A stretch of DNA of 61,930 nt, counting the filler, from Stramenopiles sp. TOSAG23-2 (lineage: Eukaryota), in NCBI GenBank assembly GCA_900128395.1. It is 5 parts of 5 records of this genome, joined end to end, with 100 filler letters (N's around TTAATTAATTAA, not from the genome) between each part and the next. Parts side by side here need not be neighbours in the genome. Positions count along the whole stretch, not along the records: positions 24,885 to 37,186 come from LT649864.1; 4 more parts are not named here. The stretch is one strand, 5' to 3'. A model generated the notes under the pieces. That model made no database searches. It saw only the letters and a list, made by a program, of their open reading frames with translations, and was not told the origin of the DNA. The position numbers and the translations under genes are program-made. Shown piece by piece: positions 1 through 61,930 of the stretch. Numbering within the stretch: position 1 is the first letter of the stretch; each line of letters begins with the position of its first letter.

Positions 1-119
1 CGCGGTTTGTATATCTCTACACGTAGTAGAAATCCAATTGGAAGCTGCGAGCTCCTTTATTTCGGCTTTGTTCGAGATCTTTACGAGTTTGGTTTTAGCG
101 ACTTCCAGACGGAACGTAT

Positions 120-1814
120 TTAAACTTGCCATTCTTGAAAAAAATCATTTCCTTTGTCATCTACAACTACAAAAGCAGGAAAATTTTCAACATCTACTTT
201 CCAAACTGCTTCCATACCAAGTTCAGGATACTCTAGAACTTCCACTTTTTTTATACAATTTTGAGCTAAGATTGCTGCTGGACCACCAATTGACCCTAAA
301 TAAAATCCACCATATTCTTTGCAAGCTTTTGTAACTTGCCTACTACGATTTCCCTTTGCTAACATGACATATCCACCACCTGCTTTCATAAAATTACCTA
401 CATATGAATCCATTCTACCTGCTGTTGTTGGACCGAATGAACCAGATGCATACCCATCCGGTGTTTTTGCAGGACCTGCATAGTAAACGATATGGTCTTG
501 AAGGTATTCTGGCATACCTTCACCAGCGTCAAGTCTTTCTTGAATTTTGGCATGTGCAATATCACGTGCAACAACGATCGTACCGCTTAACGAAACACGT
601 GATTTGACAGGCAAGGTGCTTAAAACTTCCCTAAGCTTAGACATTCCTTGGTTTAGATCAATATCAACTACCGTTTCACTTAATGCATTTTCCGTGACAT
701 CAGGTAAATATTTACTAGGATCTGTCTCTAACTGTTCAATGAAAACGCCATCTTCAGTTATTTTACCAAAAGCTTGTCGGTCAGCAGAGCAAGAAACTCC
801 AATACCAACTGGGCATGATGCACCGTGTCGAGGCAAACGTATTACGCGAACATCATGACAAAAATATTTCCCACCAAATTGAGCACCAATGCCTAAATCA
901 CGAGTAATTTGTAAAATTTTTTCTTCCCATTCCAAATCACGAAATCCTCTTCCATGTTCATTTCCACTAGTATTCATACCATCTAAATATTTTGCACTGG
1001 CATATTTAACAGTTTTTAATGTCATTTCAGCAGATAATCCACCGATAACAATTGCTAAATGGTAGGGTGGACATGCTGCTGTGCCTAGACTTTTAATTTT
1101 CTCTTCAATAAATTCGGCAAGTGATTTCTCGTTAAGCAAAGCCTTTGTTTGTTGATATAAGAAAGTCTTATTGGCGCTTCCACCACCTTTTGCCATAAAC
1201 ATGAAACTGTATTCTGAACCTTTTGTTGCATAAAGCTCAACTTGTGCTGGTAAATTAGTTTTTGTATTTTGTTCTGTAAACATATCAGTTGGTGCCACTT
1301 GTGAGTAACGCAAGTTCCTTTCAGTGTATGTATTGTACACACCACGAGAAAGATGACTTTCATCATCACCATCTGTTATGACATTGCCACCACGTTTGCC
1401 AACAATAATTCCTGTTCCAGTATCTTGGCACCCCGGTAACACCATACCAGCAGCAACATTTGCATTTTTCAATAATTCAATTGCTACAAACTTATCATTT
1501 TCAGATGCTTCAGGGTCAGCTAAAATGTTTGATAGTTGCTGCAAGTGTGCCGGTCTTAATAAGTGGGCTATATCTGTCATGCCTTGTGCAGCTATTGCGG
1601 TTAGTGCTTCCGGCTCTACTTTTAGCATTTTACGACCATCCATATCAAATGTTGATACCCATTTCTCAGATCCCTCCAATTTTTTATATGGGGTCTTCGG
1701 TTTATTTGGCGATTCAAATAAATCTTGGTATACAAATCCGGTACTAAACGCCCTTATATTCTTCGAAACATTTAGTAATTTATTCGCCGTTGATCTTGCT
1801 ATTGCACTTAACAT
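120..1814 (-). CDS. fumA: Class I (Fe-S) fumarate hydratase, probable mitochondrial, 564 aa
   Basis: Motifs [34 protein letters not shown]. True start taken as ATG at 1814 ([14 protein letters not shown], presequence-like); the upstream part of the computed ORF is TA-microsatellite. Confidence 0.95.
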
Positions 1815-2465
1815 GATGGATGGATGTTGACTATATATATATATATATATAAATATAAATAAATATATATATATATAAATACATTTTGCTATATGTATGA
1901 TAATATGTATTATATTATTAGAGACTATATTTATAATATTGTTTCTCGTCGTCGTCTGTATATTAGTGTCCACCCACTGCTGGTCCACAATGGCACACCA
2001 GCACACCACATCATCAGCACCTTAATCTTCTTCTTCTTTTTCTTTTTTCTTTCTTCCTTCACGCTTCAGGACCAACAATTTCAATTTGGATTATGGTATT
2101 TTTTTAATAAGGATATTAAAATATACAAATAAAAGACGATTAACAACAGTATGGTGGTACACACTAGTTATAAATAATGAAATTCTAATATTATAAATAC
2201 CTTAAATATAAGAAGCATCTTCCAGAGCCTTTCGCTCCCATCTTCTAGCAATTATATTTACCTGGTACAGTATTATTATTGCACTATTTTATTATTATTA
2301 GCACACATTACAGATGATATATAACAAGGCTAATTGCACCAGGTATTCTAAAAATAAAAAAAATGATATACTATCTTCACATAGACATTTATAAATATAT
2401 ATATACACAACAAATAAAAACTATCGCAAAAGAGTTACTCCAACGTTTGGAATAGAAATATCAAT

Positions 2466-3707
2466 ATGGCAGCATTCAATAATACAAAGAATCCATTTGA
2501 AAACTTACATAGCGATGTATTAAGAGTTGAACCATCTTCAGAGGAAGAAAAGGTTAAGTTAGTTGCCGAAATTAAAGAAAGAGGTAATAATGCATTTAAA
2601 ACAAGAAGAATGGAAGAGGCAGATATGCTATACAGTCGTGCTATTGAACTAGATAATACGATGCATGCATTATACGGAAATCGATCAGCAGTAAATCATA
2701 CAATGGGAAAATTTGAGAAAGCACTGGAAGATGCAATATCTGCCATTAACTGTAAGCCAGATTGGGCAAAAGGATATTTTCGTAAAGGAAATGCCTTACA
2801 TGGTTTGAAAAGACCACACGCTGCAATAGAGGCGTTTGAAGAAAGCTTAAAGTTGGAAGGAAAGAAAAATAAAGCTGTACAGAAAGCATTGGACAAGGCA
2901 AAAAAGTTAGGAGAAAAAATTTCAAAAGAAGATGAAGAATTAGCAAATAATGTAAATGAAAAATCATTGAATACAAATTCATTCACTATAAAACAAAGAA
3001 ATGATACGACAAAAGAAGTTTTAAACACTCAAAGAAAAGCTGAAAAGTTGAGTGGAAACGATGTTGTACGAGCAAATGATATTGGTGAAGTATCGAAAAC
3101 AGATGTGGTTCGAGGATATAAAAAGACAAAAGATGGACGTACTACAACGTTCTTCCATCGGGACATTGATGATGAAGCAAAAAAATTGATTGGAAGTATA
3201 GCACCAAAAAAAATTGATCCAGTTAAATTGAAAAATAACAATGATCAAGATAAAGGTGATGGCAGTGCATGGAATAAAGGTGGAACATACGAAGAGAAAA
3301 ATATTAGTGATTGGGCAAAAAATCGTTTGAGTGATTTATTGCAAGATACGTCTACAACTTGCAATGATTGTGTAGTGAACATTGGAAAGATAAAGAAGCT
3401 GGATGGGGAAGCACAAGTTTTTGTTCTAAGAGGTACAAAGCGTTTTATGTTTGAATTCAATGTCGAAATGGAATGGGTTGCCATTAGTAATAATAATGAT
3501 GCAAGTTATGAAGGTACAATTGTATACCCTGATTTATCCACCGATGCATGTGGTGATTATGAGGTAAATGTAAAAGTAAAAAGTGCATCTATTCCAGATG
3601 ACCTTCGTTCTAATATAGTGAAAACGGACGGGATTTTTCAAAAAGAAATTAGAAGAATTGTTGGTATTTTCGAAAAAGAATTTGTTGATTCTAGTTTTAA
3701 AAAATAA
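2466..3707 (+). CDS. TPR domain + Aha1 N-terminal domain Hsp90 co-chaperone
   Basis: N-terminal TPR triplet (KERGNNAFK, LYGNRSA, WAKGYFRKG); C-terminal SAWNKGGTYEEKNISDWAKNRL...KRFMFEFNVEMEW resembles Aha1_N. Confidence 0.8.
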   Translation: MAAFNNTKNPFENLHSDVLRVEPSSEEEKVKLVAEIKERGNNAFKTRRMEEADMLYSRAIELDNTMHALYGNRSAVNHTMGKFEKALEDAISAINCKPDWAKGYFRKGNALHGLKRPHAAIEAFEESLKLEGKKNKAVQKALDKAKKLGEKISKEDEELANNVNEKSLNTNSFTIKQRNDTTKEVLNTQRKAEKLSGNDVVRANDIGEVSKTDVVRGYKKTKDGRTTTFFHRDIDDEAKKLIGSIAPKKIDPVKLKNNNDQDKGDGSAWNKGGTYEEKNISDWAKNRLSDLLQDTSTTCNDCVVNIGKIKKLDGEAQVFVLRGTKRFMFEFNVEMEWVAISNNNDASYEGTIVYPDLSTDACGDYEVNVKVKSASIPDDLRSNIVKTDGIFQKEIRRIVGIFEKEFVDSSFKK

Positions 3708-3891
3708 AATAAAAGCGCTAGAATATATTATATTCTTTGGAGAGTACCAGGTATGATAGGAAGTGATTATCGTATTATAGTTCGTATAATATATATGATA
3801 CAGCTACACTTTTTAAAAAAAAAAATATAATACTGAGTATATATTAATATTTTTTATTATTTAATTTTACATTTTACACATATGTATATAA

Positions 3892-4760
3892 TCACATCCT
3901 TAACTTCTTTGCACTTCTGGAAAACATTGATTTACGATTTACAAATGCAGTTAATAATGCATCTAGTTCATCAGGCTCATCCATATTGACATGAAACGAG
4001 GGTTGTACAGGACTTGTTTTTGGACTTCTAGAAACTACTTGATTATTACCCATACCAATGAATTCACTGCTGCCTCGAAGAGCACCACCACTTGGTGAAG
4101 AAAAGCCTCCACCACCTCTAACAGCAGCGACAACGTCTCCTTTATAAAATTCTTTTAGCTGATTTTGGAGTGATGATATCGTTGCACGTTGCTCAGCAAG
4201 TTGTTGCAATAAAGTTTCATGCTGTTTATTTAAATCTCTGCGCAAGCGTCCTATTCCGACTGTATTCGGGTTTTTGTTATTACCTAATTCATCTTTTGTT
4301 GGTGGGGTGCGTGGTGGACCTTTCGTACTAGCGAACACATCATCTACAGTGCCACGTTTTTTTTGCAATACTTGTTGTCTAACTTTTTCTGCATCTTCCC
4401 TTGCTGACTTTTCTTTCTCACGCGTTTCCTTATCACGATGCTCTCGCTGGTAAGCATTTAAAATCTCAACTCTTTCTCTCTCTACTCTTTCCTCTTCTCT
4501 TCGTTCTTCTTCCGCTCGTTTTTGCTTTTCAATTTGTTTTTGCCTTCGTTTCATTTCAATTTGAACACGTAATGTTTGTTTCAACTCCTCCCGCTTTCTT
4601 TCAGCTTCTGCAATTTCACGTGCTTGTTCAGGTGCAACATAAGCAAGTCTTCCATATCCACCAGGTGGCGTCATCATACGTCCGTTTTCCGGATTTCTCA
4701 TACTCATGGTCCCAGACATTGTTTCTTGAAAACCACCTCCTTGTTGTTGACCACGATTCA

Positions 4761-4791
<31 letters not shown>

Positions 4792-5769
4792 AAAATACGG
4801 ATTATGCTCCTGTGCACGAAAAATTTTAGGAGACAAACCACCTGCTTTCGCAGCACCATGAACTTCCCTTAAATCAGTAACAATTTTGCCAGTATCATCA
4901 CGTAATGGAGCACCTCCACCACCACGTCCCCATGGATCATATTTAACAGCCTCATTTCTTGCACGCCTTTCCGCTATTATATCATCTTCCTTCACTTTCC
5001 GTTCTCTATCTTTCCTTTCTTGTACTTGTCTATTCAAGGATTCAAGCCATAACTGTTTTTTCCTAGCTTTTGCTCTTTGATCATTTGCAAGCTGTGCATC
5101 GTATTTATTATTGCCACCCCACATTCCCTCTAAGTTATTACGTGGTTTATTCCTACGGTCACCACGAGGTAATATATCCATCCCACTGTTATATCCCATG
5201 TTATTATTATTATTACGATTATTTCCATTGCGAAAATTCTGTCCTGGGTAGTCCGGTCTTGCTAATCTCTTAGCAAACTCATTATAATTTACACGTCCAT
5301 TTCCATTAATATCGACATACCTCAAAACACTTTCCACATCGTTTGTGGGAAGATTGTACATGTTACATAATCGTCTAATTTCACCAGAATCTAAATACCC
5401 AGATCTATCTGAATCTGCACTTAAAAAGGCCTTTGCTAAATATCTAAACCTTTCTTCTAACTCCACAGTTAAATTTTTAACAGCGGTTGGCACGTTGTTA
5501 CCACCGCCATTATACCTAGCTTGTGGCACCGGTGCATTAAATGCAGCAGCTGAATTAAAGCCATATTGCTGCTTGTATTTATCTGCTAATCTTGCACCCG
5601 CAAGTGCTACATTTCCTTTCGGAATTCTATTATTATTATTATTATTAATTTGTTGTTGTTGTTGCATATTATATCTCGCATTAACTTGACGGTCTAATTC
5701 TTCTTTATATTGACGTTGTCTTTGCTTACGTACAGCAATTGGGTCATTTGGTGTTCTACCAATAAACAT
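3892..5769 (-). CDS. EF-hand/coiled-coil centrosomal-ciliary protein, CSPP1-like
   Basis: Two EF-hands (DSDRSGYLDSGE, DINGNGRVNYNE); YDPWGRGGGGAPLRDDTGKIVTDL matches the CSPP1 conserved motif; first ATG at 5769. Confidence 0.7.
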
Positions 5770-7091
5770 ATGATTCTTCAATTAATATTGATATGATATC
5801 AGTATCTCTCTGTCTATTCTTTGTATATAAAATTTGATATATATATATATATTAATATCTATGTAGCAAGAATATAATATTAATACAATTTTACCTTTCT
5901 ATAAATATATATAAAGCTTCTATCGATGTACATACATACATATATTTTGATGATTATAAAAAACGATTAATAGTATTGCACAGTATGGGAATTAAAAATA
6001 GCTCTCAATTTTATTGTGAGCGAGAGAGGACTATTTATTAAAAAAAGTCAAACGTATAACTGGTGGCAAATAGCAAATAGGACAAATTGTACTAGTGTAT
6101 AAGTATAGAAAATAAAGAGAAATAGGAAGAACAGAGAGAACTACAAACCTTTTTACCTTAAAATAGTTTTTTTTTTTTTTTTTTTTCACAGTTTCATCAA
6201 CAAAAAGTATCACAGTTTCATCCACTTCATATACTTGTTAGTATGAAGTAATTTAACATACAATATCATTATAAAAGCACAACGTTGTTTGGCGTTTTGA
6301 CCATTCGGTTCCTATCTAAAAACACGGTGCATATATTATGTTCTTATTGCTTATAAGTGTTAATTCTATTTATATTGTAAATATTTCTATATGTGACAAA
6401 TAATAGTGTACCTACTCGTTTCATTTTGTCCGCAAAAAGATTTAGGGAATGTAAATGTTGAGATCAACAAAAGATCGTCCTAAAGATGGTACCTTAGTAT
6501 TTACATGCTAATGGACCCTGAACGTTCATAAATATCATACACGAGATTTAATGGTATTGCGGTGCTATTTGCAAATCTTTTTTTTGTAAAAAGAAAGAAC
6601 ACACAAAATACATAATATGTATTATATGTATGTATTATACATATACAACCACACATATCGAAGCATACAAACAACTAACAAGCAGTAGATATAAGTAAAT
6701 ACTAAAACAAAATAAGTAATCATCTCAGTTAAACAAATAAAAGAAAACAAAAACAAAAAAAAGTAAGTAACTTAATATATATATATATATATATATACAC
6801 TAATCATACAAATATTATTTCTGTACTACACATGTGTTTAAAACTTTTTTCATATACGGCAAAAGAAATAGTTGAAAGCTATCATTGAAAACAAGAAAAC
6901 TAAATACATGTTTACGTACATTGTATATTTACATCCCATTCTGTATAACATCACAGATCTTCTTATTACTTCAGTATATATAAATAAATATCAACAACAG
7001 ATCGAACAAAGATTGACTAACAATGATAATTCATTTTCCTCTCGCTTTTATATATAAATTTATAAATGTATATATACAGAAATAAATAAAA

Positions 7092-8153
7092 ATGTTCAAA
7101 GCAAATCGATATTCATTACGTGAAAATGTACGTTCCACAAAACCATCAAACGGAACCAACGGAACTCGTCGCGCATTAGGCGATATTAGTAATAACACAA
7201 GCACTAATGGTGTGCAAAACGTTACAAAAAAATTTTCTGATTTGAGTGCAAATGGTAGCAAACGCCCTTCACCACCAGTGGAAAATCGTACAAATGGCAC
7301 AACAAGACCTGCTTCCTTCAATCGTGTAAGCCCAAAACAAAACTGGGTAGATATTGATGCAGCTGATGTTGCTAATCCGCAAGCTTGCGTTGCATACGTA
7401 AATGATATCTATGATCATTTCTTTAATACTGAAGGAAAATTTGGACCATCTGCTGGTTACATCTCAAAACAAGCGGACATCAATGAAAAAATGAGATCCA
7501 TTTTAATCGATTGGTTGGTTGAAGTACACTTAAAATTTCGCTTAAAGACAGAAACATTATACCTTTGCGTAAACATCATCGATCGTTATTTAGAACGCGC
7601 GCAAGTTGGTCGTTCCAAACTTCAATTGCTTGGTGTTACATGTTTACTCCTTGCAGCAAAATACGAAGAAATCTACCCACCAGAAGTTCGCGATTTGGTA
7701 TATGTTACCGATAAAGCATATACTAGACAACAAATTTTAAAAATGGAAAGTGCAGTTGTTAATACCTTGAAATTCAAATTGACAGTTCCAACACACTACA
7801 AATTTTTAGTTCGCTTCATCAAAGCTGCCCAATGTGATACACGTACCAAATTGATAGCATATTACTTTTGCGAGAAAACTTTGACGGAATATTCCATGTT
7901 GAAATATAAACCATCAACAATTTCTGCAGCAGCGGTATACTTATCCTTGAAAGCAGTTAATTTGACTCCATGGACGCCAACTTTGGAACATTACTCCGGA
8001 TATCAAGTAGGTGATATTGCTCAATGTGCCAAGGATATCATTGCTATTGTTCAAAAAGCATCTGGTGCAAGTCTTCAAGCAATTCGTAAAAAATATTCTC
8101 AACAAAAATTTGGAGATGCAGCTGGTGCAGCAGCAACAGTAACAAGCGTTTAA
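7092..8153 (+). CDS. CCNB: Mitotic cyclin (B-type)
   Basis: Destruction box RRALGDISN; cyclin box MRSILIDWLVEVHLKF, KLQLLGVTCLLLAAKYEEIYPP. Confidence 0.9.
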   Translation: MFKANRYSLRENVRSTKPSNGTNGTRRALGDISNNTSTNGVQNVTKKFSDLSANGSKRPSPPVENRTNGTTRPASFNRVSPKQNWVDIDAADVANPQACVAYVNDIYDHFFNTEGKFGPSAGYISKQADINEKMRSILIDWLVEVHLKFRLKTETLYLCVNIIDRYLERAQVGRSKLQLLGVTCLLLAAKYEEIYPPEVRDLVYVTDKAYTRQQILKMESAVVNTLKFKLTVPTHYKFLVRFIKAAQCDTRTKLIAYYFCEKTLTEYSMLKYKPSTISAAAVYLSLKAVNLTPWTPTLEHYSGYQVGDIAQCAKDIIAIVQKASGASLQAIRKKYSQQKFGDAAGAAATVTSV

Positions 8154-8864
8154 GTACGATATGATTTAAAGCAATTGCGATCATCATAAGCAACCGAGGA
8201 GAGGCAAATAATAATAATAAAATAAATAAATAAAAGACTTAAGATACGATCGATTAGAAGACCAAAATTAACAGCAATCACATTTTGGCCACATTTTTCA
8301 TTTATGGTATTGGAAACCATATAACAAATAATAATTAAATGATTGGATAAAAAGAGAGAAAAGGAAGTAAAAGAAAAGTTTTTATACTTGGGCGTTCATA
8401 AATTAGAGAGAGCATGTTTATTATGTAGAAACTTTAGAGAGAGAATAAAAAAAATATTAGGGTTTTAAACATTCTAGAATATATTATATTATATTATTTT
8501 ATAAACATTTTGCTTTGAGAGTACATTTTTAAATTAAAAACACTTTTTTTCCTTCAAAAAATATGGACATAGATATCATATTAATCGAGTTAATAAATTC
8601 TCTTACTCTTCTATTTTTTACGATGCGTCATCTCTGTTTAATTTTTTTTTTTAAATCCCACAAATGTATATATAATCACTACTGAATGTTATGTGCGGTA
8701 CTTATTATTAATACGCGCTCGTTTATACACGTATATTTCGCGTGTAGCACTGTATTTTAATTTTTTACTTCTACCCATCATGACAATTCCTATACTCTCA
8801 AAAGTGCGTAAATTAAATTGTATAATATCATACTGATCATATGACACACGCACACACGCACAGA

Positions 8865-10235
8865 CTATAACATTTGATCAATATTAAAAAGCAACCACTT
8901 GATACAATCTTCATAAGACATACCTTTATTTTCGTTATTATTAATCATAGCATAAAAAAATTGTTCGTCGTTTTTACCAAATAGCCCACAATGGCTCTCA
9001 TCAGTAGTTAACGAGTCATTCATAAATATATACACACGTTGAGCACCATAGGCGGGCCTCTTTAATCGAAGTTTTTTGTGTGTGAATTCTTTGATAATAA
9101 TTTTAATTACATCATCTACAGTATAGTAAGTTTTTTTTTCTAATAGCAATCCTTTAGCATTTATAATATTACTGAAAGCAAAATTTTCATTAATTGGCGG
9201 AATCAATTTTATTCTTTTATTACTACAACTATCATCAGTTATGCCTCTTTTGCGTGAAGTGGTTGATTGAGATGTTGCGGAAACATCTTCATTGTCTTGC
9301 ATATGTTTCGTTTTCTTTTTAATAGGTTCTTTGTCACGTTTCTTTCCTGACTTTCTCTTCTTAATATTCTCTTTAGATTTAAAAAGTCCAGAAGCATGTG
9401 TGAATGCTATTGTAAACGGCCTAACTTCACCTTTAATCATCTCAACAATATCATTTAACGCCATTCCATAGACATCATTGTTTCCTACACGTATAAGAAT
9501 ATCTTCCTTTTCTTGATATTTTCCAGATACAAGATGTGTGGTAATTTTATTTCGACTTTTTCCGCTTTGTGTTTGAGATTTATGCATGGATTTAAATCGC
9601 ACTAATGTCCTATCCTTGTATGAACTATCCTCAGTCAAAAAAATTCCTGCACTGTCTCCAGTGATCTTAAATATTACATCTTCACTTTCAACGTGCTTCT
9701 TATCACCGGCATTAAAATGATTGTTTTTATTATTACTTTTATCATTATCATCATCAACCTCATCTTCATTATTATTACTATTATTACTATCATTAACGTC
9801 CTCCTTATAGTTGTTGTCGAACTTTAATCGATCATCATCAACTCTACCATTGGTTTTAGACATAGATGCAGGACTAGGTGATAAATTTTGTACAACATCA
9901 TCCGCTGTTTCCATATCTGCCACAGTTACAAACGATATAGATACCGGCTTTACCTTTGAAGCCTTTTTTATTACACTAATCAGTTTCTCAAAATCCATGA
10001 CAGCAGGATTTTTGTTATTTATTTCGACTAGTTCCATCCCTTTCTTAATACCTTCCAAATATGCTAAAGAATTTTCAATTACATTATTAACACAGTATTT
10101 ACCTTCTTTATCTTTAAATATTCCCACACCAAGCGGTTCACCTTGAATTGTAATGCGAATTACATGCCTCCCCTCGACACTTCGGGAAGAATCAAACTTA
10201 TTTACATGCTCATAAGAAGAAACCCCCTTATCCAT
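8865..10235 (-). CDS. PDZ-domain protein (one clear, one degenerate PDZ)
   Basis: GEPLGVGI...VIENSLAYLEGIKKGMELVEINN; second half-domain DILIRVGNNDVYGMALNDIVEMIKGEVRPFTIAF. Confidence 0.65.
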   Translation of the reverse strand: MDKGVSSYEHVNKFDSSRSVEGRHVIRITIQGEPLGVGIFKDKEGKYCVNNVIENSLAYLEGIKKGMELVEINNKNPAVMDFEKLISVIKKASKVKPVSISFVTVADMETADDVVQNLSPSPASMSKTNGRVDDDRLKFDNNYKEDVNDSNNSNNNEDEVDDDNDKSNNKNNHFNAGDKKHVESEDVIFKITGDSAGIFLTEDSSYKDRTLVRFKSMHKSQTQSGKSRNKITTHLVSGKYQEKEDILIRVGNNDVYGMALNDIVEMIKGEVRPFTIAFTHASGLFKSKENIKKRKSGKKRDKEPIKKKTKHMQDNEDVSATSQSTTSRKRGITDDSCSNKRIKLIPPINENFAFSNIINAKGLLLEKKTYYTVDDVIKIIIKEFTHKKLRLKRPAYGAQRVYIFMNDSLTTDESHCGLFGKNDEQFFYAMINNNENKGMSYEDCIKWLLFNIDQML

Positions 10236-10766
10236 TTGTTATGATTTGATACGTTTTTTTTTTGGTTTAAATTCGTTTCTTACTTTCCTAAGTTGCGTAA
10301 ATTCAATTCTATTTTCTTAGAGACAATATAATACACTAATTCCAATAATGTCGTGATATGTGGTATATATATATATATATGTATGTATAGAAACGCTCTA
10401 TACATTAACATTATACATAAACAGACGACGATTTAGATTATCATATATTCTAATTATTAATATTACCTGGTAATAAACCTGAAAGGCCCGATGAGGCTAC
10501 TGTATACAATTGTATAGTAGAACCCCTGTCCTGAAATCAATTTAAGGACAGAAACAGAGGAGAATTTTCACAAAATATTCTGAAGTATGCAATTGGTAGA
10601 GTTAAATAAAAGTACCTATCAACATTCTGATGGCAACATGGCAACAAAAATTAAAATATATTTAAGGTAAAATACCAAAAAAAAACTATCCACACTATAC
10701 CAGGTAGCCTTTTTATTTTGTTCTTCGGAATCGAAATGATGGCCTGGATGGCACGATGAGCACATG

Positions 10767-11011
10767 ATGTTTAATTAATTATACGAAGAATAGCAAGTTG
10801 CAATAAAATAAATAAGATATTATTTTTTCTATCGATAGTGTGTACATAAACTTTTTTTAACGCTACGCTCAACTCGCCATATGTAAAGTCATGTTTAATT
10901 AATTATACGAAGAATAGCAAGTTGCAATAAAATAAATAAGATATTATTTTTTCTATCGATAGTGTGTACATAAACTTTTTTTAACGCTACGCTCAACTCG
11001 CCATATGTAAA
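10767..11011. repeat. Exact 121-bp tandem duplication (10767-10887 / 10891-11011)
   Basis: Direct sequence comparison. Confidence 0.9.
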
Positions 11012-11026
11012 TCATATCAACTGTTA

Positions 11027-11791
11027 TTAGTCCATTTGAAATCCACCATTCATATCAAGTACCTCCCCAGTAATGAAACCGGATAATGGAGAAACAAAAA
11101 AACTAACTGCATGGGCAACTTCATCAGGCCCGCAAAATCGTTTGACTGGTATCTTTTGTAAAAGCTCATCACGTTGCTCTTGAGTCAATTTTTCAGATAT
11201 CATAGGTGAAAATACATAACATGGTGCAATTGCATTTACCGTAATACCATCCCCAGCATATTGACGAGCTAATGAAAATGTCAAGCCTACCATTGCTGCT
11301 TTACTTGCAGAATATGCAGTACCAGCAGTTAAACCACCAGATTTCCATGCCCATGATGACATATTGACAATTCTACCAAATTTTTGTTCTAACATATATG
11401 GCACACATTTTTTTGATAAATAAAAACACGAGTCATAGTTTACAGCATGTACTTTTTTCCATTCTGAAGTTGTTGTCTCAATAAGCTTATTATTGGATAG
11501 TATACCAGCAACGTTCACCAAAATGTCAACACCTTTGGCACCTAGCTTTTCCAGACCTCTATCAACACCAACATTAACGGCTTCATCATCAGCAACATTA
11601 ATAGCAATACCGACACATTTAGATGGTAGAGTTGCTGCAAACTCCTCACATTTAGATTCGTTTAAATCGACAATTATTATTTGTACTCCTTGTGCAGCCA
11701 ATGATTTACAAATCTCACCACCGATTGATCCAGTCCCTCCAGTTACTAGCGCGACCTTGTCTTTTATTGAAGTTGACGTAATACTTGCCAT
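11027..11791 (-). CDS. Short-chain dehydrogenase/reductase, FabG-like
   Basis: TGGTGSIG Rossmann motif, NVAG, YSASK catalytic motif, FITGEVLDMNGG tail. Confidence 0.9.
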   Translation of the reverse strand: MASITSTSIKDKVALVTGGTGSIGGEICKSLAAQGVQIIIVDLNESKCEEFAATLPSKCVGIAINVADDEAVNVGVDRGLEKLGAKGVDILVNVAGILSNNKLIETTTSEWKKVHAVNYDSCFYLSKKCVPYMLEQKFGRIVNMSSWAWKSGGLTAGTAYSASKAAMVGLTFSLARQYAGDGITVNAIAPCYVFSPMISEKLTQEQRDELLQKIPVKRFCGPDEVAHAVSFFVSPLSGFITGEVLDMNGGFQMD

Positions 11792-11962
11792 TATTTTCCA
11801 GTTTATATATAATTTGTTCGTTTAAAAGGGAATTGTACATAGGTAAATTATAAATCTATATATAGAAATAATAAATTACAATATGAATTACACTAATATT
11901 GGTTTTATAACTAAAAAAAATAAAATATACGTGGTGGTGCATGCCAGCATATTATACCTGGT

Positions 11963-12095
11963 NNNNNNNNNNNNNNNNNNNNNNNNNNNNNNNNNNNNNN
12001 NNNNNNNNNNNNNNNNNNNNNNNNNNNNNNNNNNNNNNNNNNNNNNNNNNNNNNNNNNNNNNNNNNNNNNNNNNNNNNNNNNNNNNNNNNNNNNN
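11963..12095. other. Scaffold gap (N run without linker)
   Basis: Run of N. Confidence 0.95.
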
Positions 12096-12362
12096 CCGTA
12101 TACTATGTATCTATAATGTGTAGTGTATATAGCACATCGATAATTACATCATGTCATTAGAGTCATATGTCGTTTGTCGTTTGAGTATTAATATACAGTA
12201 TCATATTATGCCAGGTACAGTAAGGTATAGACGACTATGTATGAGTTGTATTGTGCTATTGTATGCACACATGTGTGATGCACATCTCTCTTTTTATGCA
12301 TCTTCTCTTATAAATTATTAACACTGTATATATTCGTCACATTAATTATTTCATAATATCTT

Positions 12363-12462
12363 NNNNNNNNNNNNNNNNNNNNNNNNNNNNNNNNNNNNNN
12401 NNNNNNTTAATTAATTAANNNNNNNNNNNNNNNNNNNNNNNNNNNNNNNNNNNNNNNNNNNN
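12363..12462. other. Artificial contig spacer 44N-TTAATTAATTAA-44N
   Basis: Six-frame stop linker inside an N run. Confidence 0.97.
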
Positions 12463-12595
12463 GACCCATTAGGAATAATTCTTTACCTAAACTACTTATT
12501 TGTGTCTTCTTTTTCTTGTTGTTGTTGTTCTTCTTCTTCTTTCGTCTACTATTAGAGGCACCTAAACCTGGAAAACCATCATCGATACTTGTCAT
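12463..12595 (-). CDS. 5' fragment of an unknown gene cut by the contig edge
   Basis: ATG-initiated frame (MTSIDDGFPGLG...) open into the gap. Confidence 0.5.
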
Positions 12596-13492
12596 TGTTT
12601 TCTATTTTATATAAGAGGATGATGTATATTATCTCTTGCAAATATATGTAAATATATATATATATTTCATTTCCATTACCCACAATGACCGACTATAATG
12701 CAATAGATAATAATAATTTAATAAATAGTCTAATCTATTTTTTTTTTTTTTTTTTGGGTCGTCGTCGTGAATGACGCGTCGTGTTGCTCGTCGTGCAACT
12801 CGTCGTGTAAAAAATATAATAAGGCTTCTTTATTATTAGTATGTCGTTTGCCAATTAGCAATTAGCAACCACATAACATTGTATTTAGATTTATTTCCCC
12901 CTATGTAAATTAGTATTCTAATTTCCTATTCAAGCAGAGTACTTGCCAGCTGGGAGTATAAAATAGAATAAAAGTTTGATTCCCACCAAAACGTTATGTG
13001 CCTCATATAAATTAACACTACACATTATTGATTTCTATAGATTAAGATAATCCAGCTTCACATTGCAAATTCAAATCCTCCAAAAATGTATTATTATTAG
13101 TATGGCAATAGCATTAGAAACTCGGATACACACATTGCCAAAAAGGGTCTCATGCATATATATTATTATGTATAGTTTATAAATATAGATTTCATATGAA
13201 CAAATACATCTCTTCTACATATAATACATTGAAAACAATATTATTAACAATAGAAGAAAAATCATTTCGTTTGTTTTATAATAATATATCTTTATAGAAA
13301 ACGGAAATAATAAAAAAAAATATATAGTTATTAATTACAACTACTACATTTTTTTATATTCATATTATATTTTTATTTTTTTGATTTTCAAATTTTCATT
13401 AGAAAAAATATCTCAAAAAAACAAATATTCGTCTGTCTTATACAACAACAAAAATATATACATATATAATCATAAAATAGTTAGATATAATC

Positions 13493-14758
13493 ATGCAATT
13501 TGCAACAAGCGCAAACACAAATCCGGTATCACCAGGAAAATTTAAAAAGACCGTCTCACAAGAATCTCCACAATCTGTACGAGAATTTACTAAACAAATT
13601 GAAGTACGTGACCAAACAGAATGCAAGGAAACATTTAAAGCTATTAAAAATGCACAAACGACGGAGGAGAAAAATGCTATTCTTGACCAAGCGTTGGAAT
13701 ATTTCATGCAAAAAGCAGCAGCAGAGGAAAAAGAATATTTTGGAAAATTGGAACAAGTATCAAAAACAAAAGAAGAGGTTGCTGGCTTAGCAAGAGAAAA
13801 GGAAGTACGTACAAACGAAAAATTACGTTGGGCACGTAAAACGGATTCAAACAAAATGGAGTTTGTATCGTTAAACCCAACCTTTAATACATATAAAAGT
13901 GCATTAGCAAAGGAAGTAAATACGGCATATCCATTCACCGCTGAACAACTTAAAAGCGGATCCTTTTGGTTATCCAATGTGAACGTAGCAGATCCAAATG
14001 AAGCTCCATTTGCATGCGCACATTATGAACTTCAAGAAGATGAAAGTGCAAAGAAACTTGAAGACAGGTTTTCCGAAGTATCTGTATCTACAGTAGCAGA
14101 ATCATTACGTGACCTTGTATACAGTGAACAAGGTGAATTCGAAACAGCAGTTGAAGGTGTATGTGCATGGGGTGAAGGTTTAGCAACATTGGATTTTAGC
14201 GATGAGAACAAAGAAACGTTCGAATCATTCTGGACACCAAAAGGTGATGGTTTCTTCGACACATCGTTAGATGAAAAACGCGCTGCAATTGCAAATTGTT
14301 GGCGTTACCAACCACGTACAGATGTCATTGCTAAAGATGTTATGACGAAAAAACAAGAATTGTTATTCAAACAACGTCAAGCACGTGGTCCACTTTCAGA
14401 GAAACGAATTGCACAACGTATTGCAAAAATGACCAAGTACTTTAACAAACCAGAAACATACCCAACGGCATCTAATCCTCCTACATCGTTTTTCCAGGAA
14501 CGAGTAGAAGTTTTAAGTAAATCTGATCTTCCAGCAATTTTAGCGAAGCATCAAGCATATGAAGATAATTTCGTCAATACATGGGCATCGAAAGGTGAAA
14601 AATTTGTAGTAGAAAAAAATGTATGGGCTGTACAAAAATCATTTTCATTTAAATCAGACAAAGCACGTGCATTGAAAGATGCACAAATGAAAAAACGCTC
14701 TGATGTAAGAGTAGCAGCTATGGCAGCTTTAAGAGAACAAGTCGGATTAACGCAATAA
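13493..14758 (+). CDS. Hypothetical protein, 421 aa, helical/charged
   Basis: Long ORF with host-like codon usage and AT-rich flanks; no domain recognised. Confidence 0.8.
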   Translation: MQFATSANTNPVSPGKFKKTVSQESPQSVREFTKQIEVRDQTECKETFKAIKNAQTTEEKNAILDQALEYFMQKAAAEEKEYFGKLEQVSKTKEEVAGLAREKEVRTNEKLRWARKTDSNKMEFVSLNPTFNTYKSALAKEVNTAYPFTAEQLKSGSFWLSNVNVADPNEAPFACAHYELQEDESAKKLEDRFSEVSVSTVAESLRDLVYSEQGEFETAVEGVCAWGEGLATLDFSDENKETFESFWTPKGDGFFDTSLDEKRAAIANCWRYQPRTDVIAKDVMTKKQELLFKQRQARGPLSEKRIAQRIAKMTKYFNKPETYPTASNPPTSFFQERVEVLSKSDLPAILAKHQAYEDNFVNTWASKGEKFVVEKNVWAVQKSFSFKSDKARALKDAQMKKRSDVRVAAMAALREQVGLTQ

Positions 14759-15559
14759 GTTGTATGTGTTGATTTGCTATTCAAATATATATATTGTTGC
14801 GTTGTTTGCTTTTTTTTTTTTAAATTAGATAAAATAAGCAATAAAAACAAAACAGAAATATATATATAATATTTGAAAATACATTTATATAATGGCCGTA
14901 AATAATATATATATATATATATATATATATTATCAAAGACGACGACAAAGAATCATTTAAATATAAATTTAAAAAAAAAAGAATAAATGAATAATATATA
15001 ATTAAAAAAGAAAATATGCCATGTTTTAAATAAAACGACACATGGTTTTGGAAAAAGTATGTATGATACCACCGAACATTTTTAAAGAACAATAATACAC
15101 GATGTTTGCATATATGTTTATATTTATCATAATAATTTACATACTATGATACTTGGTAATGATATCAATTAATATGATATTTAGTTTTTAAAAATATACA
15201 AAATATTACAAAAAAAAAATTATTAATTTAACGAATATGAAAGAGTTTTAAACTGAGAGAAACAATATGAAAGAAAAAAGAGATGCACCGAGAGAGAAGA
15301 GGAGAAGATTTAAATATTAAAAATATTTTTTTTATAATATTTTTTATAATATATACGAAGTATATAAAAAATTCTCACTTATTTATAATTTAAAGATTTT
15401 ATTTACTCATATTGTATATATATATGTATGGAATTACCAGAAATTCGTATATATATATACGACTCGTATATATAAAATTCTGGTTTCCTCAGAGTAAATT
15501 TTTAATCCCGGATATGTTAAAATTATTTTTTTTAAATTATTTAAAAATATATAACTTAC

Positions 15560-15790
15560 TTCGTAGATTTTAACCAATCATATAATACGTCGTATAAAAA
15601 TATATATGATATATATAATATTTTTTATTAAATTATATACCGAAGTATATATATATATATATATTTTGATGTTCATTTCCGGGAGTAAAAGAAATTTATA
15701 TTTAAATATATGAGTAAGAGAAAATTATACGAAGCGTATATATATAATATATAAATATCATTATAACTTAGATTTTAACCATCATATTAT
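15560..15790. repeat. Dispersed AT-rich repeat family member
   Basis: 15661-15730 is the reverse complement of ~37724-37786; 15761-15785 is the reverse complement of ATGATGGTTAAAATCTAAGTTATAA at 53864-53888. Confidence 0.7.
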
Positions 15791-16048
15791 TTTAAATATC
15801 ATATATATGATGCATAATTTTTTTTTTTTTATTATTTTTTGTTGTGTGTATAATATCAATAATAAAAGAGAGATATGATATCATTAATTTTATTTTTAAA
15901 ATAATATTAATATCATATTATGATATGCATACGTATGCGATTACAAATAATTATTTTCACAAAATATTCTCTTTTATCATAATTTTTTTAAATAAGCTGG
16001 TGTCGCTCCTTTCATTCTCTCCACATCTCCGTTTACTCGAACTTTCTC

Positions 16049-16984
16049 CTACGTGTCTTTACCCCAAATGTGATAACTTGCTATTCCACCATATGAACGT
16101 AATAGTGAAACAAATTTGTCACTATAGATGCAATTGGCTTGAATTGCCACATTAATCGGAGTGCGTCCATAATTATCCATCTTGTTAATACTAGCAATAT
16201 TGACATGATTTAATAATAGCTGGAACATGTCAATTTCAACAATACCATTATGGTATGCTGCATAATGCAATACATTTTTCCCGTCACTATTTGTAAAATT
16301 AGGATCCACCCCACATTGTTCAATTAAATATTGGACTACATCGCAATCGGTATATTCTGCAGCTGCCATTAATGGTGTCATATTATCATATTCACCGCAA
16401 GTACCTTCTTGATTCACCATTTCTTTTAATGTCATATTACCATTGCTACTAGCAAAGTTATAATATGGTCGAAGATTCATAAGCAATTGTACATCTTCCA
16501 AACTAGAAAACAAGCGAAATGCACATACCCAGAATCTGTGGCGTGTAGCGTATGAATGAGAGATGTGTTAGAGATGATAATTATATTTTAGGTTTAGGGA
16601 AATAGAATTTACGTACGTTCCACCAGGAAATTTTTCTTCGCATTTTCGAATCTTTTTTTGCAAAATACGTGTTTGAATAATCTCATTTATGCTTCTTATA
16701 CCTTCACAACGCAACAATGCTGATTCACCACGTATACGTTCAAAATCATTTGATCCATATTCTTTCCTAAATTGTTTGATTAAAGAAGTTTTTTTCACAT
16801 TACATAATGATCTATTATCAAAATATTTAAGCATATTTGACAATACTCCACATCCAGACTCAACTCCAGCTGGCAATACAAATGTACCAATAATAATTCT
16901 TCTTTCTGGTTGTTGTTTCAACGCCTCGACTGTTGATTTTTTTAATCTCTTCGCCGGTGGTTGTTCGATACTGATTGATGCCAT
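16049..16984 (-). CDS. Ankyrin-repeat protein, two exons (16984-16617, 16535-16049), 284 aa
   Basis: TPLMAAAE, NVLHYAA, GRTPINVA ankyrin motifs. An 81-nt intron 16616-16536 (GTACGT...CTCTAAC...CACAG) joins the two computed ORFs in frame. Confidence 0.8.
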
Positions 16985-17689
16985 CTTATACAATCACCTT
17001 TCTTTCTCTTTTACATCTGTATATCTATATCTATCTATCTACATGTATCTATTATTATAATTTATAACACACAAATGTGTACCGAGAATTTGATTATTTT
17101 AAAAATTAGCAGGTAATTACAATGCAAGCAAACCTGGCAAATATATCTAGCCTTGCTTGTGAATTTTAGTTGTCTAATAAATTAGCAGGTAATTACAATG
17201 CAAAAGCTCCCTTGTAACTCCAATGACCTCTTGCTTCAACTCTAAAAAAATTTTAGTAGTTTTCATTTTAAGTATACATTAGTTGTATCCTTTACCCCAA
17301 ATACCCCCTATACATGTTATAAATTGTCCTAAGGAGGATACTAAGGAATTTTTAAAATAATTTTGGAGGATCATAAAGTCTAGATAGACGACTAGCTAGC
17401 TAATGCACGTGCTACCTATATGTGGTGGTTCATAGTATTCACCTGCTAAAGAGGTATATACACTACATAGCATTGTAATGGTATTACTATGGGGTCCACT
17501 TTGTACTTATGGTATACTAAATATTATAATATAACTATCAAATATATCAGGTGAATACAATATACAATCCACCAGGAGGAGATATATGTTGTAGAAAAGA
17601 AGAACAAAAAATAGAGATATCTATAATTTAGTTGAACGACTGTATGTGTGTATGTATGTATCTAGATACTACAATTTACTGTTTATAAC

Positions 17690-18250
17690 ATGACGTATTA
17701 TCAAAATTGATTTCTGCTTCTGTGCTGCATCATATGCAGCCTCACAATGGCCAATGCACAGCTGAAATGTGCACATAACGGAGTAGACTTCTCACCCCTG
17801 CAAGGTAAGTCCTATTTACAGCATGACACGATAGTGAATGTCTCGACAGACTTGTATTTGACAATTTGCGGTGTAAATGCGTTGCGTTGCAATGCATCAG
17901 AGTTTAATTGGCCACCCAGCCAAGAAGATGATCGTAAAAACTTTCCGATGGGAGCCATGTTAGAAGTAAACAATTGGGCAGCCCAAGGAGGCAAGTACAA
18001 AAGTTGCATCGTCCATGGTCAATACAAAGAAAACCTGGCATCATGGAACACAACAGAAGCAGGCAATTCAGAATTAATTCTAACAGGTGCTCCACCAGAC
18101 CAATGCCGTATTCCAAATGACGAGGCAACCGCACACATTGAATTTGTGTGTGGCGGAGATGAATCACCCGACCCATCTAATATAACCTGGTATTTAGGAT
18201 GGGGCTGTGCTTATGAAGTCAAATTCCCCACCTCTCTTGCTTGCAAATAG
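17690..18250 (+). pseudogene. Secreted MRH (mannose-6-phosphate-receptor homology)-like protein with an in-frame TGA at codon 7
   Basis: Cys pattern VDFSPL...LTICG...C...AHIEFVC...GCAYEVKFPTSLAC. ATG 17690 is in frame and reads MTYYQN*FLLLCCIICSLTMANA (signal peptide interrupted by a stop). Confidence 0.6.
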
Positions 18251-18574
18251 AGGTATATGAGGAGCATGCTGGGCATGCAAAAAGAGTAAAAATTATTAAA
18301 ATATGTAGTAAAAAATGTTTTAATTAATAAAAGTATAAATATTTTATATACTTTAACCATTTTCCCCTATATAAACTTAATATCATAATAAATAATTTAA
18401 ATTAACCAAACAACAAAGAAGACCAACGCACAACACAACAAACAAATAAACAAAAAATAATTGAATTACGAGTATTACCATTTCTAATACGTACTACATA
18501 TGATGTGAAAAAGAAAAGAGAAATAGCAAGTAGTATAATATTGATGTAACAATAAAGAGGAAAACAAAACAACG

Positions 18575-19375
18575 ATGGATAATAATAATAATAATAATAA
18601 TAATACGAAGGAGCAACAAGCAACACCAACGGATGAAGCCATTTTATCGCAACAACGAGAAATTGAAAAAGAAGTAAGGGAAACACAAAAACAAATAGGT
18701 GATTTGGAAGAACCAAAAGTATTATTGGAGGAATATAAAGATAACAAAGTATTTCATCCAAAGATAGAACAAGTGATTAGTTTGTACAAAGGTATAAGGC
18801 GTTCAAGGAAAGATGGAAGTTGCTTTTATCGCTCATTTATATTCGCTTATTTAGAAATTATTAAGAATTCTCCAGAGAAAGTAGCAAAAGCTATTGAACA
18901 TGCAAATCAAGTAAAAAATGAATTATTAGTATTTGGTTATCCAGATTTTACGACAGGAGATTTTCATGAAAGTTATGTGGAGTTATTAAATGAAATAAGC
19001 AAAGATGGAGGGATAAGTTCTGATAAATTGAAAGATAAATTGCGCGATAATTCTATTGATATGCCGATTGTATATTTTACGCGTTTAGTGACATCAGCAA
19101 GCATGCAAAAACAACCTGATAAATTTGAAGCGTTTTGTATGGCAATGGGAAGTAATAGCGTGAAACAATTTTGTCAAAATAATGTGGAACCACCAGCAGC
19201 GAATGCAGATCAGCTTCAAATAACTGCATTAACAGATAGTTTCCAAATTGGTACGCGTGTTGTATATTTAGATGGGAATAGTGGACAATTAAATCATCAT
19301 GATTTTCCAGAAGGTGTTGAACCTATCGTACATTTATTATATCGACCAGGACATTATGATTTATTATATATTTGA
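18575..19375 (+). CDS. OTUB1: Otubain-type deubiquitinase (peptidase C65)
   Basis: RKDGSCFYRSF catalytic Cys box and LLYRPGHYDLLY His box. Confidence 0.93.
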   Translation: MDNNNNNNNNTKEQQATPTDEAILSQQREIEKEVRETQKQIGDLEEPKVLLEEYKDNKVFHPKIEQVISLYKGIRRSRKDGSCFYRSFIFAYLEIIKNSPEKVAKAIEHANQVKNELLVFGYPDFTTGDFHESYVELLNEISKDGGISSDKLKDKLRDNSIDMPIVYFTRLVTSASMQKQPDKFEAFCMAMGSNSVKQFCQNNVEPPAANADQLQITALTDSFQIGTRVVYLDGNSGQLNHHDFPEGVEPIVHLLYRPGHYDLLYI

Positions 19376-19972
19376 AATGATCAAATACAAATGCTGGAAT
19401 GAATAAACGCGCGCGCGTGAAATCATAACGAGAAGGAGAGTAGTAAAAAACACACTCGCACAAAGACTAGTAAGAGCGAGAGGAGGGTGGGTGCGGGTAC
19501 CACTTCTCTCTAGTAAAAAAGTGTTTTTAATATAAATTTATATATATTATGAATATTATATAATTTTTGATCTTATTTAAATCTGATTTTATACATATAT
19601 TTCCTGCTGCGCGCTGCTGTCTTTCAAAAAAAGTCTTTCTTCTTTCGTATCTCTTCTTTTTTAAACACGCAACACTTTTTTATTTCTTAATTTTCTTGCT
19701 CCTCTCCGTATGTTCACGACGTTTTATTAAATTATTCGTGGGTATTTACTGTATTTGATGATGCTATACCACACCACTTTTCAGTATTATATCTTTATTT
19801 TTCATGTGTTCACTTATCTCTTTTCATCTCTAATATCTCATTTCACTAAAATATATCATAACAATTAATTTCCATAATTAATTATTTTTTTTTACTTTTT
19901 TTTTAAATGTTCTTTCATAACAACAAGTATATATTCTATATATATGATATTATTTTCCGTATCATGTATACT

Positions 19973-21304
19973 TTATCCATACATTATAAACATGTGAAGT
20001 CGTCTTCTTAAAGCAGTTTCATCATTTCCTTCACTACTTGCATACATAGTATTTAACCGTACGTTTCTTTCAGTTTGTTTTAATTGATCCAATGTCGCTA
20101 TTTCCAAAAATTGTTCGGTTAATCCAGCAGCACGGCAATATTCTTCCCTTGCTACACCACGATAATTATTAACACCAGTGTCAAACGTAGTTTGCTCGTC
20201 TTCATTCCAATTATCTAAAATATTTAAAAATTGATTACCACCATTTTTTGCTTGGTCTAATCTTTGTGCTAAACTATTCAACGATTTACGTCTTGATTCC
20301 CTGCTACGTTTTGCCTTTTCCAATCTTATTGCATATTCATGTGCCGTTTGAGGATTTGATTTAACAATATGTTGCACTGCACAATCTAAGGCGTTTGATT
20401 TCACTGGTCTGGAGCAACATGGCGCGCGGCATGTTGGACAACGTTGACTGCGTGAAAACCATTCCACAATGCAACTGTAACAATAAGTATGTCCGCATGC
20501 AAGTGTATTTGCTTCAACGAAAAAATCTTGACAAATAGCGCATTTAAATTCATCTTTTAAATTGTTATTCAATTGCAATTCTGCTTCATCTTGAACTTTT
20601 GGCACACGAGATAGCTTTTGACGTTTTGCACTTTTGTTTTTAGATCCGCTATTATTGTTACTGCTATTACTGCTAAATGAACTATCACCATCTTTTTCCT
20701 CTGGTGACATATTTAAGCGTTTACTACGCCTTGATGAACCATTTAAATTGCTAGATGAAACAGCTGCCGTTTTCGGTCTATCTTCCGTACGTTGTCGCTG
20801 TACGTTTGGATCCCTTGACGCTAATGCAGAGCTACTATTGTTCTCGTTACTACTTTCATTTGTTTCTGAAACAGTCTTTGTTGCAAAAGGCATAATATTA
20901 TCAGGTGATTCAAACCGAAATACTAAGTCAGATGCAAGGCAATCACTTCTTTCACCTTCTTCAAGCCCGGCACCTCCACCAAGGGTTAAAGTGTCACCAT
21001 CGTGCAAACGCTCTTCTTTTACTTTTGTACAATTGATAAATGTTCCATTTAAACTTCCGCAATCAGTTACCCACCATGAAAATTCTTCCACTTCCTCATC
21101 TTCGGATTCTTTACGTCTCCATATAACGACATGTACACGCGATAATGTGCAAGGGTATGCTATTGAATCCAATGTAAGATCAGCGGATCGGCTACGTCCG
21201 ACTGTTGTTCTTTCTTTATCTAACGGGATGTATTTTGGCAAATCTTCAGGTGGATTTTCACCGTCTTCTCCAAGTAAAACTAAACGTGCTTGACGTGGTG
21301 GCAT
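19973..21304 (-). CDS. FHA + RING E3 ubiquitin ligase (RNF8/CHFR-like)
   Basis: FHA (GRS...LSRVH...SLNGTFIN); C3HC4 RING CAICQD...CGHTYCYSC...CPTCR. Confidence 0.88.
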   Translation of the reverse strand: MPPRQARLVLLGEDGENPPEDLPKYIPLDKERTTVGRSRSADLTLDSIAYPCTLSRVHVVIWRRKESEDEEVEEFSWWVTDCGSLNGTFINCTKVKEERLHDGDTLTLGGGAGLEEGERSDCLASDLVFRFESPDNIMPFATKTVSETNESSNENNSSSALASRDPNVQRQRTEDRPKTAAVSSSNLNGSSRRSKRLNMSPEEKDGDSSFSSNSSNNNSGSKNKSAKRQKLSRVPKVQDEAELQLNNNLKDEFKCAICQDFFVEANTLACGHTYCYSCIVEWFSRSQRCPTCRAPCCSRPVKSNALDCAVQHIVKSNPQTAHEYAIRLEKAKRSRESRRKSLNSLAQRLDQAKNGGNQFLNILDNWNEDEQTTFDTGVNNYRGVAREEYCRAAGLTEQFLEIATLDQLKQTERNVRLNTMYASSEGNDETALRRRLHMFIMYG

Positions 21305-22124
21305 TCTTAACTTTTTTTTTTAAATTTGTTGTTGTTGTTTTTTTGAAAATTGTTGTTAAAATCAAAAAATAATAATTTCACACAGACTTGTTTTTTTTTT
21401 TTTTTGAAAGGATATATATAAATAATATAATATATACACAAACACAGAAAGGATGAAATAAAGTAACTCTAAATACAATGTCTTTTATGTAAACTGATTT
21501 ATATCCGTTGTATCTTTCTCTTTTTCTTGTTCATACACCTATCTGTTCTCTCTTTTTCGAATTTATAATACTTGTATTTTTGATTGACCCTTTGACTGTT
21601 GTGTGTTGGTTCAGTTTGGGATGGTTTTTTATCCAATAGTGTGTAGTCTTATTTTATACATTTTTCGTCAATTTTTTTAACTTTGCAGATTTCAAATTTA
21701 AATATTTTTCATGTGAAAAATTGATTGACCTTTTTGGGATTAACGATCTTATGATTATCCTATCAAATGCCACGTAATTTATACTTGAAGGTGGAAATTA
21801 GAATACAGCAAGAGGATTTAAAATTTAAACTTCAATCAATAACAGGTAGCTACCAGCTAGCTAGGCTAGCTAGATCTAGTGCTATACTGTACTGAGCTTT
21901 ATCAGACGACGGGCGTTATAATAATTTATTTCAAAAAAAATCAAAAAAACTTTAATATATTTAATAAAAACAATTGAAACGTCTCCTGTAAACATAGATT
22001 CAAAAAAAGGAAACATTATCACAGAGAGAGAGAGACAGAGTTCAATTACAGAAGAGATTGTATATAAAAGTTCTAGTATATAACAATAAATTGAAAGTTC
22101 GGAAAAGATATATATACATATACA

Positions 22125-24023
22125 ATGAGTCGTCCACCGCCACCATTATTACCATTAAATAATATTAAATTGAAAAAAACAGGTGGTGCAAATAATAACA
22201 AACAAAAAAATAAGAAATCAAATAGGTCTATTTCTGATGTTGTGAAAGCAACTTTACGATATATGAAAAGTCGTCGTTTGGAATTGTTGGATTGCGATCA
22301 AAGCAAGGAAAATACGAAATGTGCGTTGGAAACGATAGAAAAACAGATCAATGAATGGAATACGTTAATAGAACATGATAAATTTAAGAGTATAGATAAC
22401 GATGAAAATAATATGAAAAAATTTGAAAAAGTTGTAGTAAAAGACCATTCATGGAATTTTGATCATGAAAAAGCATTTGCAATCCCAGTGAAAGAATTTT
22501 CAAATTTAGATTGGTCAACAATTACCAGTATAGGAAAAAGTGTGGAAGGCACGGAAGGTGTATTTTTTATTAAATTTCCAAATGAACGTGCCATAGTTGT
22601 AAAATCATCTACAACGTTAGGTGCAGAAGTATACGGTGCCATATTAGCAAAACGAATAGGCGTTGCAACGCCTGGTATACGTATTATCAATAGAAATTCC
22701 AATGAAGGTAGTAATATTGTTCGAAATTTAATTAAACAAGATGCACGAGTGGAACAATATTTATCAAAACCATTTTTTATTTTAATGGAATATATCAAAG
22801 GCATCGTATTAGGTGATGTTATTTTAAACGTGGAAAACAATAATAATAATAACAATAATAATAATGAAAATAAATTTATAATTCAAAAATTTGGTAATCC
22901 ACCAGAGTCACTCCATGATGTTGGAAAAAACAATTTATTACAATTTGGACGTATGATTGGTCTAGATTTTATTACAAATAATTTCGACCGTTTCCCTGTT
23001 GTATGGGATAATACAGGCAATCCAGGAAACGTCATGTTTTATGGAAATGTGGAGGAAGATGGTGTTGTAACAGAGTTAGCAAATCGTATAGTAGCGATTG
23101 ATAATATGACATCATGTATCTCGAAAACGAAATTTAAGAAAGAATATGATGCATATGCCATGAAAACATCAGAGGTATTATCTAAATTATTTAAAAATCC
23201 AATAGAAATTAACGAAGCATTTGCTCGTGTTCAATCTTTCTTAAAAAATGGAGTGCCAAATGGTGGATGGCCTGGACTTCAAATGGATATTGGCGAATCA
23301 GGCATTCGTTTAGTACAAGAAGGATTTTTGGAAAGTTTAGCTTCTGTTGGTGATATGGAACCGAATGAATTGTTTGCAATAAAAGATGCATTGGAAAACC
23401 TTTTCCTAAAAGACAATAATAATAACAATGATAATGATAATAATAATAATAATAGCAACTATAAAAATAATTTTTCTTATGGTTTGGAACGTGTAGATCC
23501 TGAATTTATCGTTGCCATTGCAACTACAATGCATGATGCTGTAGCATCAGATCTAAATGCACTTGGTAAATCATCACCAAATTTAAAAGAAAAAGAAATA
23601 CAAAGTTCATCCCCTGTTCAAAGTGATGATGGTAATAATAAAAAAATAAATGATAAAAGCCCTATAAATCGTATAGTGCAATTTGATAGTAGTAGTACTA
23701 ATGATAAAAATGTTGATGTTGTTGTAGCATCTGAGACAAAGTCAAATAACATAGATGTAAATAACCAACATGATGATGCGAAAACAACAAAAGAAATAAC
23801 ATTAAATGATCAAGATAGAAGGAATATGGATATAAATAGTATAAATACTATGTTAGGCTCATCTGATATTATATGGGGAAAACCATTTCGTCCAGCAATT
23901 GAATTATCTAATCAAATTACAACTTCTGTTATGTCACGATCAAGACGATTTGTCAGTGAAATTGAAAGAAGAGGTATACGACGTAAAAAAAATGAACAAA
24001 GTGGTGTTTGTATTGTGTCGTAA
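22125..24023 (+). CDS. Actin-fragmin kinase catalytic-domain protein with C-terminal CaaX
   Basis: GTEGVFF, GRMIGLDFITNNFDRFP, GNPGNVM, IVAIDN; ends RRKK...GVCIVS. Confidence 0.75.
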   Translation: MSRPPPPLLPLNNIKLKKTGGANNNKQKNKKSNRSISDVVKATLRYMKSRRLELLDCDQSKENTKCALETIEKQINEWNTLIEHDKFKSIDNDENNMKKFEKVVVKDHSWNFDHEKAFAIPVKEFSNLDWSTITSIGKSVEGTEGVFFIKFPNERAIVVKSSTTLGAEVYGAILAKRIGVATPGIRIINRNSNEGSNIVRNLIKQDARVEQYLSKPFFILMEYIKGIVLGDVILNVENNNNNNNNNNENKFIIQKFGNPPESLHDVGKNNLLQFGRMIGLDFITNNFDRFPVVWDNTGNPGNVMFYGNVEEDGVVTELANRIVAIDNMTSCISKTKFKKEYDAYAMKTSEVLSKLFKNPIEINEAFARVQSFLKNGVPNGGWPGLQMDIGESGIRLVQEGFLESLASVGDMEPNELFAIKDALENLFLKDNNNNNDNDNNNNNSNYKNNFSYGLERVDPEFIVAIATTMHDAVASDLNALGKSSPNLKEKEIQSSSPVQSDDGNNKKINDKSPINRIVQFDSSSTNDKNVDVVVASETKSNNIDVNNQHDDAKTTKEITLNDQDRRNMDINSINTMLGSSDIIWGKPFRPAIELSNQITTSVMSRSRRFVSEIERRGIRRKKNEQSGVCIVS

Positions 24024-24268
24024 AAAGTGTGTAAAATAAAAATACTTTTAATACGCGCGTGTAATAATATTTAATTAATGCATTAACTTATTTTTTAAAT
24101 TTACTCATGATAATTCCTACTCTCCAGAAAGAATATAATAAATTTCTTTTTTTCTTAATATTTTTGTGTAATTTTGTTTTTTATAGATTTAAACTTTTCT
24201 GATATTTTTACATATTTTTACTCTCTCTCTTCTGGGTTTCCGAGGTTCCAAAATCCAAAACTTTTTTT

Positions 24269-24784
24269 TCAATCTTCTTTGCGTTCATCATCATCAACAT
24301 TGACACTAACTTTCTCTTCTTCTTCTTCCGTATTCACCACACCATTCTCCTGATCGTTCACCATTGTTGTTCCAACTTCTTCTAATACTGTTGCCACACC
24401 CAAACGTTCCATCATCATTTCATTCATCATTGATTCATGTTCATAATTACGATTTCCACCTTTTCGTCGATACGACATAACTTCATGACCATTTAACATC
24501 TTTCGTATTGTTTTAGCAGTATTATTATTTGCTTTTATTTCAGTATCACTAGCTTCAAATACCCAATCATCTACTTTTGACATGATGAACAATAATTCTT
24601 TTTTTTCATCCAAAACCATTTGTAAATTACGAAGACAACTATCATCTTCTAATACACCTCCTGTCAAAATTATTACAACATATTCAGCTTCTGAAACAAC
24701 AGATGTAATTGTTTGTTGGCGAGACAGTAATGATTTTTCTATATCTTGACCAATATGTTTTCCAGATTTTATATTGTCAACTGA
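24269..24784 (-). CDS. 3' fragment of a gene, possible TIR-like alpha/beta domain
   Basis: Frame stays open to the contig edge; AEYVVIILTGGVLEDDSC...KKELLFI resembles TIR betaC-alphaC-betaD. Confidence 0.45.
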   Translation of the reverse strand, partial: SVDNIKSGKHIGQDIEKSLLSRQQTITSVVSEAEYVVIILTGGVLEDDSCLRNLQMVLDEKKELLFIMSKVDDWVFEASDTEIKANNNTAKTIRKMLNGHEVMSYRRKGGNRNYEHESMMNEMMMERLGVATVLEEVGTTMVNDQENGVVNTEEEEEKVSVNVDDDERKED

Positions 24785-24884
24785 NNNNNNNNNNNNNNNN
24801 NNNNNNNNNNNNNNNNNNNNNNNNNNNNTTAATTAATTAANNNNNNNNNNNNNNNNNNNNNNNNNNNNNNNNNNNNNNNNNNNN
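24785..24884. other. Artificial contig spacer
   Basis: 44N-TTAATTAATTAA-44N. Confidence 0.97.
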
Positions 24885-24889
24885 TTGCA

Positions 24890-25777
24890 ATGATAAATAT
24901 GTTTGCGAAAACATGTAAAAAATTTCTTGAATATGATCCGTTGCGTTGGTATTATTTTAGAGTTGTATTAGCAAAAAAATATGGAGTGAATTTTAATGAT
25001 AGTAGAATAACTTTCGCTGGAAAGAACATCAGTGATAAGGATTTACAAAATATAGCTGAAGCATTGAAAGGAAACAATACATTGACATACTTGGACCTAG
25101 ATAATAATAATATTATTGACATACAAATTATTGGTGAATTGTTAAAAACAAACAATACATTACAAATATTGGGCCTAGAAAATAATAATATTACTGATGT
25201 ACAAAGTATTGGTGATGCATTAAAAACAAACAATACATTACAAATATTGCGCCTAGAAAATAATAATATTACTGATGTACAAAGTATTGGTGAGGAACTA
25301 AAAACAAATGATACATTGACGTACTTGTACCTAGATAATAACAATATTATTGATGTACAAAGTATTGGTGAAGGATTACAAACAAACAATACATTAAAGA
25401 TATTGCGCCTATCTAATAATAATATTACTGACGTACAAACTATTACCGAAGGATTAAAAACAAACAATACATTAGCATCATTGAACCTATCTAATAATAA
25501 TATTATTGATGTACAAAATATTGGTGAAAGATTAAAAACAAACAACAGTTTAACGAGATTGGACCTAGATAATAATAATATTACTGATGATAGTGGAATA
25601 CAAACTATTATTGATGGATTAAAAACAAACAATACATTAAAGAGATTGCACCTATCTAATAATCAACTTAGTGATAATATGAAATCACAATTAAAAGCTA
25701 TGCAACAATATAAAAAAGATGGATCAAACGGGTATCAACAAGTGCAAGAGATGGTGATACAGACAGTATTATGGTAA
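24890..25777 (+). CDS. LRR protein, 26-aa RI/NLRC3-like repeats (5' end probably cut by contig edge)
   Basis: Eight LKTNNTLxxLxLxNNN units, mostly 78 bp apart, plus a C-cap shared with the gene at 61409. Confidence 0.85.
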   Translation: MINMFAKTCKKFLEYDPLRWYYFRVVLAKKYGVNFNDSRITFAGKNISDKDLQNIAEALKGNNTLTYLDLDNNNIIDIQIIGELLKTNNTLQILGLENNNITDVQSIGDALKTNNTLQILRLENNNITDVQSIGEELKTNDTLTYLYLDNNNIIDVQSIGEGLQTNNTLKILRLSNNNITDVQTITEGLKTNNTLASLNLSNNNIIDVQNIGERLKTNNSLTRLDLDNNNITDDSGIQTIIDGLKTNNTLKRLHLSNNQLSDNMKSQLKAMQQYKKDGSNGYQQVQEMVIQTVLW

Positions 25778-25911
25778 ATAAAATTAAGTTAATATATATA
25801 TATATACGTATATAATAATATTTTTTACTTCTCATGTTAAATAATATGCTCAATACTCAATCTGGAGAATAAATATTCTATCCTACTATTAATTTTTAAA
25901 ATTTCAGTTTT

Positions 25912-27045
25912 TTAAAAGTATATATGTTGGTATATATATGTTACTCCAGCACGACATTTACCTACTTCATAACCGACTGCATTTGAAACATTTACTGATA
26001 CCATTGTACGATTCAAATTGATTAGCACCAATCTATCTGCCAATATATTGTCCACCGTGGTTGACTCACATTCCAATATCACATTTGCGTCACATGAACC
26101 AGAATTGTTTGTATACCCTTTCACCAAATATATATGACAATGTCCAGATGAATTATGTTTCACACAAATGAATAACCCTTCTTTTAACTCTGAAAAATGT
26201 GATATTGGATTCATGCGGAATTTCTGCTGCAAACTTCTAATTAAATTTCTTGGTTTTTTTCGTAAGACCTCCCACCAATTAATAGTCGCATGATCCTTCC
26301 CCGCCACTGTTAGCCGATCGTTGGTTTCATCCAACAGGCTTACCATGTACTCTTCTGGTGGAGCACCAAGAATTTCCGACCACGAACTTTTTTGACCACA
26401 ACTTCCGCACTGTAATGAAAATGCCATTTTCTTCCATGTCACCTTTTCTTTTACCATAAGCAACCAAAACAACATAAACGATTTTACATCATCCCATTTT
26501 GCCTCTGGAGCATCACCTGCATTGTCTCCACATCTTCTCATCATATGCAAAACAAATCTCTTCTCGCTCCAACAGTTGTTGTAATCAATCACCCATTCAT
26601 CTACATTCTTATGCTTTTGTTGTTCCATCCCTTCCACATTATAACGCCAAAACTGTCGAAACTGATTACGTACAGCGGACCACCAGTTGCCTTTTAATTC
26701 AGTGTCATTTACAAATCTCACACATATATTATAGACAAATGCTATCTTATCCATTTTACCTTTGCCTACAGGAACTTCATTTGCATTTTCCAATATTTTG
26801 GACACTTTTTTAAAAAGTCCCATATCTGGCGCATATACTTCATTTCCATACATGCCCATACGGGCCTGAGTCATTTCTTTTTGACCAAACTCACTCGTTT
26901 TTATTTTCTCAAGGCCATGTAGCCAAATCAAACGATACACTACTTCCATTTGGGTAACCATTACAATCTTTTTAATACCATCAAATACCTTTTGTATTTC
27001 TTTTTCCATTTCCATTTCCATTTCTATTTCCATTTCTTCTGACAT
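25912..27045 (-). CDS. Orphan protein, 377 aa (CxxC; possible HUH motif GHCHIYLV)
   Basis: Intact ATG-to-stop ORF inside the candidate element; no family recognised. Confidence 0.7.
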   Translation of the reverse strand: MSEEMEIEMEMEMEKEIQKVFDGIKKIVMVTQMEVVYRLIWLHGLEKIKTSEFGQKEMTQARMGMYGNEVYAPDMGLFKKVSKILENANEVPVGKGKMDKIAFVYNICVRFVNDTELKGNWWSAVRNQFRQFWRYNVEGMEQQKHKNVDEWVIDYNNCWSEKRFVLHMMRRCGDNAGDAPEAKWDDVKSFMLFWLLMVKEKVTWKKMAFSLQCGSCGQKSSWSEILGAPPEEYMVSLLDETNDRLTVAGKDHATINWWEVLRKKPRNLIRSLQQKFRMNPISHFSELKEGLFICVKHNSSGHCHIYLVKGYTNNSGSCDANVILECESTTVDNILADRLVLINLNRTMVSVNVSNAVGYEVGKCRAGVTYIYQHIYF

Positions 27046-27236
27046 TTTCTTTCTTCTATAAATACAAATATATTGTTAATCCTTTCAATCTCTCTCTATA
27101 TATGTATATATACATATATACATAAGAAAAAAACTTCTACTACACTAATACTTATGTAAATACTTCCTTTTATATGTTTATGAAATATGTTAAAATTAGA
27201 AAACCCTGCATTATTATGTACTAAAACAATAGTTAT

Positions 27237-27675
27237 AACCAGTGTCCGCTATAACCTTAACTTCAATAAATTCTTGGACTTTGGTAATATTTCATTTTTT
27301 ACCAAAGTCTATTAATCCCATTAACAGGCCACACCATTGTCACCAGGATTTCCTTCAATTCATGAAGTGCTATCTGATGCTAAATGCCATCCACAGCCAG
27401 ACGTCAACTCCATACAGGGACACAGCATACAATACCTTTCCTACAGTTCTTACCTTATCCATTTATACTTAATTATACTCTTTCTAAATTTACAAAAATA
27501 TACACTACACACAACCAGTGTCCGCTATAACCTTAACTTCAATAAATTCTTGGACTTTGGTAATATTTAATTTTTTACCAAAGTCTATTAATCCCATTAA
27601 CAGGCCACACCATTGTACCTTATCCATTTATACTTAATTACTCTTTCTAAATTTACAAAAATATACACTACACAC
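27237..27675. repeat. Internal tandem repeat, 276-bp period; second unit lacks ~110 bp
   Basis: 27237-27340 ~ 27513-27616 and 27451-27512 ~ 27616-27675. Confidence 0.85.
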
Positions 27676-27724
27676 TACATACAGATAATGTAAAAACAAG
27701 TATATTAAAAAAAAGTTACTTTTT

Positions 27725-27982
27725 TTAATTCACATACTCCCAAAAGTCGACCAATCTTAACATTTCTAACATTGTCCATGTTGAAATATCATCAGCGTAC
27801 CTGACATCAGGGACCCACCCATTTCCAGTCCAAAGTAAGGGGCAAAGAGTAAATGTTCTGTTTACTACATTTGTAGAAAAATCAATTTCCATAATTTCGT
27901 AAATTTCACGATTTCCAGCATTATACGACATAATTATGTCATTTCTTCGAAAGCTACTTATGTTTTGAAAATTTTCATCCAT
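27725..27982 (-). CDS. Small orphan protein, 85 aa
   Basis: ATG preceded by an A-run as in other genes here; complex amino-acid composition. Confidence 0.55.
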   Translation of the reverse strand: MDENFQNISSFRRNDIIMSYNAGNREIYEIMEIDFSTNVVNRTFTLCPLLWTGNGWVPDVRYADDISTWTMLEMLRLVDFWEYVN

Positions 27983-28333
27983 TTTTTTTTTACTAAATGT
28001 TTTTTATTTCGAGTATTGTATATATTTGTAGTTATAAATAACTTTTTTAAAACTTTTCGATTTTTTTTGTAATGTATTATGTTTAGTTATACTGGTTTTA
28101 TATGTTCTATTGAAGTAGTTCTTTATTTTAATTTATTTGTATATATTTTATTATACTTCATTAATGAAATTATATAAAAGAAAATTATTATTATTATTAT
28201 CTGTATTTCTGGTATTGTACATTCCTATATAAAATTACTAGTAATAATAAACTCTCTCGCTGCTGCTAAATCCCTGCTGTTGATATACTATTTACAACAG
28301 CCTTTTTTCTGTCCTAGATCCCTTCCTTTTTCC

Positions 28334-28591
28334 AAAAAGTCTAGTGAATAGTGCACTACGTAGTATTGGTTATACAATATAGTCTAACTATTACTATAAT
28401 AGTATTATATTCTGAAAATTACCACAACTAGGAAATGTGCTATTATTACAGAGCTTTTCATAATGAATGGTTCTCATTACACGCCGACAAAAATATTATC
28501 TATTAACTAAATTTACAAACAAATTAAAATAAAAAGTCTAGTGAATAGTGCACTACGTAGTATTGGTTATACAATAGACTAACTATTACTA
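28334..28591. repeat. ~60-bp direct repeat with palindromes GTGCAC and ACTACGTAGT (28334-28396 / 28531-28591)
   Basis: Direct comparison. Confidence 0.8.
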
Positions 28592-29234
28592 GTATTGTAC
28601 TATACTAACAAACCTATTACCTATTTTATAACAACTACGTTGTATTGGCTTGAGGACACTAATGGTGTATTGCTGTTATTAAGCTACATTATGCTGTGTT
28701 CCTCCTTTCGAACAGAAATGGTGTGTTCCTGTTATTAAGCTATATACAGGCACACACCATGTACCATTTTTTCTCCACAACTATTAGCTGAATCAGCCGC
28801 CTGCCAAGACATACATTGTTAACATTTTTCAACACTATTGTTAATATACTTACAAGCTTCTTCCCTATATATCAACTTCCATTTTACCTCAAATAGATAA
28901 AATATAAAGTACATTTTTTATACTCTAACATTATCCTTCAAAGCCTACACTTTTTCGTTCAAATTTTGATACTGAGAATACATTTTACCAGTAAAATTTT
29001 ATGCCCCTTAAGTCATTTTCACCATTTAACGACATTGTAATTTCTTGGGCAGGGGTCCTTGCCTCACAGGCGTCTGTAACTTTATTTTATATTATCATTA
29101 TTTTAATAATTTGATAATATATATGAAAAATGAATTACTAAAGGAATAAAGTTGTTCACGAATGAAGGATAACAGATCCATCTCCGCAAACATTTACTCA
29201 AGTTTTAGATGAAAAGGTAACGAAGAAAGTAAAT

Positions 29235-30837
29235 ATGAATGAAAAACTTGCCAAATTGTTTTTGAAAGCATCTGAAAAAGAAGCTAAAAGCGATAAAATT
29301 AAAGAAGCATATTATAAAGTTCATTTAGCAATTTCAAAACTTCCGTATGTCATTGGTAATGCTGGTGCGCCGACAGGGAAAGAAATGGGTGAACATGGTA
29401 ACAAACATAAAGTACCTAGTATTGGAAAAGTATCTGGTTCGTATATTGATGAATATCTACGTACGGGTACGATAAAACATTTTAAGATCAATTATGGAAT
29501 GACATTTAATGAAGATAGTGAGGAGGAGAATAATAATAGTTCCAATAAAACAACACAAAATCTTGATCTTGGAGCAGCAGCTATTGATGGGGGTGTAACA
29601 AATGATGGATTACCTCTAATGCAACAGCATAAAGGCGAACAACTTAAACAAAGGTCCAAACAAAGGAAAAAAGCAGAACGTTTAGCTAAACATCAACTTG
29701 AAACAAAGGTCCAAACAAAGGAAAAAAGCAGAACGTTTAGCTAAACATCAACTTGATTCTGATAAAATAAGACAATTATCAGAAGAATATGCTACTTCAT
29801 TTGGCATTTCAAGAGAAAAAGCAACAGAAATTCTAAATGCAAATCCAATACTTCTACAAAATGGACAACTACAACAGCTTCGTCAAATGGGTCCTTTCTT
29901 AGAAATGTTTCGAAAAACTATTGCTGCACCACAGATTACAAAATGTGCCGCCTGCCATAAGCTACCAACCACACCATTGAATATGCCTTGTAATCATCGG
30001 TTGCGTTGTTATTATTTTAGAGTTGTATTAGCAAAAAAATATGGAGTGAATTTTAATGATAGTAGAATAACTTTCGCTGGAAAGAACATCAGTGATAAGG
30101 ATTTACAAAATATAGCTGAAGCATTGAAAGGAAACAATACATTGACATACTTGGACCTAGATAATAATAATATTATTGACATACAAATTATTGGTGAATT
30201 GTTAAAAACAAACAATACATTACAAATATTGGGCCTAGAAAATAATAATATTACTGATGTACAAAGTATTGGTGATGCATTAAAAACAAACAATACATTA
30301 CAAATATTGCGCCTAGAAAATAATAATATTACTGATGTACAAAGTATTGGTGAGGAACTAAAAACAAATGATACATTGACGTACTTGTACCTAGATAATA
30401 ACAATATTATTGATGTACAAAGTATTGGTGAAGGATTACAAACAAACAATACATTAAAGATATTGCGCCTATCTAATAATAATATTACTGACGTACAAAC
30501 TATTACCGAAGGATTAAAAACAAACAATACATTAGCATCATTGAACCTATCTAATAATAATATTATTGATGTACAAAATATTGGTGAAAGATTAAAAACA
30601 AACAACAGTTTAACGAGATTGGACCTAGATAATAATAATATTACTGATGATAGTGGAATACAAACTATTATTGATGGATTAAAAACAAACAATACATTAA
30701 AGAGATTGCACCTATCTAATAATCAACTTAGTGATAATATGAAATCACAATTAAAAGCTATGCAACAATATAAAAAAGATGGATCAAACGGGTATCAACA
30801 AGTGCAAGAGATGGTGATACAGACAGTATTATGGTAA
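29235..30837 (+). CDS. Chimeric HhH (Pol beta N-term-like) + partial RING + LRR gene, frameshifted by a 55-bp duplication (515 aa if the duplication is removed)
   Basis: 29646-29700 is repeated at 29701-29755; deleting one copy fuses ORFs 29235 and 29698 in frame. CAACHK...PCNHRLRC precedes the LRRs. Confidence 0.65.
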
Positions 30838-30971
30838 ATAAAATTAAGTTAATATATATATATATACGTATATAATAATATTTTTTACTTCTCATGTTAA
30901 ATAATATGCTCAATACTCAATCTGGAGAATAAATATTCTATCCTACTATTAATTTTTAAAATTTCAGTTTT

Positions 30972-32105
30972 TTAAAAGTATATATGTTGGTATATATATG
31001 TTACTCCAGCACGACATTTACCTACTTCATAACCGACTGCATTTGAAACATTTACTGATACCATTGTACGATTCAAATTGATTAGCACCAATCTATCTGC
31101 CAATATATTGTCCACCGTGGTTGACTCACATTCCAATATCACATTTGCGTCACATGAACCAGAATTGTTTGTATACCCTTTCACCAAATATATATGACAA
31201 TGTCCAGATGAATTATGTTTCACACAAATGAATAACCCTTCTTTTAACTCTGAAAAATGTGATATTGGATTCATGCGGAATTTCTGCTGCAAACTTCTAA
31301 TTAAATTTCTTGGTTTTTTTCGTAAGACCTCCCACCAATTAATAGTCGCATGATCCTTCCCCGCCACTGTTAGCCGATCGTTGGTTTCATCCAACAGGCT
31401 TACCATGTACTCTTCTGGTGGAGCACCAAGAATTTCCGACCACGAACTTTTTTGACCACAACTTCCGCACTGTAATGAAAATGCCATTTTCTTCCATGTC
31501 ACCTTTTCTTTTACCATAAGCAACCAAAACAACATAAACGATTTTACATCATCCCATTTTGCCTCTGGAGCATCACCTGCATTGTCTCCACATCTTCTCA
31601 TCATATGCAAAACAAATCTCTTCTCGCTCCAACAGTTGTTGTAATCAATCACCCATTCATCTACATTCTTATGCTTTTGTTGTTCCATCCCTTCCACATT
31701 ATAACGCCAAAACTGTCGAAACTGATTACGTACAGCGGACCACCAGTTGCCTTTTAATTCAGTGTCATTTACAAATCTCACACATATATTATAGACAAAT
31801 GCTATCTTATCCATTTTACCTTTGCCTACAGGAACTTCATTTGCATTTTCCAATATTTTGGACACTTTTTTAAAAAGTCCCATATCTGGCGCATATACTT
31901 CATTTCCATACATGCCCATACGGGCCTGAGTCATTTCTTTTTGACCAAACTCACTCGTTTTTATTTTCTCAAGGCCATGTAGCCAAATCAAACGATACAC
32001 TACTTCCATTTGGGTAACCATTACAATCTTTTTAATACCATCAAATACCTTTTGTATTTCTTTTTCCATTTCCATTTCCATTTCTATTTCCATTTCTTCT
32101 GACAT
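30972..32105 (-). CDS. Orphan protein, 377 aa, copy 2
   Basis: Identical translation to 25912-27045. Confidence 0.7.
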   Translation of the reverse strand: MSEEMEIEMEMEMEKEIQKVFDGIKKIVMVTQMEVVYRLIWLHGLEKIKTSEFGQKEMTQARMGMYGNEVYAPDMGLFKKVSKILENANEVPVGKGKMDKIAFVYNICVRFVNDTELKGNWWSAVRNQFRQFWRYNVEGMEQQKHKNVDEWVIDYNNCWSEKRFVLHMMRRCGDNAGDAPEAKWDDVKSFMLFWLLMVKEKVTWKKMAFSLQCGSCGQKSSWSEILGAPPEEYMVSLLDETNDRLTVAGKDHATINWWEVLRKKPRNLIRSLQQKFRMNPISHFSELKEGLFICVKHNSSGHCHIYLVKGYTNNSGSCDANVILECESTTVDNILADRLVLINLNRTMVSVNVSNAVGYEVGKCRAGVTYIYQHIYF

Positions 32106-32784
32106 TTTCTTTCTTCTATAAATACAAATATATTGTTAATCCTTTCAATCTCTCTCTATATATGTATATATACATATATACATAAGAAAAAAACTTCTAC
32201 TACACTAATACTTATGTAAATACTTCCTTTTATATGTTTATGAAATATGTTAAAATTAGAAAACCCTGCATTATTATGTACTAAAACAATAGTTATAACC
32301 AGTGTCCGCTATAACCTTAACTTCAATAAATTCTTGGACTTTGGTAATATTTCATTTTTTACCAAAGTCTATTAATCCCATTAACAGGCCACACCATTGT
32401 CACCAGGATTTCCTTCAATTCATGAAGTGCTATCTGATGCTAAATGCCATCCACAGCCAGACGTCAACTCCATACAGGGACACAGCATACAATACCTTTC
32501 CTACAGTTCTTACCTTATCCATTTATACTTAATTATACTCTTTCTAAATTTACAAAAATATACACTACACACAACCAGTGTCCGCTATAACCTTAACTTC
32601 AATAAATTCTTGGACTTTGGTAATATTTAATTTTTTACCAAAGTCTATTAATCCCATTAACAGGCCACACCATTGTACCTTATCCATTTATACTTAATTA
32701 CTCTTTCTAAATTTACAAAAATATACACTACACACTACATACAGATAATGTAAAAACAAGTATATTAAAAAAAAGTTACTTTTT

Positions 32785-33042
32785 TTAATTCACATACTCC
32801 CAAAAGTCGACCAATCTTAACATTTCTAACATTGTCCATGTTGAAATATCATCAGCGTACCTGACATCAGGGACCCACCCATTTCCAGTCCAAAGTAAGG
32901 GGCAAAGAGTAAATGTTCTGTTTACTACATTTGTAGAAAAATCAATTTCCATAATTTCGTAAATTTCACGATTTCCAGCATTATACGACATAATTATGTC
33001 ATTTCTTCGAAAGCTACTTATGTTTTGAAAATTTTCATCCAT
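32785..33042 (-). CDS. Small orphan protein, 85 aa, copy 2
   Basis: Identical translation to 27725-27982. Confidence 0.55.
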   Translation of the reverse strand: MDENFQNISSFRRNDIIMSYNAGNREIYEIMEIDFSTNVVNRTFTLCPLLWTGNGWVPDVRYADDISTWTMLEMLRLVDFWEYVN

Positions 33043-34294
33043 TTTTTTTTTACTAAATGTTTTTTATTTCGAGTATTGTATATATTTGTAGTTATAAATA
33101 ACTTTTTTAAAACTTTTCGATTTTTTTTGTAATGTATTATGTTTAGTTATACTGGTTTTATATGTTCTATTGAAGTAGTTCTTTATTTTAATTTATTTGT
33201 ATATATTTTATTATACTTCATTAATGAAATTATATAAAAGAAAATTATTATTATTATTATCTGTATTTCTGGTATTGTACATTCCTATATAAAATTACTA
33301 GTAATAATAAACTCTCTCGCTGCTGCTAAATCCCTGCTGTTGATATACTATTTACAACAGCCTTTTTTCTGTCCTAGATCCCTTCCTTTTTCCAAAAAGT
33401 CTAGTGAATAGTGCACTACGTAGTATTGGTTATACAATATAGTCTAACTATTACTATAATAGTATTATATTCTGAAAATTACCACAACTAGGAAATGTGC
33501 TATTATTACAGAGCTTTTCATAATGAATGGTTCTCATTACACGCCGACAAAAATATTATCTATTAACTAAATTTACAAACAAATTAAAATAAAAAGTCTA
33601 GTGAATAGTGCACTACGTAGTATTGGTTATACAATAGACTAACTATTACTAGTATTGTACTATACTAACAAACCTATTACCTATTTTATAACAACTACGT
33701 TGTATTGGCTTGAGGACACTAATGGTGTATTGCTGTTATTAAGCTACATTATGCTGTGTTCCTCCTTTCGAACAGAAATGGTGTGTTCCTGTTATTAAGC
33801 TATATACAGGCACACACCATGTACCATTTTTTCTCCACAACTATTAGCTGAATCAGCCGCCTGCCAAGACATACATTGTTAACATTTTTCAACACTATTG
33901 TTAATATACTTACAAGCTTCTTCCCTATATATCAACTTCCATTTTACCTCAAATAGATAAAATATAAAGTACATTTTTTATACTCTAACATTATCCTTCA
34001 AAGCCTACACTTTTTCGTTCAAATTTTGATACTGAGAATACATTTTACCAGTAAAATTTTATGCCCCTTAAGTCATTTTCACCATTTAACGACATTGTAA
34101 TTTCTTGGGCAGGGGTCCTTGCCTCACAGGCGTCTGTAACTTTATTTTATATTATCATTATTTTAATAATTTGATAATATATATGAAAAATGAATTACTA
34201 AAGGAATAAAGTTGTTCACGAATGAAGGATAACAGATCCATCTCCGCAAACATTTACTCAAGTTTTAGATGAAAAGGTAACGAAGAAAGTAAAT

Positions 34295-35731
34295 ATGAAT
34301 GAAAAACTTGCCAAATTGTTTTTGAAAGCATCTGAAAAAGAAGCTAAAAGCGATAAAATTAAAGAAGCATATTATAAAGTTCATTTAGCAATTTCAAAAC
34401 TTCCGTATGTCATTGGTAATGCTGGTGCGCCGACAGGGAAAGAAATGGGTGAACATGGTAACAAACATAAAGTACCTAGTATTGGAAAAGTATCTGGTTC
34501 GTATATTGATGAATATCTACGTACGGGTACGATAAAACATTTTAAGATCAATTATGGAATGACATTTAATGAAGATAGTGAGGAGGAGAAGAATAATAGT
34601 TCCAATAAAACAACACAAAATCTTGATCTTGGAGCAGCAGCTATTGATGGGGGTGTAACAAATGATGGATTACCTCTAATGCAACAGCATAAAGGCGAAC
34701 AACTTAAACAAAGGTCCAAACAAAGGAAAAAAGCAGAACGTTTAGCTAAACATCAACTTGATTTTGATAAAATGTTTATAGCATCGGGTTTAGTTGTTGA
34801 TTTAGAAACGACGATTCCCAGAAAAGGTTCGTATAATTTCGTCTTTGAAATTGGTGGAATTACAACAAATTATGATGTTAGTAACCAAAAAGAAACAACA
34901 TTTAATTGCATGGTAGATTTTGATTTAGAACAAAAAGAAGTCACATCATATAAAGATATTGAAAATAGACTAGAAGAACTTGGACAAGATGCAAAATTTA
35001 CGTTAAAATTTTGGAAAGAACATGTATTAATACCAAAATTCCAATGGTATAAACGCGATATATTTCCAGGAAAATTGGTTGAATCACGCAAAAATTGGAT
35101 GAAAGTGATTAAAAAATATGGGAATGGTAATGAAGATGATATTCCTACAACAAATGAGATGATGACTACCATTAAAAATGAATTTGGCGCATATTTCTTT
35201 TTTCCACAAAAATATGCGCTGCAGACATTTTTGAATTATAATTTAATGCTAAGCAAAACAATGCAAACAGATAAACAGATGTATTGGTATGCACATAATG
35301 GTAATAAATTTGATTTTTCCGTATTGGAAAAGGCATGTTGGAGATTAAATATTGGTTTAAATGTGAAAAGAATAGTTGTATTGAGAAAAGGCAATGATGA
35401 AGAAGATAAGGCTTTGTTTCAAAATTTTGGCATTACTGCTAATCGTAATCCTATAGATGGTCTTCAAATTATAGGATTTGATACTTTGCAATTTGCTAGA
35501 TTAAAAATTAAAAAAGGATGGAAAACAAAAAATAAACGTGCAGGTCATAGTCAAGAATCTTTATATGCAAGATATACGTCAACAACTCCAGAAATGGATA
35601 GTAAACCAGATGATGGAAGAGCTTTAGAAGTTTATGATGCTCATAATGCTGTTGATGATTGTATAGCTTTATTGAAACTAATGAAAGGTGTTGATGAGTA
35701 TTTAGAGACAAAGAAGAAGGAAATCATATAA
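34295..35731 (+). CDS. Pol-beta-type N-terminal HhH domain fused to DEDDh (DnaQ/TREX-like) 3'-5' exonuclease
   Basis: AYYKVHLAISKLP...VPSIGKVSGSYIDEYLRTG aligns to the Pol beta 8-kDa domain. ExoI VVDLETT, ExoII AHNGNKFDF, FDTL, ExoIII AHNAVDDC. Confidence 0.8.
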   Translation: MNEKLAKLFLKASEKEAKSDKIKEAYYKVHLAISKLPYVIGNAGAPTGKEMGEHGNKHKVPSIGKVSGSYIDEYLRTGTIKHFKINYGMTFNEDSEEEKNNSSNKTTQNLDLGAAAIDGGVTNDGLPLMQQHKGEQLKQRSKQRKKAERLAKHQLDFDKMFIASGLVVDLETTIPRKGSYNFVFEIGGITTNYDVSNQKETTFNCMVDFDLEQKEVTSYKDIENRLEELGQDAKFTLKFWKEHVLIPKFQWYKRDIFPGKLVESRKNWMKVIKKYGNGNEDDIPTTNEMMTTIKNEFGAYFFFPQKYALQTFLNYNLMLSKTMQTDKQMYWYAHNGNKFDFSVLEKACWRLNIGLNVKRIVVLRKGNDEEDKALFQNFGITANRNPIDGLQIIGFDTLQFARLKIKKGWKTKNKRAGHSQESLYARYTSTTPEMDSKPDDGRALEVYDAHNAVDDCIALLKLMKGVDEYLETKKKEII

Positions 35732-36095
35732 ACCACCGTGTTGAATAAATAAAAAATACTCGTACGGTGTGCAAAAAACGTACTGAGTGTATTTTTTTTT
35801 TTGAGATACGACAATACGACTTTGTATGATATCAATTTAATTAAATGCATAACTTATTTTTTATCATATTTTTTTTAGTATACCGAATTGGAATCATTTA
35901 AGACTTTATGATACAATTTTAATTATTTTTATTTTTTTAAAAAAATATTATATATAAAAAATACGAAAATATATTTTAATACCGTATATTTTTATATATA
36001 TTTTTTTTTAAACAACACAGAAACATATATAGTGTACATCTGGAAGCACTTAAGCCTCAACAGGATTATTTTCTGGTACGAGTTCGTAACTGCAT

Positions 36096-36995
36096 TTAAT
36101 ACGCAGTAACCCTTGTTAAACAAGGACGTTTCAACAACATTGTTGTATTATCAACAAAGATATTATTGAAGTTGTTAGTATCTGATGACATATCAAACGA
36201 TTTACGTTTTTTTCTGATAGCATGATTCATCTTGGTACCTTCTTTAATGATTCTTTCTCCCTTTTTTGTAAAATTGATCGTTACGATGTTATTATCCATG
36301 CTTTGATTGCCTTCCTCTTTTTTCTCTTTTGCTTTTTCTACATATGCATTTGCTAAAATGCGTTGTTGGACAAAAGCATTTTTTAATAATGATGTACGTT
36401 TCTTCAAATATTTTGCAACTAATTGCTTTCTTAAATTTTCTTTATCATTTAATAATGAAGAATATGTAAGTTTATTTGCACCTTCTAAACATTTAATAGA
36501 CTTCATAAACGTGATATCCTTATGATCATTTTCTTCATCAATAGCAATATCCGTTTTTTCATTGAAATTGTTCATTTTACCCGCCGTAACTACATCATCA
36601 ACATTATTATTAATATGATTATTTTGGATATGATGATCCTTTGGTGATAAATTTTCTTTATGTATCTTTAAAAATTGAAGAGTGGATGTTAATATATCAA
36701 AATCATCAGAATTTTGTAACATTAACTTTCTTCTTCTTTCACGAGCTGCACGTACTTCTTTTTTCGATTTCTTTGGACTGAGATTTTTCTTCTGCTTCTC
36801 CATTGTGGTTGTAGTAGTAGAAGATACCTTTTTATTGGTTGAAGGTGAAGATAGTAATAATTGTAGAAAATCAATATCTTCATGATCTTCTTCATTTGAT
36901 AAATCTGAAAATTCCAAATAATGATCTGAATTATCACGTTTTAATAAACGTGGTGGAGACATGAATTCAGGAAATTCATGCATGCCGAATTCCAA
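36096..36995 (-). CDS. Hypothetical low-complexity protein, 5' end uncertain
   Basis: 299+ codon ORF; the frame stays open upstream without an ATG, close to the contig edge. Confidence 0.6.
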   Translation of the reverse strand: MEFGMHEFPEFMSPPRLLKRDNSDHYLEFSDLSNEEDHEDIDFLQLLLSSPSTNKKVSSTTTTTMEKQKKNLSPKKSKKEVRAARERRRKLMLQNSDDFDILTSTLQFLKIHKENLSPKDHHIQNNHINNNVDDVVTAGKMNNFNEKTDIAIDEENDHKDITFMKSIKCLEGANKLTYSSLLNDKENLRKQLVAKYLKKRTSLLKNAFVQQRILANAYVEKAKEKKEEGNQSMDNNIVTINFTKKGERIIKEGTKMNHAIRKKRKSFDMSSDTNNFNNIFVDNTTMLLKRPCLTRVTAY

Positions 36996-37186
36996 TGTTT
37001 CAGTGGCATCATTAAAGAATAAAGCATCATCTTTTTGAATATTATTGCTAGGAGCAGTGCTATTGGATGATGGATATATAATCGGTCCAAAATCAATATC
37101 GTCTAAAGAGTCTCTAACATTATTTGTTTGATAATTAATATTATTTTTATATAATTATGGTTCAAAAAATGTAATAATATAATAGC

Positions 37187-37286
37187 NNNNNNNNNNNNNN
37201 NNNNNNNNNNNNNNNNNNNNNNNNNNNNNNTTAATTAATTAANNNNNNNNNNNNNNNNNNNNNNNNNNNNNNNNNNNNNNNNNNNN
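37187..37286. other. Artificial contig spacer
   Basis: 44N-TTAATTAATTAA-44N. Confidence 0.97.
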
Positions 37287-37723
37287 GTTATATTTTGTCA
37301 TATATATAAATAATAAATTGTATTTTAGAATAGGTTTCAGCGATAGAAATTGATTATCGTTATATCCATAATCGATAATATGACAGGTTATAATATATAT
37401 GTACATGTATCGAATTGTTTGAAAATAAAACAGTGGTGACAACAGAAATTAATTTTGATTATCTAATAACTATCATGCGTAAGAATATGTGTGCGTATCA
37501 TATCATATATCATATCATATAATTACCATATGATATTTGCCAAAGATCGAAGAAATATCAATAGAAAATGAACACAAAAAGAATAAAAGTTAGTAGAGTG
37601 TTATACATGATGTGATAGATGTGCGTGTTCTTTTAAAATTTTATTTTTTTATTTTTTAATATAATATATATATATATATATATAAAAGTATACGTTTTAT
37701 AATCTTATACGTAATATATATTA

Positions 37724-37786
37724 TTTCTCTTACTCATATATTACATAAATTTCTTTTACTCCCCGGAAATTAACATCTCAAATATA
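37724..37786. repeat. Dispersed AT-rich repeat family member
   Basis: TTTCTCTTACTCATATA...TTCTTTTACTCCCCGGAAAT matches the reverse complement of 15661-15730. Confidence 0.7.
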
Positions 37787-38104
37787 CATATACGTATATA
37801 TATTATAATATATACACATGTATCATATGATATATTATTTTTATAATATACTTCGTATTATGTTATGTACACACATAAAATTACTCGTACTAAACAAACG
37901 CCAACAAGAACAATAGGTTTTCGTTTCGTATTTTTTATTCATGTCGTTCGTATTTTTATGATACACACCAATAAATATGATATCTCATATACTTTTCTCG
38001 TTTTAAAATACGTAAATTATAAATTATAATATATCATATGATATGATACATATATATTGAAAAGTATTGACATTGATCCTTTATATATTACATTTATGGC
38101 ATTT

Positions 38105-39619
38105 TTACAAAGTCGTAGAAACGTTACCTATCGATCCCTCGGCTAGCAAGTCTAATGCATCTGTATCTTCATGTTTAGCCCAATAACGTTTAACCGCTTC
38201 TTCTTTCAATCGTTTCGTTTTTGGTATTTTAGGTGACACAATTCCTAATGCTTTATTTAATGCCTTTTGTTTTAATAATTTTTCAAGAGCTACTTTTTCT
38301 GCTTCCTCTTCTTGAAAACGTTTCAAACGTCGTATTTCTTTTTTCTTCGCTCTTTCATCCATTCTCCTTTGTCGATCGCGATTTATACGATCTTTGGTAG
38401 CAAGTGCCCGCAAACGCTTCTCGTTATCAATTTTCAATTGTCTTTCTTCGTCTTCCTTTAACTTTCGTTTCTTAGCTTCTTGTTTCTTCAATGTTTCTAA
38501 ACGCAGTTTTTCACGCCTTTCTATTAATAATTGTTCCCTTTCCTTTAATCTTTTTCTTTGTTTTTCATCTTCTATTTGTTTTAATAATCTATTTTTTTCC
38601 ATTTGTTTTGCAATTTTTTCTTTTTCATATTTGGCATGTTGTGCAGCCATTTGTTGGTGTTTTACTTTTGCCATTGCGTCCCTTTGTGCTTGCTCTCGTA
38701 GCTTTCTCATGATGATTTTTATTCCTCTTAATCTGATACAAGTTTTATACGCAAATGACAAAAGTTGAAACTGATTAAATTTATGTTTATTATTTTCATT
38801 ATTATTTTGAAAAAAATATAAACCATTGACACCACCAGATACAATATCAACGCCATCATCCACTATTTCCCTGTCTCTTGTCCTTAAAATATTACACATT
38901 TGTAGCATTTTTGATAACGTTTTGATTCCCGGTATCAAAGTACGGACTGTTTTATTAAATATAGGATAATATTTCTCTTTCCAAATTTTCACCCGTGCAT
39001 ATCTACCACGTTGGAGTTTTTGTACTATAACAACAGCAATAAGATATTGCTTTAAATTTTTCAAAGTAAAATATGCACGTATAAATTTTTGAATTGTACT
39101 TGCTGCTGCGCTTCTTATCTCCCGCCTCTCTTTCGCCAATTTCGTGATTTCTATTCCTTTACACATTCTCCAAAAACTTTGTATTACAATTGCAGCTTCA
39201 CGACGTTGTTTGACTCTTCCATTTTGCATTAATTTCCTATATTTCTTATTATATAAGATTGTTTGAGCTTTTGCTTCTAAGTCTTTTTCTGTTTTAGATA
39301 AAAATGTACAATAATCTTTACGATAGCGTGGTTTTTTCAAAAATGAAACGCCATGTTTCCAATATTTCTCTTTATTGTTGTTCATATGTGATGTTGTTAA
39401 GTTATCTACGATATATTTGGATTTTGGTGGTGGACTTGTTAAAATATTTACAAGGTAAAGACAAGGCATGATTTTCAGTGTTTCTTTTGTCTTTTGTATT
39501 GGTCCATTATAAATTGGCTTCTTCTTTTTATTTTTTAATTTGTCCACACGTCTTCTCAATTTTCTATTCAATTTACAATTTCTACATAGCGTGCATGGTT
39601 GGGTACTACTCCATTCCAT
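38105..39619 (-). CDS. IQ-motif coiled-coil protein (5' end uncertain)
   Basis: AAIVIQSFWRMCKG, AASTIQKFIRAY, VQKLQRGRYAR IQ motifs; long charged coiled coil. Confidence 0.7.
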   Translation of the reverse strand: MEWSSTQPCTLCRNCKLNRKLRRRVDKLKNKKKKPIYNGPIQKTKETLKIMPCLYLVNILTSPPPKSKYIVDNLTTSHMNNNKEKYWKHGVSFLKKPRYRKDYCTFLSKTEKDLEAKAQTILYNKKYRKLMQNGRVKQRREAAIVIQSFWRMCKGIEITKLAKERREIRSAAASTIQKFIRAYFTLKNLKQYLIAVVIVQKLQRGRYARVKIWKEKYYPIFNKTVRTLIPGIKTLSKMLQMCNILRTRDREIVDDGVDIVSGGVNGLYFFQNNNENNKHKFNQFQLLSFAYKTCIRLRGIKIIMRKLREQAQRDAMAKVKHQQMAAQHAKYEKEKIAKQMEKNRLLKQIEDEKQRKRLKEREQLLIERREKLRLETLKKQEAKKRKLKEDEERQLKIDNEKRLRALATKDRINRDRQRRMDERAKKKEIRRLKRFQEEEAEKVALEKLLKQKALNKALGIVSPKIPKTKRLKEEAVKRYWAKHEDTDALDLLAEGSIGNVSTTL

Positions 39620-42600
39620 TACCTTAGGCAAAATGAATGTATTTTAATGGATACAAGTTTGTATATAGTAATATATGTTAACATCCTGGCATTTAAATCA
39701 TAATCATTAACGGCATAAAATAAACCATCTTTTGGCAGTGTATTTTCGTTAGTATTTTTATTTTTTTTCGGCATAGCCAATGGATCTTTAAAAATTGGTA
39801 AATTGTTTAAAAGAACATCTTCCGTAATGTCACTTTTCTGTGGTGCTTCGACCATTGTATTAGCGTTTTGTTCCCATTTTTTTATCAATTCTGAATACTT
39901 TTCGTCGTAATTAACACTTAAATCAATACTTTCGCCATCGTTTTCAACAACAATGTCTGCATCCTCTGTGTTATTGCTCTTCTTGTATTTTTGTATAGCG
40001 CCGAATTCCTCATGTATGGTATCCATTGCTTTTGAACATCTTTTCAATTCATCTCCCACTTGTAAATATCGATTGATTCTTCTAATAATTGCTTTTCGAA
40101 CGGCACGAATATCTTGATTGCCCTTCGTCTCTACTAAGTCTAATTTCAACAACTTTTTCATTATTTTTTGCTCAGTTAGGGTACCACACAGTCTATATAG
40201 ATGCGTAGCTTTCTTTGCTGACGCTTTGTCATATGTACCAGGTAATTTTGCCTTTTGTGCCTCATTAACTTGTTTAACAAGATCTACCATTTCTAAATAA
40301 TCATTTTCAAGGTCATTGACATATTTTTGTAACTCTTTGTATAAATTGTCTTTCCATACTGCGTTACGAATATCTTCTGATTGTTGTGGTGTAGGTCCAC
40401 TTGCTCCAATTTCAATTCCATAATACATCCTATTTCCATTTTTCAATTGTTTAGCACCACGTACTGGAATCGTCGTTGCACTTTCTGAAAGCAAATAAAG
40501 TCCCAATGCATGAACAAAACTAGTAGTTAAATCAAAAATAGCTTTTGAATAACCAAGGTTCCGACCGAGTATGGCATTTGAAGCCTTTAAAAAGATAGAG
40601 AGTTGAAATGGGATCATCAAAAACAATAAAATACCGATTGAAATGCGAAAACGGTCCAAGTCTAAATTACCCCCATTATCAACCGTTTTTAAGAACAGAA
40701 ATCTCAATGTCGATAAATATGTGCCAATTTGAAACATAACAATCGCTGCACCGATCAATCGACCAGATGTGATTCCGTCTTCGCGCAATGTAAACAAAGA
40801 TTCTTCACGATTGATATCTTCAAATCTCAAATGGCCAATAGCAAAACATATAATGGATAAAGTTACTAAATGAATAAATCTGAAAATGGCAGATTGGTAA
40901 TTACCACTGTTGCAAGAATGAACCACTTCAAATATATTTGAAGGAAAGTTGCGTGGCAAAAACGACGTTGCTCGTTGCATTAACAGACAAATTTGCAACA
41001 CTAATTGCAATAATGATAGCGCCGCATAATATATGAAGCCAAATACAAAAAATGGTGGAAAATGCCGATCTACTGGCAGTAAAGATGTAACACAAAACAA
41101 AAAAGGTTTTAATGCCCCCCCGATTATACTGACGACCCAATAAACCATTTCTGGTATCGTTTGTTGAAAATATATTTGATATGCAGGGATTTCACATATT
41201 GAGTATACAATCCAAATTGCAAATGCAATATACAAAGACCATCGTATACTTTTTACCACCTCTATATCTGTGATACCATATTTTTTATGTTCATCGGTGT
41301 GTAATAAACCAAAAATCATCCATAGTAAATGCTTCTCAGGCTCTAATGCTTCCTGTAACGATGGGAATGACTTTCCATTATGTGGTAAATAAATATGCAA
41401 TTGATAACCAAATGACAACATCATAATACCTATTGACATGGATAGTGTTAATTTTCCATAGCGATGCACTATTTGACCAAAATATATAAATAGATCATCA
41501 TTTTTTGATGGGAAAACTTCATCCTTTTCGTTGTATAGGCTGTAAATGCGATCGTGAAAAAATGGTACAGAGCGGTTTGCACCACTTACTGTTAAATTCG
41601 ATGCAAATTCTGCCTTAGTTCCAACTTCAGTTGACATTAAATGTTTCCGGAAAACGGACATTCGATCTACCACTTTTTTATAGACAAAACCTGTTTTTTT
41701 ATCTACCGCTTCGTATAAGGCCTCGTTTATGGTTAGAACTAACTGTTTACACCATACCATACAGTTATGATCAATATGCATATTTACACTAGGAATTTCC
41801 TGTGTCAGAATCCCAAGTGATTTATCTGGTGTTGACATATGAGCAATCGACATGGATGAGGGATCTACCATGTTATCTTTAAGACCACCAGATAAAGAAA
41901 TTAGAACAACTTTACGTAATTTATGTGCTGATTTCTTAGTAAACATACTAGCTTTAGATAAAATGGCCTTCCGTTCATGATCCATATTACTCTGCGTTGC
42001 GTTCTTGTTGGGTGATTGAAAATAATGCCCGATGACTGGTAGATTGCTAAAACTAAACCACGATGATGAAGTAGTTTTTTTTAGCGCTTCAGATTCCTTT
42101 ACTTCATCAATGACTTTCGTTTCTTTTTTTTTCCCAACATCGCCTTCTTCTACTTCTTTTGTTTGTGTTGCCTCCTCTGCAACTTCAAATTCGTCTTCGA
42201 TATCTTCATCCTCGGTATTTTCTTTCAGCGATTCTTTTTTTTTCTCTTCTTCTTCTGCAGCTTTTCTTTCTTTCTCGTTTCTAACTTGCCTATCTAAATA
42301 GTAATTATGGGCTATATACCGCGAGCCAATACTCCACATATGGTATGTGTCTGAGTATATGCGATTTAATGTGCTATCGAGATATATAGGGGCACGTGCA
42401 TGTGGAGAGCTCAAAGTAATTATAGTTGAAATGCTACCTTGTCTATACGATGAAAGCGTCAATGCATGAGTTGCAGCTATACCACCCATGGAGTGGCCAA
42501 TAACAATAATAGATCTAGCAACTTTTTTTAGCTTTTCTTTATCACCACGTGCCTGTTTTCTATACAAACGTATAATTGCACTTGCAGCCATATTAATATA

Positions 42601-43038
42601 TTCTGCTTGATCTTCTAAATAATCACCATTAACTGCAGACGCTTCTTCCTGAAAATCTATTGTAAAATACTCCAACCGCTTTTTTGGTTCGATTTCATCA
42701 GCAACTAAATCGGAAGCATATCCTAAAGACCGCACTTCCTTATAATGACCTTTATTTCCATGGACGTATAATACAGGAATTCCACGAACTTTCAACGCTT
42801 TATTTTTTGTTACATAGTTTGGCTGTATATGACGATACAATGTATATTTTGAATTTATATTCTTGAATCGTTCATTTGGTTCAGACATTGAAAATGTTAC
42901 ATATTCAGGTGCATACATCCGGGGAATCTCGCATTCATTTGGTATATTCGGTATTGTTACATAGAGTTGATATATACCAATGGTAAAAATGATAAAAGTT
43001 GTTATTAAAATAGTTGAGTGAACGATATCTTTCTTCAT
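39619..43038 (-). CDS. PGAP1: GPI inositol-deacylase (PGAP1/Bst1) with multi-TM region and C-terminal BAG domain
   Basis: N-terminal TM; GIPVLYVHGNKGHYKEVRSL; GHSMGG lipase motif; IDHNCMVWCKQL; later KKLLKLDLVETKGNQDIRAVRKAII (BAG). Confidence 0.85.
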   Translation of the reverse strand: MKKDIVHSTILITTFIIFTIGIYQLYVTIPNIPNECEIPRMYAPEYVTFSMSEPNERFKNINSKYTLYRHIQPNYVTKNKALKVRGIPVLYVHGNKGHYKEVRSLGYASDLVADEIEPKKRLEYFTIDFQEEASAVNGDYLEDQAEYINMAASAIIRLYRKQARGDKEKLKKVARSIIVIGHSMGGIAATHALTLSSYRQGSISTIITLSSPHARAPIYLDSTLNRIYSDTYHMWSIGSRYIAHNYYLDRQVRNEKERKAAEEEEKKKESLKENTEDEDIEDEFEVAEEATQTKEVEEGDVGKKKETKVIDEVKESEALKKTTSSSWFSFSNLPVIGHYFQSPNKNATQSNMDHERKAILSKASMFTKKSAHKLRKVVLISLSGGLKDNMVDPSSMSIAHMSTPDKSLGILTQEIPSVNMHIDHNCMVWCKQLVLTINEALYEAVDKKTGFVYKKVVDRMSVFRKHLMSTEVGTKAEFASNLTVSGANRSVPFFHDRIYSLYNEKDEVFPSKNDDLFIYFGQIVHRYGKLTLSMSIGIMMLSFGYQLHIYLPHNGKSFPSLQEALEPEKHLLWMIFGLLHTDEHKKYGITDIEVVKSIRWSLYIAFAIWIVYSICEIPAYQIYFQQTIPEMVYWVVSIIGGALKPFLFCVTSLLPVDRHFPPFFVFGFIYYAALSLLQLVLQICLLMQRATSFLPRNFPSNIFEVVHSCNSGNYQSAIFRFIHLVTLSIICFAIGHLRFEDINREESLFTLREDGITSGRLIGAAIVMFQIGTYLSTLRFLFLKTVDNGGNLDLDRFRISIGILLFLMIPFQLSIFLKASNAILGRNLGYSKAIFDLTTSFVHALGLYLLSESATTIPVRGAKQLKNGNRMYYGIEIGASGPTPQQSEDIRNAVWKDNLYKELQKYVNDLENDYLEMVDLVKQVNEAQKAKLPGTYDKASAKKATHLYRLCGTLTEQKIMKKLLKLDLVETKGNQDIRAVRKAIIRRINRYLQVGDELKRCSKAMDTIHEEFGAIQKYKKSNNTEDADIVVENDGESIDLSVNYDEKYSELIKKWEQNANTMVEAPQKSDITEDVLLNNLPIFKDPLAMPKKNKNTNENTLPKDGLFYAVNDYDLNARMLTYITIYKLVSIKIHSFCLR

Positions 43039-43197
43039 TATGATAATATAATATTGAGTCTAAAAATGAGACACAACTATGAATCAAAACAAAATAGAAC
43101 AATACCTTTTCTTTTTCTTTGTTACTTATCTACAATAACAGTAGGATTCGTATATACGAGAATAAATTTGTTCGAAACATATTTAGATATACGTACG

Positions 43198-45786
43198 ATG
43201 GAAATATGTACAAATACCGTTCCAAAACCACCACGCGTTGAGTATGCCACATTTCCATATCAAACATTTGCAGTTAATACAGAGGGGCTTGCTTTTTGTG
43301 TTGGTGAGAATGACGGTGAAATTTATTGTGCATATCTTGGCTCAAAGTTCAATGGAAAGGTGTCGAACGGTGGTCTCGGAAGTGTAGCAAAAAGGAATTC
43401 AAAATGGTTTCGCGTTCGCTATCCTAATCACAACGGTTCAAATGATGAGACAAGTAAAGTACAATATTTATCTTTTAACTCATCTGGCACTGCTTTAATT
43501 TGTATGAGTACTGGTTTCATTTTTGTCATTTACGTCAACTATCACACACAAATAATTACCAAACTTAAAAATAAAGGTAATGGCGATGGGGAGTCTTTGG
43601 ATTTTGGTAGAAGCGTATGTAGATCAAGGATTGGAGAAGAATATATATTCGCAACATTTCATCCTTTAAAAGATACGACAATTGTTGCACTGACAAGTAG
43701 TTCTATTCAAGGTAACGGGCATGCTATTACTACTATTACTAATAACAATAATAATAGCAAAAACAGTAGGAATGACCATGGCAATACTTCCAACATTATT
43801 CTATATGACGTGTCAAATTCTATTAAAGATTTAATAATAACAAAAGAGCTGCCGTTTCAAACGCAATCTCATCCAACGTCATTCACTTTTCCACAATTTT
43901 CGACAACACGGGTTGGTTTTGGATGTTGGGAACTTTTTACAATATATATATTATTTCAGGATGGACACATTGCACCCATATGCCCTGTTGTTCCAGATGG
44001 TGCAGAAATTAGTAGCGAAACAATGAAATATTTATGGGAATCGCTATCCTCTGTCAAGCAAAATGATACCAAGGCAAGGAGAATGCTAGATGACGAAATA
44101 GAAAACGACAAATTTGCCGAATTATGGTTAAAAGAATCTTGGGTAGATCAAAATGGCAATGGAGAAAGTTTCATTTATATTGAAAATTATGACAATAATG
44201 CTCAGTTTACTCCTATGATCCAAACGCCATTAACATCTCGTTCTAATTTAAATTCAGAGGTTGAAGACGGTGCACGTTATGCAACGTCATTAAGTTGTGT
44301 AAATATGACCATAGTCACCTCAACAGTCCATGTGCCGACCATTTTTAATGTGATCTATAAATCTGGTTTAATTCATACTTTTATAGGCCCAATTGCTAGT
44401 CCAAAACCTAGGTGGAAAAATATTCGTGCGGATAAATATTTAAATGATAATCAAAGGAAACATTTATTGCTTTTACGACGAGCGAAGATAACGAATCAAG
44501 ATGGGGGCGATTTCAGCGATTACTTTTTTTCAAATGCGAGTGGTAGATCAGACATGTCATTCATAGTTGGTAAAAAAAGCGTTTATTTAATCAAAATGGC
44601 ATGGTTACAGTTATTACAAGATTATTTCTCTGTTGATAGTAAAAATGAAAATAAAACGTCGAGATTAGATTTCAATGGTTGGAAATCAGAGTTTTCTTTA
44701 ATTTATTACAACAGCAATAATGGTGACAACAATAGTGGCGTTAGAAGTATGTATGGTTTACAATCTATTGTAACTCGGCGTGGCCTAAGAAAAACTTTTT
44801 TTCGGTTAAATCAATCTATACTTGATGTTGATATTTCAGCATTTTTGTTTTTAAATAGTAATAATAGAAATAACAACAATATGGATTCTTTCGCGACGAG
44901 TGGGGCTTCTAATAGTCTCGTTTCATCTATACCTGATGAAATGAGATATAGCAAAGATGTTGATCAAAAATTAAATGCATCGAAACAAGATCCATGGCCC
45001 AAGTTAATGGGTCCAATCAATTCTATCGACTCTGCAAAGAATGCAATAATTGCTTTAAATAAAATGAAACAGAGAATTGAAGCACTTTTAAATATACAAA
45101 GCGAAGTGGAGATCAAAAAAAAAATATGGGAACCGTTAGTCCATACTGAAGGTAAATTAATTAAAGAATTAGATGACGAAGTTGCAGCATTAAGCCATGT
45201 CGTTAAGAAAATCGATAACCGATGCCAAAGAATAAAAACCTCCCAAATAGCTTTAAATGCTAAAATGGAAAAAATATTTACTATTTTACATGCATCAAAA
45301 CCTATCAGTGGTGCTGAAAGGCAACATTATGTCGAATTGCAACAATTTAAGACTAATTTGAATGGTTTCAAGATAACATTAGAGCAATTAGATAACACCG
45401 TGATTCGTATTACATCTATTTCAAACGACTTAGCAAAACGATCAAATAAATTTTTGAATGATAATGGTAATAAGAACAATGTTTTTATTCCACGGCGAAT
45501 GGAACAAGAGTTAGTCAATGCTTTGGCAATGAATGCTAAGTTGTTGGCAAATTGTAAAAGAAACACAACTGAGTTAAGACAGAGTATAGAAAACATTGGT
45601 ATATCGATTGAAGCTGCAAATCTGAATACAAGAAGAAGCAATAGTAGTAGTTCATCAATAAACAATGGGGTAAAAGAGGGAAAGGAGAAACCGAGTATGA
45701 TGTCGACATCTACTGCTACATCGTCATCTTTCAGTCGCCATAACGACAATAATGGTGAAAGTATTTCGTACGATGTTGGTTGGTAA
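43198..45786 (+). CDS. NUP88: Nucleoporin Nup88/Nup82-like
   Basis: Beta-propeller-like N-terminus with WELFTIYILFQDGHIAPICPVVP; C-terminal coiled coil with ISGAERQHYVEL. Start ATG uncertain (43198 preferred). Confidence 0.7.
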   Translation: MEICTNTVPKPPRVEYATFPYQTFAVNTEGLAFCVGENDGEIYCAYLGSKFNGKVSNGGLGSVAKRNSKWFRVRYPNHNGSNDETSKVQYLSFNSSGTALICMSTGFIFVIYVNYHTQIITKLKNKGNGDGESLDFGRSVCRSRIGEEYIFATFHPLKDTTIVALTSSSIQGNGHAITTITNNNNNSKNSRNDHGNTSNIILYDVSNSIKDLIITKELPFQTQSHPTSFTFPQFSTTRVGFGCWELFTIYILFQDGHIAPICPVVPDGAEISSETMKYLWESLSSVKQNDTKARRMLDDEIENDKFAELWLKESWVDQNGNGESFIYIENYDNNAQFTPMIQTPLTSRSNLNSEVEDGARYATSLSCVNMTIVTSTVHVPTIFNVIYKSGLIHTFIGPIASPKPRWKNIRADKYLNDNQRKHLLLLRRAKITNQDGGDFSDYFFSNASGRSDMSFIVGKKSVYLIKMAWLQLLQDYFSVDSKNENKTSRLDFNGWKSEFSLIYYNSNNGDNNSGVRSMYGLQSIVTRRGLRKTFFRLNQSILDVDISAFLFLNSNNRNNNNMDSFATSGASNSLVSSIPDEMRYSKDVDQKLNASKQDPWPKLMGPINSIDSAKNAIIALNKMKQRIEALLNIQSEVEIKKKIWEPLVHTEGKLIKELDDEVAALSHVVKKIDNRCQRIKTSQIALNAKMEKIFTILHASKPISGAERQHYVELQQFKTNLNGFKITLEQLDNTVIRITSISNDLAKRSNKFLNDNGNKNNVFIPRRMEQELVNALAMNAKLLANCKRNTTELRQSIENIGISIEAANLNTRRSNSSSSSINNGVKEGKEKPSMMSTSTATSSSFSRHNDNNGESISYDVGW

Positions 45787-46182
45787 AAACAATTTACCGA
45801 ATTATAATATATTAATAATATTTAATATACGAAGTATATACTCGTAAAAATTTAAAGATGGTTAAAATCTAAGTTTAAATATTATCATATAAATAATTAT
45901 TAAATAATTTTACATTATATCATATATGATACTCGTTATTTTTTATATAACAAAAACGCGGTCATTTTGCTAGAGAATTTAAAATACGAGACTTCGTATA
46001 AAATTATATACGATCGTATCCTTTTTTTAGAAAAGTACACCGTAAAAATTTTATTACACACGTTAATAACGTATGTACATAATTTTAATGCCTGCTGCTT
46101 AATATTTTTAAATTTTTTAAATCTGGCCCCGTCTCTCTCCTCTTTATCAACTCGGACTGATATATAAAAAAAAGCAAAACCA

Positions 46183-47436
46183 TCATGATAAATAAAAAAA
46201 AAGTAAACATGAAACCAACAATCTCGAAAAAACATTGATATTGAATTTAGATAAACTCCCATTTACCCGTGTTTTAAAATCTATTCTAGTGGTTATCAAT
46301 CGTTCACATGTACCTGGAAATGGCGAAGTAGCGTAGTATTGATCTTCTACTGTTCTTTGAGGTGCTATCCAATTATTATAATTGACATTCCGTGGACCTT
46401 CATAATTCATATTTCTACCCCAACATTGCATTTCACCAACATCATCAACAGCACATGTATGATATTCCCCAGCAGCTATTGAGATGAATTTTTTACCACT
46501 GCCTGGATAATAATACGGTTCACAATCTGGGGATCCATGCCAATAATTTGAACACCGTGCACTTTCTTTACCCCAACACTCAGCAGCACCGTCATCACGT
46601 GTTGCACAGCAATGAAATAAACCGCAGCTAACGACCATAAATTTTGTTTCTTTTCTACTTGGGTAAAAACGTTCCATTGGTGCTTGCATGAAATCATTTC
46701 TGCCCCAACATTCCATACCACCATCATACAATGCTACGCAGGTATGATATGCACCGGCACTTATATGCATATAACCATTGCCAACTTCAGGAAATTTAAT
46801 TTCTCTATCATCTTCACCATTTTCCTCTGCTATAGGATCGACAGGTGCTTGCAAATACGAATTGTCTCCGATACATTGCGCAGCACCATCATTAAATACA
46901 GCACATGTATGTAAGTGATTTGTAGAGACTTGGATAAATACGCGATTGCCATATGGTAACCATTGTTTTGGTGATTGATCGTTTTCATTTTTTACATCTC
47001 CACCCCAGCATTCAATTGTTCCATCTGTTCGTAATCCGCATGCATGGTATGGTGCTACTTCTAGATCGCATAATTGCTCAGTAGGTGCTTTCAACATGTT
47101 TTCGCCGCTCCAACCGTGGCCCCAACATTCTGCTTCGCCACTATATTTGATTCCACATGAATGAAATACTCCAACACCAACAGTACTCCATGCACCAAGT
47201 CTGTCAGGCAATGCATTTTTATATGAATTTACACCAAAACATTCAATACTGCTATTTACAACGGCACAAGTTGCAAAGGCCGAGGCGGAAACGAACCATG
47301 CACCTTGTTGCCCTTTTAATTCATGTAAATATTTTATATCAGGAAACGCATTTATACCTTTCATCATAGTTGTTAAAATAAATATGTTTATTATGACAAT
47401 GGATTTGTTTCCATGATAATGACGAGGACCCATCAT
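46183..47436 (-). CDS. Secreted/anchored RCC1-BLIP-II repeat protein
   Basis: Repeats of xSAGxYHTCAxxxDGxxECWG; hydrophobic N- and C-termini; start uncertain (47436 or 47505). Confidence 0.8.
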   Translation of the reverse strand: MMGPRHYHGNKSIVIINIFILTTMMKGINAFPDIKYLHELKGQQGAWFVSASAFATCAVVNSSIECFGVNSYKNALPDRLGAWSTVGVGVFHSCGIKYSGEAECWGHGWSGENMLKAPTEQLCDLEVAPYHACGLRTDGTIECWGGDVKNENDQSPKQWLPYGNRVFIQVSTNHLHTCAVFNDGAAQCIGDNSYLQAPVDPIAEENGEDDREIKFPEVGNGYMHISAGAYHTCVALYDGGMECWGRNDFMQAPMERFYPSRKETKFMVVSCGLFHCCATRDDGAAECWGKESARCSNYWHGSPDCEPYYYPGSGKKFISIAAGEYHTCAVDDVGEMQCWGRNMNYEGPRNVNYNNWIAPQRTVEDQYYATSPFPGTCERLITTRIDFKTRVNGSLSKFNINVFSRLLVSCLLFFYLS

Positions 47437-48159
47437 ATTTGTATCAATTAAATTAATATCTTTTATATATGTAGTTGTTGTTATACGTTCTATTTCTATG
47501 AACATGAATATATATATTATATTTAATTGTATGTATGTATGTATAATATATTTGGTTTACAGTATATTTTTATAAATGTGTTCATATATGACTCAATAAA
47601 TATATAACGATTTAGATAAAACATTTTTTTGATTTTGTCCGCCAATCCGCAACGAGAATAATGCTGTATACATGCTAATCAAATCTCAATGCTGTGTTCA
47701 TAGTAAATTTACCAACTCCATCATAGAGGCCGAATTTCTAAAAATTGCACCACGATGCAAATAGCATATTAGTTTATATGTAATACTATTATACTGCTAT
47801 ATACTGTGCAATGTGCAAATTTACGACTGTTTCATGATGAATTTTTGCGGACTAAAAAACTAAAATCACATTGGATTGCCATAGACACACCATTAGCTAC
47901 AACGAATCCATCAGAAGACTTATTTATACACAGAATAAAACGTATTACTATTGAAAATATATATATATATTATGACAAGGACGATCAATTAGACAATTTA
48001 TTTATAAGTAAAAAAGAGAAAAGCAAAAGAAGAAACAAACATAAAAAGAAACAATTACGCTTATTATTCTAGAAACCAAAGAAAAAGAAAGTAACGTTTA
48101 TTATACATTTTTTTTCGGGTTCAGCAGTAGTATATATATACACATATTGTAAGCAAACT

Positions 48160-48810
48160 ATGTCGACATCGCATGAAAATTTATCCCCACAAGTTATTAG
48201 TTCTTTAATTAAAGAGTTAAAAAAATTATCAAGAAAACCACCTGATGGTATTAAATACTTACCAAACGATGATGATACCATTGGTGTTATACATTCTGAA
48301 ATAGAGGGGCCAGTTGGCACGCCATTTGAAGGTGGGACTTTCCATATTAAATTAGTTCTTGGACAAGAATTTCCGTCCGCTCCACCAAAAGGTTTTTTCT
48401 TAACTAAAATTTTTCATCCAAATATAGCTAGCAACGGTGATATATGTGTAAATACGTTGAAAAAGGATTGGAAACCTGACCTTGGTATTGCCCATGTTTT
48501 ACAAGTAATTAGATGCTTACTGATTGTACCCTTCCCAGAATCCTCTTTGAACGAAGAGGCTGGCCGCATGTTTATGGAAGATTATAATGCATATTCAAAA
48601 AGAGCAAAATTATATACAAGTATACACGCACAGCCAAAATGTCGACCAAATTCAGCAGATACAATAATAATCGATGGTGCGAAAAAAAAATCACCTGGTA
48701 AAACAAAGGCAGATTCATCTTCATCTAACGTTGCTCGTAAAAAATCGAAAAGTATGATTGAAAAGAAGAAGAAATCAAAAGCAAAGAAAAAAGGTTTAAA
48801 ACGGTTGTAA
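48160..48810 (+). CDS. UBE2S: Ubiquitin-conjugating enzyme E2 S
   Basis: ENLSPQVI; FHPNIASNGDICVNTLKKDW; CLLIVPFPESSLNEEAG; Lys-rich tail ending KKGLKRL. Confidence 0.95.
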   Translation: MSTSHENLSPQVISSLIKELKKLSRKPPDGIKYLPNDDDTIGVIHSEIEGPVGTPFEGGTFHIKLVLGQEFPSAPPKGFFLTKIFHPNIASNGDICVNTLKKDWKPDLGIAHVLQVIRCLLIVPFPESSLNEEAGRMFMEDYNAYSKRAKLYTSIHAQPKCRPNSADTIIIDGAKKKSPGKTKADSSSSNVARKKSKSMIEKKKKSKAKKKGLKRL

Positions 48811-49469
48811 GTGGTTGTATTAAAAGGATGGTAAATCGACATATGAATATATCATTATATTAATGATATACACAACAACAAGAAAAGGAAACAAAATGAT
48901 TTAATATATATATATATTTATTTGAAACGTTTTTTATCTAAAAAATGATAATTAATATATATTATTATATATATTATATATATATATAAATGACATTTTG
49001 ATGTAATATAAAAAAAAAAAAAAGATGAAGGATGTAGAAGAAAGAAAACATATATAAAAATATGTACTGATCTTTTAAAACAAAAAAAAATAATGTAAAA
49101 CAAAATGAAACAAACAAAGATAAATTTTTAGAAAATAATGACAAAACAAAAAAACAGAAAAAAAAAAGAAAATCACTTACACTTCTAATAAATATATATA
49201 TGATTATGATATATATATGGTATTTCAGATTTTATTACGAACTTCATATTGAATACATGCGTGTTTTAGTAGAAAGTGCGTGTGTTGTGACGAAAATTCG
49301 TTGACGCATAATTAATTTCGCACTCTTACGAAGTTCGTACAAAGATGAAAAATTATATTTTTTGGGGGCATTGATTTTCAATTTTTAAATAAAAAATAAT
49401 TTAAAATTAAAAACGATGGTTAAAATCTCTAATAGTTTATAATAATTTTACACTTCTCCGTGTGTTCAG

Positions 49470-49560
49470 TAATATGCCCAATACTCAATCGCAAGAATAA
49501 TAATCTATCCTACTATAGTAAAGCTCTAATGCACCTCTGCAAACTAATACTCTACAAGCA
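49470..49560 (+). mobile_element. Left terminus of a related element at the end of contig 4
   Basis: 42 of 48 aligned positions match 25842-25889; the contig breaks ~45 nt further in. Confidence 0.6.
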
Positions 49561-49660
49561 NNNNNNNNNNNNNNNNNNNNNNNNNNNNNNNNNNNNNNNN
49601 NNNNTTAATTAATTAANNNNNNNNNNNNNNNNNNNNNNNNNNNNNNNNNNNNNNNNNNNN
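49561..49660. other. Artificial contig spacer
   Basis: 44N-TTAATTAATTAA-44N. Confidence 0.97.
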
Positions 49661-49712
49661 GTGAGGATGTATTGTTGGGGCAGGGGTCCTCGCCTTCCAC
49701 GGCGTTTGTAAC
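49661..49712 (+). mobile_element. Right terminus of a related element at the start of contig 5
   Basis: TTGGGGCAGGGGTCCTCGCCTTCCACGGCGTTTGTAAC vs TTGGGCAGGGGTCCTTGCCTCACAGGCGTCTGTAAC at 29045-29080. Confidence 0.6.
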
Positions 49713-49803
49713 TTATTTATTTATTTGAAGAAGAACAAAGCAACAAAAAATGTGCAAAAAATGCCAATTTTTCGGGGGTAAGACTAACATCAAGAATAAA
49801 AAG

Positions 49804-50297
49804 TAAAGAAAAATCAATGTTGACCAAGAAAATAATAAATTCATTTCAACAAGATATATATATATATATATACACGGACGTATTAACAACAAATCAAATA
49901 CAACACAAGAACATGTCATATGGACCATTAAAAAATATCAAAGTGTTGGAATTGGCAGGCTTAGCACCGGCACCAATGGCAGGAATGATCTTATCAGATT
50001 TTGGCGCAAACGTGATACGAATTGATCGTGCAGTAAATGGATATGCTCAAGGTGCTGGACCAGATGATTTAGCAAGAGGGAAAAAAAGTATTGCATTAAA
50101 TTTAAAATCAACAGAATAAAGAAAAATCAATGTTGACCAAGAAAATAATAAATTCATTTCAACAAGATATAAATATACTTTATAAAGAAAAATCAATGTT
50201 GACCAAGAAAATAATAAATTCATTTCAACAAGATATATATATATATATATACACGGACGTATTAACAACAAATCAAATACAACACAAGAACATGTCA
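49804..50297 (+). repeat. Three truncated copies of the AMACR 5' region, all starting at the same base (49804, 50117, 50183; full copy from 50298)
   Basis: Each begins TAAAGAAAAATCAATGTTGACC. Confidence 0.9.
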
Positions 50298-50406
50298 TAA
50301 AGAAAAATCAATGTTGACCAAGAAAATAATAAATTCATTTCAACAAGATATATATATATATATATACACGGACGTATTAACAACAAATCAAATACAACAC
50401 AAGAAC

Positions 50407-51645
50407 ATGTCATATGGACCATTAAAAAATATCAAAGTGTTGGAATTGGCAGGCTTAGCACCGGCACCAATGGCAGGAATGATCTTATCAGATTTTGGCG
50501 CAAACGTGATACGAATTGATCGTGCAGTAAATGGATATGCTCAAGGTGCTGGACCAGATGATTTAGCAAGAGGGAAAAAAAGTATTGCATTAAATTTAAA
50601 ATCAACAGAAGGACAAAATGCATTGAAAAAATTAGTGAGTGTTAGTGATGTAATTATAGAACCATTTCGACCTGGTGTCATGGAACGTTTAGGTTTAGGT
50701 CCAGAAGTTTTAATGAAATTAAACCCAAAATTAATTTATGCTCGTATGACCGGATATGGTCAAGGCGGTGTACCTATTTGGGGAGATCGTGCAGGTCATG
50801 ATGCAAATTATTTAGCATTAAGTGGTATGTTATCGATGCTACGTCAAAATAATAATAATATGGATCATTTAGGTGATGCCTCTAGACCATTTGGCCCATT
50901 GAATTTGCTTGGTGACTTCGCTGGTGGTGGTTTAATGTGTGCACTCGGTATTTTACTTGCAGTTATTGATCGACATAGCTCCGGTGTTGGACAAATTGTC
51001 GATGCAGCAATGGTTGATGGTGCTGCATATCTCGGAACATCATTGTTTAAATCGGTCAATGCTGGTAAATTAGGTTATAATAATGAAAGAATTGGTGGAA
51101 ATGGCTTTAATCAAGGAGCGCATTGGTATAATACATATAAAACAAAGGATGATAAATATGTTGCCGTTTGTGCAGTGGAACCACAATTTTACAAAGCATT
51201 TATTGAAGGTATTGGATTAAATTTAAATGAGTTACCAAGACAAATGGATCGTTCACAATGGCAAAATATGAAGAAAATGTGTCAAGATATATTTATCACA
51301 AAAACACGAAGTGAATGGGAAATACAATTCGATGGAGTTGATGCATGTGTTACACCTGTCTTGGATGTGATAGAAGCACAAAATTTCCCACATTCTGTTG
51401 AACGACGTACATTTTTACCAAGTTTAAAAGATCCAAATACACTTGAACCAACGCCTGCACCACATTTAAGCAAATCGCATAATGATTTCCAATTAAAACC
51501 TAGTCCCAAACCTGGTCAACATACGAGAGAAGTTTTAGAACAATATATGGATAAAAAAGAAGTGGATGAAATGTTTACATCTGGTTTTGCAAGTGATAAA
51601 TTAAGAGAAAGAAAGAAAAAGGTGAAAAAAGTTAGCAAATTGTAA
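50407..51645 (+). CDS. AMACR: Alpha-methylacyl-CoA racemase (CoA-transferase family III), peroxisomal
   Basis: [44 protein letters not shown]-terminal SKL. Confidence 0.92.
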   Translation: MSYGPLKNIKVLELAGLAPAPMAGMILSDFGANVIRIDRAVNGYAQGAGPDDLARGKKSIALNLKSTEGQNALKKLVSVSDVIIEPFRPGVMERLGLGPEVLMKLNPKLIYARMTGYGQGGVPIWGDRAGHDANYLALSGMLSMLRQNNNNMDHLGDASRPFGPLNLLGDFAGGGLMCALGILLAVIDRHSSGVGQIVDAAMVDGAAYLGTSLFKSVNAGKLGYNNERIGGNGFNQGAHWYNTYKTKDDKYVAVCAVEPQFYKAFIEGIGLNLNELPRQMDRSQWQNMKKMCQDIFITKTRSEWEIQFDGVDACVTPVLDVIEAQNFPHSVERRTFLPSLKDPNTLEPTPAPHLSKSHNDFQLKPSPKPGQHTREVLEQYMDKKEVDEMFTSGFASDKLRERKKKVKKVSKL

Positions 51646-51892
51646 AGAAAGAGAGAGAGATCTTGTGCACACATACGATCGTATGATATACGGTATATGC
51701 GCATCATTTTTTTTTATTTAAATTATCATAATCATATGATATCATTAAGTCTCTCTTCAAAATATAAAATGTGATTTCATATATGCGGTGTGATAATTAC
51801 GACTACACATGAAATTTATGTAAAAAAAAGAAGTGTACACAAGACACGTTCGTAAAAAAAATAAGAGTATTTGTTTAAACACACAAACTGAA

Positions 51893-53038
51893 TTACATCT
51901 TACTACTACTTGCTAAACCACCCTTTGCACTTTTAAATACATCTTCAGTTTCTTTAAAAAAACTATGTAAACGTTCATTAACTTGTTTTGGTTGATCTTG
52001 TTGTATCCAATGAGAACACGATTCGCCTTTTGGTGCTTGAATAATATGAAATTGACGTAGATCAGTACAAACCGTCATTAACCCTTGATATTGCTTATCG
52101 TCTTTATAATCGCCTGTAACTTTACTTGCTGGTGATAACATGCCACGTACTCCATCATTTGCTCCCGTTAAAAAAAATGTAGGCTGATCAATTGTTTTTC
52201 CAATTAACTGTGGTGTTATTAGAAAATTACGATGAAAATTACGATAGTAATTGACACCACCACGTGAACCAGAATGTTGAAATTGTTTCACAACATAATC
52301 TAGATCTGCTTGCGATAACCATTTTGGTAAATGTAATGGCCTTGGTGTTCTCCATAATCTTCCACCAGCAACACGTAATGGATTTTTTAAATAATTTGTA
52401 TCTCGTTTTACAGTCTCATCTGACCATGTACGATAAATATACTCATATAAATTTGAATCGTATTCTGCTTCTGCTGGACCAAAATTAGGTACATTCTCTA
52501 AATCATATCTTTCATTATGATAAGTGATATAGAAAAATAATTCTTTATCCGGGCCTTGGCCAATTTTAAATCTTTTTTTGAATAAATCATATGGACTCAA
52601 ATCAGTAGATTTACGCATAACTGTTGGTACCGATAGATTGGCTACTACCGGAAATACTTCTGGGTATAAGTGTGCAAACAGCCAACCCAAAATTGCACCC
52701 CAATCATGACCAACAAGGATAGCTTTTGTCAAACCATGAGCTTGCAACAAACAAATAATATCTGAAGCATGAGAGTATACATCATAATCATCCACGTTTG
52801 GTGGACATGATGAATAACCATAACCTCGCATATCTGGTGCCATGACATTGTAACCTTGCTCTCCAAAATATTTAATCTGATGACGCCAACTAAACCATGA
52901 TTCTGGCCATCCATGCATAAATACAATAGGAATTCCATCTTCCGGTCCACAACAAGCAACACGCATGGTCATGCCATTTGCTAATTTAACAAATTTTAAC
53001 GTAATACCTTGTATTGGTGAGGTTAATGGATCATCCAT
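51893..53038 (-). CDS. Soluble epoxide hydrolase (alpha/beta hydrolase), PTS1-like SKM
   Basis: HGWPESWFSWRHQ, PDMRGYG, GHDWGA nucleophile, NYYRN, HWIQQ. Confidence 0.9.
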   Translation of the reverse strand: MDDPLTSPIQGITLKFVKLANGMTMRVACCGPEDGIPIVFMHGWPESWFSWRHQIKYFGEQGYNVMAPDMRGYGYSSCPPNVDDYDVYSHASDIICLLQAHGLTKAILVGHDWGAILGWLFAHLYPEVFPVVANLSVPTVMRKSTDLSPYDLFKKRFKIGQGPDKELFFYITYHNERYDLENVPNFGPAEAEYDSNLYEYIYRTWSDETVKRDTNYLKNPLRVAGGRLWRTPRPLHLPKWLSQADLDYVVKQFQHSGSRGGVNYYRNFHRNFLITPQLIGKTIDQPTFFLTGANDGVRGMLSPASKVTGDYKDDKQYQGLMTVCTDLRQFHIIQAPKGESCSHWIQQDQPKQVNERLHSFFKETEDVFKSAKGGLASSSKM

Positions 53039-53137
53039 AATTTCTTAATAAACAAAAAAATAAATATGTATATAGTCTGTATAAGTATGAGTAAATATTT
53101 GGAATAGATAATAATACCACAGCACACGTTATTAATA

Positions 53138-53178
<41 letters not shown>

Positions 53179-53569
53179 CTCCCTGTTTTATCTCTCTCCT
53201 GTGTATGCATTAGTATGAAGTGAGAACATAATTGAAACAATAATAGCACAATAATGTTATTAAAAGGGTAAGACAAATACAAGCAGAGTTAGAGTGAGTG
53301 CCAAATGCCAAAAATGCAAAAAGGAGCAACCACCCCACAGGTAGTGTAGAGCGGACGACTGGAGGACCTTTTTATTTTGGATTTTGGAGGAATAAAAAAA
53401 CAGGAGAGAAGCAGAGCACATCAGCAGGGCCAGGGCTTGCCTTATATAATACGAGGCGTATCGGCACGTAGGCTTGATATAGCTGATAGCCACAGAAAGC
53501 AAAAATCCAATGTATAATAATATTTTTTTGGATAGAATTTTCCTATATAAAAGTATATTATTTTATGAG

Positions 53570-53980
53570 ATGAGTAAGAGAAAATTAAGTTGCAAAGGGT
53601 TCAAATTAAAAAAGTTATAAAAAATGTCACACAGGCAGAACAAATATACATGTATAACAAATATATAATGACCAATGAAATATTATGACCAATGAATGAT
53701 GCATATTGCTGATAATAAAAACTCATCAAATTTCTCGCATACAAATGTTTCACTGTAATCAATCCCAATAGTAACTTAGTTGAGAAGATGACGCACTCGA
53801 ATTTAATAAATATATCATAATATATATCAATAAGAGAGAAAATTTTTATAATTATATATATATATGATGGTTAAAATCTAAGTTATAATAATTTTAGTTC
53901 CCGTGGTAAATACTACGCTCAATATATAATAATGGTTAAAGTCTAAGTTATATATAAAATTTTCTCTTACTCATATATTA
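53570..53980. repeat. Dispersed AT-rich repeat family member(s)
   Basis: ATGAGTAAGAGAAAATT (~53570), ATGATGGTTAAAATCTAAGTTATAA (53864), AATTTTCTCTTACTCATATA (~53958). Confidence 0.6.
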
Positions 53981-54443
53981 TATATATATTAAATAAAAAG
54001 ATTTTTTTATGTTAATATAATCGTATGCATACTAATTTTGTTACAACTACAAGTTAAAAAATATAAAGATTTGCAACAACAAAAAAGTGTAGAAGATGTA
54101 TCTTTTGGAAAGGCTCCATTTTCTCTAGATGTCTAAGAAACACTTTTCTTAAAGGTAAAATATTTGAACGTATTATATAATTAATATGCACAAACACATT
54201 ACCTAGTATAATAGGAAAAACCAAAAAAATTTTGGAAGCAAAATTTTTTTCTGGGCAGAGAAAAAAAATCCCGGATAAAACGTGTTGTTTGAGCCAAAAT
54301 CATGCCCAGGTGCCAATAACCAATTACAAAAAGAATTCTCTTCAAAAATAGTGCTGTGTCGATGCTATCCAGCTGGCTGGCTAAGCAGAGCGAGGAGAGG
54401 AAGTTTTAGCACTTGCACACTTTACACTGTATTATACGTATAA

Positions 54444-54492
<49 letters not shown>
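54444..54492. repeat. (TAG)n microsatellite, ~16 units
   Basis: Direct reading. Confidence 0.95.
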
Positions 54493-54691
54493 TACCACCT
54501 TAACCTGTGCACCTGGTAAAACGAAAAAAAAAAAAAAAATAAAAAAAAAATAATAATTAGGAAAATTTATGAAAGATACATAGTATACATAGATAAAAGG
54601 ATGAAAAACTATAGAATTGTCTATGTGTATATATATTTATACGTGTATGGTGATTATTATATTACACAGATATTAAGAAAACGGGAAGTAA

Positions 54692-55546
54692 ATGAATTTC
54701 AATAAAAATATACCACATCATCATCATGAAGAACCATATTATGTTAAGCCAACGTTTTTACAATCATCTTGTTTAGCGCCAAAATATTGGTTTATTCAAC
54801 CACATGAAACAGGGCCAGTAGCACAATGTGTAATAAGTGTAGTCTTTCGTTTCATACCAAGTTTTTTCTTTATTATAATTTTAATACGTGATGTTTCAAT
54901 TGCAATACAAAAACCTATTGTTAAAGCACCTGTATCATGGTTATTTATGACAAAATTATTGTCAATTTTTATATTATTTGCAGGGTGTATTTTAACAATG
55001 TTTTTTTGGTTGATATTATATAAAGATGAAGATTATATTGTAGATTGTGAAGCGTCTGTTGAAATTTTACAGGCATTTGCATGGTTGTTAAGTGGTGCTA
55101 GTTTATGGCTTGGTTATCGACGTGCACGTAAACAATCCAAAAGTTTACGTTTTTACATTTTAATAGAATTCATTATGTCTTGTTTATTATTATATTTAAG
55201 ACCACGTGGAGTTATGGATACATTAGTAGATGGGAAAGATCCCATACTTTATATTGCATTTTTAGACGTCGTACGAGTGATTAGCTTATTAATTTTAACC
55301 ATTTTAATGAGTTGTTGGCCTAGAGATGTTCCAAAATATAGTGAAATTTTTATTGATTATGAAGAAAAATTATTATTAAGTTCTGGTGAAGTATCACGAA
55401 CAGCTTCATATAGCTCCTTTGGTTCATTTGAACCATCACCAACTACTCAACAACATACACGCCATATAAAAATTTTGAAACATGCATTAAGAAAAGGAAG
55501 TATTGATCCACTTGAGAATCCAAATAATTATCCACAGTCATTGTGA
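54692..55546 (+). CDS. Multi-pass membrane protein (about 5 TM; loosely ABCC TMD0-like)
   Basis: Five hydrophobic segments; family assignment weak. Confidence 0.65.
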   Translation: MNFNKNIPHHHHEEPYYVKPTFLQSSCLAPKYWFIQPHETGPVAQCVISVVFRFIPSFFFIIILIRDVSIAIQKPIVKAPVSWLFMTKLLSIFILFAGCILTMFFWLILYKDEDYIVDCEASVEILQAFAWLLSGASLWLGYRRARKQSKSLRFYILIEFIMSCLLLYLRPRGVMDTLVDGKDPILYIAFLDVVRVISLLILTILMSCWPRDVPKYSEIFIDYEEKLLLSSGEVSRTASYSSFGSFEPSPTTQQHTRHIKILKHALRKGSIDPLENPNNYPQSL

Positions 55547-55761
55547 CGGGGTATAATAATGGCTTCGTATACGAAGTATTATATATAGATACGCGTATTA
55601 CGAAGCCATATTATCGTTTTCTTAAGTGTATGTGTGGCTGGAGGAAGGGTTTCAATGTTTGTCTGAATAATTTTGTAAATATTACAGGTGTGTGGTATAA
55701 AATTCGTTTTTTATTTTAACACACTCTTCGTATGATATCATATGATATGATATTCATATCC

Positions 55762-56448
55762 TCATGTACACTCAAAAACTTCGCTATACTTGTCTCTACG
55801 ACTGCTGCAATTAGGAAATGCCTTTAATACTTCAGGAATTGTATATTGTATGCCAGAATTTTCTAAACGAAATTTTATAAGCTTTGGTGATGTTGCCTTA
55901 TTTAGCTTAAGCTGTGAGAAATTTGTTGGCGCAAAACAATTTTCACGAATACTGAACTCTCTTAATTCATTTAATTCTGAAAAGTTATCAATGGAACCAG
56001 TAAAATTATTTCCAGCCAAATATAAGTCATGTAACTTCGTTAATTTAAAAATTGCTTTTATTTCCCCAGTAAATTTATTATGAGCGAGATTTAAATACTT
56101 CAACTTTGAGAGTTTACTAATATTAAGAACGGATACTGTCCCAGACAATTTGTTATAATCAAGATTTAGACGCGTCAACGCTGTTAATGAGCTAAGCGAT
56201 GTTGGAATTGTACCATCGAATTTATTCGTAGTTATTCTTAATTCTTTCAATTTTTTTAGTTTGCCAATACTATTTGGCAAATTCCCATAAAAATTATTTC
56301 TTCCAAAAAGTAAAAACTTTAGATTTGTCAAGGCACCTATATCTTCAGGTATTACTCCCGTCAAATTGTTTTCTCCCAAATGTAAATATGTCAACCCTGT
56401 TAATTTGCTAAATTCCTGTGGTATATTTCCAGAAAGTCTATTCTCAAA
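55762..56448 (-). CDS. 24-aa plant-type LRR protein, 5'-truncated
   Basis: LxxLxLxxNxLTGxIP repeats; frame open to ~56451 with no ATG. Confidence 0.75.
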   Translation of the reverse strand, partial: FENRLSGNIPQEFSKLTGLTYLHLGENNLTGVIPEDIGALTNLKFLLFGRNNFYGNLPNSIGKLKKLKELRITTNKFDGTIPTSLSSLTALTRLNLDYNKLSGTVSVLNISKLSKLKYLNLAHNKFTGEIKAIFKLTKLHDLYLAGNNFTGSIDNFSELNELREFSIRENCFAPTNFSQLKLNKATSPKLIKFRLENSGIQYTIPEVLKAFPNCSSRRDKYSEVFECT

Positions 56449-56902
56449 TGATTACGATATTGCTTTGACTGGTAAAGGTCCAGAAGATTTTGCACCAAAA
56501 GCAAAAATCACATCTACTAAGCCAAAGGAAAGGCAACCAACTCGTTTTGATGAGTTGCAGCCAGGTCCTCCTGTAAGTCAAGAAGAAATAGCAGCAAAAT
56601 TAGAAACAATGGAATCAGAAAAAGAGAAAAAGAAATATCTCAAACATGTTAAAAAATATGAACGTGAACGAAAAGCAAAAATCAAAGCACTTGAATTTGA
56701 AGCTGCTAAGTTTTTGCAAGGAAAATGGAGAGCATTGATTGCAAAACGTCAAATACGCAAGTCTATACATGCATTGTATGAAAAAGTTTGGAGTGCAGAA
56801 CATCAACGATTTTTTTATTACAATGTTAAAAATTATAAAAGTCAATGGTCGAAACCTGCATTACTTGGACCTGATGATTTAACACCGAGATTTTATGATT
56901 GA
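56447..56902 (+). CDS. IQ + WW domain protein, 5'-truncated
   Basis: AAKFLQGKWRALIAKRQ (IQ); YEKVWSAEHQRFFYYNVKNYKSQWSKP (WW-like). Confidence 0.7.
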   Translation, partial: NDYDIALTGKGPEDFAPKAKITSTKPKERQPTRFDELQPGPPVSQEEIAAKLETMESEKEKKKYLKHVKKYERERKAKIKALEFEAAKFLQGKWRALIAKRQIRKSIHALYEKVWSAEHQRFFYYNVKNYKSQWSKPALLGPDDLTPRFYD

Positions 56903-57097
56903 TCTTTTATTTTTGGTGAGAGAGATCTTAAATTAATGATGTGTGTGTATGGTGTGTGGAGAGGAAAAAGAAGCAACTTTTTTGATTTGTTCTTTTCTAA
57001 TAAAAAATTTTTAAAAAGTGACGTGGAGAGTATACGAATAAAAATAAGTGTAGTGTGACAAAATTTGTGAGAGATGGATTTTAAAAACAAATTTTTT

Positions 57098-57952
57098 TTA
57101 TACTCTTAAAAGCTTGGCTTGTCTTCGTGCAGTGCCATCCACACCATGTCTAGCTAACATTGCCAATGTTGACAAGACTGTTTTATAATTATACATAGCC
57201 ATTCCCCAAAAAGATGCCGGAAAGATTTTTCGTGTCCATCCAAGTGGTAGATATGAAGTTCCTGCAACTAAAATTGCTAATGCATATTTCTGTGGTTCCA
57301 AAATTCCATTCACACCACGTAATATTGGATATATTCGTACATATAAAAATATTGTAATAGTCACATTCATACGTCTTATTTCACTCCTAATTGTTTGCTG
57401 TTTATTATTATTATTATTATCATCACCTTCCTTTTTATCAATAAGTGCCTCCTTCAAAGCAGATGCACCAGACAGTGCTAATAGGCAACTTACTAAACCA
57501 TATACAAATGGTGCAACGCCTTTGTCACCATATACAAACGGGGTTAAATACAATGCGGTAGGAGCATGAAAAAATAACTCAGCAGCTGATGATACAATTG
57601 CTAAATTAGTTGATAAAGTTGAATATTTAGTATTTTCAAAATAAATTGAAAGTGCTGAGCCTAAATGACTAATGGTACCAGAAATGATATGTATAGCTAA
57701 TGCCATATACATGGGACCACGATATTTATTATTCATGACTGCCAATACTGCTACTTTTTTCTCGCCACTTGACTTAATGATATATTTTTGTTTATCTAAA
57801 TATAAACCAATTGATACGATAAAGTGTAAAATGCCATTAAAAGTACAAAGTGATCCAATCCATTTTTCCCGTAACTCTTCTTTTGGTGATCCTAAATATT
57901 TAATAGTTTTATCAAGTAAATTATTATATTTTACATAGAACGATGCCATCAT
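57098..57952 (-). CDS. Hypothetical multi-pass membrane protein
   Basis: 284-aa ORF with several TM segments and His residues in helices. Confidence 0.7.
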   Translation of the reverse strand: MMASFYVKYNNLLDKTIKYLGSPKEELREKWIGSLCTFNGILHFIVSIGLYLDKQKYIIKSSGEKKVAVLAVMNNKYRGPMYMALAIHIISGTISHLGSALSIYFENTKYSTLSTNLAIVSSAAELFFHAPTALYLTPFVYGDKGVAPFVYGLVSCLLALSGASALKEALIDKKEGDDNNNNNKQQTIRSEIRRMNVTITIFLYVRIYPILRGVNGILEPQKYALAILVAGTSYLPLGWTRKIFPASFWGMAMYNYKTVLSTLAMLARHGVDGTARRQAKLLRV

Positions 57953-58508
57953 CTGCTGTAATAATTATTCCAAAAATATCAATCAATATCAATTGCGGCG
58001 GGGAATCGGAGGCTGGTGGATGACTTTGTAATATAATATTATGTATATATATATATGTGAACTATATGTAAGCAACAGTATATATAAAATGAGGTTGGTA
58101 TATATTATATTTTCAATACGGTATATATGTAGCATTTTTTATAGTGTGTGTTTGTTTTTTTGCCTGTGTGGTGCTGTTGTGTATATGAATTAATTTAAGG
58201 GATTTATTATATGAGATATTATGATATTTTCTAACATTACTAATATTTATGCTTGTATTATCGGGTCCTTTCTAGATGATTTCCGATTTTTTAGCACGTT
58301 TTTTATAATTTTTTGAAGAATAAATTCAACAATAAAATAGATTGAAAATTATAATACAAATGTATTTTTTGTCAAATAGAATTGTCTTCATGCTTTTTTG
58401 TGTAATAATATGATCAAACAAAAAAAAAGAAACGAAATATCAACACCTGTGCTTTTTCTCGTATAGTTTAAGCGTGTATATGAATATATAAACGATTCTG
58501 ATAGTGAA

Positions 58509-58768
58509 ATATATATATATATATATAAATTTAAAATAATAATAATGGCAACGAAAAATGATGTAAATAACCAGGAAAACGTAACGGTTTCTAAGGATGG
58601 AAATAGTAAAGAACAAGTAGTAGATCAAAAACAACAAGATATATATATATATATATAAATTTAAAATAATAATAATGGCAACGAAAAATGATGTAAATAA
58701 CCAGGAAAACGTAACGGTTTCTAAGGATGGAAATAGTAAAGAACAAGTAGTAGATCAAAAACAACAAG
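58509..58768. repeat. Exact 130-bp tandem duplication over the start of the DOT1-like gene
   Basis: ATG context appears at both 58545 and 58675. Confidence 0.9.
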
Positions 58769-59676
58769 AAGAGAAAATAAAAGATGTAGTAGCTGATGAT
58801 AGTAACGAGGATGAAAATGATAGTAATGAAAAACCTAAACATCACCATATTCAACATGGACATCGTAACAAAGAATTACACAGATTATATACAACCTTGT
58901 TAGAGGATTATCCAGTTAATTTAGGCAAAGCAATATCAAAAAAACAACGTGAACGTGAACATTTAAAAGACCCAACTTTAGTTTATGGTGAAATTAAATA
59001 TAATTTTATGGCATTAATGTTTCGTGTAATGAAGGATGATTATGACGGTTTGCAAAAAGCCGGTGGTGTATTTTATGATTTAGGCTCAGGTACTGGTAAA
59101 CCTGTTTTTGCTGCTGCTATTTTGCATACATTTGAAAGATGCGTTGGCGTTGAAAAATTATCACAATTATATACAGCTTCATTGGAAATAACCGATCACT
59201 GGAGGAAATTAACTGATAGCGTAGATGATGATATAATGAGTGCAGAGCAAAAACGTTGTATGATTGAATTTATAAATGATGATATAAAAAATCCAGAATT
59301 TTCGATGTCGGATGCTACAGTTGGATTTGCAAATTCGACTTGCTATGATGAAGAGTTGATGATTCATATTGCATCCAAAGCTGATGAAATGGTTGCTGGA
59401 TCATTTTTTATTACTGTCACAAAACGTCTTCCATCTTTACAATGGGATTTATTAGAAATGGAACGTTATAAAATGTCATGGGGTGAAGCAAATGTTTTCC
59501 TACATCGTAAAAAAGATGATGATTGGCAAGAGCAACAATTGGAAGCTGAGGCAAGGCAAAAAGAGGAAGAAGAGGAGGAAGAACGAGCTAGGAAAGAAGC
59601 GGAACAAAGTAGTGGAGATGAAGAAGAAGTTGAAAATTTATTAGTAGGTGGGGAAGATGGTAGTGGTTTGCTTTAA
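58675..59676 (+). CDS. DOT1-like SAM-dependent methyltransferase
   Basis: LVYGEI, FYDLGSGTGKPV, GVEK, FANSTCYD, MSWG. Confidence 0.8.
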   Translation: MATKNDVNNQENVTVSKDGNSKEQVVDQKQQEEKIKDVVADDSNEDENDSNEKPKHHHIQHGHRNKELHRLYTTLLEDYPVNLGKAISKKQREREHLKDPTLVYGEIKYNFMALMFRVMKDDYDGLQKAGGVFYDLGSGTGKPVFAAAILHTFERCVGVEKLSQLYTASLEITDHWRKLTDSVDDDIMSAEQKRCMIEFINDDIKNPEFSMSDATVGFANSTCYDEELMIHIASKADEMVAGSFFITVTKRLPSLQWDLLEMERYKMSWGEANVFLHRKKDDDWQEQQLEAEARQKEEEEEEERARKEAEQSSGDEEEVENLLVGGEDGSGLL

Positions 59677-59905
59677 TCAAAGGGGAAGTAAAAGATAATA
59701 AATACGAGTTCGTATTATACCACGAAAATATACGAGACGTATGCATAGTATTTTTAAAATATGAGAAGAAGTTGAAAATTTATTAGTAGGTGGGGAAGAT
59801 GGTAGTGGTTTGCTTTAATCAAAGGGGAAGTAAAAGATAATAAATACGAGTTCGTATTATACCACGAAAATATACGAGACGTATGCATAGTATTTTTAAA
59901 ATATG
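59622..59905. repeat. Exact 142-bp tandem duplication
   Basis: 59622-59763 / 59764-59905. Confidence 0.9.
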
Positions 59906-59983
59906 AATTATTATTAATGTTACGCGCGCCATTATTATTTTTTACTCTCAAACATTTTCTAGTCTACACGGCATCAGCCTCTT

Positions 59984-60932
59984 TTACTCAAACATAAATG
60001 ATGCAACTTTAACACCCATTAATACATTATCGTAAATCATTTTACCATTTGCATTTGGTCCAGCAGATGCAGCAGCTACATGCAATGGAATCAAATGTTC
60101 TTCACGTGGATGGCAAAATCTAGCTTCTGGACCATCTACCCATTAATACATTATCGTAAATCATTTTACCATTTGCATTTGGTCCAGCAGATGCAGCAGC
60201 TACATGCAATGGAATCAAATGTTCTTCACGTGGATGGCAAAATCTAGCTTCTGGACCATCTTCCCAAGTTAGCAATGTATTGATCATATTTGTTGTATCA
60301 TTTGTTTCTATATTCTTTTTTAAATAATTATGAAATGCAACAGATTTTTCCATTGCATTACTTCCACCACCAAAAGCACGCATATTATGAAAAGACATAC
60401 CAGATCCAATGATTAAAACATCGTTATTATCTTCACGAACTTTGGATAATATTTTTCCTAAATTTACATGATCTGTTGGATTTAAGCCTCCTATTAATGA
60501 AATTTGTATTACTGGTATATCTGCTTCTGGGTACATTAATTTTAGTGGTATAAAAACACCATGATCAAATCCTCTACTAACTAATTCCACATTTTCAAAC
60601 ATCGATGATGATTTAAATAAATTATAAATATTTGAAGATAGCTCTAATGCACCATTTACTTTATATGTCAAATGCGGTGCATATGCCTGTGGTGGGAAAC
60701 CATAATAATCATATAATAACTCACCATTTTCATGCCCGGTTGATATTTGAATTGCACTATTAGATGTAGATTCCCAATGTGCAGATATAACTATAATTTG
60801 TTTCGGTCTTCTTGGAATATATGTTTTTGGCAATTCAATTAAAAATTTAGATAATTCACCATGTGTTTTCATATCTAATATTGGCATTGGGCCACCACCA
60901 TGTGCTAAAAAGAAGGTTGGTAATGAGGACAT
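59984..60932 (-). CDS. LigB-family extradiol dioxygenase (4,5-DOPA dioxygenase-like); 3' end disturbed by a 124-bp duplication
   Basis: AHGGGPMP, ISAHWE, YDYYGFP, RGFDHGVFIPL, GSGMSFHN, HPREEHLIPL. Removing one copy of 60014-60137/60138-60261 restores ...DNVLMGVKVASFMFE* (274 aa). Alternative ATG at 61082 adds a hydrophobic leader. Confidence 0.88.
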
Positions 60933-61408
60933 TTTATTTATTTTTATACCGTTAATAAAAGGTTGGAACGTAGAAAATATTAATAATAATAATGACAAAT
61001 AAATTATGATAATATTTAAAATATTTGTTGACAATAATAATAATACAATGAATGGTGTACGACAATAATTTTTTCGAATCATATACACTTTATTCTATTC
61101 TTAACAAAGCGTATTTTTTTCTTCTTGTATGATTTCTTTCAAACAGCGATGTACTATCAAGAACAAGAATATATATATATGGCATTTGCACATTTTGCTT
61201 TTGCACTTCTTTTCATAGCAGTTGCCATATGTATGTATAAAAAGACTTTTAATTATTTTTAAGAATATGTAAAAAACAGTGATATTCAATGCTATTTTTA
61301 TATTGTTGTATTCTAATTACCAGTTTAAGTATAATTTATGATATTTTGATAGAACTTTCAGTGATTTCCATTTTCACATTTTCACACATATATATTTCTT
61401 CCTTACCA

Positions 61409-61930
61409 TCATACTACTGTCCATATCACCATCCATTCCACTTGTTGATACCCGTTTGATCCATCTCTTTTATATTGATCTATAGCATTTAATTGTGATA
61501 TCATATTATCACTAAGTTGATTATTATCTAGGGACAACCAATATAATGTATTGTTTGTTTTTAATACATCAATAATACTTTGTATTCCACTATCATCAGT
61601 AATATTATTATTAGATAGGTACAAGTGCGTTAATGTATTGTTTGTTTTTAATCCTTCACCAATACTTTGTACACTAGCATCAGTAATATTATTATTCTTT
61701 AGGTGCAAGTGCGTTAATGTATTGTTTGTTTTTAATCCTTCACCAATACTTTGTACATCAGTAATAGTAATATTATTATTCTTTAGGTGCAAGTGCGTTA
61801 ATGTATTGTTTGTTTTTAATCCTTCACCAATACTTTGTACATCAGTAATATTATTATCAGATAGGTACAACCACTTTAATGTATTGTTTGTTTTTAATCC
61901 TTCACCAATACTTTGTACATCAGTAATATT
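61409..61930 (-). CDS. LRR protein of the same 26-aa family as 24890/30001, 5' part outside the window
   Basis: DVQSIGEGLKTNNTL repeats and C-cap NNQLSDNM.SQL.A..QYK.DGSNGYQQV..MVI.TV. Confidence 0.88.
   Translation of the reverse strand, partial: NITDVQSIGEGLKTNNTLKWLYLSDNNITDVQSIGEGLKTNNTLTHLHLKNNNITITDVQSIGEGLKTNNTLTHLHLKNNNITDASVQSIGEGLKTNNTLTHLYLSNNNITDDSGIQSIIDVLKTNNTLYWLSLDNNQLSDNMISQLNAIDQYKRDGSNGYQQVEWMVIWTVV

Follow-up and report, generated by a model that had tools for sequence, protein, structure and literature searches.

The LRR gene that opens one contig of the window (the whole stretch of DNA analysed here, 61,930 nucleotides from Stramenopiles sp. TOSAG23-2) appears to be part of a large gene family, specific to its lineage, whose products are intracellular LRR proteins of the RI/NLR type. 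The protist that carries it is marine, uncultured, and AT-rich. We favor, with moderate confidence, the reading that this family is a germline-encoded intracellular recognition repertoire in which the LRR scaffold has been homogenized or exchanged between genes and the residues of the concave face have come under diversifying selection. It is from domain association and from the evolutionary pattern described below that we infer a repertoire function and, with it, an immune role.

The interval named in the first-pass annotation (24890 to 25777) is an ORF of 295 residues on the plus strand (Table 1). Because the contig begins at position 24885 and the N termini of relatives are longer, by ≈50 to 90 residues in an alignment to full-length family members, the ORF is not whole. 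Within its six canonical units, the hypervariable codons are those of unit positions 2, 3, 5, and 7 and, in part, 8; the residues of the C-cap tail are likewise variable. The strings of exposed residues that had been read from the gene (TYLDLD, QILGLE, QILRLE, TYLYLD, KILRLS, ASLNLS, TRLDLD, and KRLHLS) match our translation exactly. The accompanying claim of near-invariant 78-bp units is borne out by Tandem Repeats Finder, which detects a 78-bp period from 25040 to 25589 (7.1 copies, 81% matches), and by the recurrence of two words: TTAAAAACAAACAATACATT occurs five times in the gene at no more than one mismatch, and the window as a whole has 15 copies, as opposed to none in 100 shuffles, and a 35-mer, at three or fewer mismatches, occurs four times in the gene and 10 times in the window, where none is expected.

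Table 1. Features of the LRR loci in the window, with coordinates counted along the whole stretch.
Feature	Position	Strand	Basis or remark
LRR gene, copy 1, truncated at the 5' end by the contig start (24885)	24890..25777	+	ORF, 295 aa
39-aa remnant of the family-conserved N-terminal domain (MINMFAKTCKKFLEYDPLRWYYFRVVLAKKYGVNF...)	24890..25006	+	Alignment, model searches
N-cap LRR unit (ITFAGKNISDKDLQNIAEALKGNNT)	25007..25081	+	Translation, family alignment
Canonical LRR units, 6x 26 aa (78 bp)	25082..25549	+	Repeat finder, translation, DNA units
Penultimate unit, 29 aa (LTRLDLDNNNITDDSGIQTIIDGLKTNNT), family-conserved	25550..25636	+	Translation, alignment
C-cap unit and tail (LKRLHLSNNQLSDNMKSQLKAMQQYKKDGSNGYQQVQEMVIQTVLW, then stop)	25637..25777	+	Translation, alignment
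Direct duplication of 4776 bp, first arm	24926..29701	.	Second arm 29987-34761
Fragment resembling the N terminus of RING protein P0077, breaking off after CNHR	29698..29986	+	Similarity
LRR gene, second copy, identical from 30010	29987..30837	+	In-frame join upstream to RING-finger-like fragment
Paralogue of the LRR gene (173 aa shown), truncated at the 5' end where the contig stops	61409..61930	-	Same as the L023 locus in another assembly

The two arms of the direct duplication differ at six positions, five of them within the first 24 bp. The join of the RING-like fragment to the second LRR copy at 29986/29987 is a chimeric junction that may be either real or a product of assembly, and it is bridged by none of the Logan contigs listed. 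The window also contains a 55-bp duplication, absent from one independent contig, and several exact two-copy repeats of 115 to 142 bp. It consists of five contigs joined by N linkers, and the paralogue had rightly been placed on a contig other than that of the gene; its strings KWLYLS, THLHLK (present twice), THLYLS, and YWLSLD are also correct as translated.

LRR profile models recognize the tandem LxxLxLxxN units, which identifies the product as an LRR protein. In Pfam, the second copy matches LRR_4 (1.1e-15, 57.8 bits for a cut-off of 27), LRR_1 (7.8e-15), and LRR_6 (3e-10, 39.8 bits for a cut-off of 23.4), with LRR_8 also over its cut-off, and a precomputed match is to PF27087, named LRR_TMOD-LMOD. 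The AF2 model (pLDDT 85.6, pTM 0.78) has strands at unit positions 3 to 5 alternating with helices, forming the solenoid of the RI/NLR class with a β-strand on the LxL and a helix on the convex side; residues 2, 3, 5, and 7, hereafter the x positions, are predicted to lie on or beside the β-strand of the concave face. Foldseek matches to this model include NOD2, NLRP1, NLRP3, RI, and TMOD (E 1e-7 to 1e-5), and profile matches to solved structures include 4r5d (6e-24), the LRR of NLRP1 (1e-13), and RI (7.5e-13), so that RI, NOD2, NLRP1, and the tropomodulin-leiomodin proteins are the best matches in both sequence and fold. Their units have 28 to 29 residues, whereas those of the window gene have 26, with a single unit of 29. 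This difference had been noted at first pass, and alignment to solved RI-type structures accommodates it by opening a two-residue gap after ITD. Conservation between units is also far higher in the protist family than in these proteins (85.6% amino acid identity outside the x positions). Judged by these comparisons, the window units are best described as a short variant of the RI-like/NLR-type LRR class.

Variation within the 26-residue unit is sharply localized. In a set of 109 distinct units from 72 homologues (of 120 listed), entropy reaches 2.0 to 3.3 bits at positions 2, 3, 5, and 7 and stays below 0.7 bits at 19 of the other 22 positions, the exceptions being positions 8 (1.7), 20 (1.4), and 25 (0.98). 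Frequent residues at the x positions are Tyr, Asp, Asn, Ser, Arg, His, and Trp. At the DNA level, we compared 104 distinct 78-bp units, drawn from 44 of the 53 related loci and from the window itself; their mean pairwise identity is 74.8% for amino acids, 85.6% for amino acids outside the four x positions, and 85.4% for nucleotides. The pN at the x positions is 0.558, as opposed to a pS of 0.112 and a pN of 0.061 in the framework; these values are Nei-Gojobori pairwise counts over repeat units that are not independent and with recombination ignored, and the choice of units by eight fixed anchor residues forces pN to zero at those residues and leaves pS unaffected.

Nucleotide diversity in the same units is 0.612 at nucleotides 1 and 2 of the x codons, 0.286 at their third nucleotide, and 0.098 at the third nucleotide of framework codons. 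The third nucleotides of the four x codons are largely retained (NNG in 85, NNA in 80, NNC in 87, and NNT in 95 of 104 units). Codon heterozygosity in the framework is 0.068, whereas a background of 9136 codons predicts 0.511; rare framework codons are fixed (CTA in 93 of 101, AAC in 97 of 104); TTA, which stands between variable codons, retains its third-position A in 93 of 104. A comparison of positionally homologous codons, made on 26 distinct C-terminal segments of 65 codons, gives pN values of 0.35 to 0.70 at 11 high-pN codons, comprising eight x codons and three others (0.37 to 0.70 for x positions alone), with a pS of 0.047 and a pN of 0.051 for the remaining codons. Entropy, pN/pS, and nucleotide diversity all agree with the initial description of a fixed framework that varies at the x positions of the β-strand, and variation at these positions, far from being within the neutral expectation, is far above synonymous divergence. 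From these counts of pN and pS, we infer that the four x codons of each unit are under strong diversifying selection.

Related loci number 53. A single assembly prefix, which has one locus in common with the window, accounts for 27 of them; the total is well beyond the few members that would have spoken against a repertoire. Full-length relatives are single uninterrupted ORFs, which fits the proposal that the genes are intronless, and L001-L004, L006, and L012 are complete Met-to-stop ORFs in genomic contigs. The number of units varies from three to nine per ORF (regex count in 12 complete ORFs). The C-terminal module consists of an N-cap, two to eight or more 26-residue units, a 29-residue unit, and a C-cap, the last being helical and non-Cys (NQLSDNMKSQL..QYK.DGSNGYQQV). 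The assemblies are fragmented, with many LRR arrays running to contig ends, and at six loci the C-cap is encoded by an ORF of its own; some of the arrays may therefore be mis-assembled. Full-text literature searches found no description of this LRR family. A search of a viral collection returned one giant-virus MAG locus, which at only 34% identity falls outside the LRR family.

The N terminus of the family is Thr/Arg-rich. For the 85-residue N-terminal region, Pfam at E ≤ 10 returned only TINF2_N, at 0.07, and a PDB profile search gave a best E of 0.65, with no F-box protein among its eight matches. The model of this domain is weak (pLDDT 69.7), and the best Z in a wide VIA structure search was 4.2. 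In the protein atlas, its best score of 0.86 falls under the 0.9 line and is a lead only, and feature matches to F-box/LRR clusters reach only 0.77 to 0.78. The ITD signature and an LP..IL..I motif, which we took as a hint of an F-box/CC-type LRR, led us to consider an FBXL assignment; it has no support from Pfam, the PDB profile search, the Foldseek rows shown, or the weak N-terminal model, and we do not adopt it.

A Pfam scan of 23 proteins identified the domains that accompany the LRR module elsewhere in the family. TIR_2 with ResIII/DEAD precedes the module in L005 and L008, and CHAT with the SLFN-g3 helicase precedes it in L050. MLKL_N and a kinase occur with it in L045, and a kinase and TIR in L043 and also L019, where truncation of the 5' end leaves only TIR and LRR visible. 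Peptidase_C14, a caspase-type partner, is present in P0035, an XK-related domain in L018, and SidE_PDE in L020; ankyrin is found among the partners as well. The same LRR and C-cap module thus follows TIR, CHAT, caspase, MLKL_N, kinase, XK-related, and helicase-type NTPase domains, and its position after the first five lends circumstantial support to the immune idea. The order effector, helicase-type NTPase, LRR is seen in L005, L008, and L050 but not in the window gene, whose protein has only LRR matches in Pfam and no NTPase, including the central one of NLR/STAND proteins. NACHT and NB-ARC domains are absent from all 23 proteins, the long relatives having ResIII, DEAD, SLFN-g3_helicase, and AAA_22 instead. 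Because these NTPases are helicase-type and not STAND, NLR mechanisms are not simply transferable to the family.

No unit is common to different loci (0 of 104), and 100 of the 104 x-tuples are distinct, so the suggestion that the family is recombination-diversified is, in the VLR sense, not supported. Synonymous mismatch in the framework is 0.065 within a gene, 0.065 between loci, and 0.072 between assemblies; such equality is unlike a simple clock, and constraint at the nucleotide level could be an alternative account of it. In pairs of relatives, dS of the N-terminal region is 1.78 (L005-L037), 0.55 (L005-L008), and 0.63 (L037-L050), and that of the LRR framework is 0.03, 0.03, and 0, respectively. 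At the locus common to window positions 58220 to 61776 and L023, which is thus recovered in two assemblies, comparison over 86 codons gives an Nd of 25.5 and an Sd of 2.5 (pN 0.123, pS 0.05). The flanks of this locus have no mismatches over the last 667 bp of the alignment or over a further 1121 bp, and its divergence declines gradually into the flank. The x codons look like the outcome of point substitutions at nucleotides 1 and 2 over a conserved nucleotide 3. Scaffold uniformity and changes in unit number appear to be the work of recombination or gene conversion, which does not appear to be the source of x diversity.

A repertoire with these properties might serve allorecognition, mating, self/non-self discrimination, or intragenomic conflict between strains, like the fungal het/NWD genes. 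For fungal NWD/HET genes, PMC4986451 describes the same pattern, in which the repeats are conserved, selection acts on about four sites in each, and loci exchange sequence. One locus differs strongly between two closely related assemblies with identical flanks, as hyperpolymorphic alleles would, and MLKL_N, caspase, CHAT, and TIR are partners of a cell-death type. The present data fit pathogen sensing as well as allorecognition, and we regard the latter, in an organism that is not known to undergo cell fusion or sex, as unlikely, though worth serious consideration. That the x codons are instead diversified by a programmed or somatic process, possibly at the level of strains, through targeted hypermutation or templated patching and in a manner functionally like that of VLRs, seems to us distinctly improbable. 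It would explain why variation affects only nucleotides 1 and 2 of four codons beside fixed synonymous sites, why two assemblies of one locus have different x residues between identical flanks, and why framework mismatch is independent of relatedness. Against it stand the complete, uninterrupted genes in genomic contigs, the lack of a shared library of units or x-tuples, the lack of any mutator gene next to the loci examined, and the gradual decay of divergence into the flank of the shared locus, a profile that old alleles or a conversion tract would leave. Adenine-specific mutagenesis of the DGR type is excluded: the third-position A of CTA and TTA is kept (93 of 101 and 93 of 104), though changes there would be synonymous or conservative. 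No reverse transcriptase was found among the window ORFs scanned. Should a programmed process operate after all, which we doubt strongly, it would constitute a protist receptor diversity analogous to VLRs or antibodies, with one sensor plugged onto many outputs (TIR, CHAT, caspase, MLKL-like, kinase, scramblase-like, and helicase-NTPase).

In any LRR the framework is under tighter constraint than the x positions, and the family could be an old set of ordinary interaction scaffolds whose unconstrained exposed residues vary neutrally. Drift would, however, saturate synonymous sites, yet framework pS is 0.11 and nucleotide 3 of the x codons is mostly kept, with nucleotides 1 and 2 near saturation; the excess of Nd over Sd in the same-locus pair (25.5 versus 2.5) likewise makes neutral variation very improbable. 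Assembly artefacts in amplified single-cell or metagenome DNA, such as chimeric joins and collapsed repeats, are suggested by the 4.8-kb near-perfect duplication with its chimeric junction, the 55-bp duplication missing from one independent contig, the exact two-copy repeats of 115 to 142 bp, and the many arrays at contig ends. Across 104 units, which come from eight accession prefixes as well as the window, errors of this sort would not single out nucleotides 1 and 2 of four particular codons, and the same pattern recurs in the 120 independently predicted database proteins examined, which leaves artefact as a barely credible source of the diversity.

The closest analogues of the family are the highly conserved repeats of fungal NLRs and the LRR-ROCO genes of Ectocarpus. 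Fungal NLR-like proteins include repeats of high internal conservation, namely the WD40 repeats of Podospora NWD/HET-E/D/R as well as ANK and TPR (Dyrka et al. 2014, PMC4986451). These share with the protist family near-identical repeats of variable number, about four selected binding-surface positions per repeat, and the pairing of one repeat domain with many N-terminal effectors; concerted evolution or exchange within and between loci may be a further parallel. The ≈85% repeat similarity of the fungal type is found here too (85.6% for amino acids outside the x positions, 85.4% for nucleotides), as is positive selection at a few surface positions, judged by pN/pS counts and not by formal site models. 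Exchange may be indicated by a framework dS of 0 to 0.03 versus 0.55 to 1.78 at the N terminus, yet no identical unit occurs between loci. The fungal repeats are WD40, ANK, or TPR on NACHT or NB-ARC, and the same paper reports no LRR motifs in fungal NLRs; the present repeat, in contrast, is an LRR in a marine protist, with no STAND NTPase, no NTPase at all in the window gene, and no sharing of units between loci.

In Ectocarpus, LRR-ROCO and NB-ARC-TPR proteins are candidate receptors (Zambounis et al. 2012, PMC3341825; PMC11378527). The LRR-ROCO genes are described as having selected sites on the concave face, high gene turnover, and a proposed immune-receptor role, all of which recall the protist family, and the lineage studied here is probably stramenopile-related as well (one gene tree). 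Those genes have one exon per repeat and undergo exon shuffling, unlike the uninterrupted ORFs and 26-residue units found here, and none of the 23 proteins scanned has a Roc or COR domain. Lamprey-type VLRs resemble the family in their invariant LRR scaffold, in a hypervariable concave face that favors the same kinds of residue, and in their variable unit number. A VLR begins as an incomplete germline gene that is filled in somatically with flanking cassettes, and the product is secreted or membrane-bound, with Cys-rich LRRNT and LRRCT caps and 24-residue units. The protist family, by contrast, has germline ORFs that are complete on the evidence of contigs, no shared cassettes (0 of 104), RI-type units, a non-Cys helical C-cap, no signal peptide by eye, and intracellular partners.

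Relatives of the window's fumarase are 87 to 93% identical to it, and the best named matches ≈75%; a quick fumarase tree, based on this one gene, places the window in a clade with a pelagophyte (SH-aLRT 99). A 151-nt contig from an RNA library (X16) exactly matches 25441-25589, and metatranscriptome run X15 yields 413 contigs on the stretch, most of them on LRR parts. Transcription of the LRR parts is likely, with the caveat that libraries of this kind may contain DNA.

Under the germline repertoire that we favor, the C-terminal LRR module would act as a putative ligand-binding sensor, with specificity set by residues 2, 3, 5, and 7, which differ in nearly every unit. The rest of the module would be a scaffold, nearly invariant even at synonymous sites, with its uniformity maintained through gene conversion, unequal crossing-over, or a recent passing of modules from gene to gene. 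The x positions would diverge through point substitutions, driven by strong diversifying selection. The resulting repertoire may be directed at variable ligands of pathogen, prey, symbiont, or non-self origin, with binding coupled to signalling or cell-death effectors; in the class to which the window gene belongs, the output would be a small helical N-terminal domain.

If this is correct, a free-living unicellular marine eukaryote would possess a large intracellular recognition repertoire built on one frozen scaffold with four free positions per unit and wired to the kinds of domain through which animals, plants, fungi, and bacteria carry out immune and cell-death responses. The principle of a conserved repeat with a selected surface, known from the WD40, ANK, and TPR repeats of fungal NLRs, would widen to LRRs and to a protist, with an NLR-like logic that runs on helicase-type NTPases or on none. 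As a natural scaffold with mapped variable positions, the module may also find use in binder engineering, and the family would offer a concrete system for studying how protists recognize viruses, bacteria, and conspecifics.

The contig starts at 24885 and truncates the leucine-rich repeat (LRR) gene of the window, which lacks the Thr/Arg-rich N terminus and the opening half of a conserved helical domain found in its full-length relatives. The first-pass annotation had read its 26-aa units as a fixed framework with a hypervariable concave face. Translation reproduced exactly the residues it listed at the x positions (unit positions 2, 3, 5, and 7) in this gene and the paralogue alike, and the window has 15 and 10 copies of the two DNA strings it called almost invariant, versus none in shuffles. 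Among 109 distinct protein units, taken with a regular expression requiring L1, L4, and L6 plus a following unit, the x positions have entropies of 2.0 to 3.3 bits; 19 of the remaining 22 positions fall below 0.7 bits, with positions 8, 20, and 25 at 1.7, 1.4, and 0.98.

At the DNA level, every in-frame 26-codon stretch with eight anchor residues was taken, giving 112 units (104 distinct) from the window and 44 of 53 contig loci; units missing any anchor, one of them in the window, were left out. Nei–Gojobori pairwise counts over the 104 units gave a pN of 0.558 at x positions and 0.061 in the framework, and a pS of 0.272 (inflated by multi-step paths) and 0.112, respectively. Nucleotide diversity at codon bases 1 and 2 is 0.612 in x codons and 0.059 in the framework, and at base 3 it is 0.286 and 0.098. 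The third base of x codons is kept (NNG in 85, NNA in 80, NNC in 87, and NNT in 95 of 104), while bases 1 and 2 are nearly random. Framework codons are fixed per position, rare ones included (CTA for Leu6 in 93 of 101, background 8%; AAC for Asn24 in 97 of 104, background 19%), with a heterozygosity of 0.068 versus an expectation of 0.511 calculated from 9136 codons in the window's other genes. In a positionally homologous test of 26 distinct C-terminal segments (65 codons each, two units), unit positions 2, 3, 5, and 7 show a pN of 0.37 to 0.70 and codons 23, 49, and 52 of 0.34 to 0.36; the remaining codons have a pS of 0.047 and a pN of 0.051. Together, the pN/pS, third-base, and C-terminal-segment figures place x-position variation beyond the neutral yardstick, as had been proposed, by ≈5-fold in raw proportions and more after correction, from which we infer diversifying selection. 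Thr, Lys, Tyr, Asp, Arg, Ser, Glu, Asn, and His are abundant among the x residues.

The N-terminal parts of four family loci (L005, L008, L037, and L050) are old paralogues attached to near-identical LRR frameworks. N-terminal and framework dS are 1.78 and 0.03 for L005–L037, 0.55 and 0.03 for L005–L008, and 0.63 and 0 for L037–L050, the last framework value coming from only 2 × 1 units. At synonymous framework sites, mismatch is 0.065 both within a gene and between loci that share an accession prefix, and 0.072 across prefixes. This low dS and even mismatch therefore call for homogenisation or recent exchange of the module (N-cap, LRR units, 29-aa unit, and C-cap), although direct nucleotide-level constraint could also keep the framework codons uniform. 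Recombination as the maker of the diversity itself, the other part of the earlier reading, was not borne out in the sense known from VLRs: a check of unit sharing found none of the 104 distinct amino-acid units common to two loci and distinct x-tuples in 100 of 104, so the x diversity is not a shuffled cassette set. For the class to which the window gene belongs, N-terminal dS against three relatives (0.13–0.18 over 46 codons) is close to framework dS, which points to a young expansion.

One locus, L023, is the window paralogue's own locus in another assembly. Of the aligned pieces, the 1121-bp one in the adjoining flank matches at 99.9% identity and the one extending into the LRR gene at 94.5%. 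In the flanks aligned to window 58220–61776, neither the final 667 bp of the first alignment nor the further 1121 bp contain a mismatch, and the LRR coding part shows 33 mismatches in 358 bp, the divergence fading across the first 400 to 600 bp of 3′ flank. The 86 codons that align give an Nd of 25.5 and an Sd of 2.5, with amino-acid changes at x positions, in the tail, and at C-cap positions variable family-wide. Judged from these alignments, the difference fits either a conversion tract or alleles that are hyperpolymorphic; a process at the level of single cells might also produce it.

A protein search scoring 8000 candidates gave 200 matches at E ≤ 0.001; among the best 120 of these 200, the DVQ[ST]I framework occurs in 72, the GSNGY C-cap in 60, and a window-type N-terminal domain (by regular expression) in 39. 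Scanning metagenome contigs yielded 53 loci, a large family rather than one of only a few members, the case on which the repertoire reading had staked its fall. By accession prefix, 27 loci lie under one, then 9, 6, 5, and 3, with one each under three more. Since L023 belongs to the 27-locus prefix, most of the loci derive from the window's own organism or one very near to it. Two loci under different prefixes, presumably orthologues, share 96.7% identity across 2244 bp. One ORF (L013) carries two complete modules in tandem behind a membrane-like N terminus and a different RI-type LRR stretch, and looks like a fusion. At six loci (L005, L008, L026, L029, L031, and L036), a short ORF apart from the array encodes the C-cap (MKSQL...GSNGYQQV), which implies array frameshifts or premature stops, either in pseudogenes or through repeat mis-assembly. 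An LRR protein from a giant-virus MAG contig was rejected as a member, being a distant relative at 34% identity to the window protein.

The window gene is present twice, within a direct duplication whose arms differ at six positions, five of which fall within the opening 24 bp. In the second copy, the LRR frame continues that of a 5′ gene fragment resembling the RING protein P0077, which breaks off after CNHR. Where arm 1 ends, a 55-bp tandem duplication breaks an ORF that is intact in arm 2; one contig from an independent run skips these 55 bp. The duplication and RING–LRR junction may reflect either a genuine rearrangement or a chimera formed during amplification or assembly. Expression of the LRR gene is weakly supported. 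The intact 478-aa ORF has no Pfam family at 1e-5; it has a weak HHH_8 match below cut-off (E 4.6e-4) and a VVDLETT motif, which we take to be exonuclease-like. Immediately 3′ of both LRR copies lies a convergent 377-aa ORF with an acidic Glu-Met repeat N terminus and no Pfam match.

Features and domain combinations of the LRR family and the window
Feature	Location	Strand	Detail
LRR gene	24890–25777	+	295 aa
78-bp tandem array	25040–25589		7.1 copies, 81% matches
Paralogue	61409–61930	-	
Direct duplication, 4776 bp	24926–29701; 29987–34761		
55-bp tandem duplication	29640–29756		
478-aa ORF	34295–35731	+	first ~160 residues in common with broken ORF
Broken ORF	29235–29744	+	upstream of LRR copy 2
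377-aa ORF	25912–27045; 30972–32105	-	
632-aa protein	22125–24023	+	actin-fragmin kinase catalytic domain (E 3e-30), Asn-rich tracts
Two-copy repeats, 115–142 bp	10767–11015; 50182–50414; 58509–58769; 59622–59906; 60014–60266		exact or near-exact, 99–100% matches
Linkers N44-TTAATTAATTAA-N44	12363–12462; 24785–24884; 37187–37286; 49561–49660		between contigs
133-N gap	11963–12095		inside first contig
Double-module ORF	L013:2218–4263	+	
Giant-virus LRR protein	L054:1547–2224	+	RI-type
TIR_2 + ResIII/DEAD-type NTPase before module	L005, L008		Pfam
CHAT + SLFN-g3-type helicase before module	L050 (L037: NTPase only)		Pfam
MLKL_N + kinase before module	L045		Pfam
MLKL_N alone before module	L041		Pfam
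Kinase + TIR before module	L043		Pfam
TIR + LRR matches only	L019		Pfam; 5′ end cut
Kinase alone before module	L042, P0047		Pfam
Caspase before module	P0035		Pfam
XK-related before module	L018		Pfam
SidE-type phosphodiesterase before module	L020:3–2258	+	Pfam, E 6e-21; eukaryotic contig
Ankyrin repeats before module	L004, P0039		Pfam

The 61,930 bases comprise five contigs of ~12.3 kb each at 30 to 33% G+C, and features are not to be read across the linkers or the 133-N gap. The long ORFs in the window run without interruption and code for commonplace eukaryotic proteins (class I fumarase, cyclin, actin-fragmin kinase, PGAP1, RCC1, and DOT1). Relatives of the fumarase reach 87 to 93% identity, those with an organism name only ~75%, and a quick single-gene tree places it in a clade with a pelagophyte stramenopile (SH-aLRT 99). 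Sequencing runs containing the stretch are labeled marine or seawater. We take the source to be an uncultured, AT-rich marine protist of possible stramenopile kinship. The alignments of L023 to 58639–59759 and 59761–60142 are split, overlapping at two-copy repeats, which suggests that its assembly does without at least one of these; all five are probably assembly artefacts, and the assemblies used, which are fragmented, may in part be chimeric.

A structure model of a 226-aa full-length member (38-row alignment; pLDDT 85.6, pTM 0.78) has five LRR strands at unit positions 3 to 5 and one further, last strand in the variable tail. Its sequence and fold neighbors are RI, NOD2, NLRP1/3, tropomodulin–leiomodin, and axonemal LRR proteins, and by alignment the unit is an RI-type unit minus two residues after ITD. 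In LRR proteins generally, x3, x5, and x7 point to the concave surface; from this geometry and the modeled strands follows a predicted concave-face placement of these residues. The N-terminal domain is helical at low confidence (pLDDT 46–74 in the whole model, 69.7 alone), and matches neither a family nor a fold. Searching 23 proteins with Pfam for domains attached to the module (N-cap and LRR, with or without C-cap) gave the combinations tabulated and no NACHT or NB-ARC. Elsewhere, the partner families are signaling and cell-death domains in immune systems, and the SidE-type domain is known from a bacterial effector family. Further module-bearing classes, by sequence alone, have an MGC... start or membrane-like segments.

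Literature searches turned up no description of this family, 2024–2026 papers being covered by title and abstract start. The closest analogue is the fungal NLR repeat domain with high internal conservation, described without an LRR form (PMC4986451). Next closest are the Ectocarpus LRR-ROCO genes, with one exon per repeat (PMC3341825). VLRs have only the design principle in common.

In the working scheme we consider most likely, each protein would bind a ligand on its concave face, with specificity set by ~4 to 5 residues per unit across three to nine units, a putative recognition function. Binding would be relayed to the attached effector or, in the small class including the window gene, to a partner of the N-terminal domain. 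Point substitution under strong diversifying selection, together with changes in unit number, would supply new specificities, and recombination between near-identical scaffolds would keep the framework uniform and move the module between genes.

What the first reader, a model, noticed from the sequence alone, without database searches (positions are those of the whole stretch)
29235..30837. In-frame domain swap at the duplication junction: HhH-halfRING-LRR chimera
Seen: the same ~155-aa HhH leader continues into a DEDDh exonuclease at 34761 but into a unique ~245-bp segment at 29756-30000. That segment is helical, then reads CAACHK...PCNH and runs in frame into the LRR. The same LRR has a different upstream sequence at 24885-24940 (…FAKTCKKFLEYDP, loosely like an F-box end). 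Both switch points have short near-matches (ATTCTGATAAAAT vs ATTTTGATAAAAT; TTGCGTTG). Three architectures are thus built from shared modules either side of the candidate element. Inference: active exon-free domain shuffling creating new sensor-effector combinations. The RING is incomplete, and a 55-bp duplication currently breaks the frame.
Basis: partly seen in the sequence, partly recalled or inferred. Interest (0 to 1): 0.7.

Follow-up and report, generated by a model that had tools for sequence, protein, structure and literature searches.

The report
Young fusion gene inside misassembled duplication
In a marine protist genome, the proposed three-part fusion gene is mostly a product of assembly errors, but its first join, between pieces of a nuclease gene and a ubiquitin-ligase gene, looks like a real, recently formed fusion.

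Summary
The letters are as described, but the three joins differ in status.
(1) The 55-bp duplication is an artefact. The assembly's overlap length is 55, and a separately assembled contig of run X2 reads HhH into the unique segment without it.
(2) The HhH-to-unique-segment join is in contigs of runs X1 and X2, which are one study and perhaps the assembly's source. The segment is a diverged piece of a RING-RBR-MORN E3 ligase gene.
(3) The half-RING-to-LRR join is contradicted. The X1 contig matches 299 of 299 letters up to 30000, exactly where RBR homology stops, then leaves the window sequence (about 202 letters). No listed piece bridges the join.
(4) The normal exonuclease gene is a 566-576-aa membrane-anchor-HhH-DEDDh protein. 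The window's copy looks like a mosaic (6 private residues in HhH, 0 in the exonuclease).
(5) The normal LRR head is F-box-like (14 of 18 contexts).
Best reading: a real young HhH-RING(-RBR?) fusion, with the LRR join and the 4.75-kb tandem copy made by assembly or amplification.

The parts
24885..24949 (+). End of the F-box-like head of the LRR family, cut by a contig start (first 55 nt are a shared assembly-graph node)
   Evidence: three contigs start with the same 55-mer (one differs at base 1) and then diverge; full head seen in paralogs; Pfam gave no F-box hit
24950..29701 (.). Copy 1 of the 4752-bp near-exact repeat (LRR, 377-aa orphan ORF, HhH)
29090..29188 (+). Upstream element 81% like the region upstream of the RBR gene on G000:C1555; stands where the normal exonuclease gene has its membrane-anchor coding region
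   Evidence: public proteins; loose end before 34261 in run X17
29201..29768 (+). Derived HhH (Pol X-type HHH_8) segment taken from the anchor-HhH-exonuclease gene; ATG 29235 is an internal Met of that gene; 5 private substitutions, a 1-codon insertion, and F>S at 29759
29646..29755 (+). Exact 55-bp head-to-tail duplication, an assembly overlap artefact
   Evidence: X2 record 17 joins 34706 to 29702 with 57 shared letters and no second unit
29769..30000 (+). Segment U: diverged piece of a RING-RBR-MORN E3 gene (helical part and first four RING ligands), with 3-nt and 33-nt in-frame deletions
   Evidence: covered without a difference by X1 record 1
30001..30837 (+). LRR gene body of the F-box-like-LRR family; its join to U is probably an artefact
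30010..34761 (.). Copy 2 of the repeat; probably the same DNA written twice through a graph loop
   Evidence: inference
34295..35731 (+). HhH-DEDDh exonuclease ORF, 478 aa; lacks the ~100-aa anchor region of public alleles; derived HhH part on a normal exonuclease part

Best explanation
Shown: the organism carries a derived HhH segment fused in frame to a derived piece of a RING-RBR-MORN E3 ligase gene, and the 55-bp duplication is not in the DNA. Inferred, origin: a duplicate of the RBR locus had its start and first ~42 codons replaced by ~570 bp from the anchor-HhH-exonuclease gene, by ectopic, nearly homology-free recombination. That made a young chimeric gene without the membrane anchor. 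Inferred, continuation: after 30000 the gene most likely goes on into the rest of the RING, and perhaps the RBR-MORN body, not the LRR. Inferred, function if expressed: an E3 ligase whose N-terminus is a DNA-binding HhH module, under relaxed or positive selection. Inferred, artefacts: the RING-to-LRR join came from an amplification chimera or a graph mis-join. It closed a loop that the assembler wrote out as a 4.75-kb tandem repeat, and the assembler left the loop through the shared HhH into the normal exonuclease gene.
For: 55-bp unit: C1555 end and C8656 start overlap by exactly 55; three contig starts agree through base 55; five other 98-100% head-to-tail repeats of 115-142 nt lie in the window; X2 record 17 lacks the unit. 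HhH-U join: X1 record 1 (29702-30000, 0 differences, depth 4.1) and X2 record 17 (34595-34706 + 29702-29948, 0 differences, depth 5.5) bridge 29768; an RBR-type upstream element lies before the HhH; 14 private changes in HhH+U are all nonsynonymous (13 if one shared with public RBR proteins is dropped), against 3N/9S for C1555 vs the wild RBR (Fisher p 7e-5). Against the LRR join: X1 record 1 stops matching at 30000, the last RBR-homologous base, with 202 letters left over; all four laid runs list a loose end before 30001 that is the F-box-like head; no listed piece bridges 30000/30001; no public protein with U+LRR or HhH+U. Mosaic second copy: 6 residues found in none of 11 public alleles lie in the first 158 aa and 0 in the last 320 (binomial p 0.0013); X2 holds both states at 34594. 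Another contig has a 6.7-kb, 99.8% repeat around a head of the same LRR family.
Against: The 202 letters were not printed, so 'rest of the RING' is inferred. Table 8 hid 948 pieces and table 7 hid 102 loose ends. The X2 contig ends at 29948 and says nothing on the LRR join. X1 and X2 are one study, may be the assembly's source and may be the same amplified DNA, so the HhH-U join has no independent support. No second RING 3' half was found in G000. C8656, a second diverged RBR 3' part, shows 14N/12S, unlike U, so it cannot be tied to U. The LRR join is in frame and has T at 30009 where copy 1 has G. No transcript of the fusion was seen.
Confidence: 0.62

Rival explanations
1. One reading: HhH-halfRING-LRR and the tandem duplication are real in at least one cell or haplotype, beside a non-LRR continuation in another, so a young HhH-RING stem is being joined to different C-termini.
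For: Both joins and three indels keep the frame. The LRR after U has the family-consensus T at 30009, not copy 1's G, which a simple jump back onto copy 1 does not explain. That base puts a Cys in the register of the fifth RING ligand. The two copies differ at 29531/34591. Other LRR members have rearranged starts (4 of 18 contexts counting this one). The middle of the repeat is deeper than the exonuclease in X1 and X2 (5.8-9.2 vs 2.8-4.1), though the tool says this is no copy number.
Against: X1's contig leaves the window at 30000. One of the other odd LRR starts (C1451) is an exact 151-bp head-to-tail repeat of the artefact class. At most 5 of 8 RING ligands remain, so neither cross-brace zinc site is complete (established RING chemistry, recalled). 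No public protein or contig with the join was found.
Confidence: 0.22
2. Every join is artificial: HhH and U are separate diverged paralogs joined by an amplification chimera that was sequenced twice.
For: X1 and X2 have similar depth patterns and belong to one study. Directly oriented MDA chimeras were mostly between distant segments (58 of 69) and often had no overlap (PMC1855051, passages). The one metagenome contig holding U's start has the ordinary RBR 5' end.
Against: The RBR-type upstream element sits in front of the HhH, as a replacement inside an RBR duplicate predicts. HhH and U share the same private, all-nonsynonymous pattern. No other home for either derived piece was found in G000. 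That X1 and X2 are amplified DNA is my inference.
Confidence: 0.1
3. The HhH-U fusion is real but is a dead, truncated patchwork pseudogene: U ends in unrelated DNA and no protein is made.
For: Loss of purifying selection fits the changes about as well as adaptation. A frameshifted RBR paralog exists in public data (P0023). No transcript was seen.
Against: Three indels and the join are all frame-preserving, with no stop codon. The all-nonsynonymous pattern has p about 0.01-0.04 under neutrality (post hoc, few alleles).
Confidence: 0.06

Closest known systems
Young chimeric genes formed from two duplicated genes (Drosophila jingwei, Sdic; recalled, not from a call)
   Same: In-frame fusion of pieces of two parental genes that still exist, with a burst of amino-acid changes afterwards
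   Different: DNA-level replacement in an intron-poor marine protist; 3' end, expression and population spread unknown
RBR (RING-between-RING) E3 ligases, Ariadne/Parkin type
   Same: The donor of U (P0020, 623 aa; C1555) has an extra N-terminal C3HC4 RING, a RING1-like region, an IBR_2 hit and a GCHH motif like the catalytic RING2 site (motif reading recalled)
   Different: The donor ends in MORN repeats; the window keeps only the first four ligands of the extra RING
DEDDh 3'-5' exonucleases (RNase T / DnaQ superfamily)
   Same: DLE, HNGxxFD and HNAxDD motifs kept in the three full-length relatives aligned; RNase_T hits below cut-off; Atlas feature hits at 0.93-0.94
   Different: The protist family has an N-terminal hydrophobic anchor and either HHH_8 or a GRF zinc finger before the nuclease
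F-box/LRR (FBXL-type) substrate receptors
   Same: Short conserved head followed by an LRR array; 43 head matches in G000
   Different: No Pfam F-box hit; poly-Thr leader
MDA chimeras and de Bruijn repeat collapse in single-cell assemblies
   Same: k-length overlaps left in place, near-exact long repeats, joins with little overlap; a SPAdes single-cell assembly of Chlamydomonas had 1,607 misassemblies (bioRxiv 10.64898/2026.06.11.730069, passages)
   Different: Here one join (HhH-U) survives in separately assembled contigs and has its own divergence

Membership tests
C3HC4 RING / RBR E3 ligase (window chimera as deposited) | Eight zinc ligands of a cross-brace RING | tested here: not met
   C-x2-C...C-x-H present, a fifth Cys supplied by the LRR side, the last three absent; zf-C3HC4_3 E 0.082
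C3HC4 RING / RBR E3 ligase (inferred true continuation) | Complete RING and RING1-IBR-RING2 after 30000 | tested here: inconclusive
   X1 contig leaves the window at 30000 but its letters were not printed; donor has them
Young chimeric gene | In-frame join of parts of two identifiable parental genes, present in the DNA | tested here: met
   Parents P0001 and P0020/C1555; join bridged in X1 and X2 contigs; one study only
Young chimeric gene | Transcribed across the join | tested here: inconclusive
   The one RNA run laid (X17) gave no piece over U; contigs do not show absence
Young chimeric gene | Present in independent individuals | tested here: inconclusive
   Only runs X1 and X2, whose independence is unknown
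DEDDh exonuclease (34295-35731) | Exo I D-x-E, Exo II D, Exo III H-x4-D | tested here: met
   DLE, HNGNKFD, HNAVDD in the ORF and its full-length relatives; Pfam below cut-off
HHH_8 (Pol X-type helix-hairpin-helix) | Pfam PF14716 at gathering score | tested here: inconclusive
   Window 20.9 bits, cut-off 30; relative P0024 passes at 32.5
F-box/LRR | F-box motif in the head | tested here: inconclusive
   No Pfam F-box hit for the C3695 member; likeness by eye only
Amplification or graph chimera (U-LRR join) | Join absent from other cells or from unamplified reads | tested here: inconclusive
   Contradicted by 1 contig of 1 run; raw reads not available

The most novel reading that the evidence does not exclude
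This block is a live shuffling site. A young, anchor-less HhH-RING stem, evolving faster than neutral, is joined to different C-termini in different cells (RING/RBR in one, a member of the hypervariable LRR family in another), so new ubiquitin-ligase or receptor architectures segregate within a wild protist population.
Probability: 0.2. Interest if true: 0.6.

Novelty: new member of a known kind. Interest (0 to 1): 0.27.

Why it matters
If the HhH-RING fusion holds, it is a young chimeric gene in an uncultured marine protist with both parents identified, which makes its origin and selection testable. It would put a DNA-binding module on a ubiquitin ligase. That is a known route to new genes, not a new mechanism. 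The practical lesson is larger: in this assembly, exact head-to-tail repeats of 55-150 bp, near-exact multi-kb repeats and joins into the LRR family should be treated as suspect until reads confirm them.

Tried and rejected
Microhomology-driven shuffling at both switch points: rejected, because the cited near-matches belong to the flanking genes.
Public proteins with HhH+U or U+LRR: none. One search gave 1 hit among 335 candidates (262-837 aa), one search gave 1 among 12 (208-664 aa), one search gave 1 among 3 (57-182 aa), and one search gave 16 hits. Proteins outside these lengths were searched only. None of 6 window ORFs is in the collection by exact match.
Metagenome scan for U's start: 1 contig, an ordinary RBR-MORN gene.
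Wild runs X8 and X17 gave little or no cover of U or of 30962-34111 while covering the exonuclease gene; a part without cover proves nothing. Only 4 of 21 listed runs were laid; the others hold 0.00-0.28 of the words and count as no evidence.
A second RING 3' half in G000: not found. C8656 as the 3' half of the fusion: not supported. The anchor-coding 5' part in G000: not found (the assembly is incomplete). Depth as copy number: not usable.
PDB sequence search: best E 0.23.
Literature: searches (0 papers; 1 listed, irrelevant; 0 papers) found nothing on this fusion; one search listed 1 preprint on MDA chimeras. No supplements were read. No structure or complex prediction was run.

Full report
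Setting. The window is AT-rich, intron-poor eukaryotic DNA in contigs joined by N spacers. G000 has 32.8 Mb in 9,146 contigs. Most runs that hold the stretch are labelled marine or seawater. The finding lies on contig C1658, which starts at 24885.

What the letters show. 24950-29701 recurs at 30010-34761 with one mismatch. Between the copies lie the rest of an exact 55-bp head-to-tail repeat (29646-29700 = 29701-29755) and a short segment. Without one 55-bp unit the frame is open from 29235 to 30837, 515 aa. Pfam gives HHH_8 below cut-off, a weak partial RING and clear LRRs.

The 55-bp unit is an artefact. Contig C1555 ends with the first 55 letters of C8656. Contigs C1658, C977 and C688 begin with the same 55-mer (one differs at base 1) and then diverge. 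The assembly's overlap is therefore 55; that this is SPAdes' default largest k is recalled. Five more 98-100% head-to-tail repeats of 115-142 nt lie in the window. A contig of run X2 passes from 34706 to 29702 with 57 shared letters, that is HhH into the segment with no second unit.

Where the modules come from. Segment U (29769-30000) matches a gene on C1555 and a metagenome contig that encodes a 623-aa RING-RBR-MORN protein. U differs from it by 10-11 substitutions and in-frame deletions of 3 and 33 nt. The LRR belongs to a family with 43 head matches in G000; 14 of 18 start contexts examined carry the F-box-like head directly upstream. The HhH-exonuclease belongs to a public cluster of 42 members (15 listed) whose full-length forms are 566-576 aa with an N-terminal hydrophobic anchor. 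Wild DNA and poly(A) contigs bridge HhH and exonuclease (X8 34261-35242, X17 34261-35736). The X17 contig has a loose end before 34261 that reads as the anchor-side linker. In the window this 5' part is replaced by an element 81% like the region upstream of the RBR gene. The first copy thus reads RBR-type upstream DNA, HhH, RBR coding piece. That is what a replacement inside a duplicated RBR locus would give (inference).

The HhH-U join. Contigs of X1 (29702-30000) and X2 (to 29948) bridge it with no differences. These runs are one study and may be the source of the assembly, so this shows the join was not made by this assembler but is not independent support. The fused parts share a private history. 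14 changes not found in the comparison alleles are all nonsynonymous; one of them also occurs in public RBR proteins, and one of X17's ten differences was not displayed. The comparisons are 3N/9S for C1555 vs the wild RBR and 0N/3S for the exonuclease part. Under neutrality the all-nonsynonymous pattern has p about 0.01-0.04 (post hoc). Three indels and the join keep the frame. I take the fusion as probably real.

The U-LRR join. X1 record 1 (506 nt, minus strand) matches record places 203-501 to 30000-29702. Record places are in the record's own orientation, as shown by X17 record 16 (18 and 34 loose letters) and by the 30-nt overlap of X2 records 19 and 20. So 202 letters continue past 30000 and do not fit the LRR. 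Under the other reading, 5 letters would follow 30000 and still fail to match. The match ends on the last base shared with the RBR donor, so the rest of the RING is the simplest continuation, but those letters were not printed. All four laid runs list a loose end before 30001 that is the F-box-like head, and no listed piece bridges 30000/30001; many rows were hidden. For a real join: it is in frame, it carries the consensus T at 30009 where copy 1 has G, and it places a Cys in RING register. Even so, at most 5 of 8 ligands remain, so the deposited chimera would not be a working RING. Directly oriented MDA chimeras were 15% of cases and mostly joined distant segments (PMC1855051, passages). That these runs are amplified is my inference.

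The second copy. The window's HhH-exonuclease has six residues found in none of 11 public alleles, all in the first 158 aa, and none in the last 320 (p 0.0013). X2 holds both states at 34594. This fits a derived HhH collapsed onto the normal gene. A recent real recombination between the two is possible but needs an extra event. C628 has a 6.7-kb, 99.8% repeat around a head of the same LRR family, which shows such repeats recur in this assembly but does not prove they are false.

Comparison and verdict. The real part works like the young chimeric genes known from flies (recalled). The rest matches known single-cell assembly errors (bioRxiv 10.64898/2026.06.11.730069, passages). Searches found nothing on this fusion, and sequence look-ups among earlier notes found nothing. 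The three-part HhH-halfRING-LRR gene is probably not real (about 0.2). A two-part HhH-RING fusion probably is, but its 3' end, expression and function are not shown. Interest 0.27.

Noticed in passing
window 34295-35731; P0001, P0024-P0028: An unnamed protist family of N-terminally anchored DEDDh exonucleases carries either HHH_8 (P0001, P0024, P0025) or a GRF zinc finger (P0026, P0028) before the nuclease: an older, real domain swap. A poly(A) contig covers the gene. It recalls membrane-anchored nucleases such as EXD2 or TREX1 (recalled, untested).
   Followed up: partly
L033 (G000:C2918): The nearest own-genome relative of the HhH is the C-terminal HHH_8 of a zf-PARP-SAP-HHH_8 protein with no PARP catalytic hit, 44% identity; also in public data (P0030, P0039).
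   Followed up: partly
window 30001-30951: Single LRR-family contigs have word depths of hundreds to over a thousand against about 5 for neighbouring DNA in X1 and X2, and tens to hundreds against about 5 in X8. This suggests a very large family, but the tool says depth is no copy number.
   Followed up: no
window 10767-11015, 49804-50610, 58509-58769, 59622-59906, 60014-60266: Near-exact or exact head-to-tail repeats of 115-142 nt, and a 313-nt exact repeat that doubles the first 100 codons of the ORF at 50311; all look like assembly overlaps.
   Followed up: partly
L067/L068 (G000:C628): A 6.7-kb, 99.8% identical repeat about 16.7 kb apart that includes ordinary-looking genes and a truncated head of the LRR family.
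   Followed up: partly
L042 (G000:C8656); P0023: A second, 5.5% diverged RBR-MORN 3' part, and a frameshifted public RBR paralog: this E3 family has several young copies.
   Followed up: partly
window 61409-61930: Another member of the same LRR family on the minus strand, 84% identical, cut by the window end.
   Followed up: no
window 25912-27045 and 30972-32105: 377-aa orphan ORF inside the repeat, with no convincing Pfam hit.
   Followed up: no
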